DNA of 64,000 nt. Origin: Zancudomyces culisetae HAW-14-8 (Eukaryota; Fungi; Kickxellomycota). Location: contig JBNJNM010000013.1 in the NCBI GenBank assembly GCA_052426225.1, positions 1,922,001 to 1,986,000 on the forward strand. Reading direction: 5' to 3'. The position numbers and the translations under genes are program-made. Of this stretch, positions 1-64,000 are shown piece by piece (position 1 is the stretch's first letter; every line of letters begins with the position of its first letter). The notes beneath the pieces were generated by a model. That model made no database searches, was not told the DNA's origin, and saw only the letters and a program-made list of their open reading frames with translations.

Positions 1-1402
1 TTTGCTTTTATTTGAAAGTAAACATGTAAGTCTGGATGTACTCAACTCATCGGTCGCAGTTTGGTACATTCAATCTTGCCTGTTTGTAGCTGTGTTTTTA
101 CTGGAGTTCTACTCCTACAACACTGCATAAAATTGTTTAAAGTTGTGGAATCATGTTCTTACAACATTGAATAATGTAGACTGCTGGATACACCATCTAT
201 GAAGATTCACAAAAATAGAAATCTGTCGGATTTGATGATAGTATACTAACATTACTACGAACCAGTTGAAAATGAATCTACTCTTTTTTGTAGAATTAAA
301 CTATGTCGTAGTATTTTTGTAGTTTACAACTCTGTCTTTTTCAATACAAAAACCATCTTTCTTCCTCTTCTTTTTCCATCCCTGCATGTTTTTTTGTCAG
401 TTTAATCAAGTATTCGACATCTCGTGTTCTATCCGACTAGAAACTCACACGTTCACTAAAATCATTGTGCATCCAAAAACATTTCTCTCTGATCCATTGG
501 GTGTGTTTTACAAAGAGTGAAGTTTGTAGTAAAAAGGAGCGTCACATTTGTGTTATATTCGATGTAACACATATTTCAGTGACATGTCCAGCCAGCTATG
601 GGATCGCTGAGTTATTGAAAAAGAGTGAGTAGAGAGGATACCACTTCATATAGACGACCAATGTTTGAAGTTTTTGTGATACCACACAGGATACTGTTTG
701 GTAAAGATTCTTTTTACTGGTGTATAATAGCAAGTGTTTTGTTGTAAACACTGCCAGTGAATCAATTTGGATACCGCTATCAAAGTCTGCTACTGGGAGT
801 ACGCATTTTTTAAACAACCAGTTTGAACCCTATCTGAAATATACACTGCAACTAAGTCATATATAAATCACATGTATGTGTACTCGTATTAATTGAATAC
901 TGTGTTAATAGAAAATTCAATCAAAAATGGCAAACTGAATAAGATAATTTTTTGTATTAAAAAATCAGCTAGTTGAAATTGATAGAATTTTTGAATGGAT
1001 TTAAGGTAGTATAGCCGAAACACCTTTTAGGATTTAAAAGAAAATCAATGATTCCCATTATCCTTTTACTATTCTTATTCTATTTAAAAAAGGGGCTTTA
1101 TGGTTTTATCTACACCATTAGCTAAACACTAATGGTGGTTAAATTACTGGTAATTCTGGTTGTCAAACCCTACATAAAAATTCTCCTTTTCAACTGAACT
1201 GATGATCAACCTTGAATATTAGACATTAATCACCAAAATTCAAGTTTGTGATTTTAGTAAACCATAGATATGTTTGTTTTGTGAATACGCAGATGTTCAC
1301 TAGCATTCAGGACGTTTGTGCTAAATTAGAGTATAATCTGGTAAAAGCCAAATGCATAGCTATATGTATGTGAAACTGTGGGAAATTATGCTCGCACTTG
1401 GA

Positions 1403-1410
1403 TATAAAAA
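1403..1410 (+). promoter_or_regulatory. Putative TATA box of the Cys/His-rich gene
   Basis: TATAAAAA about 185 nt upstream of ATG 1589. Confidence 0.35.
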
Positions 1411-1588
1411 GGGGTATCCGCCCTTCTGAATCCATGCCTACTTCAAGAAAAAGTAGCATTTACACAAAGAAAGGCATTACACAAGTCACCATTGCTAGAT
1501 ACAATATTCCTACTAGTCGAACTTGTTTTGGGTCAAATTTTTACACCATTATCATCTTTTTAGCATAAATAAAATACAGAAATAAAAA

Positions 1589-1897
1589 ATGTGCTTTGAA
1601 TGCTGGGGCCACCAAGGATATGGATGCTCACCCTTCAATAGAAACCATTGCAAGAGCTGCCATTATGACTGTTGTGGGTATGGCCACGACCATAAAGATG
1701 AAAAGCCAAAGGAGTCATCTATAGTAAAAAAATCTGACACATGTGAAGGGTGCAGATGGAGGTATGACTGGTGTAGCTGTGAACACACTCATGTTGCGAA
1801 AAAAGAGAAAAAGGAGGAGAAAGAGAAAGAGAAAGAGAAGAAGCCCAACAAAGATTTTTCTGAAGTTATCAGAATCAACGTGAACATTGTTTACTGA
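1589..1897 (+). CDS. Small Cys/His-rich protein, putative metal-binding, no recognised family
   Basis: 102 aa ORF with A-rich start context (aaataaaaaATG) and upstream TATA; 11 Cys and 7 His in CxxC/CC/CxC arrangements; Lys/Glu-rich stretch. Confidence 0.6.
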   Translation: MCFECWGHQGYGCSPFNRNHCKSCHYDCCGYGHDHKDEKPKESSIVKKSDTCEGCRWRYDWCSCEHTHVAKKEKKEEKEKEKEKKPNKDFSEVIRINVNIVY

Positions 1898-2237
1898 TTT
1901 TCTCGACTGATCCTAAAAACCATGACTTGAGCGCATAGCCAAGGGAAAGTGATCGAAAAGAGTGAGAAAGTCTAATCACAAGCGCGGAATTGACCGACGA
2001 AGCAGGAACCAGCTAATTCCTGGTTTCTATTTAAACGTACTATATATTTATATATATCTGAATTCAGTATAAAAAAGCTCATTTATTTCATTTAAAAAAC
2101 GAATTTTGGCAAATAAAACAGAATTACTAGTAATCTCATAAAAATAAGTACTGTTCCCTCCACTCAAATGAAAAAAAGTCGGAATATCCGCTCAATGTCT
2201 AAACGTGTTCGAATTGGCCTTATAAAGATTGATGAAA

Positions 2238-3914
2238 CTACATGTACATCTTGGTTTCGAGATGGTTTATAAATGAGTCGACGTCTCCAAATGTCGTAAA
2301 TCTTCCCAGGAATATTATGATCGTTTTATTTGCACCACAAAACCAGGCCTGGATAAAGCTGTTGGAATAAATGGGATAGTACATTTTGAATTCCTTTCTA
2401 GGAAAATTGCCCCCATAATGAAGCCAGTCAGATTTATCAAGTTCAAGTTGTGGAATGCGTGCGCTGACTATACCTGGACATTTTGATGAAGTGTTTTCAA
2501 AGAGAACAGGAGCTCTAAAGCGCCCTGCCATTTTATGTGCTAAATAGCTTGAAAGCTGATTTAGCAACATCGTGTCATGCTAAGAAATAGAAATATTATA
2601 CTTAGTTAGTCAATAATGCCTTTTTCTTGCCAAGTTTACAAATTGAATGAACAAAGTCATCTTATATGTAACAAAAAAAAAAGTCAGAACCCCTACAGCT
2701 ATTGGTCATCAAACTTATCACCACAGTAACAAGTAATCTACCTGTTGTATCTAGAAACCAACGTAACGTTTATTTCTGATACCTTAGCTTTTGTATCAAT
2801 CATGTAGTTCAGATGCCTAAAGAGATTTTGAAAAAAGAAAGTATACTTACATGGTGTTCGGAAGTTGCAAGCTCACACGCCTCACCAAAACCAGCCACCA
2901 GAAAAGGTGATAGTGTTCCACTCCTCATGCCCCTTTCCTGCCCACCTCCTGAAACAATAGGCAGAAGACTAGATCTTAGATCTGATCTAATATACAATGC
3001 ACCTATACCTTGTGGTCCATATACGTCCTTTCCTGAAAAACTGGCGAGATCTATCCCAAGGTTCTTAAAATTAAAGGCGACTCTTCCAAAAGCCTTTGAA
3101 AAGTCACAGTGTAAAACAGCATTGTTATTTTTACAGAGTTCGGCTATCTCTTTGATAGGTTGTATGGTTCCTGAAACGCCATTCAATGCGGCGAATGTAA
3201 CCAGAAATGCACCTTGTTTGATATTTTTTTCAAGTTTAGCAATGTCTACATGGCCATCATCAAGCAATGGAATAGTGCTTATCGAAAATCCCTTGGTTTT
3301 CAGATACTCGCAACTTTCTTGTGTACCCTTGGAGTCGATACCTGAATTTAAAAGCACCTTTTTCTCTTTACGTTGAGTAAACTCGAATCCCTTTATTGCC
3401 AGATTGTTACTTTCGGTGATTCCTGATGTAAAATATATTTCATTTACATTTGCCCCAGTATAGTCAGCAATTTTCTAAAAAGTATTTGTGTTTTTTCGCC
3501 AGTTAGCTCAAGAAAACAACAATGTGTTTAAAATTAAAATAGTAAATAAAGGTATAGAGGTGCAGCTATCATGCATCGAAAACCGTAGCTTACCTCTCTA
3601 GCAGCATCAACATGGCGTAAAGCCTCCCTTCCAAATACATGAGACCGCGAATGGGGATTGCCATAGATTGTTGTCAAAAGTGGCAATGTTGCATCAAGAA
3701 TTCTGGGATCCATGACTGAATCCTCTGTCGCTCTTAAATGTCCTCCCTCATTTCTTGTTCCCAGTGTGGTTTTGGAAATGCACAAAGTTCGATATATACA
3801 ACACCTATACCTATAAACCTGAACTCTTTCCCACAACCATGGTTGAATTGGTTTTCTGGTGCAAATATTTGGGTTACATGATCCTGGTTTGGCTGACAAA
3901 ATTCTTGATATCAT
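2238..3914 (-). CDS. Cysteine desulfurase (Nfs1/IscS family)-like protein with catalytic residues lost; 3 exons (3914-3594, 3474-2851, 2579-2238)
   Basis: Family motifs DPRILDA, YGNPHSRSH, FTSGITESNNLAIKG, YGPQGIGALYIR, SGGGQERGMRSGT, LGRFTT. Introns 3593-3475 and 2850-2580 have GTAAG donors, CTAAC branch points and AG acceptors and restore the frame. Start codon uncertain. Confidence 0.8.
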
Positions 3915-4935
3915 ATGTAAAACTATTCCACAATCTTGAAGTGATGTGATAAGAGGAATGGAATTATGCTGATTTTAGGCTCCACTAACGCTATTTTTTC
4001 CTGACGTTTCCATATTTGATCACATTACGTAAATTAAATATATTTCAACCAAATTTAATTCTAACCTATTGTTGTGACATTTTTTGCTATTTTTCTGATT
4101 GGAGTGGCAAGAACTCTATCTAATTTTCAATATAAAATTGGTTCTAAAAATGTACTTTATATATCAGTAATAAAAATTAATATAGCAAATTAACAAATCT
4201 AGTAATGATAAATCAGTAAAAATATACTGCCAAAGCTGCATTAGCTAAAAAAAGGCCTCCCCAGCTAGTTGGACTAAATAAGCGGAATAAATAGTTTAAA
4301 ATAAAACAATCCCATTCTTTGCACTTTCAAATCGGCGTAGAAAAAAGCTTGAGTTTCATGTTATAACAGGTAGAAGTATAACTACAATGGATTATTTCTA
4401 TCAAGCGATCAGTAAACCCAAGCTAATTCGTAATTTACATTTGGCAAACTCGAGAAAAAAAAACTCCGCAGAATAGAAAGAATCGAGTGGAATATCTTTC
4501 CCATCATTCAAATAAAGCTGCTTTTAGTTTGCATCTATGATAAAAACAAATTTACACGTAATATTATTTGTTGTATGTTTATAAAACACGCAGAATGACT
4601 GTATTATAACTACGATTTTGGGGGTTGAATTTAAATTATTCTTAAACTTTTGCTTGTATGATTACATCAAAATACAAATGAGAGTTTGAGACAATACTCG
4701 AACAATGTATTGAAATTAGATTGTCGTGATTTTAGTTTCACAACACTAGTTAAATAGCATTCACTTCCATCTTTTTCTTAAATCTCTTATTTGCATATTT
4801 TAATTTTGACAATACTATATTTTGTATCTAGATAGCCGTTATACACTTTTCATTTCCAAAAAAAAAATACTCGGTAATAGGAACAAACATATACATAGGA
4901 TAAACCGGATGAAATAGTGAAAATAAATCGGAAAT

Positions 4936-5646
4936 ATGAACTTGGAGCAGTTTGAAAGCAGAGAGTATAGACATATACCTGAACAACCCATCGTCACAAG
5001 CTCAGCGCAAAGCCGCATAGATACTGTGAGTGGAGCCATACCACAGCTTTCTCTAAACTTAGACTCTACTGGCAGTGTTGAGTCGGGTATTTTGAACGAT
5101 GTTTTAGGCGAAAAGAGTGAGCCAGAGCATGACACCTGTAGTAATTCGTATTCAAAAGAGGTACAAATCAACCAGGAAGCAAGTAAGAAACCAGAGTTTG
5201 AATGGGTACCTGCAAGGGATGGATACATCCCACCGAATGCCGTAGTGGGTGGAACCGAAATTGATGGTACGCCGTTATATGTGGGAAGAGTCTTCTACGA
5301 TGGTGGTCTACATCCTGGTAAATGCGGTCCACATCTTGAAGGAGGCGGGTTTGCACTTGGATATGACGGAAAGGAGATAAAGCTAAACAAATATTTTGTA
5401 CTGTGTGGCGACGCCAGCAAACTAAAGTGGATTGAACAGAATGGTAATTTAATGATAATTGGGTTCAAGCCTTTAGAGGCTGGGAATGAAGCCAGCGGTG
5501 AACCACTTTACATTGCAAGGACAGAGTACAATGGTGGGTATCAGATAGGAAAGTGTGGAGAACATATAAAGGAGGGGATAGTATTTCCGTATTTTAAAAA
5601 AGAGAGATCCGAGAAAAAATATACTATTCTTGCACACCTGTACTAA
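4936..5646 (+). CDS. DM9-repeat (DUF3421) protein with acidic/Ser-rich N-terminus
   Basis: Two DM9 repeats: WVPARDGYIPPNAVVGG..DGTPLYVGR...GGLHPGK and PLEAGNEASGEPLYIAR...GGYQIGK. Confidence 0.88.
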   Translation: MNLEQFESREYRHIPEQPIVTSSAQSRIDTVSGAIPQLSLNLDSTGSVESGILNDVLGEKSEPEHDTCSNSYSKEVQINQEASKKPEFEWVPARDGYIPPNAVVGGTEIDGTPLYVGRVFYDGGLHPGKCGPHLEGGGFALGYDGKEIKLNKYFVLCGDASKLKWIEQNGNLMIIGFKPLEAGNEASGEPLYIARTEYNGGYQIGKCGEHIKEGIVFPYFKKERSEKKYTILAHLY

Positions 5647-6874
5647 CTTTATTCCTCAACGCATTATGTTTTTTTTTAATTTTTTTTTTAACTTTGAAAA
5701 TGTAACTCTTTATTTTTCGGTTAGTGGATATGATCTTATCTGATCTGAGAAGAGGGAAGGTATTGAGAAATGATAATAGTTGAAGTTTGTTTTACCTCTA
5801 GTACCCTCAGCTTTTCGATAAATAAAAAGTTTGCAATAGTAATCTAGAAAAATGACAATATGAAACTGGTCTAAATTTAATTGCAGTATAACATTGGTTT
5901 TTAGGAAAAAGAGGATGGAGGGGCGGAGTCATGGTTTATTTTTTAACGTGAAAAATGCATTTTAACCAAAACCAGTAAAACCAGCGCCATAATGGGATTA
6001 TCTCTTTCCATAACACTCCAACTGTCCCGTCAAAAAAAGACCACAATAATAATACACATCGTATCATATCGAAGTACATCGATCAAGTAAAAGCTTATTC
6101 ATCATATCTATGCCAAGCAATTTTACTCTTGTTTAGTTCGGCTCAAAGAAAAAAAAATGCTACCATGGTGAAAATTGGTGATGTTTATTTGCTTGTTAGT
6201 AATGGAGGCGTATGCCACGCCCTTACCTTTCCTTTCGCCTCTGCTAGAATAGGCTATTTGTTTAGTTTTTGACAAAAGAAAACAAAGCAGAACAACCCAA
6301 CGCAATACATTACAGCTGCGTTGGTTGGCTTGGTATTTTTCATTTCTTGCTCAATTGCATTGTTAGCAATTTCATGTGAATATTCGCTTCACCACTTACA
6401 AAATTCACAAGTCCGAATTTTTCTCTTTGAAATAAAAATAATGCATTAACCTACATATTTACCAAATCATGTAATCTTGTTGATCATTTTTGTACTGCAA
6501 TTTCAACCTTCATTTGCCGAGAATTAAAAAAGCACCTTTCCCCTTCTCCTCCCCCCCAAAAAAATATCTGAGATAAAATGCAAAGCTAACAGTTGGCATC
6601 AAAATAAAGAACAGTGGACAAGATGCCAAAAATAAGTGGTCGAAATTAACGAGCTTTCGGTTAAATGCCAAACGAACATTCTGTAAACTACGACAAAAAT
6701 AAAAATGCAATGAAATTCAAACTCAAACCAGGAGCAAATAGGTTTCACACTTTTCTATATAAACAACCCCACTCCATCCCTCACTCCAGGACAGAAATAC
6801 TTTGTTTAAAAACCCACAATCTCGTTCCATTATATTAAGGAGCCAAAAGGAAAAGTAATAAGACATATATAAAA

Positions 6875-7600
6875 ATGAACCCAGGACAGAATTACAATCA
6901 AGGTGGACCAGGTTTTCCAGGAGGACCAGGAGGACCACCACAACGTCCTCCAGGTATGGGACCAGGTTTCCCAGGAGGCCCAGGAGGACCACCACAACAT
7001 CCTCCAGGTATGGGACCAGGTTTCCCGGGAGGCCCAGGAGGACCACAACAGAGCCATGCCCCACCAAGCATGGGCCCAGGAGGACCATACGGACAAGGTG
7101 GAAATTTCGGTGCGGGGTACGGTGCTCCAGGCCCAGTGTCTGCACAGGTAACATTCCAGTGGGTAGCTGCAAAGAATGGAAAGATCCCACCAAATGCTGT
7201 ACAAGGTGGAGTTGAAAGAGACGGAAAACCACTTTATGTAGGCCGTGCTTTCTATAAGGGTGGGTTGCATCCTGGAAAATGCGCACCGCACCTCGAGGAT
7301 GGTGGGTTTGCCTTTGGATACGGAGGAAAAGAGGTTAGATTGAACGAATATTTTGTATTGTGTGGCGATGCTAGCAAATTGAGATGGGTTGAGCAAACTG
7401 GATCTCTCCGTATATCCAATTTTAGACCTCTTGAGGCAGGACATGAGGCGGATGGTGAGGCATTGTATGTAGCCAAGGCAGCTTATGAAGGTGGTCAAGT
7501 TGTAGGAAAGTGTGGTCAACATTTGAAAGAAGGAATGACCTTCTCATATGGCAAGAAAGAGAAGAACTCCAGCAGCTACATGGTTCTTTGCATTGCGTAA
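6875..7600 (+). CDS. DM9-repeat (DUF3421) protein with Gly/Pro-rich N-terminal repeats
   Basis: Two DM9 repeats closely similar to the upstream paralogue; TATATAAA near 6757; aaaaATG context. Confidence 0.9.
   Translation: MNPGQNYNQGGPGFPGGPGGPPQRPPGMGPGFPGGPGGPPQHPPGMGPGFPGGPGGPQQSHAPPSMGPGGPYGQGGNFGAGYGAPGPVSAQVTFQWVAAKNGKIPPNAVQGGVERDGKPLYVGRAFYKGGLHPGKCAPHLEDGGFAFGYGGKEVRLNEYFVLCGDASKLRWVEQTGSLRISNFRPLEAGHEADGEALYVAKAAYEGGQVVGKCGQHLKEGMTFSYGKKEKNSSSYMVLCIA
6905..7050 (+). repeat. 54-bp coding tandem repeat (GPGFPGGPGGPPQxPPGM, about 2.7 copies)
   Basis: Visible in both DNA and translation. Confidence 0.9.
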
Positions 7601-9125
7601 GCGACAACGGATGTGTATCTAGCTCGGCGCTCTTATTTTGATTTTCTTTTACCCGTTTACTATTTTCTTAGTTTGTTGTCTTTGTTTTTTTTTGGCATTT
7701 TGCTATTCAAGATTGACAAACTGCAATAAATAATCCTGTACTAATTATAACCCGTCCTTCTCTGTCCTGACACTATACGTATTTGGTACCTTGCTCTGAA
7801 TGAGTTTTATTAAAATGCTTGCTTAGTGATTATTGTACTAAACCTGTATGGATTTAAAAACACTTTCATATTTTGTTTTTAGAACACGTCTAAGCAAAAA
7901 TAATTGTGCATATCTTTCTGTTTTTGCCCTGTCAAATAGCATTCCTTCAGTATCAGTATCAGTATCAGTGTATGGCTATGTGATGTAAAAGCAAGCGTAG
8001 ATGATCAATTGTCGAACCAACGATTTCTGGAATATATACTAGCAACGAAGCTGGTGTGCAGCAATGGAAAATCTATGTTTTTTTGTATTAGACGAGCTTG
8101 GATATGTGATTGTTTTTATTTATTTTTTGGTATCACCAATTATGATCAGGTTCAGGGTGCTCTGTGAGAAAATAGCCTCTAAACCAGCATATTATACAGA
8201 AGTCGCATCTAAAGTTTTACTCTCTTTCTCGCTAACCCAGGTTCAAAGGTACTATGATTAGAAAAATCGAGATAATACCACTGTTCATTGGGGAGGGGTG
8301 ATGAGGTAGACTTATACTGGGGTTTAATTTTTGGATGTATAAACGCATGTAGCATGTGTGTGCAGCTCATTCGATCAAGATGCGCATATGATTGTACTAT
8401 ATGCACCGATGTGTATTTTTCTTTTTCTTTTTTTTTTACCTTTTGGTGAGGTGCATCAAGTGTTGGTAACCCAAAGAAACTTTGCTTTTCAGTTGCATAA
8501 GAATGATAAAATGTTATTTTTATTAGTAAAACACGGGTATGTAACAAATCAAAAGATAGTATGGTACTGCTTTTTAAGCAAATAATACAACAGCAGCATT
8601 TTAGAAGTGAATCGATAAGAGTTCGCTAACCCTTTTTCTTCCAGTAGACGACATTGATTTACGATTGCGAAAAGAGTATGTGTGGATTTATTGCATTGAT
8701 AGGAGCTTTGTTATTTAGTAAGTACTATTTTCCTGTTGTGAACAAAAAAAGAAACAGCAGTTATGAGTGAAAATGTTGGTTTTGCATTAAAAAGACACTA
8801 ATGTCAACACAAATTGCATTATATTTAATACATGAGCTTGGTCATTGGTTTAGTATTGGAAAAAATAAAGCAAAATTGTCATACGACAGCAGTAGTTAAA
8901 ACCCCTATGACTAGAAATTCTAAAAGACTTGGGGGGTAAAGGTGAACAGGAAAAAATAACTATTGCTAGCGAAAGCCTGAGGGAAATGCAAAAAGCAAAC
9001 TGTAGAGAGGTATAAAAAGGATAACTCTTCCTATATATACCCGCCTCACGCTTTCTGAGAAAAAAAAAGATTTTGAGAGTTTTTCAGCCGATTAAAGCAT
9101 AAACAGAAAGTTAGTACAAGTACAG

Positions 9126-9675
9126 GTGAGTTCGGGTTATTTTTATCTTTAGCACACCTCTCCCATATTAAATACGACTTTTAAATTGTGGGGGAAAAGA
9201 AGAATCGTAGATAAGCTGAAAAGCTGAACTACAAAGTAAAAAAGAGTCAGAAGACAAAGCTTTAAAGCTGTAAGACTAAACAGATAATATTGTTAGCCAG
9301 CCTCGATGATTTCGCACTTCATGTATTATTTCCAGAAGTGCATCTGTTTTTTCTTTTCATTTCCTTTTTCTTGCACAAAAAAAAAGGTGATTTATTTCTG
9401 ATAAAGAAAAAAACGTACTTGATAAAACGCAATTACAAATTGAATTAGCTTGTAAAACTAGTGTAAGGTTGCGATTGGATAGATGAAGTGGTGCAGATTG
9501 TGAATTAAAGTGGAAAGAAGAGGCGGGGATTGGAAAACTGATAATAGCTGATATAGAATCTGATAGCCTGTTTTTATTCTTGTTTGGCTTTATAAAACGC
9601 TGGAAAAAATAAAGTATATAATACTAGTCATAATTCTGTCCTTTTTGAGACTCGCTAATCAAGGGATAAATATAG
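9126..9675 (+). other. Putative 5'-UTR intron of PGK
   Basis: CAG|GTGAGT donor downstream of a TATATA at about 9032; GCTAATC branch near 9654; TATAG acceptor 17 nt before the ATG. Confidence 0.5.
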
Positions 9676-9692
9676 GTAAACCAAGTGTAAAA

Positions 9693-11276
9693 ATGTCAAT
9701 TTCAAACAAAGTATCAGTTAGAGACGTTGATGTCAGTGGAAAAAGAGTGTTGATGCGTGTGGACTTTAACGTTCCATTGGACTCGAACCAAGTTATCACA
9801 AACAATGCAAGAATCGTGGCTGCTTTGCCAACTATCAACTGCGTCTTGGATAAGGGTAAGTAAATTTGCGAGTGTATGAATAGTTTATGTATGTGTATGT
9901 GTATGTGTATGTGTGGAAGGGCGAGAGATTTGAATGCGGCAGTCATACATAGATGTTTTTGTTTACGTCATTTAATTGATGCAGTTTATTATTTATCAAC
10001 ATTTATATCCTCAGTTGATCCTTTTGGGGCCTTGTACTTAATTACAACCAAAAGGAGATACAGAAAGAGGAGTATGAAACCGTATGGTAAATAGAGGATG
10101 AAATGGAGGGGGGGGGGGAAGAAGGAACGAGGTATATACTGTTAGTAAATACTTATCTGTGATAAATAACACAAAATAGGTGCCGCTGGTGTTGTTTTGA
10201 TGAGTCATCTTGGACGTCCTGACGGAAAGAGAACTGAAAAGTACTCGCTAAAGCCAGTGTCTGTAGAGCTTGAAAAGCTGCTCAACAGAAAGGTTACTTT
10301 CTTGGAAGATTGCGTGGGAGAGGAGGTCGAGAAGACATGTAGAAACCTCAGTGGAGGACAAGTAGTTCTTTTGGAAAACTTGCGTTTCCATATTGAGGAA
10401 GAGGGTAGTGTGAAAGATAAGCAAGGAAATAAGACAAAGGCAAAGGAGGAAGACGTCAAGGAATTCAGAAGACAATTGACATCCCTAGGAGACGTATATG
10501 TCAATGATGCTTTTGGAACAGCACATAGAGCACACAGTTCAATGGTAGGAGTAGATCTTCCAGTCAAGGCAGCAGGTCTACTGATGGAGAAGGAGTTGGC
10601 ATACTTTGCCCAAGCATTGGAAAAACCAGGAAGACCATACCTTGCAATTTTGGGAGGTGCAAAGGTTTCAGACAAAATCCAGCTGATCTCAAGTCTTTTG
10701 GATAAGGTTGATATTATGATAATTGGAGGAGGAATGGCATACACATTCTTGAAAGTGACCGAAAACATGGCTATTGGAGACTCACTCTTTGATCAGGCCG
10801 GATCAGAAATCGTAGGCAAGTTGATGGAACAAGCCAAGGCAAAGAATGTCAAGATTATTTTGCCTACTGACTTTGTAATTGCTGACAAGTTTGCACCAGA
10901 TGCCAACACCAGTGTGGTAACCACCAAGGATGGAATTCCACAAGGATGGATGGGATTGGACATTGGCCCTGATACTAGAAAAGCATTCGCCGATGCAATC
11001 AGCAGTGCTAAATTGATTGTGTGGAATGGACCTTGTGGTGTATTTGAGTTTGATAAGTTTGCTTTGGGAACTAAAGCAACTATGGATGCCTTGATCAGTG
11101 CCACCAAGAGCAGCTCGGATGTAGTCTCTATTATAGGAGGTGGTGATACAGCCACTGCTGCTGCCAAATGGAACGTTGAAGATCAATTTTCACATGTTTC
11201 TACAGGAGGAGGTGCATCCCTTGAGCTTTTGGAGGGCAAGACATTGCCAGGAGTTGCTGCACTTTCCAACAAATAA
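9693..11276 (+). CDS. PGK1: Phosphoglycerate kinase; exons 9693-9855 and 10180-11276
   Basis: [62 protein letters not shown]; intron 9856-10179 (GTAAGT...TAG) restores the frame. Confidence 0.98.
9890..9913 (+). repeat. (TATGTG)4 microsatellite in the PGK intron
   Basis: Direct reading. Confidence 0.85.
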
Positions 11277-11393
11277 AGAGGCTTGGTACAGGTTTTTTTT
11301 ATATCATACCAAAAATTTTCATTAAAACTTTATTTTCACTCTTTTTCTAAAAAAAACTGAATAAATGAGGATGTAACAAAAAAAAAACACGAT

Positions 11394-11418
11394 AAGAGAA
11401 GAGAAGAGAAGAGAAGAG
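11394..11418 (+). repeat. (AAGAG)5 microsatellite between the convergent PGK and SelO genes
   Basis: Direct reading. Confidence 0.8.
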
Positions 11419-11472
11419 CAGTTGAAATAAAGAGAAAAGTTGCATTGCAACTCCAAAAATCTATAATGTTGT

Positions 11473-13920
11473 CTATGAGCTACAGCTACACTTGGAATTT
11501 AGCCCTCCATATTTGGAAGCCAAGTCAGTTTGCTCTTGTTTTTCTAGAGAACCTGAGAAAATAGTGGCACTGACAGATGAATATCGAAGCGAATTTGGAA
11601 ATAAACGCGATTCTTGGTCTGTTGTGTTGTCTCCTTTGCGTTTCTGGTATACCTCATCGCAGTTATCGTAAGCATGCTTGGTTAATAACGTCAGTGCCTC
11701 ATCTATCAAAACACCTTTATCAACATAGTTGGAATTAACACCGTCTTTATTCTCGTCAATTAGCTTGTTGGTGTTGGAAATAATATATTCTGCAATCCAG
11801 TTCCGCAGTACGTATTGTGGGTTGATTTTATCAAGTTTTCCAACAATTGCATTAACTTTACCTGCTGTAGATTGATGACCATTGTTGGTTGGGGTGCACG
11901 AAGAGTAGAATTTTTCTAACTGAACAAAGTAAATACCTTCAAAATAATCCAGGACAGCTTTACACCGGCTTTTCAGCTCTTGCTGAATGTCTTCTTGGGT
12001 ACTCTCGGGTTTTTGTTCATTATTGTAAAGAAAATAGCGTATAATCATTTCTTCAAGGTTATTTCGAAGATGTTTTAGCTGTTGTTTATCTTGTAATCCG
12101 TCATCGTTAGTATCGACTCCAAAAAGTCGGTTACCAGAACCGTCGCGATATTTTAAAGCAACTATTTTACTTAGGTTTCTGAATGAATTTGTGAAATCCA
12201 TTTTTTGATCCCGCATCAAACTCAAATATGGTGTTACCACTGTTTCATAAATATCCTTTATACGTTCCTTTACCAGGACTTTTTCTCCATTTGCAGTATT
12301 ACCTTGCTTTTTCTGAACGCCATCCACCTCACTACTCTCCGTACACTCACCAGCCTCACCAGCCTCACCAGTCTCACTAGTACCACCATACAGCCCCGTA
12401 AGCTCTGTAAAAAAGCCCATTTTTTTTACCATAATCATTTGGTACTCATCATTATAGATCTTTCCGTATGTATTCAATATGTTTGTGACAACTTCAATGG
12501 TTTTGGTGTTTTCTGGTGGGTTTACACTTTCAATCAAATCATAAAGACTATCAGTCAACCGCATCAAATTCCACAATACAATTCCAGGTTGTTGTTTGTA
12601 TGAATACCTTCCCGATTCATCAGAACTATTACATATATATTCCGGATCGTAAATATCCATAAACGCAAAGGGTCCATAGTCTAACGTAAGCCCCAACACC
12701 GACATGTTATCCGTATTTAATACACCATGACAGAATCCCAGGGATTGCCATTTAGCTACCAATTTTGCTGTGCTGGAAACGATCGTCTGCAACAACCTGG
12801 CATATACATTCGATTTCATAAAATCAGGCTCATTGGTTTCCACATTGTTGCTCTCATCTTTGTTTAGCAAATACGGATAGTGCGTTCTGATTACATAATC
12901 AGCTAGCTCACGTACACCATCCGTATTCTTGTTTTTGTCATCGATAACCCTAGCAAGTTCAAACGAACCAAAACGAATAAATGAAGGTGATACACGGCAG
13001 ACAACTGCGCCATGCTCTGGTTCATCCGATTCACGATAGACATCATTGCTACTCAGCACCAGTGATAATGACCTTGTTGTTGGAACCCCAAGGCTATGGA
13101 GGTTTTCCGCCACCAGATACTCTCTAATGCTGCTTCGCATCACCGCACATCCGTCACCCATCCGTGAGTACGGTGTCTTCCCACTCCCTTTTAGCTGGAC
13201 TTCAACAATATCGTAGGCATCTTGTGGAGTTTTTTTAGATTCCAGTGTCATTTTTTGTGGTTTCTCTACTTGGAACAACGAGGTTGCTCGTCCATCACCT
13301 AATTGGCCAGCCCAAAAACCAAATTGATGACCACCATAGTTGTGTGCCCATGGGAAAGTTGCTCTTTCGTCAACCTGTTCTGTACTACTATCTTTTACTT
13401 CCAAAACTTTGTTTCCGCACAACAAATCCGTCAAATCATTTACAAAAATAACACACTCACGGTTGGATCGGTCATCGCTGAGCTCTGAATCCATACTTTC
13501 TCCCTTTCTTTGGCTTTGTAAATAAGATTTGTACTCGTTTATTTTTTCGTTGATGTATTTTCCGTCAAGACCAAGTTCGTCTGAAGCACATTCGCTGTTA
13601 AAACTAAGTAACGTTGGTTCAACTTGAAAGGCGGGAACCACATAACTCCAAAACCCGTGTGGCTTATCTTTACTCAATATCAGCCTAGAAGTCCTCGATT
13701 GCTTGACAAGCTCATCGTACTTTTCTCTGATGGTATTGTAGCTCTGATCCTTTTGAGGCTTGAACATGAGTTTATCCTCGTTTATACTAATTAGCCCCCC
13801 TGTTCCATTTTCTGCTGTCAAAAAGGTGAGCGGGCTCCTTGACTGCAAAGGATCACCATGCAATTCTTTGAGTATCTTGTTATTTATTTTCAAATGTTCG
13901 AAAAGCTTAGAAACAATCAT
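11473..13920 (-). CDS. FMP40: Protein adenylyltransferase SelO/Fmp40/YdiU (Cys form)
   Basis: YGGHQFG..AGQLGDGRA, QLKGSGKTPYSR, RSSIREY, IRFGSFE, HGVLNTDNMS, DYGPF, NPQYVLRNW; C-terminus CSCSS. Confidence 0.95.
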   Translation of the reverse strand: MIVSKLFEHLKINNKILKELHGDPLQSRSPLTFLTAENGTGGLISINEDKLMFKPQKDQSYNTIREKYDELVKQSRTSRLILSKDKPHGFWSYVVPAFQVEPTLLSFNSECASDELGLDGKYINEKINEYKSYLQSQRKGESMDSELSDDRSNRECVIFVNDLTDLLCGNKVLEVKDSSTEQVDERATFPWAHNYGGHQFGFWAGQLGDGRATSLFQVEKPQKMTLESKKTPQDAYDIVEVQLKGSGKTPYSRMGDGCAVMRSSIREYLVAENLHSLGVPTTRSLSLVLSSNDVYRESDEPEHGAVVCRVSPSFIRFGSFELARVIDDKNKNTDGVRELADYVIRTHYPYLLNKDESNNVETNEPDFMKSNVYARLLQTIVSSTAKLVAKWQSLGFCHGVLNTDNMSVLGLTLDYGPFAFMDIYDPEYICNSSDESGRYSYKQQPGIVLWNLMRLTDSLYDLIESVNPPENTKTIEVVTNILNTYGKIYNDEYQMIMVKKMGFFTELTGLYGGTSETGEAGEAGECTESSEVDGVQKKQGNTANGEKVLVKERIKDIYETVVTPYLSLMRDQKMDFTNSFRNLSKIVALKYRDGSGNRLFGVDTNDDGLQDKQQLKHLRNNLEEMIIRYFLYNNEQKPESTQEDIQQELKSRCKAVLDYFEGIYFVQLEKFYSSCTPTNNGHQSTAGKVNAIVGKLDKINPQYVLRNWIAEYIISNTNKLIDENKDGVNSNYVDKGVLIDEALTLLTKHAYDNCDEVYQKRKGDNTTDQESRLFPNSLRYSSVSATIFSGSLEKQEQTDLASKYGGLNSKCSCSS

Positions 13921-14514
13921 GTTGCTTGGAAAGAAATTGGAAAATGTTTAAGGATTGTTGAGAATAAAAAACGATGCAGCTCCCTGTTTTTTTTATACCC
14001 CCACCCTTCCCTCCTCTCCTCCCACAAATAAAGTTGAGAAAAAAAATCCAAATCACAACCTATAAATTTACTGAGAATTTTTGAGAAGCCAATTTACATT
14101 TCTGCACATGATGCTGGGTAATGGCTCTGTTTTAGCTCAAACTTCGCTACAAATACTCTGTTTCTTTTTTTTTACGTTCATTTATTGTTGATTAGCACCA
14201 GTAAAAACTATCTACACATACTACTCATTCATGCACCTTGTCATCCTCACTTATACTAAATCAATGCCTTCGAGGTTTATTTCAACTTTAAATACAGCTT
14301 TAGTAATATGTGGAGGAAAAATACAAAAAACATTGCGTAAAAACAAAAACAGTGCAGGGTGATGCCGCCGTTCTTAGCACATGTTGAAAAGGTATTTTGT
14401 GCACATGATGAAAATCTGGTACTAAACACTACTATATTGATAACGATGACAAAAACAGTAATAAACTACTAAAAGTGTAATGGTGAATGTAGACATATGA
14501 ACTAATGAAAGTAT

Positions 14515-15648
14515 CTAAATTTCGCCTATGAGCTTCTCAAGTAGCAAAGACATATCTTTAAGCCGAGTAGATGGTGCGCTGCTAAATGTAAAACCAGTAG
14601 GAGTCATAAGATGATCTTCTTCAACCGGCAAACTTGGAGGACGACCCTCCACTTCGGCCTTGGCAGCATCATAAGCAGAAGGCAGTTTTTCGTCAGTCGC
14701 AGAGGTGGTCACCAGACTGAGGCAGAGAACTTCTAGATTGCAATGGCGTGCAACTTCAACCTCGGGGATTGTACTTGAACCCACAACATCACCACCTAGC
14801 ATACGCATGGCTCTATATTCCGCCCTAGTTTCATTGGCTGGGCCTGGTGTGAAGCAGTAAATGCATTCGCGAAGAGACATCTTTCGCTTTTGCAGCTCGG
14901 GTGAGGACAGCCAGGTCTTGAAAAGCATTTTCCGAAGTCTAAACGAATATGCATCAGTCATATTTATAAACCTGGGTCCCATTTGTGAGTAGTTTGGTCC
15001 AATAAGAGGGTTAATACCACTAATGCTAGGCAATGAGATGCTGTCCTCAATTACTCCGATATCGCCTATCTTGATGTCTGGATTCAGCGACGCTGAGGCA
15101 TTCAATACTATTTATTTATTTTTACGTTTATTCGAGCCTTTATACAAAAGGGTAGCGCAGTTGCTCCACTGGGTTTTTCATTCATAAAAACAAACCAACA
15201 CTTACCTATCATTATTTTTATGCCAAGAGTTTTGAGCACTCTCACAGGGTAAGTGATTTGTCGTAGCGTATATCCCTCATAAAAGCGACATCTTCCAATG
15301 AGTATAACCACGCTTGTGTCACTAATTGTACCGAATACTACCTTGGCGGGGCTTTTTGTAAGAACTATTTTTTTAAAGACATATTCCCCATTTTAATTAT
15401 TAACATCTTTTTTTTGTTTTTCTGTTATTTTGAGTTGCTTGTAATATGATCATCACATTACCTGTACTTTGGACAAACCCTGGTATCTCGGAAAACAGCA
15501 ACTCTGTAGTATCCTTCGTATACTCCATAATGTTTTTCATTCCAACATCGCTTAATATGGCAATCTTTGGGACAAAACCTTTGGGTAGTTTGTCGACAAT
15601 ATACTTGCGTGTCTCTTCAATCTGTGATTCGTCTAGTTTCTCAATCAT
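14515..15648 (-). CDS. Divergent purine nucleoside phosphorylase paralogue, probable pseudoenzyme; exons 15648-15462, 15364-15206, 15107-14515
   Basis: EIPGFVQST, GRCRFYEGY, NPLIGPN..MGPRF, GPANETRAE, VGSSTIPEV..ARHC; introns 15461-15365 and 15205-15108 are GT-AG and keep the frame. Confidence 0.85.
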
Positions 15649-17449
15649 TTTTCTTATTTCTGTTAAAATTAGGAATGCTTATATTTGAATTGCTATTGCC
15701 TTTGGGTTCAGGGATTTTGCAGCTAGAATGAGTATGAAGGTTAATGTTATATATTGTTAAAGTGATTTTATTAGTGGGGTTTAAGAAGCTAACACTCTCG
15801 CCTAGTAGCGGAAATTTATCAAACACCAAAGTTATTGCATTGTCTTCGAGCGTTTGAATACCTTGTTTTTCGTTATTAATTATATTAGGGTGCTAGAACT
15901 GATTTAATTATTGAAACAGAGACCCTTACGAAAAATTTAAATTAAAAGCAAAGACTATATTAGTAGAACTCACCTTGGTAGTAAATGTAGAATGCTGTTA
16001 GGCCCGGAGTGCTTATTAATCTAATACTTTCTTCGTTTCAGGAATACTTTTAACTTGCTATACAGCAACCGACAGAATTATACTCTAAAGGATTAGTTTT
16101 CCACTTGTTGAATGGTGGTGGGACCGTACATATATTTGTTTGACTTTTTTCGGATTTATCTATTTATATTACGTATAATAAAAGCCCGAGTAAATTTGTG
16201 ATAAACTTACAAATGGAATGCATATATACCCAAAAAAAACACTTTATGCTAGAGAAATGGCGCAAAAGTAAAGCAGGAAAATAAATTAGGATGCAAGGCT
16301 ACGCAAAACAACAGGGCCTTTCTTTTTTTTTTGCAAAAGAATGTGGTAATGGGTGGGTAGTCAAATTGTCAATTTCTCCATTATTTTTGCCCATCTCATT
16401 CTATAGTCAAACATTATTCGGAATATGATAGAAATAAATAGCTTATATTCCTTTTCTCCAAAAGCAGATTATTTTCCTGATTGTTCGATGAAGAAACCTT
16501 ATACCATCTGTTAATAGACTCCTAGATGCAAATATCAACTTGGTCTAAACAGTCTTATTTCCGGGCTGCCAACTCAACTGCGAATTTTCTAAGAATAGCA
16601 GCACAAACTACCCTCATCTTTTTTTCAGAGGATAGTAGAGCCACAGTTAACAATTAGAACCAACTGAATGTAATTTTTAACCTTGTAGTTTCCTTTTTTG
16701 GTTGCTGAGCTCCCCAACTACCATTCATATAGTTAGTAAGTTAGATTTCGTAGTTCGCTTTTACTTCATTTCTGTCAAAATATACCCCCTCCATTCAATT
16801 ACTAATCAAAAATTAATGTGTATAAATTATCCAAATCCCAAACAAACGCCAATCAGTATATCCAAACTAAATAGACACAAATCGATTCATAACACTTAAT
16901 GTCACAAATAGCGAACAACTATTGCAAGTTGTTATGAAATATCTCTAGTTTTTGCAAAAATGTACACTTAAGGGATGAAATTGTTTTGAATTGCAGATAT
17001 TCCTTTGCAGGTTATCGTTGGTTTCTCGTCCCATTTTTAAGTCGGTTGGTTGATTTTTTTCTTCATTGTACTTTTACCAATGGTTGGGCCTTGGGAGAGT
17101 GAGAGGGAGAGGGTAAAGAGTTTGGCATCTTCCTGGTGTTGAAGTGTTGAGTTTGCACAACCTGCCTTTCTCGGTATCTAGATTACATATAAACAAAGGA
17201 ACAATGTATACCTTGGGTGCTTGGACTCTGTTTACCTAAGCAAAACATAGGCGGCCCTAATATATCGTCCTCCATCAACTGACAAACACAACCCATATGT
17301 ATAACTAGAATGTGTATAGTGGTTAGAGATACCAAAATAATAAAGACATACGCCCAGGTTTGTTTATTGTGGAGTCAAAATAAATAAAGAGCAAATAAAA
17401 AACATTGCCTCTTTAATGGATACACTTAAAACCATAAAAAAAATGCAGA

Positions 17450-18536
17450 CTAAATGTTGGCAACAATATCCTTAACCAAGATCTGGAGATCAAGGGCACG
17501 AGCAGCGGCGGCAGCCAATACCTCTTCGTGGGTTGTCTCGGCGACCTTGACTTTAGCTACTTCCTTTCCTGCTCTTTCATCTCTAACAATATCAAGAGCT
17601 CTTGCGGGATATCCATATTTAACAATGTCGGTAACCAAGGAAAATGCGAGTACTTTCATCCCACACTGCTTGGCAATGACTGCTTCAGGAACAGTTGACA
17701 TTCCAACGACATCGCACTCCATCTTGTTCAACATTCTGCATTCAGCATCAGTTTCATAGCAAGGACCAACAATCCATGCATAAGTACCTTCACGGAGAAC
17801 CAACTTGCGTTCATTAACCAAGTATGGGTTGTCCAACCATGCACGAACTGCAACCTTACGAAGCTCAAGAGAGTAGACATCGTTTACAGCTGGGAATCGT
17901 GCACCGAACTCATCGATGTTTCTTCCAACAAGTGGGTTTACTCCCACAAGTCCTGGTAGTGAAACGTGATCATTCAACAACATCACGTCACCAACATTGA
18001 ATTCCTGGTTGAGACCACCAGCTGCATTTGTTACAATTAATGTCTCTACACCAAGGAGTTTAAAAACTCTGACTGGGAGTACAACATGTTTTTGGTGGAA
18101 TCCTTCGTATGAATGGAAGCGGCCTTGCATTATCACTACACGTTTACCAGAGAGGGCTCCAAAGACCAACTGACCGGCATGACCCTCGACTAATTCAGTT
18201 ACATTGATAAAAAAAATTTTTTTGTCACGTTTTTATTATTTTTCACGATGATATTACCTTGTTCAAAGGATATAAGCCAAGCTGTGGATTTTCAAAAGGA
18301 AAAAAACCCCCACAGTTGGGAAGACATATAAGGCAAAAAAAAAACATACCTGTGCTCTTGACGAATCCTGGGATCTCCTCGTACCTGATTGTTACTCTTT
18401 CCCCTTCAATAGTGTCAGCTAGTCCTCCCAGACCACTTCCACAGATTATAGCAATCGAAGGAACAGCTTCTTTTGGGATCTTGGATCGGATGTAGTCAGC
18501 TGCTTGCTGGTAAATTTCAATTGAGTTGAGTTCCAT
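17450..18536 (-). CDS. PNP1: Purine nucleoside phosphorylase (trimeric type); exons 18536-18350 and 18189-17450
   Basis: IICGSGLGGL, STVEGHAG, QGRFHSYEG, TNAAGGLN, GPCYET, VGMSTVPE, HEEVL; intron 18349-18190 (GTATGT...TAG). Confidence 0.95.
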
Positions 18537-19884
18537 TGTTGCTTGCAAATATTTCAAAGTCAAAGTTAATAACTATTTCTTAGCCTGAACTTTAGGTGGT
18601 ATGTGGGAGGGAAAAAAAGGCATCTGAGAATTTCCAGCTATTTATATTGAAATTCAGCATTGGTGTTTCCAACTTTTTCCATCCCTTTCCCATTTGCAAA
18701 TCAATTACAATTTTTTGTTAATTTTTAACACAGCTCTTCTCTTTTTGTTACTTTTAATTCGTCTTTTTCCACCATTGCCCAAATTGGGATCTGGGTTTTA
18801 TTAAACAAATAAAGCGTGATTTTATAAGTCTGGCTGATGAGGGGAAGGGGGATGAAAGCGTGTATGGCCCATTTTTTTGAAAAAAAATTTTCACGCCAAT
18901 TTGAGCATGAATTTTGGAAAAGCTAACGCATTTAAATGCGCGCTTTAGAATCTTAAAGCGATAAATGCAGTTCTTGTTGCATATCTTTGACTGTGTGGTG
19001 GGTGGACACAGCTATTATAATCGGAGCGAGATGCCTTTCGTCCAAGAGTTTCAAGTATAAACAAATTAATATAGCACATGGATCCTCGTTTTCAAACTAA
19101 TATAGTTCAGGAGGTGCTATAATACCCAATTTCTTTATAAGATCATAACAAAGTTCTTTAATTGCAGTGTTTAACATGTTGTGAAAGTAATAGCCATAGT
19201 TTGGATGACGACAATATTTTTTACATATGATCAGAAGAAATATACAAAGACACAAACACTTTGTGAAGATAATTCCAAAGCCGTCCTCTTGGTTCTTTTT
19301 TTTTTCTTTTCTAAAAAGTATAAAACGGAATAAGACAAGGAAGGGAAAAAATAGCTACCCGATCCTTTGTGTAGCACCCATGAGAGTAGAATTTACTTTA
19401 GAGTTTGATCCAAAACCAACAATAGCCTCAATGCTAAGCCAAAGACATAGAATATTTTTTTATTCTCTTATAATCAGACCATGATTCAAGGAATGCTTAT
19501 TTTTATCTTTAGCAGATGTACTCGCTTCGCTCCCCCTTCTACTGCTTAAACACAGTACTTGGTTTGGTTGTTTAGGACTTGAGTATAAGATAATCCTTGA
19601 ATATTCAATGAGCTCAGCTAGAGTTCTTCGAGTCATAAACACATATTCTAGTTATATAGAAATGACTATAGCCAAAAGTATCCAATAGAGCCCAAAAATT
19701 TTTAATCCAACATTTTAACCAATAGCTTTATAGATTTTTATTGGACACTCTTTTTCACGAAGAAAAAAAAAACGAATCTCGAATAGCTAGTAAAAAGAAA
19801 AAATAGAAATAAAACTAAATTAAAAGTAAAAGGAAAAGTCTCTTTTTTACAAACTCACGAACTTAGAGAACGAGAATAGCAAAG

Positions 19885-20997
19885 ATGGTAAGTATATCGG
19901 ACACTACTATATTTATATTCCTACTTTGAATGCTATCAACTGTGGTACAGCCATTTGTATAAACTGTTTAAGGTTATAACTCCCTGGCGGCTTTGAATAT
20001 TGCTCGGATAAATGAAAAATATTTTATAATCGGGGGGCCTAAATTCAGATTCGAGTATTTATTGTCATACTTATAATTAAGAAAAGGCTGAATCCGAGAT
20101 TATTGTTTGTATAAGATGTGAATCTGGGAAGGGGAAACCAACAGAATTACACAAATAGCAATGTACTACTGTACTTTCACTGCGTATACTCTTTTTTTCA
20201 CTATTAGAGATTCATCATCTCGTATACAATATGTGCTTTTGTGGTTTTTGCAAGAGATTAAGATTGCATAGATATGATATATGCTGCGTATGGAAATACT
20301 TATTGAATTGATACTAACACAAAACTATTTTTCGTTAAAATATATAGTCTTTGGTTGTTACCGACAAAACTCAATTCCAACACATTATCCGTTTGCTCAA
20401 CACAAACGTTGACGGTAAACAAAAAATCGTCTATGCCTTGACAGCAATCAAGGGTGTGGGTCGCAGATACTCCACAATGGTTTGCAAGAAGGCTGATGTC
20501 GATCTAGAGAAGAGAGCCGGTGATATGACCTCAGAAGAACTCGAGCGTCTTGTTACCATTATCCAAAACCCACTCCAATACAAAATCCCAACATGGTTTG
20601 TAAATCGTCAGAAGGATATTGTAACAGGAAAATTCTCACACCTGGTTTCCAACGGTGTTGACAATGCTTTGCGTGAAGATCTTGAACGTATTAAGAAGAT
20701 CAGGCTTCATCGTGGTCTTCGTCACGCTTGGGGACATCGTGTACGTGGTCAACACACCAAAACCACTGGCCGTCACGGACGTACAGTTGGTGTATCAAAA
20801 AAGAAATGTAAGTTTGTTTTATATGTCTGTACACACTTATATACGCTGATGACTATGTTATTATTCTTACCTACATTGTCCGAACAAGCACTTTGCTTTT
20901 GCGGATATTTAACTAACTGACTATATTTTTGCTACAATAATGTGTTTTTGTATTTAATGTATAATTATACTAACTGTCTGTTTATCAACGTTTAGAA
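19885..20997 (+). CDS. RPS18: 40S ribosomal protein S18 (uS13); exons 19885-19887, 20348-20807, 20996-20997
   Basis: [50 protein letters not shown]. First intron follows ATG|GTAAGT; second intron T|GTAAGT...TACTAAC...TTTAG|AA splits the TAA stop. Confidence 0.96.
20840..20926 (+). ncRNA. Intronic box C/D snoRNA, U34/snR62-like
   Basis: Box C TGATGA 20847-20852; guide CTTACCTACATTGT 20866-20879, complementary to the conserved LSU rRNA stretch ACAAUGUAGGUAAG; D' CCGA 20880-20883; box D CTGA 20917-20920; flanking ATATA/TATAT stem. Confidence 0.8.
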
Positions 20998-21282
20998 AAT
21001 GCCTATTCTCGGTCCTTGGCAAGATTTATTTGTTGCTTTATTTCCATTTTTGCTTTCTACTTTTGTTTTAATTGTCTAATATATATAAACATTGTTTTTA
21101 AATAAAATGATATACATTTGGTTTATTGTTCAGTACACAAGATGGGTTTTATTTTATTGATATACAAAAACATAAACAATCTAACGTATTCGATACACAT
21201 TCCTAGTTATTTACCATGTCGGGATGGTACATATGTGTTGATTAGGCCTCAGTGATTAAAAAGGCTAAAAACAAGAGTCTTA

Positions 21283-22330
21283 GTCGCTGGGTATGGAGGT
21301 GAAATGTTCGGCATGTCTGAAGCAAGGGTAAAACCGATACAGCAAGCCGTGGACAACACATTAAGAATAGCCATGGGAGTGGGCAGATCGACATGCATGA
21401 GGAGATTGCGAGAAGAATTAAATATAACAGATATTTATAGTAGAACGACCAGAGCTAGAGACAGAGCATTCCACAAATGGAGTGGCATGAAAACATGGAT
21501 AGCAGATTTAATACAGAACCCCTTCAAACACTCGAAGGACACTTGGGTCACAGGGTACACAAGGTGGTCTAACAGATTCAACAGGATCAAGATTGATAAT
21601 GTACCAACCGGAGAGGTAAGAAAAACCAAAGAGACACTCGAGATAAACAACAGGCTGAAAGACAAGTCGAATATTACAAAGTGGATAAAGGAAGTTGGAG
21701 CAGGCCGACAAAGGAACTGGGTCGACTTACAAGCGGCTTTTCCACAGTACATGAAACACATTCTTTTCGTAGGTCGAATTCGAATAGGTCAATTTTGGAC
21801 CGCCACGAGATTAGCAAATTCGGGTTTTATAGATCCAGATTACAAAGCCAAATGTCCGTTCTGTAAGAAAGAAGAAAAAGAAACAGTTGAACATTACCTA
21901 TTAGATTGCAGCAGATGGGACGAAATTAGGAAGGATTTACTTACTGAATTTATAGATTTTTATAGTTCTTTTTTATCTAGCACGATTTCCGAGTGTGTTG
22001 AGCTTCGCAGGAAAATCGTGGGTAAACTCCTGGGGGAGGAGTTAAAGCTCAAACTACCTGGGATTCTTCGGGATCCAAACGCCACTTGCGTTAGAGCAGT
22101 GGTTTCCACAGCCCGGTTTCTTAACGAGACCTTTTTACCTCGCTACCTAGTGTTGAAAGACATTAGTGTAGTCCCACTCCCCTTGAACCAATGCCCATCG
22201 GGTACGGAGACTCTAGAGAGTCGAAGGGGAATAGGATGAGTTTAGATTATAGATTGTTTTTATTTTTTAGGAACTGTTTATTTTCTAAATAAATTTTTTT
22301 TTCTACCGAAAAAAAAAAAAAAAAAAAAAA
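21283..22330 (+). mobile_element. 5'-truncated LINE copy A with poly(A) tail and target-site duplication
   Basis: Near-identical to 27387-28431; TSD (AAAA)ACAAGAGTCTTA at 21267-21282 and 22327-22342. Confidence 0.95.
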
Positions 22331-22345
22331 ACAAGAGTCTTATCG

Positions 22346-22418
22346 GAATAGCCATGGGAGTGGGCAGATCGACATGCATGAGGAGATTGCGAGAAGAATT
22401 AAATATAACAGATATTTA
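22346..22418 (+). mobile_element. 5' part of an older truncated LINE copy, interrupted by the full-length element
   Basis: Matches internal ORF2 sequence at about 27469-27541; the same sequence resumes at 28432. Confidence 0.9.
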
Positions 22419-22843
22419 ACTTACTGAAATTTTGAAAAAAAATTTATACACTATAGTACTTCATTTTTTAAAAATTGGAAAATATAGCGATATCGACTAT
22501 TGACAGCGACTAAAATCACACAATATCTTAAATAAATTAATACCTATAAAACAAGCCTAAAAACATTAAAAACCATAAGAAAAAAAAAGATATATAGCAA
22601 TAAGAAAACATAAGAAAAAACATAAAAAGATAACAAAAAGATAACAAAAAAAGTTATAAAAAACCCAAAAAACATAGTAAAAAGTACCCAAAAGGTCATA
22701 AAAAACTCATAAAAAACACGTCTAAACCGAGATTAGTACTGATCTCGACACATTTAGTCCAACTGAACATAAATCTAAACCTAAATCTACTAAATTTAAC
22801 TGACCTTAAATCCAAAAAAACCCTAAGAAACGTCTGCGAAGAT

Positions 22844-24490
22844 ATGGCATCAACGCAGACGAAAGAAAAGTCCTATGCGCAAACTGCGCAAAGGGGCAGC
22901 TACCAAGCTGCAAGAGGAGGTAGAGCGATGCTCTACCAACAATACTCTATCCTCCACTGGGTCGATGAGAGACCCGATGTAGGGAATATGATTGTTTGCA
23001 GAACCAGAGATGAGCGAAAACTCGCCATCCGAACCAGAAGCATCAACGCAAACTATGATGCAGCAATGGGGGAGATCTCTGATACCCTAAAAGACTTTGA
23101 AGTATCATTCGACCAAGACAGAGAAAGAGGAGTTCTGTTTGTCTGGTTCAAAACAGTGGAAGACGCAGAAGCGGCTAGAAAGATCAAAAAAACTGTGTCA
23201 GGAAAGGAGCTAGATCTGTGGAACACCTTTCAACACACAGAAGTAACGAAGGTGGTGACCATACCATCATTCAAGAACGATGAGATCCATGGATTCGTCG
23301 CAAATCTATACCAAGTAATGAAGCACTATGGCGAGATTGCAGACATTATGGCATTAAGGGTGGCGGGCAACGATCACTTCGTTGTCAACAGCCTAAAGGT
23401 ACTAATAAGGATGCACAAGGGAGCTAAACTGCCTACAACAATAGTGGTAAAGGATGAAAAGATCAATCTGATTTGGGATGGGGCGCCAGCCTCTTGCACA
23501 TACTGCAAGATTGAGGGTCACTGGAAGAGTGAATGCCCTGAACTGACAAAACAAAGAAAAAGAAACAGACCAGACAGGTACAGAGAAATAAAACAAATGA
23601 TAGCAGAAGGCAAAAACCAGATTGAACAAGAGAGACAAAAAGAAATGGAAATGAATAAGGAGTTAGAAATGCAGAATGAACTAGAAAACCAACACGAAAA
23701 AAAAAGACAACAAGAACAGGAAAAACACCAGGAACGGGAAAAGCAGCAAAAAGAAGCCGAAAAGGAAGCGGAAAACGAAGCTGATAATGAAAATGAAAAT
23801 GAGAAGGAAAGGGCAAGCGATAAAGAAAGCTTTGACGACGACTACGAAAGTCGTATGGACGAAGGATACGACTCGGAAGAGGAAAAACAAGAACGAGTAC
23901 AAAATGAAGAGGAAGCACGAAAACAAGCAGAACTGGAGAAAGCAGAAAACATGGAGGTGGAAAATATCATCAACGAAGTTATCTTTAATAACAACATTAG
24001 TAAAAAAAATACAAAAAAACAAAAATTCAAAATACTGAAACAAAGCAGTAAACAAAAACAGATCAAAAAGATCAATAAACAAAAAAAAAATAAGGAAGAC
24101 AATGCAGTCATAAGGCTGGCACAAAAGCTTGCGATGAAGGAAAAAGAAGCAAAAGAAAGAATAGAAAGAGAATCACTTACAGCAGAAGGGGAGACACGAA
24201 TGGAAGCACAGCCACAACAAGAGGAACAAGGGCAAGAACAACAACAGCAACAAATGCAGCAACAAGGACAAGAGAAAGAGCAAGAGCAAGAAAAACAACA
24301 GGAACAGAATCAAGAACAGGAACAAGAACAACAACAGAACCAGCAGGCAAGAACACCACCTGCGCAAACGGTCGACAAAGAAACAGGGGACCTGGAGGGA
24401 CAGGTCAAGGACACCAATAGTAATTCTGGCATACAAGATGAGGAGATGAAGGAAGCACTCCCTTCATCTCCGATAAATGTAATGGATTAA
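22844..24490 (+). CDS. LINE ORF1 (RRM-like region, CCHC zinc knuckle, long Glu/Gln/Lys-rich tail)
   Basis: CTYCKIEGHWKSEC knuckle; LFVWFKTVEDAEAA RNP1-like segment; position upstream of ORF2. Confidence 0.9.
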   Translation: MASTQTKEKSYAQTAQRGSYQAARGGRAMLYQQYSILHWVDERPDVGNMIVCRTRDERKLAIRTRSINANYDAAMGEISDTLKDFEVSFDQDRERGVLFVWFKTVEDAEAARKIKKTVSGKELDLWNTFQHTEVTKVVTIPSFKNDEIHGFVANLYQVMKHYGEIADIMALRVAGNDHFVVNSLKVLIRMHKGAKLPTTIVVKDEKINLIWDGAPASCTYCKIEGHWKSECPELTKQRKRNRPDRYREIKQMIAEGKNQIEQERQKEMEMNKELEMQNELENQHEKKRQQEQEKHQEREKQQKEAEKEAENEADNENENEKERASDKESFDDDYESRMDEGYDSEEEKQERVQNEEEARKQAELEKAENMEVENIINEVIFNNNISKKNTKKQKFKILKQSSKQKQIKKINKQKKNKEDNAVIRLAQKLAMKEKEAKERIERESLTAEGETRMEAQPQQEEQGQEQQQQQMQQQGQEKEQEQEKQQEQNQEQEQEQQQNQQARTPPAQTVDKETGDLEGQVKDTNSNSGIQDEEMKEALPSSPINVMD

Positions 24491-24515
24491 CATCCTATTC
24501 AAGTAACAGAATTAC

Positions 24516-27500
24516 ATGATTATAACAACAACAACACAAACAAAAATAACAACAAATATCATAACTGATAAACTACTGGTACTCAACATACCAGAATTGT
24601 CTCAGAAAACTGTAAAATATTTTTTTTCGTTCATCACAAAAATCGAAAAAAAAAATTTACACGTTAAAAAAATCAAACAGAAAAATAAATCTTACCGCTT
24701 CGAAATTCAAAAAATCGACGGCTCCATGATTCGCATAACCGACCTAAAAAAAAGGGAGTTTGAAAAAAAATTAAAGTGTATATTAAAATTAGAAGAGAAT
24801 AAAAATGAAAGAGAGAAAAATTTAAAAAACGAAAAAACAAAAAATTTATACCAAAAAAAAATTGAAAAAAAAAATGAAAAAATTAACCTAAAAATAATGA
24901 CATACAACGTATGCTCAATAAAAAATAAAAAATATGAATTAGATTATTTTTTAACCAAAGTAAATCCAACCATACTATGCTTGCAGGAGACCCACCTGCA
25001 GGAGAAGTCTGGGAGGATGAACATAAATGGATACACATGTGTAGAGTCAAAAAGGCCGACACTAAAGACGGGTTCTGGTCTTCTAGTGGGGGTAAAAAAA
25101 AATATTGGCTGGCACATAGAGGAGTATAAAAATAATAATACCTGGATGGCTGCCAAAGTACATGGATATACTGAAAAGGAGAATAAAAAACTGGAAGTGA
25201 TGGTAGTAAATGTACACACGCCACACAAACCAAAAGAAAGAACTATGATGAAGAAGGAGGTAGAGGACTTCATCAACAAGGAATACGGTAAAAACAGAGA
25301 AATAAAAATAATACTATGCGGAGACTTCAACATGAGGACGAGCATCGTCACACCATGGTTGAAAAAATTCAGGTGCATAGTCAGGAGAGCCCCAACAAGG
25401 AAACGAAGCGGAACTAGGATAACAAAAAAGCGACTGAAGAACACCATCGATCACATCTTTTATACCCCCACAGTAGGACAATTCGTGACAACAAAACTAC
25501 ACAAAAAAATTGACCTCAGTGATCATCTGGCTATTACAGCTAACTTCACCATTGAGGAAATCAAACCAGAGCAGCAAAAAAAAATTGCCAACCGGAAATT
25601 ATTGGACCAAAAATCAGATTTATTTAGAAATCACAACAAATTTTCAATTTTGACATCTCTTAACGAAACTGACGAACTAATCAGTGAAACCGTTAATGAG
25701 ACTAAAAAATTGATGGATAAGATATCTGAAAAAAATAATCCAAACCCAAAAAATAATGAGAAATTGGCCGAAAAAAATTCCGAAGCCAAAAAAAAACAAT
25801 ATTTCTTGAGCAAAAAAACTCGAAAAATGATAATACTTCGCTGTAAACTGTTCAAAAAAATGCTCAGAGCCCGTGATGAACACGAGAAAGAGCTTTTCTA
25901 TAATGACTTCGTTCAAATGAAATCTAAAACTTCAAAGCTAATAAAAAGGGATCAAAAACTACAGAAAAAAAAGGAGTTAGTTAAACTATGTGAACACATC
26001 AAAAGTAACGATTCCAAGACGATGTGGAGATGGTTAAAAATGAGAGCTCTAAATAAAAAATCTGTGTTTAATAACGGAGGAGTTCTGGATGAATCAGGAA
26101 GTGAGATAACTGAGGAATCAGAGAAACTCAAAGTTTGGATAAAACATTTTTATAAATTATCAAAAAACGACAATAGCAACGCAAACACAATTCCAGAAGA
26201 ACTGGACGAGGAAATGGATTATTATAAAGAATGCGACGAAGAACCAACATGGACAGAAATTAAAGAAGCGCTAAAAGAAACTCCGAGAAACAAAGCAGCG
26301 GGTGAAGATGGCATTCCGAGCGAAATCTGGAAATTTATACAGAGCGATGAAGATCCAGACTCGGAATTAGCTTTACTTTTATTGACAGTAATAAAAAGGT
26401 TCTGGACTAATCCAAAATTGAACTGTGAAAATAACACCAGTGTTATTGTACCAATTTTCAAAAAAGGAAATACAAAAGATCCAAATAATTACAGAGGAAT
26501 TTCTTTAATCCCAACAATAACCAAACTAATTGCTAAGTTAGTTGCTAACAAACTTAGACTTATAGATAATAGGTATATCCTACTAGCAAAAGAGCAAGCG
26601 GGATTCAGGACACTGGAGGAATGCGTAGCTCAAGCTACAGCTCTATACGAAATTATAAAAAGGCGAAAAATCAATAATACAAAAACCATAATTTGTTTTA
26701 TTGATTTTGAAAAAGCCTACGACAAAGTGCAACACAATTTATTATTCAAAAAATTAAAAATGAACAAAATTAATGGAAAATTACTGGCAGCAATTAAAGA
26801 ACTCTATAATAACGCTAAAATAAAAGTAAGGGTAGGAAATGGATTATCGGAGGCGATGAACTTCGAAAGAGGTGTTCGCCAAGGATGCCCAGCCTCACCA
26901 ATGCTTTTTGATATTTTTATTAATGATATATTTGAAGGAATGGAGGGAATAGAAGTACCAGGAATTCAAGAAAAAATTCCGGGACTACTATTTGCAGACG
27001 ATACAGTTTTATTGTCAGACACTCCAGAACAGATGCAAGAAGCACTTAACACAATGCAGCAATGGTGTCAGAAGTGGGACATGAAGGTGAATGCTAGCAA
27101 GAGTGCAATTATGACAGTTGAAGCAGTGAATAGAACAAGTGACGAAAACAACAATAATATTGAAATTACGATTCCAGAATACTTTTTGGGAAGTGCAAAA
27201 GTACCAGAAGTAGATGAATATAAATACTTGGGTGTTATATTCAATAAATATTGGAATAACAAGCTACACATACAGGAGAGGAAAGAAAAAGTACAAAGAG
27301 CAACCATGAGCAACTACTATCTACTCAAAGACAGAAATACACCGCTGTTGATGAAAAAGATGGTAATTAGGTCGATAGTCATTGCGGTCGCTGGGTATGG
27401 AGGTGAAATGTTCGGCATGTCTGAAGCAAGGGTAAAACCGATACAGCAAGCTGTGGACAACACATTAAGAATAGCCATGGGAGTGGGCAGATCGACATGC

Positions 27501-28343
27501 ATGAGGAGATTGCGAGAAGAATTAAATATAACAGATATTTACAGTAGAACGACCAGAGCTAGAGACAGAGCATTCCACAAATGGAGTGGCATGAAAACAT
27601 GGATAGCGGATTTAATACAGAACCCCTTCAAACACTCGAAGGACACTTGGGTCACAGGGTACACAAGATGGTCTAACAGATTCAACAGGATCAAGATTGA
27701 TAATGTACCAACCGGAGAGGTAAGAAAAACCAAAGAGACACTCGAGATAAACAACAGGCTGAAAGACAAGTCGAATATTACAAAGTGGATAAAGGAAGTT
27801 GGAGCAGGCCGACAAAGGAATTGGGTCGACTTACAAGCGGCCTTTCCACAGTACATGAAACACATTCTTTTCGTAGGTCGAATTCGAATAGGTCAATTTT
27901 GGACCGCCACGAGATTAGCAAATTCGGGTTTTATAGATCCAGATTACAAAGCCAAATGTCCGTTCTGTAAGAAAGAAGAAAAAGAAACAGTTGAGCATTA
28001 CTTACTAGATTGCAGCAGATGGGACGAGATTAGGAAGGATTTACTTACTGAATTTATAGATTTTTATAGTTCTTTTTTATCTAGCACGATTTCCGAGTGT
28101 GTTGAGCTTCGCAGGAAAATCGTGGGTAAACTCCTGGGGGAGGAGTTAAAGCTCAAACTACCTGGGATTCTTCGGGATCCAGACGCCACTTGCGTTAGAG
28201 CAGTGGTTTCCACAGCCCGGTTTCTTAACGAGACCTTTTTACCTCGCTACCTAGTGTTGAAAGACATTAGTGTAGTCCCACTCCCCTTGAACCAATGCCC
28301 ATCGGGTACGGAGACTCTAGAGAGTCGAAGGGGAATAGGATGA
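24516..28343 (+). CDS. LINE ORF2 (APE endonuclease, reverse transcriptase, C-terminal CCHC)
   Basis: TYNV, LQETH, GDFN, IDHIF, SDH (APE); YRGISL, QAGFR, IDFEKAYD, GVRQGCPASP, LFADD (RT); CPFC..ETVEHYLLDC. Confidence 0.97.
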   Translation: MIITTTTQTKITTNIITDKLLVLNIPELSQKTVKYFFSFITKIEKKNLHVKKIKQKNKSYRFEIQKIDGSMIRITDLKKREFEKKLKCILKLEENKNEREKNLKNEKTKNLYQKKIEKKNEKINLKIMTYNVCSIKNKKYELDYFLTKVNPTILCLQETHLQEKSGRMNINGYTCVESKRPTLKTGSGLLVGVKKNIGWHIEEYKNNNTWMAAKVHGYTEKENKKLEVMVVNVHTPHKPKERTMMKKEVEDFINKEYGKNREIKIILCGDFNMRTSIVTPWLKKFRCIVRRAPTRKRSGTRITKKRLKNTIDHIFYTPTVGQFVTTKLHKKIDLSDHLAITANFTIEEIKPEQQKKIANRKLLDQKSDLFRNHNKFSILTSLNETDELISETVNETKKLMDKISEKNNPNPKNNEKLAEKNSEAKKKQYFLSKKTRKMIILRCKLFKKMLRARDEHEKELFYNDFVQMKSKTSKLIKRDQKLQKKKELVKLCEHIKSNDSKTMWRWLKMRALNKKSVFNNGGVLDESGSEITEESEKLKVWIKHFYKLSKNDNSNANTIPEELDEEMDYYKECDEEPTWTEIKEALKETPRNKAAGEDGIPSEIWKFIQSDEDPDSELALLLLTVIKRFWTNPKLNCENNTSVIVPIFKKGNTKDPNNYRGISLIPTITKLIAKLVANKLRLIDNRYILLAKEQAGFRTLEECVAQATALYEIIKRRKINNTKTIICFIDFEKAYDKVQHNLLFKKLKMNKINGKLLAAIKELYNNAKIKVRVGNGLSEAMNFERGVRQGCPASPMLFDIFINDIFEGMEGIEVPGIQEKIPGLLFADDTVLLSDTPEQMQEALNTMQQWCQKWDMKVNASKSAIMTVEAVNRTSDENNNNIEITIPEYFLGSAKVPEVDEYKYLGVIFNKYWNNKLHIQERKEKVQRATMSNYYLLKDRNTPLLMKKMVIRSIVIAVAGYGGEMFGMSEARVKPIQQAVDNTLRIAMGVGRSTCMRRLREELNITDIYSRTTRARDRAFHKWSGMKTWIADLIQNPFKHSKDTWVTGYTRWSNRFNRIKIDNVPTGEVRKTKETLEINNRLKDKSNITKWIKEVGAGRQRNWVDLQAAFPQYMKHILFVGRIRIGQFWTATRLANSGFIDPDYKAKCPFCKKEEKETVEHYLLDCSRWDEIRKDLLTEFIDFYSSFLSSTISECVELRRKIVGKLLGEELKLKLPGILRDPDATCVRAVVSTARFLNETFLPRYLVLKDISVVPLPLNQCPSGTETLESRRGIG

Positions 28344-28431
28344 GTTTAGAATATAGATTGTTTTTATTTTTTTTAGGGACTGTTTATTTTCTAAATAAAT
28401 TTTTTTTTCTACCGAAAAAAAAAAAAAAAAA

Positions 28432-29330
28432 ATAACAGATATTTATAGTAGAACGACCAGAGCTAGAGACAGAGCATTCCACAAATGGAGTGGCATGAAA
28501 ACATGGATAGCAGATTTAATACAGAACCCCTTCAAACACTCGAAGGACACTTGGGTCACAGGGTACACAAGGTGGTCTAACAGATTCAACAGGATCAAGA
28601 TTGATAATGTACCAACCGGAGAGGTAAGAAAAACCAAAGAGACACTCGAGATAAACAACAGGCTGAAAGACAAGTCGAATATTACAAAGTGGATAAAGGA
28701 AGTTGGAGCAGGCCGACAAAGGAATTGGGTCGACTTACAAGCGGCCTTTCCACAGTACATGAAACACATTCTTTTCGTAGGTCGAATTCGAATAGGTCAA
28801 TTTTGGACCGCCACGAGATTAGCAAATTCGGGTTTTATAGATCCAGATTACAAAGCCAAATGTCCGTTCTGTAAGAAAGAAGAAAAAGAAACAGTTGAAC
28901 ATTACCTATTAGATTGCAGCAGATGGGACGAAATTAGGAAGGATTTACTTACTGAATTTATAGATTTTTATAGTTCTTTTTTATCTAGCACGATTTCCGA
29001 GTGTGTTGAGCTTCGCAGGAAAATCGTGGGTAAACTCCTGGGGGAGGAGTTAAAGCTCAAACTACCTGGGATTCTTCGGGATCCAAACGCCACTTGCGTT
29101 AGAGCAGTGGTTTCCACAGCCCGGTTTCTTAACGAGACCTTTTTACCTCGCTACCTAGCGTTGAAAGACATTAGTGTAGTCCCACTCCCCTTGAACCAAT
29201 GCCCATCGGGTACGGAGACTCTAGAGAGTCGAAGGGGAATAGGATGAGTTTAGATTATAGATTGTTTTTATTTTTAGGAACTTTTTATTTTCTAAATAAA
29301 TTTTTTCTCTACCGAAAAAAAAAAAAAAAA
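28432..29330 (+). mobile_element. Truncated LINE copy C (3' 0.9 kb plus poly(A))
   Basis: Near-identical to the 3' end of copy B, with its own SNPs. Confidence 0.95.
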
Positions 29331-30172
29331 TTAAATATAACAGATATTTACAGTAGAACGACCAGAGCTAGAGACAGAGCATTCCACAAATGGAGTGGCA
29401 TGAAAACATGGATAGCAGATTTAATACAGAACCCCTTCAAACACTCGAAGGACACTTGGGTCACAGGGTACACAAGGTGGTCTAACAGATTCAACAGGAT
29501 CAAGATTGATAATGTACCAACCGGAGAGGTAAGAAAAACCAAAGAGACACTCGAGATAAACAACAGGCTGAAAGACAAGTCGAATATTACAAAGTGGATA
29601 AAGGAAGTTGGAGCAGGCCGACAAAGGAATTGGGTCGACTTACAAGCGGCCTTTCCACAGTACATGAAACACATTCTTTTCGTAGGTCGAATTCGAATAG
29701 GTCAATTTTGGACCGCCACGAGATTAGCAAATTCGGGTTTTATAGATCCAGATTACAAAGCCAAATGTCCGTTCTGTAAGAAAGAAGAAAAACAAACAGT
29801 GGAGCATTACTTACTAGATTGCAGCAGATGGGACGAGATTAGGAAGGATTTACTTACTGAATTTATAGATTTTTATAGTTCTTTTTTATCTAGCACGATT
29901 TCCGAGTGTGTTGAGCTTCGCAGGAAAATCGTGGGTAAACTCCTGGGGGAGGAGTTAAAGCTCAAACTACCTGGGATTCTTCGGGATCCAGACGCCACTT
30001 GCGTTAGAGCAGTGGTTTCCACAGCCCGGTTTCTTAACGAGACCTTTTTACCTCGCTACCTAGTGTTGAAAGACATTAGTGTAGTCCCACTCCCCTTGAA
30101 CCAATGCCCATCGGGTACGGAGACTCTAGAGAGTCGAAGGGGAATAGGATGAGGTCTACCGAAAAAAAAAAA
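29331..30172 (+). mobile_element. Truncated LINE copy D, with a 3'-UTR deletion
   Basis: Near-identical to the 3' end of B; ends GGATGAGGTCTACCG(A)11 and lacks about 60-65 nt of 3' UTR. Confidence 0.95.
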
Positions 30173-30745
30173 TATTAATGGAGGGAAAAGCGAGAGGATT
30201 ACTTACTCATTTATGTAGTAGACTAAAAGTTACACAAGACAAAGTACACGAATGTGCAATAGTTTAGATAAATATATGGTGTTTATTTAATCCATATGTT
30301 CAAAACTAAACGAAAAAAATCAGATGATAGGAAATTAGTGTTTCATGATGAATTGAATAGAAAGTAGTATAGCGTATGTATAGGTCCTAATATAGCAGGG
30401 TGCAACAAAAGGAAATAATAATTTTCTTTGTACATATTACTATTTAAAGGTATTAAGTTGTTTTTCGAGTATAGATATAGTAAAGTCTTTGGGCAGCATT
30501 GATATAACCACATACTTGCCTGGTATTGGCGTTTCCAATCCCTAAAAATTAGTGAGTATGGATGAACTGCTGGAAATCCAGTTGTAACCCATGGTACTAT
30601 GACATGAGTAGTTGTGGTATAGTGACCAAATATTCGTATTTACATTTTGGGTTTATATCAACAGTACATCCTTTTCATAAATTTTATTGAGAGTGGCTAT
30701 GGGTTATCTAATCCTTGCCATCTAAGACAGCACCATCACATCTAT

Positions 30746-33700
30746 TTATTGAACATTGTATTTTGGTGGTGAGCTCATGTAGTAGGGGTTGGTGGGGGTT
30801 CTTGTTGAGTAGATTCCTCCTCCTCCTCCTGATGATACAGTTGTGGTTATGGTTATTGTTCCGTTGCTTGTAACTGTGGTTGTTGAAGTGTAGGTCTTTG
30901 TATCGGTTATGGAGAGTGTTGCAGTGTTAGTTACAGTGGCGGTGTTGGTGACTGTGTCGATGGATGTGTATGTTGTTGTATCTGTTACTGTGGAGAAGCT
31001 GGTATTTGTATCTGTAACGGTTTGAGTTTGGGTTTGGGTTTGGGTTTGGGTGTCAGTGTTGGTAATTGTTGCGGTGTTGGTAACAGTGTATGTCTGGGAG
31101 TTGGTTACAGTGGCAGTGTCAGTTACGGTAGCAGTGGCAGTGTTGGTAACGGTGTATGTCTGAGAGTTGGTTACAGTGGCAGTGTCAGTTACAGTGGCAG
31201 TGTTGGTGACTGTTGCGGTGTATGTCTGAGTATCAGTGAAAGTGATTGTGAAGGTCTTTGAATCTATTACAGTGGTGCTGGTTGTTATGGTGTCAAAGTT
31301 GGTAACTGTTGCAGTGTATGTCTGGGTGTTGGTTACAGTGTTAGTGATTGTTTGGGTTCCGAAAGATGTGGTGGTGTCAGTAACAGTTGCAGTGTATGTC
31401 TTTGTTTCTGTTTGGGTTTGGGTTTGGGTGTTAGTGACAGTGTTTGTAACAGTCTGGGTTCCGAATGATGTGGTGGTGTTGGTAACAGTGTTTGTAACTG
31501 TTTGAGTTCCGAATGATGTAGTGGTGTTGGTGACAGTGTTGGTGACGGTGTTGGTGAAGTTGCTGGTAACGGTTTGAGTCTGTGTCTTTACTTCTGTCTT
31601 TGTATCAGTCTTGGTTTGAGTCTGAGTGTTGGTGACGGTGTTGGTGACAGTGTTGGTAACAGTGTTTGTGAAGTTGCTTGTAACGGTTTGAGTCTGTGTC
31701 TTTACTTCAGTCTTTGTATCAGTCTTGGTTTGAGTTTGAGTTTGAGTGTATGTCTTTACTTCAGTCTTGGTTTCAGTCTTGGTTTGAGTTTGAGTGTTGG
31801 TGACAGTGTTGGTTACAGTGTTGGTGACGGTGTTGGTGAAGTTGCTGGTAACGGTTTGAGTCTGTGTCTTTATTTCTGTCTTTGTATCAGTCTTGGTTTG
31901 AGTTTGAGTGTTGGTGACGGTGTTGGTGACAGTGTTGGTAACAGTGTTGGTGAAGTTGCTTGTAACGGTTTGAGTCTGTGTCTTTATTTCTGTCTTTGTA
32001 TCAGTCTTGGTTTGAGTTTGAGTTTTTATTTCAGTCTTGGTTTGAGTTTGAGTGTTTGTGACGGTGTTGGTGAAGTTGCTTGTAACGGTTTGGGTCTGTG
32101 TCTTTACTTCTGTCTTTATATCAGTCTTGGTTTGAGTTTGAGTTTTTGTTTCAGTCTTGGTTTGAGTTTGAGTGTTGGTTACAGTGTTGGTTACAGTGTT
32201 GGTGACGGTGTTGGTGAAGTTGCTTGTAACGGTTTGAGTCTGTGTCTTTACTTCTGTCTTTGTATCAGTCTTGGTTTGAGTTTGGGTGTTGGTGACAGTG
32301 TTTGTAACAGTGTTAGTGACTGTTTGAGTTCCGAAGGATGTGGTAGTGTTGGTGACTGTTGCAGTGTATGTCTTTGTTTCAGTCTTGGTTTGGGTTTGGG
32401 TGTTTGTGACAGTGTTTGTGACAGTCTTGGTTCCAAATGATGTAGTGGTGTTGGTGACAGTGTTGGTGACAGTGTTTGTAACAGTCTGGGTTCCGAATGA
32501 TGTAGTGGTGTTAGTGACAGTGTTTGTAACTGTTTTGGTTCCAAATGATGTAGTGGTGTTTGTAACAGTGTTAGTGACAGTTTGAGTTCCGAAGGATGTG
32601 GTAGTGTTGGTTACAGTGTTTGTAACAGTGTTTGTGACTGTTTGGGTTCCGAATGATGTAGTGGTGTTGGTTACAGTGTTGGTCACAGTTTGAGTTCCGA
32701 ATGATGTAGTGGTGTTGGTTACAGTGTTTGTAACTGTTTGAGTTCCGAATGATGTAGTGACGTCTGTGATTGTGTTGGTTACAGTGTTTGTGACTGTTTG
32801 GGTTCCGAAGGATGTGATAGTGTCAGTAACTGTTGCGGTGTATGTCTTGATTTCAGTTTCAGTTTGAGTTTGAGTGTTGGTTACGGTGGCGGTGGCAGTT
32901 GCAGTTTCGATTTCGGTGCTGATAACTGTGGATACAATTGTGGTGTTGGAGTATGAGGTGATTATGTTTGTGAGTGTGCTTGTTGATACACTAACGGAAA
33001 CAGATGTTGATGTGATTGTGTTGTTGATGTATGATGTGAATGTGCTGGTTACAGTAGCAATTTCAGAGTCGGTAACAGTTGATGTACTAATGCTAACAAG
33101 TGTGCTGGTCTCTGTGTTGACAACAGTTTCTGTGATTGTATTATTGTTGAAAGATGTAACAGTATCAGTAACAGTAGCAGTTGTTGTAGAGATGGATGTT
33201 TCTGTGTCAACTACAGTCTTTGTAATAGTGTTATTATTGAAAGATGTAACAGTATCAGTGACAGTTGCTGTGTATGTGGATATAGCCTCAGAGATAGATA
33301 CGGAAATAGATACGGAGACAGATACAGATACAGATACAGATACAGATGTTTCTATGTCAGTTACTGTTTGTGTAACGGTGTTATCGACAACTGATGTGCT
33401 GATGCTTGTTTGGATGCTTACTTCAGTGCTAACTGAAGTGTAAGTTGAGGTAACAGTGTTATCGACAACTGATGTGCTGATGCTTGTTTGGATGCTTATC
33501 TCAGTGCTAACTGAAGTGTAAGTTGAGATAGATGTAGAGATAGATGTAGAGGTAGATGTAACAGTGTTAGTGACTGTGACGGTCTTTTCTCCGCTGTTGG
33601 TTGTACCATAAACTCCACTACCATGGTTTCCATATCCACTAGTCGAATATCCACTATTTCCGCTTCCATTGTAAGCTGGTTGTTGTGAAGTGTATGAATT

Positions 33701-34408
33701 ATCTCTCTTTGCCTTACCATTGCTTTGGTTGGATTTGTTGGATTCGGCGTTGTCTTTACACAATTTGTTGTCACAAAGCTTACCGCCTAGTGTACAGATG
33801 CAGACAGAGCAGTTCTTGCGTATATAGAAGTTTCCGCTTCCAAATTCATTAACACATGCAACATGGTTCTGGATGTTTTTTGCGCTTAGCTTGGGTATGT
33901 TGCTACCTTCTGCGGTTCTGGAGGCTTTCTTGTTTGGCAAAACAAGTTTAAGAAGCTCACTGGCGTTAGTTACTTCTTCGGCGTAGCACTTGGCTCCATT
34001 TAGGGTACAGATACAGCTTGATGAGTTATCTGCACCAACAAAGACGTCGTATCCGTTTTTGGCAACACAGCTGTTATAGACTTCCCATTTCTTTGAAACC
34101 TTGAAGCTGAGTGGTGATTTATTATCAATGCTAGACATGGTGCATTGGCTAAATCTGTCGCATACAATTCCATCCTCTTTACATTGGCACTTGGAACAGC
34201 CCCTATCCAAGTAGAATGCATCATTTCCGTAGATGTTAGCACACTCAGTCATAAGATCGAGTGCTGCTTTGGCGTCTTTTTGTGGGTGGCTAGCAGCTCT
34301 CTTTGCCATAGCATTGTCAACCACGACTTCCTTAATTTTTGGTATTTCTGCTGAATACACTGCAGCTAGCAAATGTATATTTGCAACTAATGACTTGAAT
34401 ATCCTCAT
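30746..34408 (-). CDS. Secreted protein: signal peptide, three Cys-rich modules and a ~900 aa Thr-rich repeat region (adhesin/mucin-like)
   Basis: MRIFKSLVANIHLLAAVYSA signal-like N-terminus; KR dibasic sites; C-x14-CxxCxC-x3-G-x2-C modules; TVTN, TQTQTKT and TTTSFGTQ repeats in a 1220 aa open frame. Confidence 0.9.
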   Translation of the reverse strand: MRIFKSLVANIHLLAAVYSAEIPKIKEVVVDNAMAKRAASHPQKDAKAALDLMTECANIYGNDAFYLDRGCSKCQCKEDGIVCDRFSQCTMSSIDNKSPLSFKVSKKWEVYNSCVAKNGYDVFVGADNSSSCICTLNGAKCYAEEVTNASELLKLVLPNKKASRTAEGSNIPKLSAKNIQNHVACVNEFGSGNFYIRKNCSVCICTLGGKLCDNKLCKDNAESNKSNQSNGKAKRDNSYTSQQPAYNGSGNSGYSTSGYGNHGSGVYGTTNSGEKTVTVTNTVTSTSTSISTSISTYTSVSTEISIQTSISTSVVDNTVTSTYTSVSTEVSIQTSISTSVVDNTVTQTVTDIETSVSVSVSVSVSVSISVSISEAISTYTATVTDTVTSFNNNTITKTVVDTETSISTTTATVTDTVTSFNNNTITETVVNTETSTLVSISTSTVTDSEIATVTSTFTSYINNTITSTSVSVSVSTSTLTNIITSYSNTTIVSTVISTEIETATATATVTNTQTQTETEIKTYTATVTDTITSFGTQTVTNTVTNTITDVTTSFGTQTVTNTVTNTTTSFGTQTVTNTVTNTTTSFGTQTVTNTVTNTVTNTTTSFGTQTVTNTVTNTTTSFGTKTVTNTVTNTTTSFGTQTVTNTVTNTVTNTTTSFGTKTVTNTVTNTQTQTKTETKTYTATVTNTTTSFGTQTVTNTVTNTVTNTQTQTKTDTKTEVKTQTQTVTSNFTNTVTNTVTNTVTNTQTQTKTETKTQTQTKTDIKTEVKTQTQTVTSNFTNTVTNTQTQTKTEIKTQTQTKTDTKTEIKTQTQTVTSNFTNTVTNTVTNTVTNTQTQTKTDTKTEIKTQTQTVTSNFTNTVTNTVTNTVTNTQTQTKTETKTEVKTYTQTQTQTKTDTKTEVKTQTQTVTSNFTNTVTNTVTNTVTNTQTQTKTDTKTEVKTQTQTVTSNFTNTVTNTVTNTTTSFGTQTVTNTVTNTTTSFGTQTVTNTVTNTQTQTQTETKTYTATVTDTTTSFGTQTITNTVTNTQTYTATVTNFDTITTSTTVIDSKTFTITFTDTQTYTATVTNTATVTDTATVTNSQTYTVTNTATATVTDTATVTNSQTYTVTNTATITNTDTQTQTQTQTQTVTDTNTSFSTVTDTTTYTSIDTVTNTATVTNTATLSITDTKTYTSTTTVTSNGTITITTTVSSGGGGGIYSTRTPTNPYYMSSPPKYNVQ
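30830..33580 (-). repeat. Nested coding repeats (12-bp TVTN unit inside larger TTTSFGTQ and TQTQTKTDTKTEVKTQTQTVTSNF units)
   Basis: Direct reading. Confidence 0.9.
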
Positions 34409-37400
34409 TATCTTTTTTTTGCTTTTTTACACTTTTATTGCTACACTACAATTTTTTATGTACGTAATGCTTTTGTTTGAAACTGTGAAGATATAGTTTT
34501 GTATTGAATAGATATGATGGTGGATCTTTGGGTATTTATACTTATCTTGAATCTAGTTAGATAGCAAAATTTATTATCAGTTATAATTAATATATGCAGT
34601 TTATCTTGGTATGGCGTGTACTTTGAGAGAAGATACACTCTACTTGGTAAATTCTTATTAGAAATATCTTTCACAGCCTTATACTTAATTATGAATATAA
34701 TTCCCTTGGCTAATTGAAAAAAAAGAAAAAAAGGAAAAAAATAGTTGTGGAAAAAGCAATAGTAAAAGTAATGGTAAATGGACCTAACAACCAAAAGGGA
34801 ATAGGAAAATCAAAGCAACGAATACCTACATACTATCATGGTACTGTCGAAAATGGTTTAAAAGTACAACTTTAAACTGTAAATATTGAAATATATAGAC
34901 ACTGTGAGCTGTGATACCGAAATTCATGTCTAAAGCCTGACCAGTATTTTTTTTATAATTCAAAATATTGATAATGGTTTGGTAGATATTTTCACTAAAG
35001 AATTTAAAAGCTACTGGATTGATATGTAGACAGGGGATCTAGTTGGGTGGGTTTGCAGAGGCAGAAAAAAAATTTACAAAAGGAAAACTAATTAAAGGGA
35101 TTTGGCTTGGATGTTGTATTCTTTGGATGCTCACATACGAAAAGAATGTATTGTTATTTTCTCATTCAAACGTAGAGCTATATCTTATATCTGATTTCGA
35201 AACCATTTGAGAAAAATAACGATTTTCATTTAGTAAGGTTTTCGTTATTTCACATAGAAAAATATTGAAATACCAAAAAAAAGCAGTAAGAGCCAAAATA
35301 TGTATTTGTATTATTTAAACCGATGCAATAGTTTTTCAAATAGCTTGAATATAATATAGTCAGTTCACACAAAATTTATATTGTGTAAATATGATTTGAA
35401 ATTCACAAATTTAATAAAGTAACTAGAGAAAATAAAAACAATAAAATGGAAAGAAAGCGAAATATTTTACTGAAGGTAACCTATAGCAATATGGTATGTA
35501 TTTATACTTACCTTTAACTTTTTAAATTTTCCCGATCTGAAAAGTTTGAAGAGAAAATAACAGAATAGATTCATACTAAACTTATAAAGGAAAATTTTCA
35601 TTTACCGGGGAGAAGACTTTCAAAGATAGAGAGGAATTAAACAAAACATTAATGGGCTGAAGTTTTATATAGATCAAACAACTATTATGCGAATAATACA
35701 GTCAGGAAAAAAAATGAACATATATAGACCAGCTGACATCCTATATCAACTAATAGAACCTTCCATTCAAAACTTTGTGCAAATCCTTTGGAGTATAATA
35801 ACAGATTGAGCTATGACAACACGAATTTTTTTGATTTGATTTAATACTTCCCAAATTATTTTAGATACAAAATGAACATGTGATTTTAATGATGAAGACA
35901 ATAATATTAATGTAGATTTGATGGTAAGTATTAATGGAGATGAAAGTGAAGATAAAAACAAAAATAACATTGAAAATGGTGTCATAAAATTTAATCACTA
36001 TATACATAGAATTTAAAAAGAAAGAAGGGAGGGGGGAGGGAAGATAAAGGGAGAAGAGAGGAGAGAGACACGAGAAAAGTCGAAAGATGACATAAGGAAA
36101 AGTTTGATAAAAGTAAGCACAACATCAGAAGTTTAATATCTGTGCTAAATATTAAAGCGCTGCGTCTCATTTCATAATAAAGACAAAGCTTACCATTCCT
36201 AGTATCAGCGCTAAATCATCGAACTACAGCAGATAATAATAAAAGTAATGTAATGTAACGCAGATGATTCTAACCAGCTTATGCGGTACTGTTTCCTTAG
36301 TTTCTCTGTTAGAAAATTTTTAAAAAAAGTTGATACAACATGATATGCTATTATGCTTTGAACCGTACCTAAAATAAAAATAGCTCCCATAACTGTGAAA
36401 AGGCGCGATTTAGCTGAGAGAAAAAAATATAGTTTCAGTAATAAACGATAATAAAAAAAGTCGTACCTAATACCCAAATACTAATAATGAGAGAAAAAAG
36501 GCAGATCCATCTTTTCGATGAAGAAAATACGGTGCAAAGTGTTCCGCCAATGCTTTGTGGGAAAAGGAAAAGTAAGCGTATGGTAGTCAAGTTGTAAGTA
36601 AATAAAAGATCTACAGTAAAGATCATGACAATTTTTTAAAGAATAAGTTAATAGATGGTGCACTCATTGGTCAATAAACCCAGCTGGTATATGTTTGCAA
36701 TTAATAACCCCAGTTTATTTAACTGCTACGAAGTGAACCATAAGTCTTTAAATTGCTAAATATATCAATATTTATTGATGATTGTAGTAATTACAATATT
36801 AATCAATAAATTAAATCATTATATCTACAACCTCAAGGTAGCGATATAATGTAAATACCAACTGTACTTGTATTAAAGTTTCTGAGATAAAATCAACCTA
36901 GCGAAATGACAAAAAAATTAAATCTAAATGTTGCTCGAGCAGACATCTTTCTTGATCTATAATAGATTCTAACAAATTATATAGCTATCATAATTTAACA
37001 AACAATACAAGTAAAAAAATTAGTAGTCCTATTCAACAATACAAGCAGTAAACCAAACAATTAATGTATTAAAACCAAAAAAAATACTAACAGGGTATAA
37101 ATATATTAAAGCTTTTTTTAAAATGTTGCACCAAAGATAGACAAACAGGCGTCTCACTTAGATGATAGCAAGTGAAATGTGATGATTTACTTTGTACTTT
37201 TCACCTATGAGGGTCTACACTATGTTTAAATCATCATTTTCCTTACATTAATTAATTTTGGATATCTTTATAATATAATATAGCACTTCAATATGTTAGT
37301 ATAAGAAGAAAATGATTATAAACATTTCATTTTCCAATCTTGATTTTAGCACCTTTATTTAATAACAATTTAAAAGCAATAAATAAAAACGTTGTTATAT

Positions 37401-37521
37401 AAAATGGACTAGGGTCCTACCGCTTACTGGTAGTTAGACATTACAACATTAAAAAATACAAGTATAAACAGTAAATTAAGATAAACCGATATATTAAAAT
37501 AAACTTTTGACAAAAAAAGTT

Positions 37522-37594
37522 GCCTTCTTGGCTCAGTTGGCAGAGCGTCTGCCTAGTAAGCAGAAGGTCGCCGGTTCGATTCCGGCAGAAGGCA
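37522..37594 (+). tRNA. tRNA-Thr(AGT)
   Basis: Complete cloverleaf: acceptor GCCTTCT/AGAAGGC, D arm GCTC/GAGC, anticodon arm TCTGC-CTAGTAA-GCAGA, T arm GCCGG-TTCGATT-CCGGC. Confidence 0.97.
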
Positions 37595-37600
37595 CTGTTT

Positions 37601-37672
37601 GCCTGATTAGCTCAGTGGTAGAGCGTTGGTCTTGTAAACCAAAGGTCGGGTGTTCGATCCACCCATTAGGCA
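37601..37672 (+). tRNA. tRNA-Thr(TGT)
   Basis: Cloverleaf: acceptor GCCTGAT/ATTAGGC, anticodon arm TTGGT-CTTGTAA-ACCAA, T arm GGGTG-TTCGATC-CACCC. Confidence 0.97.
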
Positions 37673-37676
37673 TTAC

Positions 37677-37682
37677 TTTTTT
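37677..37682 (+). terminator. Pol III terminator (T6) after the tRNA pair
   Basis: TTTTTT 4 nt after the second tRNA; no run of 4 or more T between the two tRNAs. Confidence 0.8.
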
Positions 37683-39233
37683 CATGTCTATTAGATTGTT
37701 ATTTTATATTTACGCGTTTTTTTGCATGCTATTATTTCATCAGTTGTTTTATTTCATCAAGTATACACTGAAAACTAACAGCAAACAGTATCTATTGCTC
37801 ATATAAGTTACTGAAGGGGTGGTTTATGTTCTAATATTTGTTATTTTAGTCATAAAAGTTAACATGATAAATGGAGTGTGGCTCATTCGCCCAATTGCTC
37901 CCTTTCATCAAACCGTTTCTCGTTGGCTGCAGATATCCGTTCTATTTGATATTTGAAATGTGTTAATAAACTTGGGAAAGGTTCAAGCTCGAGTTACTTA
38001 TTAAAATTCAAATTTCATCTAGATTATTATTCACATACCAGCTTCCATATGCCTCTTTTTTATATTCTTTTTTCTCTGTTCAATTTGTTTTCTGCTATTG
38101 TCCAAAAAATGTCGACCAACAACAAAAGTACCGAATGAAGCTATTCGAGATAATTTACATTTGATTAAAAATCTTTTAAATTTTTAGAATTTTCAATCTT
38201 AAAAAAGTTTTATAGTAGCCTTACCACAACTAATCAGAAACCTATTTGTTACCAGTGTATAACAACATATTAGTATTTTAAAGCTTATCGTTATACTTTG
38301 TTTCAACCAACATCGCAAATAAGAAAGGTCTAAAGGTGTGAACCAGATTCAACCTATAAACAATGATAAAAGAGCTTACCAGGATGTGAATATAAATCGA
38401 GGAGTATCTGTATTTCTAAAGTATCTAGAGAACATCGCCATTTTGTATATATACTCTTTAAATCGTTTTTGAATTTATCTAACAAGTTGTTTTATTAAAG
38501 TGTTTGTATAAAAAGTCGGAAAAATATATACAGAAAAAACTGAATTAACAATCACAAGCACAAAAAAAATATAAAAATAACCAGATATCAATTCAGATAA
38601 ATTTGACACCAAATCAACCAAGTATTGCAAAAAAAAAAATAGGGTGGTTTTAATGCGAGGTTATGGTATGTTGAAATCTTTTGCCTATGATTGTTCAAGT
38701 AAGATAGTATGGGGTTTGCAATCGGATACCAAATAACACGTTTATCACGAAACCACTAGTAGTATGCTATTGCTAACACCTTTTTCTTTGCTTTTATTCA
38801 ACAACAATATAGTAGCTATTGAAACAAGAAAGTACTGCCCAGAACTTTGATGATAAATCCAGCTTAACCCGCATGAGTTTTATTTTTTCGCGTAGGTTCT
38901 TTTTAAGTATACATTGAATGTAGCTTGGATACCCCTACCAAAATAAGTGTAGATTCATATTTGAAGAAGCAAAGCTATGTGTTATTATTTCTTTTAGAGA
39001 TGCTTTGGGCTAGTAGTTAACAGTCATTTCAAAAGTCACAATAATTTGGTAAAGGTTGTGGATTTAGCACCAAAAAAAAAAATGAAAAAGAAAAACAAAT
39101 AACAAGTAATTAATAACTGAGATTACAAAAAATTACATCTTATTTTAACGGATTTTACCTATCCGACTAGAAAGATTTAAAAGTATAACATACCAATTCT
39201 ATTAGGATCAGTAAGGATTAATGTCAGCATAAT

Positions 39234-39963
39234 ATGGATCCCATCGTTATAAAGTTTAAATTTATTGGGCCAGAATACTACAGGTATCATTGGAAGGACA
39301 AAAGTACAATCAAATACGGCGATTTGATAGATGGGGTTAGTTATTCACATTATTTTAGTATACGCCGTTCAGTTTTTTAAACAAAGAAACATATGGTACA
39401 AATCGAAAATTGAATATGTTTATCTTGATATCGCTATCCACACTCACGCATATACACATTCAAAATAAGTAAGCATCCATAAATGAAAATAACCTAGGAC
39501 AATCCTAAATTTGAAAAATACGATTCACATATAGCTACGAATTCTGTTTGGGATAGCACGAGAAGAGCTTACTTTGGTATATAAAGACAAAGAGAATGAG
39601 AGAACAGTAATAACAGACCAGTTCGATTTGGATATTATGCTTAACTCTGTTGGAAGCCATCAGAGCATAAAAGTAAGAGTTTTGGAAGGAACTATAGGAG
39701 ATCTCCGTGAAGACATGTTTAATGGGGATACGATCGACGAAAATAAGGGCACTGTCAAGCTTACACCCCTGGCACCTATCATACACAACAGCCACCCGCA
39801 AGTGCTCGATTCATCGTCCTCATTCCGATTTCCCCTGCCAGGTCTTATTCGGGATGGAGAAGAGAACAGCTCGACCACATCTTTGTTAGAAAAAGATCAA
39901 CAAAAGACGGAACCTGATTCTCAATCTGGTCCTTCTAATCCACCAATGTCAGTAAAAAAGTAG
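39234..39963 (+). CDS. Small PB1-domain protein; exons 39234-39335 and 39535-39963
   Basis: Spliced product MDPIVIKFKF...IKYGDLIDG|LRILFG..ELTLVYKDKENERTVITDQFDLDIML...IKVRV fits the PB1 pattern; phase-0 intron GTTAGT...TAG. Confidence 0.75.
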
Positions 39964-40683
39964 AATCAAATATTGGTATAAACACTCTACAGGATAGCAC
40001 GATAAGCTCTTGGTTGAGCACATAGTGCATTGTGTCTGTCTTTTTCTATTTTGCAGCCTTTTAAAATAACTTTCTTGGGATATTTTTTCAAAACTTGTAT
40101 TAATTTGTAATTCTATGTTGAGGCATAAGGCAGACGGGCCTGAAGATTACAGCACTTGTAGCTAAAACGTAATAGCCCGGACCCCAACGAAATACATACA
40201 TGATTTTTCTTTTGTTTTTTTCTTTCTGCGATTGCAACACCCACTCTCATAAACTTTGAGCGCAGCTACAAGGATATGTATTAGCCCGCACTTTGCCATC
40301 ACAAAACTAAATCATTCAAGACGAAAAGTTTTGCATAGTTAATCGATGTTTACTTGCCGCTAATACCAAACCTCAGTACATTCGTGTAAATCATGGGAGT
40401 AGGTAATAAGGGGGGGGGGATAGTGAACTTTTGTGTGGAAAATGGCAAGAATGGGAAAAATAGAGTGCAATACTGTGCGCCTCAAGAGATCATACGAGTA
40501 GCTTTGTCTGGTTGGTATCATGTTATGATTCCTTTTTATATAGAACTTTTCAGTTCATTAGACTAGAACCGACGTGAAAATATCAGGGATATGCCCTGAT
40601 TTTCGACAATCAATATCTTTACGATGTTTTTTATTTTATTTTATCTTGGAGGGCTGGGTTCCTAATTTGAATGCAAATACACG

Positions 40684-40720
40684 GAAAATTCACAAATATA
40701 TTCACAAATATATTCACAAA
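40684..40720 (+). repeat. 12-bp tandem repeat (ATTCACAAATAT), about 3 copies
   Basis: Direct reading. Confidence 0.7.
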
Positions 40721-41931
40721 CAAATTGAACATTCCAGCAATTCACTGCTATATTTTACCAGTCAGATTTGCAAGAGCAATTACAATTTTTTATTTGAAAA
40801 GTCTAATTTTTCTTTGTGTTCAGATTGTGCATTTTTCACACCATTAAAACTAATATCTCCATACGTTTACCAAAGTTTTGTAATTCTTTACTAAAACAAA
40901 AGAGCACAAAGAGGAAAATACAAATCTGTGCTTTCAAAGAAAATGAAAAAAATTCGAAAATCGAATAACTGCTGAAAGAGCTGCGAAAAAAAAACAAGAG
41001 AAAAAAAAATACAACTCATTCGCTTTGTTCGCATTTACTTGGAAGTCACATTCTTGTCAGTATTGCACGATATTGGTGGTAATATAGGCTTTTTTTGTTT
41101 TTATTCTTTAATTTATAAATCCTCTGATACCAAGTATCATACAGAATATAAGGTCGACTACACTTGTTGTTTTAGCGATGAGTTTATAATATATCATATT
41201 TTACTTGCTATAAACTGCTTTTACATTTATATGGTTTGTTTAAAAGCTACAGGAGTCACTATAGAATGAATATCTTTATTAAATTTCCCCATATTATCAG
41301 TGAGATTTCTTTTATCTTTTTTAAAAATTCTTTGCCAAAAAATTATACATCAATTATTAGCAGCTAATAGAAATAAAAATCACAATAAAAGGGTTTTATG
41401 GTCTATTTTGATGAGTTTCGTGTGGTTGGTTCAGTTCGTGATTTGTGAAATCAACAAGGTTATCTAATTATTATGGATATTATTATTTTACAGCCATTAT
41501 AGAGAGAAAAAAGTCGCAAAGGTTAGGGGCTGGGAATAAATTTTATGAACTCAATAAACCAAATGAGTAAAGAAATGACAAAAGGATGAAAAGGCAATTA
41601 CAAAAAAAAAAGCACTATATTTAGAATTGGACATAGTAAAAAAAAGTAAAACTCAAGCTCAGATTTATGTTTTGGGGGAATTAACACAACAAACTCAAAT
41701 TTAAAACAAAGCGAAAAGAAACGAAAAGGCAATCACAACTGGCAATCTAAATAGTAGGTATAGATTAAGGTATTCTTATTGTTACAGCCTGGAATGATCA
41801 TTTGGGAAAGGAACGATCGATAGTGAAAAGATAATATTTGGAAATATAATGCATTTCCAACAAGTTTAAAAAAGTACAACTTTTAGTTTAAAAAATTAAA
41901 GATAATTTAAAGATAAGAGGAGAAACATTAG

Positions 41932-44164
41932 ATGGCGATACTTAAGGCTAAGTATAATTCGAATTTTTTGGTGTTATTTAAGGTGGACGTTGGTGTAACA
42001 AAATGGGAAGGGCTGGAGGAACAGGTAAACAAAATTTCACTAAAGCATTTGGATCAAATAAAAAGAAAATAGTAGAGTTAGGGAATGAAAGGTGCAGGAG
42101 AAGAGAAAAAGGTAAATTTATGAGTAATGAATATAGATTCGGCAAAAATTCAAGTTGGGGGCTGAGGATTCGGTATACCTGACATATAAGGATGATGAAG
42201 GAGATCAAATCGGGGTGTTTAGTACGCACCAGTTGGATGAAATGTACTCGGTGTTGGGGAGTACAGGGATAATTAAGGTTTCGGTGCATAAGCGAGCAGG
42301 AATGGGCTTTGGAGTTGCACTAGACGCTGTTCCAGGGTTTTTTAAATCCGATATATGCGAAGGAGCAGAAAAGGAGAAGCAGGCGATAGAAGACAAGAAA
42401 AAAAAGGAAGAAGAAGAGATAAGGGCTAAAAAGGAGGAAGCAGAAATGAAGAAGAAGAAAGAGGAGGAGGAGAAGAAAAAGAAAGAAGAGGAGATCAAAA
42501 ACAAGGAGGAAGAAAAAAAGAAGAAGGAAGAAAAGCTGCTTGAGGACAAAATAAATATAATAATTGAGGATAAAACGAAATCGAAAGAGTCAGCATTGAC
42601 AAAGGATAAGGAGCGAGTTAAGACAGAAATATTAAATAAAATCGAAGACACTGAGCAGGGGCTGAAAAAGACAGAGAAGGCAATCATAACGAGAATAAGC
42701 GGCCTTGTGGACAGCCTGGACAATTGCCAAAAGGAACTGACACAACATATATGTAATAAATTCAGCGAGCTGGGCAAGCGGGTTGGCATGTTAGATAACA
42801 AGCAAGACAAGTATATGGATGATGTCAATGCCAGGCTTCAAAATTTGAATGAGAGCATACAGTCAGAGTTGAATGTTATAAAAAAAAAGGCAAAGAAGCT
42901 TGGGGATAAGGCTAGTGGTAGTGGTATTGGTAGTAGTAGTGGTAGTGGTACGGGTACAAGCGGGGTAGCTAGTGGGTGTGTCACAAAGACAAACACATCT
43001 GATGTTGGAGAAAAAAAGGAATCACTGGTCCTCAAGGTAGAGGAGAAAAGCAAGAATAAAACAGATGTGGAGAAGAAAGTTGAGGTAGAGAAGAAAACTG
43101 AGGTAGAGAAGAAAACTGAGACCAAAACAACAGAACTGGCAGCTAAAAAGGAGGAAAAAAAAGATGAAAAGGTAAAAGATACATCTGCTGGACAGGATGG
43201 AAAGAATGAGGGACAAGCAAAAATCGCAGATGCGAAATGTACTGAACACAAGGAAAAAGCAAATGTCGATGTGCAGGAGGAAAGGAGTAGAACGGAAATC
43301 AAAGAAACAATAAAAACAGTTGAAGTGATAAAGTACATTGAAAAGCCGATTTATGTGGAGAGGGAGATATTGAAACCCATAGAGGTGGTTAGAGTTGTTG
43401 AAAAACCAATATATATAGAGACAATAAAGTATGTTGAAGGGCCCACTGTAGTGACAAACAAATCAGGACAGCCTACGCCTACACCTACTCCTGTACCCGC
43501 AGCCAAAACCACACCTGCAACTAAAGCTGTTTCTGAAGCTGCACCCATGCCAAAACCAATGCCAAAACCAAAACCAGAAACTCCAGCCCCAAGTACTGTG
43601 GAGAGTGTCAAAGTTGTAGAAAAAGAGAAAATAAATCAAGTCAAAATAGAAGAACATGGCATAAAAGTCGATGAAAAGGAGACTAAAAAAATCTTGACGA
43701 CACAAGATAGCATTTCTGTAAACAAAAAGACAGAAACAGCAGTAGAAAAAGATGTTAAGAATAGTTGTAGTGATAGTAAAGTCAATTTTAACAAGAAAAG
43801 TGTTGAAAAAATAACAGTTGAGGAGAAAATTAGACCCAAGAACGAAAAAGTGGAGATTGAAATAAAGCAAGCTAAACCTGTATCTTCACCAGCAGCGCCT
43901 CTCTCCCAACCGAAATCCCATATCTTCAACGAATTCCATGCAAAATCAAAAACAAACCCAGGGCTTGTTTCTACAAAGGACCAAGTCTTTGAGAGTTACA
44001 AAAAAGACGAGTTTTTCAAGCCCTTTTTTGAGTATACAAACAAGGAGTATACATGGGTTCTTGGTGATAACTACTCCACAAGTATAGTGGATAGTAGCGG
44101 GATGGGCCTTGCCAATTCACATTATCTTTCATTGGCAAGAAAATTTAGTGCCTTCAGTGATTAG
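41932..44164 (+). CDS. PB1-domain, coiled-coil, Lys/Glu-rich protein; exons 41932-42024 and 42137-44164
   Basis: MAILKAKY...KWEGLEEQ|IRQKFKL...YLTYKDDEGDQIGVFSTHQLDEM (OPCA acidic motif); phase-0 intron 42025-42136 (GTAAAC...TAG). Confidence 0.85.
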
Positions 44165-44706
44165 ATGGTATTTTTATGTTTATTTTTATTCTGATTCTAT
44201 AGTATTTCTATATTTAAATAATAAACTTATGTATGGATCCTGATACTGGGTTACTAACTCTAAAGGCCATTGTAATCGATGTGTGGGTTTGTATTTTTCA
44301 TCTACAATCTGTGGGGTTTATTTCTGTAATGGGGTCAAGTTTACTAGTTTTTGGATGGTATTTCTAGCGAAGACGGGAGAGGTAGGGAGGAGAAATGGTT
44401 TTGAAACTTTACAGAATGTCAACGTGACTTGTCATGTTTTTTCTTGCTGACCTTATCAAGGGTAAAGATTTGTTATATTTGCTCACGAGGACAGATTTTA
44501 CGAATTAGGAAATATTGTTGATTGTAAGGGAGAGCTTTTGTCGTAATTAAATGGTGCTTTTTTAAAAGATTTACAAAGCAAGCAAATGAAAAGTGCGTGA
44601 TAAGCACAACTTGCTTAATTGAAAAATAATCAACGAAATTATTCCAAATATTATAAAAAAAAGTAATCCACTTTTGGATAAAATAGTAAAAAGAAAGGCA
44701 AGATAG

Positions 44707-44764
44707 CAAAAAGCAAAAAGCAAAAAACAAAAAACAAAAAACAAAAAACAAAAAAAAACAAAAG
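44707..44764 (+). repeat. (G/A)CAAAAA-type simple repeat
   Basis: Direct reading. Confidence 0.7.
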
Positions 44765-47700
44765 TGTGTGTGAAATGCAAGTAAGTTTTAAGCTATGCCT
44801 TGAGGATTTCTATTCAGAAAAGGTGCACAAATGAGTAGGTTTTTGAGTTTAACATAGAGATTTATATTTAGTACCATTTCAGGTACATCTCAAACAGAGG
44901 TAGATATAGTCCACTGATGAAGTGTGAAAAATAAAATAAACCTTAAACTGAATTTTCAGACCAGAAGTATGGCTAGCAGAGTGGGTAAACAAGAATTCAT
45001 CAAAGTCTTTACAAAAACAAAAAGAGGTGGATGGGAGGGGTTTACATTTATTATTTTTGTAGTGATGAGAAAGGTAAAGCAGGTGGGGCTGAATATAAGA
45101 ATTGTTTATTTTGGTCATCGCAAATATAGATGGTACCAAGATCCCTTTGATTTAGTGCTGGTACCGTATACTTTGAGCATTCATTCGTTTTGTACAAAGG
45201 GATCATTTTAACCTTTCCCAAGCAAATGAAAGTTGGTGTTGCAAAATATAAAGAAAAGGTCAGCAGACAAAAGTGCTAGTAGAATAACAATTTGATCTTA
45301 AATGTAAATGTGTGGCCAATTGAAGCAGGGATACAAGGAACATGAAAATTAAAACATGTGTTCCAAAATAAGGAATTCCAGAGTTTTTAGTAGTAGCAAA
45401 GAAACACATGAATTTGAAAATTATGTCACTTTTACAGAACAAATCAGAGATTCAAGAAGTTTGCATAGGCGAGCTTTTAAAAATGAGGAAAGAAGGAAAG
45501 AAGGAAAGTGTGTATGTATCTGTATGAAATAGTGAGCAACGATATATTCATACCGAAGTAGTTTGGTTATAATGGCAAGGTGTCATACCCACCTTGTCCC
45601 CCCCCCCCCCAATTTATTCTAAACTCCAAAACGCAAAAACACTTTTGAGCTCCGTGTTCTAATATCTTAATTATTGCACTACCTAAAAAAATCAAAAACA
45701 CATGTGTTTATCACAGTTGGATGCTATTTAAAGGATCGGGGACGTTGAGTATTGGTATGAAATCCAAACATTTATGGTACTGATGTCAAATAAAAGTGTC
45801 TAATTGGCTAGCGAAAGCCGATAAAGGATGGAAAAAACAAGGAATTTGGTGTAAAGGCTAAGCAAAAAAGAGCGAGAAAAAAAGGATGGAAGAGGGCAGG
45901 CAGAGGGAGTTGGAGGGGGGGAGGTAGGTGTTATTGAAATAATAAAGTGATTGAACCAAGATGTGTTTTATGTTGTATAAAACCTGGATATTTACGTAAT
46001 ATAATCTATAAATGTTTCTATAAAGATTTTACAATGCCTATTTGCACAAATTTGTAAAAAGATCGCAAATGAATGCACCAATAAAAAATACTCACACAGG
46101 ACTACCCCCTCGATTTTCCAAAACGAAAAATTATAAATAGTGTAAACCACTAACTAGGACGAAAAAAAGATTAAAAGGTGCATGCAGCAATCAACAGACA
46201 AAATAGCCAGACAAAAAAAGGTTGGGAGGTTGGGGATGATAGGTTAAAGCAATATATTTCCGCTTTATGCGTTGGCATTGTTGGGTTGATACTTATTAGT
46301 ATTATTTTGAGTGCAGCACAAAAAGGAAAAAATATTGAAAATTAAAAAATATTGAAATTAAGAGCGCATGTAGTTCAGATGAACAATAATATAACTCTTT
46401 AAATCAAAGAAGGGGTGAAACTGAAACTAATGAGCCAAAATGAAACCTGATGATATAGAGTGTTATGGATACCCAAAGTTTAATGTATGATAGGCTTGTG
46501 GGCTACACAAAAAACAAGATTATAGCATTAATCACCCAAAACCAATTCGCAAGCTGGTTTTAGCTAGATTACAGAGATAAAAAGAAAGAAAAAAACCGGC
46601 AGATATGGCGGCAAAATGATTGTTATCTTTTCTTTGTTATGTTTTTCTACTTTTGTTTTTAGTGGTGGATCAAGGCCCATAGATGTTCTATTAAGTAAGG
46701 GAAAAAAAGAGAACAAAAGCTCGGGTTTCGGAAATGTGCAATTCTAAATCAGCTGTAAGTACAAGAAATGTGAAAAACACTAGACGCTGAAAAGTGCATT
46801 TATGCTGGGGATTGAGCAAATGGAATAAATGCATTTGTACTGAAGGAGGGGGGGATTATGAAAATGAGATGGGTTTAGTTTTAAGAATGTGAATTTATCA
46901 TCCGAGTTTATTGTTTTACTTTCTTTAGATTTTATTCGCCAATTATATTCTGATGGTTTGAAAAATGGCCAGATTATATCGATTGTAGGTCATTTTATAA
47001 ATTTATTTAATAAAAGTTTTATTATAGTGTTGAGATGCAAGGCAATTGGTGAAAAGGAAATAGAAAAAACCACTCGAAACATCAGCCTCATTACATGAAA
47101 AAAGGAAAAAAAAAATTGAATGGTTTAACAGTCAAATAAGCCAATATCTCGGGGGTAAATAACAATCACACTCTACAGATTGAGGTAAACTATGTGAAAT
47201 GTTTTATTTACGGTTCAAGAAATGAGTGGGTTGCTGGCAAGCCTGGGCAAAACACGAGGTTAAAAATCGTAAGCAAAACTGAATCATTTGAGGTAAAAAA
47301 AATCATGAATTCATATGACTTTTAGCTAATGCTATTTATAATTGCTTTCACAAAGTGGATTAAAAAAAAATTAAAATTTTAAAAAAAGCAATATCAAAAT
47401 GATGAGTATTGGACAAAAATAAACGACATAGCACTTTTTAACAAATAGGCGTAATGAAAAAAGCCGTAAAACTGTAGCTTAAAAAATAGCAAATAGCAAA
47501 AATATGCTTTCAACGTTTGTACTGGGAATTTTCTTGGTGCTCAAAAAAAAATAGGTTACATGATATTTGAAAAATAAATGTGAAAATTGCATTTAGAACA
47601 ACAAGCCTGTTAACGGTAAAGTCAATAATAAAAAATTAGCTGAGAATGTGATTATTTGAAAAATTAGCAACAAGGCTAGAGAAATACCCACCCATAACGC

Positions 47701-48354
47701 AAGAAATTGGCAGTAAAGTGAGCAAAAAAAGAAAATAAATGAAAAAAGCTGGTACATTTGATGAAAATAAAACATAAAAAAGCACGAGATGTGATATTTT
47801 CAATGTCTTTACATTTGAAGAGAAAATAATCATATGAAAGTGCAAACAATCAAAAAAAAAGAGGGAAAAAAAGAGCAGAAAAATTTTTTTTTCATTAACA
47901 ATGGAGAGTTTACAGGAAAAGAGCAATGTTGTCTAGCAAAGAGTTATTGGAATTTGAGGGTGATGATTAGCTCAAGAAAACGAAAAGCTGAAAAACTGAA
48001 AAATAACAATTTCATATTTTCCACGGATTTAAACAGCTGCTGAAAAAAAGGGGAAATGAGGAATAAAGATAGAAAAAGAGAACATAAAAAAAAGTGCTGC
48101 TGATAATTGCATTTTTTGAGATTATTATTCCTTATTATACTGCTCTTTCTAGTAGAAAAAGATTGAAATATAATAATAACTATACAAGTGATAGCATAGC
48201 ACAACAGAGTTGGTAAACAAATCGATTCAGGTACAAAAGAAAACAACCGAAAGGACTGTAGTGTTATAAAAGCAAAAGACAGATATATGCATATATGTAT
48301 ACTGTTTGTATTTTTACAAGAACATAAAAAAAATAATAAAGGAAATACAAAGAA

Positions 48355-50085
48355 ATGTATAGTGGACTGAAACGAAGGATTTCAGGAACTTTAAGAGACG
48401 AAAACATAAGCGACAGAATGCAGCAATATACAAATAAAAATACACAGGATATGGATATAGGAGAGGTCATGGAGGCGGAAATAAGAGCAACTGATGCTGA
48501 GACAGCCATCTCGGAAGAAGAGGAGCAAATGCTGGTTGCAGAGGCACTGGGTAGTTTGAAAGGGCGTGGTAGCAGCAACAGTAGCAGCAACAGCAACGAA
48601 GAAATGGATGATTTTAATGGCTGTATTAATATTAACGATGATAGCGAATACACACGCGGTAGCAGTAATAGTAATTATATAGAAAATGAAAATAATAATG
48701 GCGGTGGATTTATTCAAAGGGTAGCAGAGATACCAATGGTAAATGCAGCGCTGAATATATATGACCGAAGCAAGCAAAGCTCAACACTAATGAGATATGG
48801 CGCAGGAGCGATAGAGTCGGGAGTTAGGACGATGTGCAATCCAATAGTGCGGCGGTTAGATGTGAAACAAATAGACGATTTTGCATGTAAACAGCTGGAC
48901 AGGCTGCACACGAAGAGGTCGTTCAGCAAAAGAGAGCTTGCAAAAAATAAACAGCAACAGCAACAAAATGGAAAAGCACGTGCTTGGGGAGAGATGGACA
49001 GCCCAATGGATGAAGAGGAAGGGATGGGGATGGGCATAGGGATGGGGATGAGCATGGAGATAGATCGAGAAGCAGAAATGTTCAGGAGTAGGAGTGGTCA
49101 AGAGTTGGATAGAAACGAAACAGTTGATGCAAGAATCAATGACGACGAGATGATGCACGAAACCAAGCGAGGCGAAGATGGAACAAAAGAAGGAGGAAAA
49201 AAGTCGATGTTTAATACGTGGAAGCAACTAAAAGAAAGCGCACGGATTCAGGCAGCAACGTTTCACAAAAACGCACTCAAACGTATCAACTATTGTCTAG
49301 AATGGCTGCAGTACGCAATAGAAACTCTGGAACAGACCGCTGGCGACGTTCAGACACTGATAGACTGTCTGCGCAAAATGATTGAAGCGGCATTTCAGGG
49401 TAGTTTTGGCGAAAACAAGAACCAAGTCAGCGCTGTATTGTACAAATGTGTTAAAGAAATTCAAGCCAAGCTGGTTGATGCACACCGCGAAGTCATCAAA
49501 ACTGTGCGTGCTGTTATAAAAACTCTGAGTCAGTATGCCGGCGCTGTTCTTCCTGCAGAAACCCGCAACCATGTCCGCTCATTGATTCTGGCGCTGCCCA
49601 GACGCTGGGATGCTGTCAACAGCGAGTTCAGCCAGACCAGCTCTATTGGCTCTGCCTCTGCTGCTGCCTCGCCCGTTCTTGGCAGTGATTTTGCTCGCCC
49701 CTCTGACCATGAAAACGTCATTGTATGTATTGAAAATGATGCAAAGAAGCTTGTTGCCTTTGCTACTGAGTCTGCTACCGTTCTCAACCACATACACTCT
49801 GTCTTTTACTCTATATACTCTAACGCTGAGCTCTGGCTTGCTCCACAACACTCTACAAATGCTTCTACAATCTCTGTCGATCAACCCTCCTCTCCTTCTG
49901 ACTCTCGTCCATATCTTCCTCCAATTTCAAAGGTTCTAGCAACCACAACCTCCCCCTTAAACCCTAACAAACTGCCATCCATTTCCCAAACTTTTACGCT
50001 TCCCTCCAATAATCCCAACCCACAAAACGACAGCGATAACAGCAATTTCAACTTGCCTCCTCTACTACACCACCACAACTCTTAA
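48355..50085 (+). CDS. OPI1: Opi1-family transcriptional regulator
   Basis: AEALGSL, FIQRVAEIPMVN..YDRSK..MRYGA..IES, DDFACKQLDRL, INYCLEWLQYA, SQYAGAVLP..RNHVRSLILALPRRW. Confidence 0.88.
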   Translation: MYSGLKRRISGTLRDENISDRMQQYTNKNTQDMDIGEVMEAEIRATDAETAISEEEEQMLVAEALGSLKGRGSSNSSSNSNEEMDDFNGCININDDSEYTRGSSNSNYIENENNNGGGFIQRVAEIPMVNAALNIYDRSKQSSTLMRYGAGAIESGVRTMCNPIVRRLDVKQIDDFACKQLDRLHTKRSFSKRELAKNKQQQQQNGKARAWGEMDSPMDEEEGMGMGIGMGMSMEIDREAEMFRSRSGQELDRNETVDARINDDEMMHETKRGEDGTKEGGKKSMFNTWKQLKESARIQAATFHKNALKRINYCLEWLQYAIETLEQTAGDVQTLIDCLRKMIEAAFQGSFGENKNQVSAVLYKCVKEIQAKLVDAHREVIKTVRAVIKTLSQYAGAVLPAETRNHVRSLILALPRRWDAVNSEFSQTSSIGSASAAASPVLGSDFARPSDHENVIVCIENDAKKLVAFATESATVLNHIHSVFYSIYSNAELWLAPQHSTNASTISVDQPSSPSDSRPYLPPISKVLATTTSPLNPNKLPSISQTFTLPSNNPNPQNDSDNSNFNLPPLLHHHNS

Positions 50086-50837
50086 TAACTACTCTTTATT
50101 TCATCTCTCCTTTTTTCTTACTTTTATTTTATTGGCATTATGTTTTTGCTTTAGATTTTAGTTTATTTATTAGCTTATTCAAATATTTTACACTTTTCTC
50201 ACATTCTTCTTTTTAACAACTGGTATATATTCATCCTTTTCGTTAATTTTATCCCTTACCAGCGTTTTGGTTGGGCTTTTAGAGCATTTGTACATAATAA
50301 TCAACTATTTTCCTTTCCTTTCCTTTCACCATAAAATGTCTATTTTCGACTATATTTTGTCCTCAGTGTACATTCAAATGATGTAGTGTGGTATGGATCA
50401 CATGAGTCTCTAGTGATAACCTGCTTCTATTTTCTCTTTTCTCTTTTCTCCCACCCTCCTTTCCCTCACCTGCCTTTAATTTTTTTTCTTTTAATTTAAT
50501 TTCTAAATTTCCACCAAGGAATTGTTCATTTGTTTGGTCATTCCGCTATTCTCAAAATACAACCTGAAAGAAATACGAATAGTATTAGACCATTTGAAAC
50601 TCAAATAGAGCTATTTTTATTATTATTTCAGTCCTTTATAATTCCTTGCGTATAAACATATTAAAAAGAGTATTAGACAACCTAGCAATGTTTTAGCCGA
50701 ATAATTGTATACCATAGTTGTACTCGTAGTAACTTAGAAATAGCAAAACTAAATCTCTACACATTTGTAATATAGATAATATTTTTTTTTAAAAACAAAA
50801 AAAAATACGCGACGCTAGACGAAAAGACTTGTGAAAA

Positions 50838-53800
50838 ATGTATAGCCTTGCGCCAAGAACAAAAAACCAAAGGGTTCTAACCCTATTGACATTTATTTTT
50901 GTGTTGGCAGTGTTGGTGGTATATACACTAGGTTTTGATTTTGGCTTACGTAGTAAAAGTATATCCCTTTCAAGTCACAAAAAACTCGAGAAAGGGAACA
51001 AAGATCCAGCTTACCTGCAACAGCAAAGAGTGCTATATAACACGGAATACAAAGCCAAGGAAAACAATGTTGATTACATTCCAGGAAGAACGACAATAAT
51101 AGACGCATTGTCCCTAGAGCCACGGTTTTCAAAGTTCCTCAAGTATTTGCAACGGCTGAATCTGATCATAGAGTTAAACAATATGGACAACATTACAGTT
51201 TTGGCCCCTACAAACAACGCGCTCGATGAATATGAAAAGGAGAGAGGCGCCAATAAAGAACAAAAAGAGTTAGAGATTCTAAGTGGGGAATCAGAGGAGC
51301 GAGAGAGGCTTGATACTCTCGAACGTACATATCAAGGAATGACAAGAGAAAGAGTCTTGCTTCATGTTATCCGCGATGGGCGTTTTGGAATAGATAGTTG
51401 GATAGATGGGATGGTATGGGAAAGCTACTCTGGATGGAGAAAAACAAATAATCATACAGAGCGAGAAGGCGTGATGCTCAAGTCTCGTGTTTCTCGTGGA
51501 GGGAAGGTACTGGTTGGGGGCATCGAGATAGAGGATGGAGAGCTACACTGTTCAGCAGGTGTTGTGCAGACTCTTGGTGGGGTGTTAAATTTTCCTCCGA
51601 CTCTGGAAGAGCTTGTTCTTCAAAACTATCACCTAGGAATAAATAGGAAGGGCTATAAACATAAAGTTGTGGAGCAAACAAAAAATAGCTATAATTCGTA
51701 TCTGGACCTAATAAAGGCAACAGGCTGGTACGAGGAAATAATAGGTAGTAAAGATCGAAACTTCAACAATATTCAGGAAGGGAGAGAAAAAGGCCGAAGA
51801 TACACTCTCTGGCTACCGCACGAAGCCGACCTTGTTGAGCAGTTTAGCAGAGCGCAGTGGAATTACCTAGTTGGTGCGGGAAAGGCAGCAATCAGTGAAA
51901 AAAAAAAGGTGATAGCAAGAAGAGATGCTAGACGGATTGCCAGATGGACTGTAACATCGGGAAGTATTAGCCTTGCACGACTTGGACAAGGAGTTCACAG
52001 AGTAAATATACTGGGAATTGATAAGCCGGTTTCTGACGATTATTTAGAGGTAAATGTAACCTCGAGCTATACAGAGCAAAATGAAGGCAGAGGAAACGAG
52101 GTGCAAGGAGTGCCAGTTGAAAGAGAGGATTTGGTTGCAGTTGATGGAATTGCGCATTTTTTAGGCAAAGCCAAAGAAACTGATAAATACAAAAAAGAGA
52201 TATTGACAGGAGGTATTGAGTGGACACCAGAAAAGGGGCTTATTGGGTTAAATGCAACCAAGTTTATTGAAATGGTAGAGTCAGTTGGTTTGGCTAAATA
52301 TATCAATGGTGAGATGAAAAACGAAAAAATGACAATACTGGTACCAACAAATGAAGCAATAGATGAGTGGTACAATAACAACGAGATCAACAAAGCAAAC
52401 ATGATGGGCAATAATGCCACAGAATCTGTCCGAGAGTTTGTATTATACCATATGATTCATGGCAGCCAGTACACCAAAGAGACACTATCGGATGGTCAGC
52501 TGCTACGGACTGAGTTGGAAACTGCCAAATTGAAGCAGCAAAAACAAGTGATAAAGGTAGGAAAAAGTACAGATGACAAAGTCAAAGGCTTATCGCTTCA
52601 TCAACAGCGCTCCTTACCACAAAAGAGCTGGATTACATTTAATGGAGTCGCACCTGAATTCAACGGGTTGGGATTAGACGTTACGCCAAACTGTACTGTC
52701 TACTTGCTAAAAGCAGCTCTAACTCCTCCTGGACCTATGATTTTATCAATGGTACGGTCGTTATCTCACTCACTGTTTGCGGCAGTGGTCGGTGCATCTG
52801 GAACGTACGATGAGATTCTGTATAAAGGTACAAACCAGACTGCAATTATTCCCTCAAACGATGCATTTTTCCAGCTGGGTTTGGCCTATTCCTATCTATC
52901 TCTGGAGAATGATAAAGAGGCAATGTCAGACTTGGCAAGACTGGTGAGGGGTCATGTGATCAATCGAGTTGTATACAGCGATGAGTTTGATATCACTGGC
53001 CAAAGTTGTGCTTCTAAAGACAAAAATTCTACTATCATTCAAGTACAAACGCTAAATGGAACACCTTTATGGCTTACTCGTGACTCTGACTGTGCCATTT
53101 ATCTAAGCGTCATCAATCCCTTTCTTCCAAACAACAACATAAAAGACATTTTTACTTATAAAATTAGCACCAAAGATGTTTTGTTTGATGGTGGTTGTCT
53201 ACACTTGTTGGAATCTGCGACTTCACACCCAAGCTCTGTCTCCTGCACATTTGATTTTAACTCTTCTTCGGATTCTGATGTTTCTGGGCTGTTGATTCCT
53301 CCTAACCTTGTTATTTCTCCAAAAAAACTATTAAGGGGAATGCCCAACAGCAGCCTGGCATTTAGATCATTACTCTCCCATTTGAATCTTACCTTTGTAT
53401 TGGAGGACAATCAAGATGTATCCGAACAGCAACACTATTCGCTATTGGTTCCCAATGATAGGGCTTGGTCAACTCTACCCGCTTATAGGGAATTCCAAAG
53501 AAGATATTCCTCTCCAAATAGCCATGCCAGTGGTAGTGGTGACAATGAGATTGATAACCCTTGGAGAAATAAAACCAATTCCCAGCTAGATTCATATCTA
53601 CTCCGTATGGTCAAATATCACATTTTATTATCCAGCAAAAACGCTGATAAAAATCAAAACTCTCACGACAAACCTTCATCCTTTGCCACAACGAACATCC
53701 CAACCCTACTAGACGGAACCTTTGTCAAACAGATAATCTATCCAAACAACCGTCTAGCATTTCAGCCCATTGATGAAGATATCTCCGGTGGCGGAAGCGG

Positions 53801-54188
53801 AGGTAGAGGTGGGAAGAATGGGGACATCAACAATCCATACCTTCCTCCCTATCTTCCAAGCCACTCTTTTGTGCTTAATGCTGGAAAAATCATCAATTTT
53901 TACCATCATCAACAAGACAACAGTAGCGACTTTGGCAATATCAATGGTAACAGTCAACCCAGTGAGAGTTTTGTCTTTGAGTTGGACTCATTCCTAGTTC
54001 CTCCGCTATATGATTCAAATAACCGGCCACCTCAATCCGGGTTTTTGTATTATGCATCCACTGTCCTTGTTGTCTTTTTCATTCTGGGACTAAGTGGCGG
54101 GATGTTTGGTTTGATTGTCTTGTGGGTACATGCCATAAGGACAACATATGCTGGAACTGAACACACTTATCACCAGATTGAGCAATAG
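50838..54188 (+). CDS. Multi-fasciclin (FAS1) domain membrane protein
   Basis: Repeated FAS1 H1 motifs (TVLAPTNNA, TLWLPHEA, TILVPTNEA, TAIIPSNDAF, SLLVPNDRAW), YH/HV motifs, H2 motifs (GVVQTL, GIAHFL, GCLHLL); hydrophobic segments at both termini. Confidence 0.9.
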   Translation: MYSLAPRTKNQRVLTLLTFIFVLAVLVVYTLGFDFGLRSKSISLSSHKKLEKGNKDPAYLQQQRVLYNTEYKAKENNVDYIPGRTTIIDALSLEPRFSKFLKYLQRLNLIIELNNMDNITVLAPTNNALDEYEKERGANKEQKELEILSGESEERERLDTLERTYQGMTRERVLLHVIRDGRFGIDSWIDGMVWESYSGWRKTNNHTEREGVMLKSRVSRGGKVLVGGIEIEDGELHCSAGVVQTLGGVLNFPPTLEELVLQNYHLGINRKGYKHKVVEQTKNSYNSYLDLIKATGWYEEIIGSKDRNFNNIQEGREKGRRYTLWLPHEADLVEQFSRAQWNYLVGAGKAAISEKKKVIARRDARRIARWTVTSGSISLARLGQGVHRVNILGIDKPVSDDYLEVNVTSSYTEQNEGRGNEVQGVPVEREDLVAVDGIAHFLGKAKETDKYKKEILTGGIEWTPEKGLIGLNATKFIEMVESVGLAKYINGEMKNEKMTILVPTNEAIDEWYNNNEINKANMMGNNATESVREFVLYHMIHGSQYTKETLSDGQLLRTELETAKLKQQKQVIKVGKSTDDKVKGLSLHQQRSLPQKSWITFNGVAPEFNGLGLDVTPNCTVYLLKAALTPPGPMILSMVRSLSHSLFAAVVGASGTYDEILYKGTNQTAIIPSNDAFFQLGLAYSYLSLENDKEAMSDLARLVRGHVINRVVYSDEFDITGQSCASKDKNSTIIQVQTLNGTPLWLTRDSDCAIYLSVINPFLPNNNIKDIFTYKISTKDVLFDGGCLHLLESATSHPSSVSCTFDFNSSSDSDVSGLLIPPNLVISPKKLLRGMPNSSLAFRSLLSHLNLTFVLEDNQDVSEQQHYSLLVPNDRAWSTLPAYREFQRRYSSPNSHASGSGDNEIDNPWRNKTNSQLDSYLLRMVKYHILLSSKNADKNQNSHDKPSSFATTNIPTLLDGTFVKQIIYPNNRLAFQPIDEDISGGGSGGRGGKNGDINNPYLPPYLPSHSFVLNAGKIINFYHHQQDNSSDFGNINGNSQPSESFVFELDSFLVPPLYDSNNRPPQSGFLYYASTVLVVFFILGLSGGMFGLIVLWVHAIRTTYAGTEHTYHQIEQ

Positions 54189-54698
54189 TAGCTAACCCTT
54201 ATTAATGCTAGCCTTTTTCTCTTTCTCTTTTTCTTTGCTTTTGTGACCATATTGTAGAAATATACTTGCTTTTAGTTTTTTTTTTATCAGTTTTAGTGTG
54301 TTGCGGACATTTATTTTGTTTTTTCTGGCTCGCTTCAGTATTAACTGATAACGTTTTTATCAGCCAATAACCCAGGAATTTATTTTTAAAAAAACCCAAA
54401 TATTCGTGAAATACAAATCACTAAATCCCCCTCCGCCTCTGAGGGGCATCATCCTTCACCCGCTTCTTTTTCCTCAAAAATAAGAGCCTTGAGGAGATTC
54501 AAAAAAAAAAAACACTGTCCAATATACTTGTTAAAATTATCAAAAAACCATAAATCTCTCCATATCAAGGACTTGCTATTTGGGTTAATTTTTTTTTCTC
54601 AACTCTGAAAATTCGCTCATCACTTGCTCCACATCTAATCGCTTTTATTCTTTGAAGCCAGGCTATTCTTGCTATCAAATCTACGACATTTCGACAAA

Positions 54699-55585
54699 AT
54701 GATGAAAAACGCCATATCTAGATCTTCTCTCAGAAACTTGCTCGTTACAAACAACAGGCTGATCGTCAATCCAATCATCAAGAATACTGGAATCTGCCCG
54801 TTTTCTACGGTGCCACGTCTCCAGCAATCACCCTCAGCAATAGGTGATAACACTTTGATTGAGAAGAAGGCCAAAAGACCTGTTGGTGGATTCCGAGGAG
54901 GGTAATTGTACTTTCTACTACTTTTTGATGTGAACCACTATGAATATTATTATTATTTCTCTTCAATAGGGTATGAATGGGGGGTGGGAGGAGAGGGAAT
55001 TGAAGAAAAAAAACAAAATTAAAACTAGATTTAATTGATGAAATAGAATATTTGGGTTTTTCCTAGGTGCATCATTAGCTAGTGCATATGGATTCTACTA
55101 CCTCATTGAAGAATACCAGAAATCCTCGACTTTGGTGTTGAATTCGATAAGTGATTTGGAAAAGACTGGATTAACAGTAAGTCAGGAGGATAAGGGATTA
55201 TCCTCAATTCTTCAATTCTCACTCTATCAAGTTTGTTTGTTTGTTTGTTTTTCTTTTGCTACTTGTGCTGAGCTTGTCTTGGATATATTTATGATTAACT
55301 GGTTGAAATTTTTTATCCAAAAAGGTCCGAGATTACATCAAGAGGGTCGACGTTTTGCAGAATGAGCTAAACGAACTCAAGTCAAAAGTGGCGTATTACG
55401 AACAAGTAGAAGAGGTGAAGGCGCTCTGCAGATCACATTTAAATATCGGGATGAAACAAATTAATGACTTGAGGAATGATTTGAGCCGTATTGAAATGAT
55501 TTCCAACGATTTGGTGCCAGTAGGTAGTGTTAAACCTGATAGTGTGGAGGAGGAGGAGTTTATTATAGTGTCTGCTGACAAATAG
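54699..55585 (+). CDS. Fungal single-pass protein of unknown function, probably mitochondrial; exons 54699-54901, 55047-55176, 55325-55585
   Basis: Arg/Ser-rich presequence-like start; RPVGGFRGG|IFGFFLG...YGFYYLIEEY transmembrane segment; C-terminal coiled coil; two GT-AG introns keep the frame. Confidence 0.8.
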
Positions 55586-57103
55586 ATTAACTTGGGTTTT
55601 TATACTTTGGGCTGATTTTACTTGGTCCTACACTGTTTTAGTTTTTGTTGTTTCCATAATATTATAAAACATGTCTTTTGTCTTGTTTTTTGGGTGGGAG
55701 CAGTGGTTTAAAGTCTCTACCAGTTGCCATCCCAACATGCTATTGATATCTATAAAGTGCAATATACATAAACATATTTAATTGCGAGGGAAGAAAAATG
55801 TGATGGTATCATAAGCCAAAGTATTCAATGTTGCGAATGAGGATGCAAGGTGAAACGGAAAGAGAAATAAATGGTAAAGGGAAGCGGGTTTATGGATATA
55901 TACAGCTAAAGATGTTGGAAACTAAAAATGCCAAGAGATCTTTTCTTTGATACCGCATATTTTTGTCGTGTTGCTGGTCTTTCCTCCCTACAAAGGCAAA
56001 ATCATCTCAAAAAGATATTGATATTCAGAAAACAGAGGACCCTTTGACAATCAAAAAAAAAGCCAAGAGTGTAATGATAAAAAAAAAGATACAATTTCAA
56101 ATACGGAAAGCTCTGAATACAAGGCTGGACATATCTCTAACAGCGCTAACAGGAGAGTGTGTGTGAGTGAGGAACTTGGACAAATAGGAGAATCTACCAA
56201 AGTTCAAACAATGACAGAACACCTGGACATGGCGAGCCCAAGGTTCATGGTTTGCACATAAATACAGCTAACGTTTGGTAAATCAAAGAAGTTAACCAAT
56301 GAATGAATCTTAGCAACATAGGGTACGATTTGAAATATTGAGCACAAGCTAGAGAAAAAAATTTTCTTTTGTTTATTTTGCAGTTTTGCTATTTTTTTTA
56401 TCTTTTTTTTAATTTTATTTTAGAGAGCACGGAGTTTTTGGATTGAGCTAGACGTTGTCTCGCATTTGAATCGACATTTTGAAACAATAATTGCAAATTA
56501 AGCTGTCAGCATTACTATTTGTTGTTGCGCAAATTTGCAGCTATCAGAATTTGAAGTTTTTTTTTTATGGCAAAGACCTTCCAAATTGAATGAAAAGGCA
56601 GGTGAATTCATTTATATTTCCTCAATATAAGGATACATCACCAAAAACAAGGCAATATTATATCAAAATAATACACATCCTCTGTATATATATATATCTA
56701 TATATAGCAGTACGTGTTACGTGGTTTCAATAATAAAGTAGTATCCAGGACCTTGAGGGGGGAGAGGGAGAGATATATATGTAATATTTGTTTATTCTGC
56801 ATTCTTTTACCCAAGCTTTTTTAACCTCACACATTTCATAATTCTCAAAAAAAAGGTCGGATTTCAAACGCAGAGTTGATACAGCCAGAATCTACTGGTT
56901 TATTTGATAAATATAAGCTGATACGGCATGAAAAAGAGTATTTTAAGGTTACAGTTGCGGTATCTAAAGAAAAGCACCTGCCAGGACTAGAGAGGGGAGA
57001 AATTAAAGCACAATTATAAATGAATGCATAAATTTGATAAATTCTTGAAAAGTGTATAGAGAATCAAGCGAGTACAGAAGGATCACAAACCGCCACGAAG
57101 AAA

Positions 57104-59182
57104 ATGAGCAGTTTTGATGCAGAAAAAAGGCGGAAAAATAGAGAAAATACACGGCTTGCAGGGAAAAAAGAGAGAAAAAGGTCGCAGCAGTTAGAAGAAA
57201 GCCAAGATGGAGCCGGTAATGGGAAACAACAAAGTATAGTGACAAGTGGGTGGTATATCGATTTTATGCGTCTGGAGAGTACGATAGTAGGCTTGCTAGA
57301 ACGGCTAAGCAAAGGGAAAAGGAAAGAAGAGCTACACAGAGGGGCTGGGCGGGAGACAAAGTTCAAGGGAAGTGAGTATATACTGCAGCGGCTGCGGACG
57401 GGTAGCTCGATCGGAACAATCAACAGCGTAGATTCTTTGTTTACTGGATTTGAACGGACAAGGCGGGCAGGAACGAAGGTAACAGAGGGCTCCGTGAGAG
57501 GTGCTGGGAAAAATGGTGGTGGTAGTCGAAGTCGAGTAGACGAGGACGAAATAGCAAAGAAAATGGCACAGTACAATATTAGAACAGGAGTAATGGGCCT
57601 TGGACGGCCAGCGTTTGGAAGCAATAGAGATAGACTAGTTCTGGCAGCAGGAGAGTACGGAGAAAGTGGCAAGCAAGATATAGAGCGCAGCAGGGTCAGT
57701 GTTGACAGAGAGTTGGAAGATCGAGGTGTGTACCGAGACAGTGCGGGGATTCGTGGACAGTTTGGGCGTGGAAAGAGGATGCAGCATGGTGATGAACACG
57801 AGAAGCTGGAGACAGAAATGTTGGATGAGCGTGATTTTATTTACAAGCGTATTGAGGGGCTAGAAAATCTTAAGGCGGAATATATAGATCGCGTCAAATA
57901 TCTGGAACAGGAAATCCGCAATGAGGAAGATAGGCGGGCACAGGTTGAATCGGACCTTGCGCAGCTATGGCAAAACGACACTGTTGGCGCAAGAACAAGT
58001 GCACCTGCAGAAGGCAACGTGGGTGTGGAGTATGAGATTGAGTTCCCCAGGCTTGAGCTGCAGATGCGGCTTGACGGTGGGCATTTCGGCGGAATCTCAG
58101 CTGTTGATTACTCTCACGACACTCAGCTCGTGGCGCTTGGATCGCTGGACACGCAGGTTTCTCTATGGGATAGTGTAACTGGAAACAAGCGCTTTATGAT
58201 TGCTGGCCACTCCGACATTGTGCGTGGCGTGCAGTTCTATGGCGACCGCATTCTAACCTCCGCCAACGACGGCCGCATCCGCATGTGGGATTTGGCTATG
58301 TGTGAGTCTGTCCGTCCCGTCGAACCGCTTGACGGTTTTTCCACTACTCCGCCCGTCAGCCCATCTATTTGCAACCATGTTGCTCCCATCGAGCTATGCT
58401 GTGAAGCCTCTTTCCTTGGCCATAATGGCGCGGTCACGTGTTTCGAAGCAGTTGATGGTGTGTTGTTGTCGGGTAGCGCTGACGGTCTTGTCCGCGAGTG
58501 GGATCTCAACACTGGGTTGCTCCGCTTGCGTTTCGACTTGACCTGGAGTGCCCGTTCGCTTGCTCGCCTCGATTCATCTGATTCGCTGCGCGTCGGAACT
58601 CAATCAGGCGATGGTGGTTTCATAGGCGCGCTGCAGTTTGTTGGCCCGGCTCTTGCCACTGGCACGGCTGATGGGTTTATTCGCCTCTACGACCGTCGCT
58701 CGTCTCAGCCTGTACGTTCAATTGCTTCCCACTCAATGCCCATCTCGTCTCTGCGCTTCAACGACCGCTACATAGTCTCAGGCTCGCTTGATTCATCTGC
58801 TGCCATTTGGGACCTGCGCGCTCTTAAACTCGTTCAGCGCATCAAGTTTCCCTCCAAAGTTACTTCTGTTTCTTTACTACCCTCTGCTCCCTCCAACTCT
58901 TTCTGGTTTTCTGCTTCCTCCTCTGCCTTTTTCAACTTTTCTCTTTTAAATTCCGAGTTCAAGGCGTTTGATTCTCTCACCGGTGACTTGAAGCTTCGCA
59001 TGCAAAACATGATTTATGATGAGCTCGATATCTCCAAAAATCCCATCTTGCTTGATTATGACCACAATTCTCAGAAACAGAATTATTTTACAAAGTCGCA
59101 TGTGTCTCGATTGAAGTATCTAGATTCGGATACACTGCTGACAGCCTCTGAAACCGGCTCTGCCTGTATTTGGACGCTGTAA
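57104..59182 (+). CDS. MDV1: Mitochondrial fission adaptor Mdv1/Caf4 (coiled coil plus WD40)
   Basis: Coiled coil followed by WD40 repeats, with family-typical FIGALQF...LATGTADGFIRLYDRRS and LSGSADGLVREWDLNTG. Confidence 0.85.
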   Translation: MSSFDAEKRRKNRENTRLAGKKERKRSQQLEESQDGAGNGKQQSIVTSGWYIDFMRLESTIVGLLERLSKGKRKEELHRGAGRETKFKGSEYILQRLRTGSSIGTINSVDSLFTGFERTRRAGTKVTEGSVRGAGKNGGGSRSRVDEDEIAKKMAQYNIRTGVMGLGRPAFGSNRDRLVLAAGEYGESGKQDIERSRVSVDRELEDRGVYRDSAGIRGQFGRGKRMQHGDEHEKLETEMLDERDFIYKRIEGLENLKAEYIDRVKYLEQEIRNEEDRRAQVESDLAQLWQNDTVGARTSAPAEGNVGVEYEIEFPRLELQMRLDGGHFGGISAVDYSHDTQLVALGSLDTQVSLWDSVTGNKRFMIAGHSDIVRGVQFYGDRILTSANDGRIRMWDLAMCESVRPVEPLDGFSTTPPVSPSICNHVAPIELCCEASFLGHNGAVTCFEAVDGVLLSGSADGLVREWDLNTGLLRLRFDLTWSARSLARLDSSDSLRVGTQSGDGGFIGALQFVGPALATGTADGFIRLYDRRSSQPVRSIASHSMPISSLRFNDRYIVSGSLDSSAAIWDLRALKLVQRIKFPSKVTSVSLLPSAPSNSFWFSASSSAFFNFSLLNSEFKAFDSLTGDLKLRMQNMIYDELDISKNPILLDYDHNSQKQNYFTKSHVSRLKYLDSDTLLTASETGSACIWTL

Positions 59183-60405
59183 ACTCTGCTTTCCGTTTTC
59201 TGTTTTCATTTGATTTTGTGCTAATGCATTCCTTAGATTTTTATTTTATTTCCTAGTTTCATTAAAATACAATATATACTATTCTGCTAAAATCCCTATT
59301 TTCAAGCTCTACAAACCTTTGTTTTCTTTTTCTTTTGTTTTTGTGCGTATTTACAGGAGGACCTAAACCGGCAACTATTTGCAAACAAGACAAGACAACC
59401 CATCAATCCAAAAAGCTAAACGGATTATAAACTGTGTGCCATTCAAACCTTCTTTCGCAATATCGAATACGGACTTCTCCTCCATGTATGGCCCAAAATC
59501 ACATTACATCGATTTACTTTTCATGCTGTGTTTTGTTTTTTTTGCTGGTCCATCTTTTGATTCACCTGTTGCAATACCTTACTTTTGGTGGTTAGCAACA
59601 TTACCCTTGACGATTTGTTTTTGCTCTGGTACACTCTCTAGACAACAATTATAAATTAATGTTTTCACCGTTTCCATTTGCTTTTTTTATTATTACTTGG
59701 CTATCTCCATACGTTTAAATGCTACACTTACCGCCGCTGGCTGTAGGTGCTCCAACTCAAATTTCAATACTTTTAACTCCTATTTTCACAAACCAATTCA
59801 AATAATTTTAGTTTGAGTATACAGCTAGATCCCCCCCACCCCAGTTTTTTTCGCTACATAACATCTTGGTTCTATACAAACTATTTATCAACTGTTTCTT
59901 ACGTTATTTTCCTTGTTGGTGTTCATCGCTTTACTATTCTCTTCGAAATTCGAATATTTTCTATTTTTCTATTTTTCTATTATGTGCTTGTTAACTTTCT
60001 AGTAAAATGTTGAGTACTAATTTCTGAACCTGATCAAATAATTTTTGCTGAAATTTTTTTTTTCATAAACCTAATTTTATACCCATATTTTTCGTATTTC
60101 AAATTGGGATATCATTATCATCCTTATATCATAACCAAAACATCTGCTATTTTTTGGGGGGAAGGGGGGAGGGAATACCATTTATACCCTACTTTGGTTT
60201 TTATTTATTTGTTTTTTTACAATAACATTAGTATATAATTTGCGTGGAAAGGCTATGTATATAAATTAAAATGGTGGTGTACTATATTAATATGCGAAAA
60301 AACAACCTGAGAAATAAAATAAAATAACGGGGGGTTGTGATAAACAATTTTCTTTTGTGTGCAAGTGTCATTATCTTTATATTTTTATGCTTTTATTTTT
60401 GACTA

Positions 60406-62661
60406 TCAGTTGATTAGACTATTCGCCGGTTTGCCATTGTTTCCAAAAAACGAGTTATATAGCATCTCCATGCTCTCGCTATCAAAAAACGCACCTGTTG
60501 TGCTTTTGGATGTACCGTTCCCTGCATCAATACCAATACCAATACCACCAACATTATCCTTGCTGATTGTTGACACACTATGATTTGTTCCGAGCGACTT
60601 TGGAAGTTCAAAAAGTGACAAGCAATCTATACCTTCGGTTTTTGAAAGTACTTCTTCTAACAACGAGCTGTTTATAACTGGGTCTGTTCCCTGTCCTGAC
60701 TCTTGTTTGGGTCCAGTATACTCATTAATATCAATGTTGAGCTCACTGTTGATTATTGTTGCCAATGCATTGCTGAAATCTGTATCACTAATATTGGCAC
60801 AGCTTATACCCAACTCGGGAATACCACTGCTGTTAACGTTGCCATTGGTATCTCCAATCTTTAAATAACCATCGATATCACGTTTCCCACACTTGTCACT
60901 ACTAATATTTTTGGTGACACTTGCCTTTTTATTTTTGTCAATGTTTCCGGAACCAAAACCTCCAATATTGCTATCCATCATGCCATTGCCTACACTAAAT
61001 GGTCTATTTATATCAAACCCAATACTTTTAACCTCATTTCTTCCGAGATCCACACCTTGATCGAGAATAGGCATTGAAGTTCTATCTTTTAACTGTCTCT
61101 GAAGTTTTACATCTTTGACTTGGTCGGGTAATGAGAGACCAAGATGTCCATACTCATCTACCTTCCGGAGCTGCGGTCCTTTCGAAAACCCTGTGTTTGC
61201 AATATTACTGTCAGTTGGCTCTTTTATGAACGGGTGTAGTCCGTTCTTCATGGTATTGAGAAATCCACTATTTATGTTTCCAGAACAGCCCTGAAGCATG
61301 CCGTACTCATTATTTTGGGCACCCAAATTCATCCTACCACTCATTCCATTTCCGTTGCTCAATTTTAGCAGATTTTCGTCAAAAAGGTTAATGTTCTTGG
61401 AGCCATCAGCCATATTGTGGTACATGTTGGATACTGATCTTTCAGCAAAACTGTTACTAGAACAATCATTAGCACTGGCATTATCTATATTACTAGTTAT
61501 ACATTCTTTCACAACTCTCATATCTTCATTCAAACCACCAAGTGAATCCTTGTTGTGGGTTGGCAAAGATGATGGGTTTGGAAGATTGAATTCTGTTGTC
61601 AGAATCGAATCTGAGCTGACTCTAGACATTTTTTGGAAATCAAGTGACTGGCTCTTTCCAGGATAAACCGATAGGTTTCCATAGAGTGAATTGTTAAATA
61701 CAGGAAGTGTCACTGATGCAGTTCTGTTGGTGCTTTGTGACGAACCACCTTCTTTTCCATGACCAAAGCCACCAATATTTATCGGGTATCTAGCTCCCTG
61801 ATCACTATTCGGTCTTGGATTGTTTGTGGGTGTATTATTTTGAAGGGTGACTCCCGGGCTCATGTTCTTGTTTATGTAGTTATTGTTTATACCACCACTC
61901 ATTCCTGCAATCCCCATAAGCTTTCCACTTCTACTTCCGATACTTGTGTTTGACAGCTTTTGTGGAATTTGCAACGGTTTTATGCTATTCAACAGCATTC
62001 CAGCATTGTTATTTGTAAATGCAAGTGGGTTTTGTTGAATTCCAGTATTTACAACAAACTCGGGTAACATAACGTTGCTTGTGGGACGGTTTCCAACGTA
62101 CAGCGACTTTTGGTCGTTATTTCCAGATAGTGGCATTCTCATATTGTTGTTTCCGCCAAACTCAAAGTTTTGACCAAATCCTAACCCCAAAGGTGTGTTC
62201 AGTCCAATCATATTACTGCTAGCATGATGTCTACTCCCTGTATTAGAAAGCATCTCAAGACTCAATTTAGGTGCTCCAAGCGGGGCCAGTGAATGGATTC
62301 CTCCTGTTGCTGCTGCAACCGCAGCAGCAGCAGAAAACCCTTGGCTCTTTTGAGTAGACATATCGCTTTTTAATCCTGCAGACATTTTCTTGGTTGTATT
62401 CTGTCTATTTTTACCAGATCTCTCTCTTTTGCGGATGTGGTCAGCACTATGGATTTTCATATGTCTTGTGAGTTCATCTGTTCGTGAAAATCGTTTCCCG
62501 CAATCTGGATGTGTACATTGATGTGGCTTCTCCCCAGTATGCGTTCTTAAGTGTCTAGTTTTATGCTCTAACCTGAAGAATGCCATGGGACATAGCGGGC
62601 ACTGGTACGCCCTCACATCGTTCTTCTTTGTTGTAGTTTTTCGTTTCTTTTTTGTATCCAT
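60406..62661 (-). CDS. CreA/Mig1-like C2H2 zinc-finger transcription factor
   Basis: [51 protein letters not shown]; long Asn/Ser/Gly-rich tail. Confidence 0.9.
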
Positions 62662-64000
62662 CCATGCGTTTGGCAGTTTTTTATTATTTACAAAATCTAG
62701 TTATACACGTACAAACACACCAGTATATCACAGTCCTCTTTAATGTTATTCCGAAAATTAAGATTGTTTCAGTTGATGCTGTTGAAAGTGATATAGCTTC
62801 TTGTTGCAATATTTTGCTTGGTTTACCTTGATTATTAAATATTACTCTTTAACAGCTTGAATTATCTTGGATTATTTTTTTTACTTTCCATGCGGTTTTA
62901 GACTGTATTTATACAAAAATATAATTCTTATGTATAGATGTGTTGTGTTGTGTTGAAGCAATGCTTTTCCAATATTTATTCTACTTTTGCTATTACATAC
63001 ACTGAAGAGCTCTAACCCCACTTCTTATTCTGCGTTTTCTATAAAACTAGCTGAACTATTTTATAAGTAATATTATCAGCTATTAGTCATCTTATACCAC
63101 AAATTTTTAATATATAAACGTACTAGGTTTTAAAATTCTGGATTTATTCCTAGTATCATTGAATTTCTTTACCTTTTCTATGTACCCTTATAAAATTACG
63201 TCTAGAAATAATTAAATATATGCTATTAAAAAAGCTTAAATAATACGTATTGGGATATAGTAGTATATATTATAAAAGTAGAAGATAAAGATTGCGTTTC
63301 TTTTTGCTTATTACTAAAATATATCTTTTAATAAAATGGTCTAAACTAAGGTTCGTATTTATAAAAATGTCTAATTTGAAGCAACCTTATTATATTTGCA
63401 GATAACTAAACATTATACAGATAATTCAAATAATGCTACTCTACCGAAAAATGTTGATAGAACACAACTCGCCACCAGCTCGAATTTATAATATATATCT
63501 ATTTGTATCTACAAGCTATATTGTGTGATAGTATTATTCATTTTTTTCATTATTTAGTCATTTTAAAGACTGTGCCTTTGTTTATATTTTTATTTGGTTT
63601 TATTATACAGTTTATTCTCATTTTAATTTTTGGTTTCCAAAAGGTCGAATGAGCTAAATCAATGTGTGCTTTGCAATATTAAGATGCTGCTAATTCCCAA
63701 TTTCTGAGATATTCGAGACTTTACTTTTTTTTTTTAATAATGGTATTATTGTCGGTGACCTAACCATAGTTTAGAATGATATCCTTATTACTCGTGTACA
63801 TGTTTCTGATAATTGAACTATTTTTTTCATGAATAGATACAATGCATCTACTCACATTTTTTCAAATGCTGTTTTTTGCTTTAATTTTAGAGCCTAAAAT
63901 TGCAAACATCCTTTACTGTTAAATTAAAAAAATGTTAAAACGCGAAGGTTGCTATTTTCCTATTCGTCTTTTTTTTTTATTACTGAAATGCTTTATTACC

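Follow-up and report, generated by a model that had tools for sequence, protein, structure and literature searches.

An L1-like LINE stacked on its own copies behind a ribosomal-protein gene in Zancudomyces culisetae

The RPS18 locus and its LINE copies

The window analysed here is a 64,000-nucleotide stretch of contig JBNJNM010000013.1 from Zancudomyces culisetae HAW-14-8. It contains the 3′ part of the uS13/RPS18 gene and, downstream on the same strand, a stack of copies of one LINE. Its features are as follows, with element positions counted along the full-length copy B.

20348-20997, + strand: 3′ part of the uS13/RPS18 gene (Pfam Ribosomal_S13, E=9e-53; splice sites and stop read from the sequence)
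21267-21282, + strand: 16-nt left target-site duplication flanking copy U, in unique DNA, repeated at 22327-22342
21283-22331, + strand: copy U, a 5′-truncated LINE with poly(A), element positions 4969-6013 (BLAST to B, 98.6%)
22346-22418, + strand: left remnant of an older copy, element positions 5051-5123 (100% match to 27469-27541)
22419-28431, + strand: copy B, a full-length LINE ending in an 18-nt poly(A) (BLAST, ORF reading, Pfam)
22844-24490, + strand: ORF1 of copy B, with a putative CCHC knuckle
24516-28343, + strand: ORF2 of copy B, with APE endonuclease, reverse transcriptase, and putative C-terminal zinc motif
27520-27541, + strand: native, uninterrupted 22-nt ORF2 stretch in copy B, at about residues 1002-1009 of ORF2, between the reverse transcriptase and the zinc motif
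28432-29330, + strand: copy C, comprising B's right duplicate and the remainder of the unit that B interrupted, element positions 5110-6013, with a 14-16-nt poly(A) end
29329-30172, + strand: copy D, starting at element position 5102-5104, with an 11-nt poly(A) and a 3′UTR that lacks about 68 nt internally; unique DNA comes next

An intron at 20808-20995, whose TACTAAC branch site occupies 20968-20974, interrupts the stop codon of RPS18. Copy U begins about 285 bp beyond this stop, and 4 bp separate its end from the older copy downstream. The first-pass annotation of this DNA included neither copy U nor the gene directly upstream of it. Two tRNA genes lie 7 kb away in the window (37522-37673), and no LINE copies are found at them.

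Copy B is an intact 6-kb L1-like LINE with a 14-bp target-site duplication, nested within an older copy. The first-pass annotation had placed B inside a copy of its own kind with one 14-mer on either side, and this is borne out, the 14-mer flanking B exactly (22405 and 28432). The left duplicate is the last 14 nt of the left remnant and is preceded by 59 nt of the older copy, and the duplication begins at element position 5110. The same 14-mer occurs in copy U (21424), natively in the ORF2 of B (27528), and at the start of D (29337), giving five occurrences in the window versus 0.09 expected by chance.

The two open frames of B encode 548 and 1275 amino acids. ORF2 carries an Exo_endo_phos domain at residues 128-337 (E=1e-11) and, C-terminal to this endonuclease, an RVT_1 domain at residues 651-909 (E=1e-39). 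Its zf-RVT match (E=2.4e-4) and the zf-CCHC match of ORF1 (E=2.3e-3) are weaker than Pfam's cut-off. The Pfam search found no RNase H domain in the element, and no Rfam match at E<=1 points to a ribozyme or known RNA family. Among solved structures (PDB), ORF2 best matches human L1 ORF2p (E=5e-25). In the database, its best relative shares 37% identity with it; the nearest with a name, a microsporidian protein, shares 32%. The element is an L1-like, APE-type LINE with poly(A) tails; the class follows from the domains and the PDB match, and the clade may be L1 or Tx1. Across the family, tails are 10-26 A long and 5′ ends range from 2011 to 5637. Duplications of 11-16 bp at 10 loci or more, usually opening with a run of A, together with frequent 5′ truncation, show that the family moves by target-primed reverse transcription.

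Directly after the poly(A) of C, which ends at 29328-29330, come TTAAAT and the 14-mer, in register with ORF2. Two A residues are ambiguous, so the C-D junction can be placed only to element position 5102-5104. This confirms the earlier observation that C's tail runs into the same ORF2 stretch slightly upstream, here 6-8 nt upstream of B's site. C and D have 8 differences in 800 sites, and the 3′UTR deletion is present only in D. At five subfamily-diagnostic sites the two disagree, C grouping with U and D with B; D has two private substitutions versus one in C. The two units can therefore be told apart, which makes it unlikely that C/D is an artefact of collapse or expansion, given an assembly that appears to be HiFi. 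No recognisable target-site duplication was found for the old copy or for the block from the left remnant to D as a whole. A second haplotype of the RPS18 locus was sought to order these events, and the RPS18 flank proved to be single copy.

Junctions and neighbouring genes across the genome

A census was made of 57 readable 3′ junctions of B's family, part of them read through pattern matches. In 24 (42%) the poly(A) adjoins own-family sequence, at 12 or more ORF2 positions, compared with a family share of the genome of about 0.5% by rough estimate. Seven more run into a second LINE family. Six nested insertions have duplications on both sides, and these lie 0-166 nt from the 5′ end of the host copy. 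The copies form about 30 clusters over at least 11 contigs.

We read the anchor genes at 18 of the roughly 30 stacks; about 12 further loci fall outside this count. A Pfam-confirmed ribosomal-protein gene lies upstream of the stack on the same strand at 15 of the 18 (uL5, uL15, uS13, eL37, uL4, eS8, uS11, P1/P2, eL20, eL32, eL24, uL16, uS9, eS28, and eL36). Two of the remaining loci are behind an Stm1-like gene; the exception is one full-length copy. At loci whose last exon was read, the stack begins 176-742 bp beyond the stop (about 170-750, mostly 170-450). Position and orientation are thus fixed to a gene class, and the local target sequences at the ribosomal-protein loci are unrelated. No paper describing an association of a LINE with ribosomal-protein genes was found in the literature searched.

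Could these neighbours be processed pseudogenes or template-switch chimeras of the reverse transcriptase? They keep introns, as seen in the RPS18 stop codon and in uS9 and eL20, whose exons are in different frames. The boundary between gene and LINE has no poly(A), and copy U is flanked by a unique-DNA duplication of its own. This origin was rejected. Anchoring to any highly expressed gene was also set aside, with no family-1 3′ ends near EF1-alpha or GAPDH loci among copy lists that are lower bounds; this argument is weak, since expression is assumed and the lists are minimal.

Location behind ribosomal-protein genes, rather than the sequence of the element, appears to anchor the arrays. The placement may reflect insertion preference or selective retention, and the data fit both. 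We infer that integration itself is directed to this zone. Dead, 5′-truncated copies are placed in the same way, an indirect hint of bias at integration.

How the stack may have formed

We slightly favour an explanation of the stack that combines a shared landing zone behind RPS18 with an in-register join between C and D. Later insertions would land in short, 5′-truncated copies already resident, because the zone behind ribosomal-protein genes is narrow. The old copy (22346-22418 plus D) would have arrived first, about 290 bp beyond the RPS18 stop. Copy C would then have entered it some 51 nt in. Once the cDNA of C had passed the homologous point, the nicked top strand would prime second-strand synthesis in register, leaving no visible 5′ junction and yielding the head-to-tail repeat C-D. 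B would have entered 6-8 nt beyond C's point and been copied to full length, with a normal 14-bp duplication, and U would have entered about 20 bp upstream of the old copy. This preferred reconstruction places the nicks of four insertions in a span of about 80 bp, 270-349 bp beyond the RPS18 stop; those of U and B are fixed by their duplications, and the other two depend on the model. The shared landing zone and a generic preference for A-rich nick sites would put two junctions in one 22-bp stretch by means other than sequence recognition. The proposed self-targeting site is better explained as a by-product of this landing habit than as a recognised site.

An in-register join is scarless by definition, and because diagnostic sites are absent from the 73 nt of the left remnant, the window itself does not show whether C or D came first. 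Patterns across the genome indirectly favour such a join for C-D. Distal units have shorter poly(A) tails (mean 13.7) than internal units (19.4, p=0.002) and solitary copies (18.1, p=0.016). They also have more private substitutions (17 in 5835 nt versus 7 in 8946 nt, p=0.003), an excess that weakens to about p=0.08, by our own estimate, when duplication-proven nested cases are left out. Two proximal units, the first of the three-unit eL32 array and the one behind the Stm1-like gene on contig C21, are mosaics whose subfamily signature changes near the junction coordinate. The three units of the eL32 array belong to different subfamilies and share the same junction at 5528. Element position 5499 is the site of a duplication-proven nick at one locus (C15:862 kb) and of a seamless junction at another (C8:1707 kb). 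The arguments from subfamily signatures are weakened by the duplicated Stm1-like locus (contigs C21 and C19), where the resident units share a boundary and differ in sequence, so that resident copies can be overwritten. The seamless head-to-tail join proposed in the first-pass annotation is our preferred reading of C-D and fits several genome-wide patterns; it is unproven, and its support is indirect.

That annotation had attributed the stack to an endonuclease or RNP that prefers the 22-nt ORF2 stretch, homing into its own sequence and building arrays there. Element positions 5102-5123 were indeed used in three insertion events at two loci. At the second locus (contig C21, ~2606-2613 kb), a poly(A)-to-TTAAAT junction lies at the same position and a nested element has a duplication starting there. 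The C21 copies come from other subfamilies, making the recurrence independent, and exact coincidences of hit positions exceed expectation (3 versus 0.5-0.7, p=0.02-0.03). However, only 4 of the 57 3′ junctions use the stretch, and only 4 of the 24 own-sequence junctions, which spread from element position 5058 to 5637. At least four other positions recur as often or more (5334, 5499, 5528, and 5566-5570). Beyond the discovery pair the stretch recurs in 1 of 13 (p=0.42), and neither this nor the number of hit pairs within 11 nt (6 versus 4 expected) is significant. The duplication of the nested C21 element starts at a poly(A) tail, a generic target, and the stretch is uninterrupted in all six full-length copies seen whole, including the exception that is not behind a ribosomal-protein gene. 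We regard recognition of the stretch as distinctly improbable. The accompanying idea of a self-building safe-harbour array was right in spirit, with position behind ribosomal-protein genes, not the element's own sequence, as the anchor.

Three other origins of the C-D repeat were weighed against the in-register join. D could be a later, 5′-truncated copy that landed in the poly(A) tail of a unit made up of 22346-22418 and C, by the A-tract preference usual for L1-type elements; its start at 5102-5104 would then be a truncation hot spot and its nearness to B's site chance. Poly(A) tails are themselves targets, as seen on C21 in two nested elements, full-length or nearly so (~2599 kb and 2606.5 kb), whose duplications start exactly at the upstream tail. 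Truncation hot spots also exist, as 5′ ends recur beside unique DNA (4969/4970, 5151 twice, and 4535 twice), and they could give recurrent junctions without any nick preference. D further has all subfamily markers of the intact, presumably young B, and C groups with U. Yet this origin predicts a younger distal unit with a fresh, long tail, whereas distal tails are the shortest and D itself has an 11-nt tail, a 3′UTR deletion, and more private substitutions than C. It also needs identical truncation points repeatedly in one array, such as 5528 twice behind eL32, and we consider it unlikely. A quite unlikely origin is a single integration in which the reverse transcriptase, on reaching the 5′ end of a broken RNA at 5102-5104, switched to another LINE RNA at its poly(A) and copied on as far as 5051. 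The R2 and L1 reverse transcriptases are established to jump between templates end to end in vitro. Such an event would account for direct junctions of poly(A) to 5′ end with no duplication between them and for units of different subfamilies, and defined RNA ends could explain why end positions recur beside unique DNA as well as own sequence. It leaves unexplained the shorter tails of distal units relative to solitary copies, which are primed alike, and the trend to more private changes in distal units; the block from the left remnant to D also has no flanking duplication. DNA-level tandem duplication or unequal crossover finds a precedent in the three-unit eL20 array (C21:1814 kb), whose middle unit is an exact hybrid of both neighbours, and in the overwriting at the C21/C19 locus. 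For C-D it is very improbable: each of the five diagnostic differences is shared with another copy (C with U, D with B), which disfavours simple tandem duplication, the 3′UTR deletion is in D only, and at the junction a complete poly(A) tail runs straight into an internal position, a signature of reverse transcription.

Relation to known elements

Taken over the genome, the evidence leans modestly towards an L1-like lineage of at least two families that homes to the sense-strand zone past the 3′ ends of ribosomal-protein genes, with arrays that grow by in-register resolution. Retrotransposons in compact genomes survive by using harmless sites, of which tRNA genes, rDNA, telomeres, and heterochromatin are the ones already known. 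If true, sense-strand landing behind ribosomal-protein genes would extend these by a safe harbour of a new class, and would point to some feature of the host, common to the termination zones of these genes and readable by the integration complex. Targeting specific to a gene class and to 3′ ends at RNA polymerase II genes is undescribed for any LINE in the literature searched.

Human and mammalian L1 share with this element the APE endonuclease, reverse transcriptase, poly(A), variable duplications starting with an A-run, and 5′ truncation, and probably also a C-terminal Cys motif. L1 integrates genome-wide without specificity for a gene class, whereas the copies here lie behind ribosomal-protein genes, and the ORF2 here is only distantly related. 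To our knowledge, resolution of L1-type cDNA by homology is nearly invisible in mammalian genomes; in-register joining here is apparently frequent rather than rare. The stacks would be natural records of successive integrations and could show how often such cDNA is resolved by homology with a resident copy versus end-joining. For chimeric L1 insertions, it has been proposed that nascent cDNA is resolved by homology on a resident copy; an SDSA-like mechanism is cited in PMC8087252.

The Zepp elements of Chlorella and Coccomyxa are poly(A) LINEs that accumulate as clusters of mutually nested copies (PMC3446292). Copies of B's family are likewise nested in and stacked on their own kind. With Zepp there is a single cluster on each chromosome, probably at the centromere or telomeres, whereas there are about 30 clusters here, those examined being mostly behind ribosomal-protein genes on the same strand. 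The Dictyostelium elements TRE5 and TRE3 and yeast Ty3 integrate according to position and orientation relative to a gene class, not DNA sequence, and their repeated hits stack. Those elements target RNA polymerase III genes; the genes here are transcribed by RNA polymerase II, and the zone is downstream of the stop codon. R1, Tx1L, and TRAS/SART resemble this element in their APE-type endonuclease and in using the same place repeatedly. They have one target sequence and a constant junction, whereas in B's family the target-site duplications differ at every unique-DNA locus, and it is not a site-specific LINE of that kind.

A LINE stack behind uS13/RPS18

The order of parts on the forward strand was read from a BLAST of the full-length LINE copy B against the window, together with direct sequence reading. 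Element positions are numbered along B.

Parts of the stack and its upstream gene, in order along the window
20808-20995, + strand: RPS18 stop-codon intron (donor GTAAGT, branch site TACTAAC)
20997, + strand: completion of the stop codon of the uS13/RPS18 gene (Pfam, E=9e-53)
between RPS18 and 21267, + strand: unique DNA, 269 nt (direct reading)
21267-21282, + strand: left target-site duplication of copy U, 16 nt (direct reading)
21283-22331, + strand: copy U, element positions 4969-6013, poly(A)-bearing
between U and 22346, + strand: right target-site duplication of U, then 4 nt (direct reading)
22346-22418, + strand: left remnant of an older copy, 73 nt, element positions 5051-5123
22419-28431, + strand: copy B, full length (BLAST and direct reading)
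28432-29330, + strand: copy C, element positions 5110-6013, poly(A)-bearing
29329-30172, + strand: copy D, from element position 5102-5104 onward, lacking ~68 nt of the 3'UTR and ending in an 11-nt tail
beyond D, + strand: unique DNA (direct reading)

A 14-mer of ORF2 lies exactly on both sides of B; the window contains 5 occurrences of it, where 0.09 would be expected. This bears out the first-pass annotation, which had seen B nested in an older copy; its arrangement was correct but left out copy U and the upstream gene. The stop codon of that gene is apparently split by its intron (T at 20807, AA at 20996-20997). A highly repetitive 1220-aa open frame on the - strand (30746-34408) converges on the stack from downstream. 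Farther on, tandem tRNA-Thr genes (37522-37673; anticodons AGT and TGT), 4 bp apart, have no adjoining LINE copies.

Both open frames of copy B, 548 and 1275 aa long, are intact. ORF1 has a weakly matching CCHC knuckle. ORF2 combines an APE-type endonuclease with a reverse transcriptase, and has a C-terminal zinc motif that matches weakly. Its best solved-structure match is human L1 ORF2p (E=5e-25); the nearest database protein is only 37% identical, and the nearest named one, a microsporidian endonuclease-reverse transcriptase, 32%. An Rfam search of the element matched no family. Copies of this family (family 1) carry poly(A) tails and 11-16-bp duplications that mostly start in an A-run, and they are frequently 5' truncated. 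These are marks of L1-type target-primed reverse transcription, which the element shares with human L1 along with the ORF2p similarity.

The 5' ends have features of their own. Independent copies in unique DNA (window 21283; L020, L033, L012, L013 and L040) share truncation points at 4969/4970, 5151 (twice) and 4535 (twice), and family-1 5' ends are therefore non-random. Full-length copies have short 5' tags matching the flank of another copy: one corresponds to 11 nt of the target-site duplication at C11:4154.8 kb, another to 11 nt of host ORF2 at the nested copy C23:110.1 kb. The initial 10 nt of B (22419-22428) are identical to ORF2 at 28043-28052. Such tags look like 5' transduction and could mark out master copies.

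Placement behind ribosomal-protein genes

We surveyed the gene upstream of each stack at 18 loci. At 15 the nearest gene upstream encodes a Pfam-confirmed ribosomal protein and runs in the same direction as the LINE (uL5, uL15, uS13, eL37, uL4, eS8, uS11, P1/P2, eL20, eL32, eL24, uL16, uS9, eS28 and eL36). Two loci, on contigs C21 and C19, are duplicates of one another and lie behind an Stm1/HABP4-like gene whose Pfam match is weak. The exception is a full-length copy at C8:1.149 Mb, yet even this is 2 kb from eL36. Such a genome has roughly 80 ribosomal-protein genes. The published annotation counts 8,484 genes (PMC12611240). Ribosomal-protein genes are thus ~1% of genes, yet they anchor 15 of 18 loci, and this cannot be chance.

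Where the last exon is readable, the stack begins 176-742 bp past the stop codon, mostly 176-453 bp; at the longer distances remnants of a second LINE family lie in between. The anchors are real genes and not retrocopies: their introns are retained, there is no poly(A) between gene and LINE, and wherever a duplication is recognisable, the gene-nearest copy bears one of its own, made of unique DNA, as U does. No family-1 copy was found near the EF1-alpha and GAPDH loci, copy counts being lower bounds, which weakly disfavours any highly expressed gene as anchor. Dead, truncated copies are placed like the others, a hint that the bias may arise at integration and not through selection. On this evidence the arrays would be built by the element's tendency to land directly downstream of ribosomal-protein genes, invariably in sense. 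Our literature search found no paper describing LINE targeting behind such genes, and this placement is the finding worth following.

The second LINE family likewise lies behind ribosomal-protein genes (L008, L012, L013, L016, L017, L037, C11:4906 kb and C15:1079 kb). Its 3'UTR is ~70-78% identical to that of family 1, and the two differ in the Cys motif of ORF2. About 110 nt of 3'UTR (window 28278-28408 and family-2 copies) are kept in both families at 70-78% identity, with complementary G/C-rich arms; this segment may serve the reverse transcriptase as a recognition structure.

Junctions in the element's own sequence

Sequence past each 3' end was read with anchored patterns, giving 57 readable family-1 ends. 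Own-family sequence follows 24 of them, the second family (ORF2 or 3' end) 7, two of these at the position homologous to family-1 5566-5570, and other DNA 26. Because family 1 makes up just ~0.5% of the genome, a rough estimate from the copies seen, landing beside or within LINE sequence is ~90-fold enriched. An unrelated repeat shares the 13-mer that served as 3'UTR anchor, followed by a conserved stretch of ~45 nt (C6:1754 kb, C7:379/384 kb, C21:1588/1593 kb, C23:759 kb and C6:963 kb).

The first-pass annotation had proposed that the element prefers a ~22-bp site in its own ORF2 (positions 5102-5123). Own-sequence junctions instead fall at many positions: at 1, 37 and 52, head-to-tail with full-length copies; at 5058, 5110, 5224, 5272, 5440, 5570 and 5637; at 5102-5104 in two cases, with a nested element's duplicate partner in addition; and recurrently at 5334 (twice), 5499 (twice), 5528 (four times) and 5566 (twice). 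Poly(A) lies within 12 nt of the 14-mer at only 3 places genome-wide, 2 in the window and 1 on contig C21. Native own sequence was struck by 15 insertion events. Exact coincidences of position are in modest excess (3 against 0.5-0.7 expected, p=0.02-0.03), and pairs within 11 nt show no excess over chance (6 against 4). Outside the discovery pair, the B and C junctions, the proposed stretch was struck in 1 of 13 events (p=0.42). The hot spots are thus several and mild, each at the edge of an A-run. The proposed stretch is one among them and no dedicated site; a preferred site in the element's own ORF2 finds no support beyond such generic A-rich positions.

The C-D join and a proposed landing zone

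Four models lead to the C-D structure. The plausible and preferred one is the mechanism already put forward in the first pass. C would enter the old copy at element position 5102-5104; after the cDNA had extended beyond the point of homology, priming from the nicked top strand would proceed in register and the 5' join would be scarless. A precedent has been published for L1, in chimeric insertions attributed to resolution by an SDSA-like step (PMC8087252). In favour of in-register entry, two of the proximal units are mosaic, with the junction coordinate inside the interval where they switch, and three units of different subfamilies share an identical junction in the eL32 array. A nick at position 5499 is proven by a duplication at one locus, and at another locus the junction at this position is seamless, which is further support. 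A plain tandem duplication is disfavoured: five subfamily-diagnostic sites group C with U and D with B, although unequal crossover is known elsewhere in this genome, in a three-unit array behind eL20. There (L032, C21:1814-1816 kb) the middle unit is an exact hybrid, its 5' part that of the distal unit and its 3' part that of the proximal one, as would be expected of one unequal crossover.

Several observations count against certainty for in-register entry. It is scarless, and diagnostic sites are absent from the 73-nt remnant. Hot spots of 5' truncation also occur beside unique DNA (4969/4970, 5151, 4535), poly(A) tails themselves serve as targets, and the C21/C19 duplicates show that resident units can be overwritten. 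A duplication flanking the block from the old copy to D was looked for and not found. On C21, one 12-nt duplication is common to two insertions, and the duplications of two nested elements begin at an upstream poly(A).

Mean tail length is 13.7 in distal units versus 19.4 in internal units (p=0.002) and 18.1 in solitary copies (p=0.016). Private substitutions are more numerous in distal units (p=0.003 overall; ~0.08 without nested cases, by our own estimate). Both observations speak for in-register entry, and together they suggest that stacks grow on the gene-proximal side.

In pre-insertion coordinates of the preferred reconstruction, counted past the RPS18 stop, the nicks would lie at ~270 nt (U), ~290 nt (old copy), ~341 nt (C) and ~349 nt (B), spanning an 80-bp interval. 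Those of U and B are fixed by target-site duplications. The old copy's is taken as its 5' end because its duplication is not recognisable, and C's is valid only under in-register entry. At other loci, nested insertions with a duplication on each side lie 0, 0, ~45, 59 and 166 nt from the 5' end of host copies 600-960 nt long. That two junctions share a 22-bp stretch is most simply explained if both hit the same narrow landing zone, at that time taken up by an older copy.

At the duplicated loci behind the Stm1-like gene (L023, C21:2325 kb; L035, C19:16 kb) the upstream flank, which carries that gene, is identical over 850 bp, and the 5' boundary of the LINE is shared; the LINE units are told apart by 12 subfamily sites, and the downstream flanks also differ. 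EF1-alpha and GAPDH are each found twice, on different contigs. Such regions may be haplotigs or recent duplications whose arrays were overwritten afterwards.
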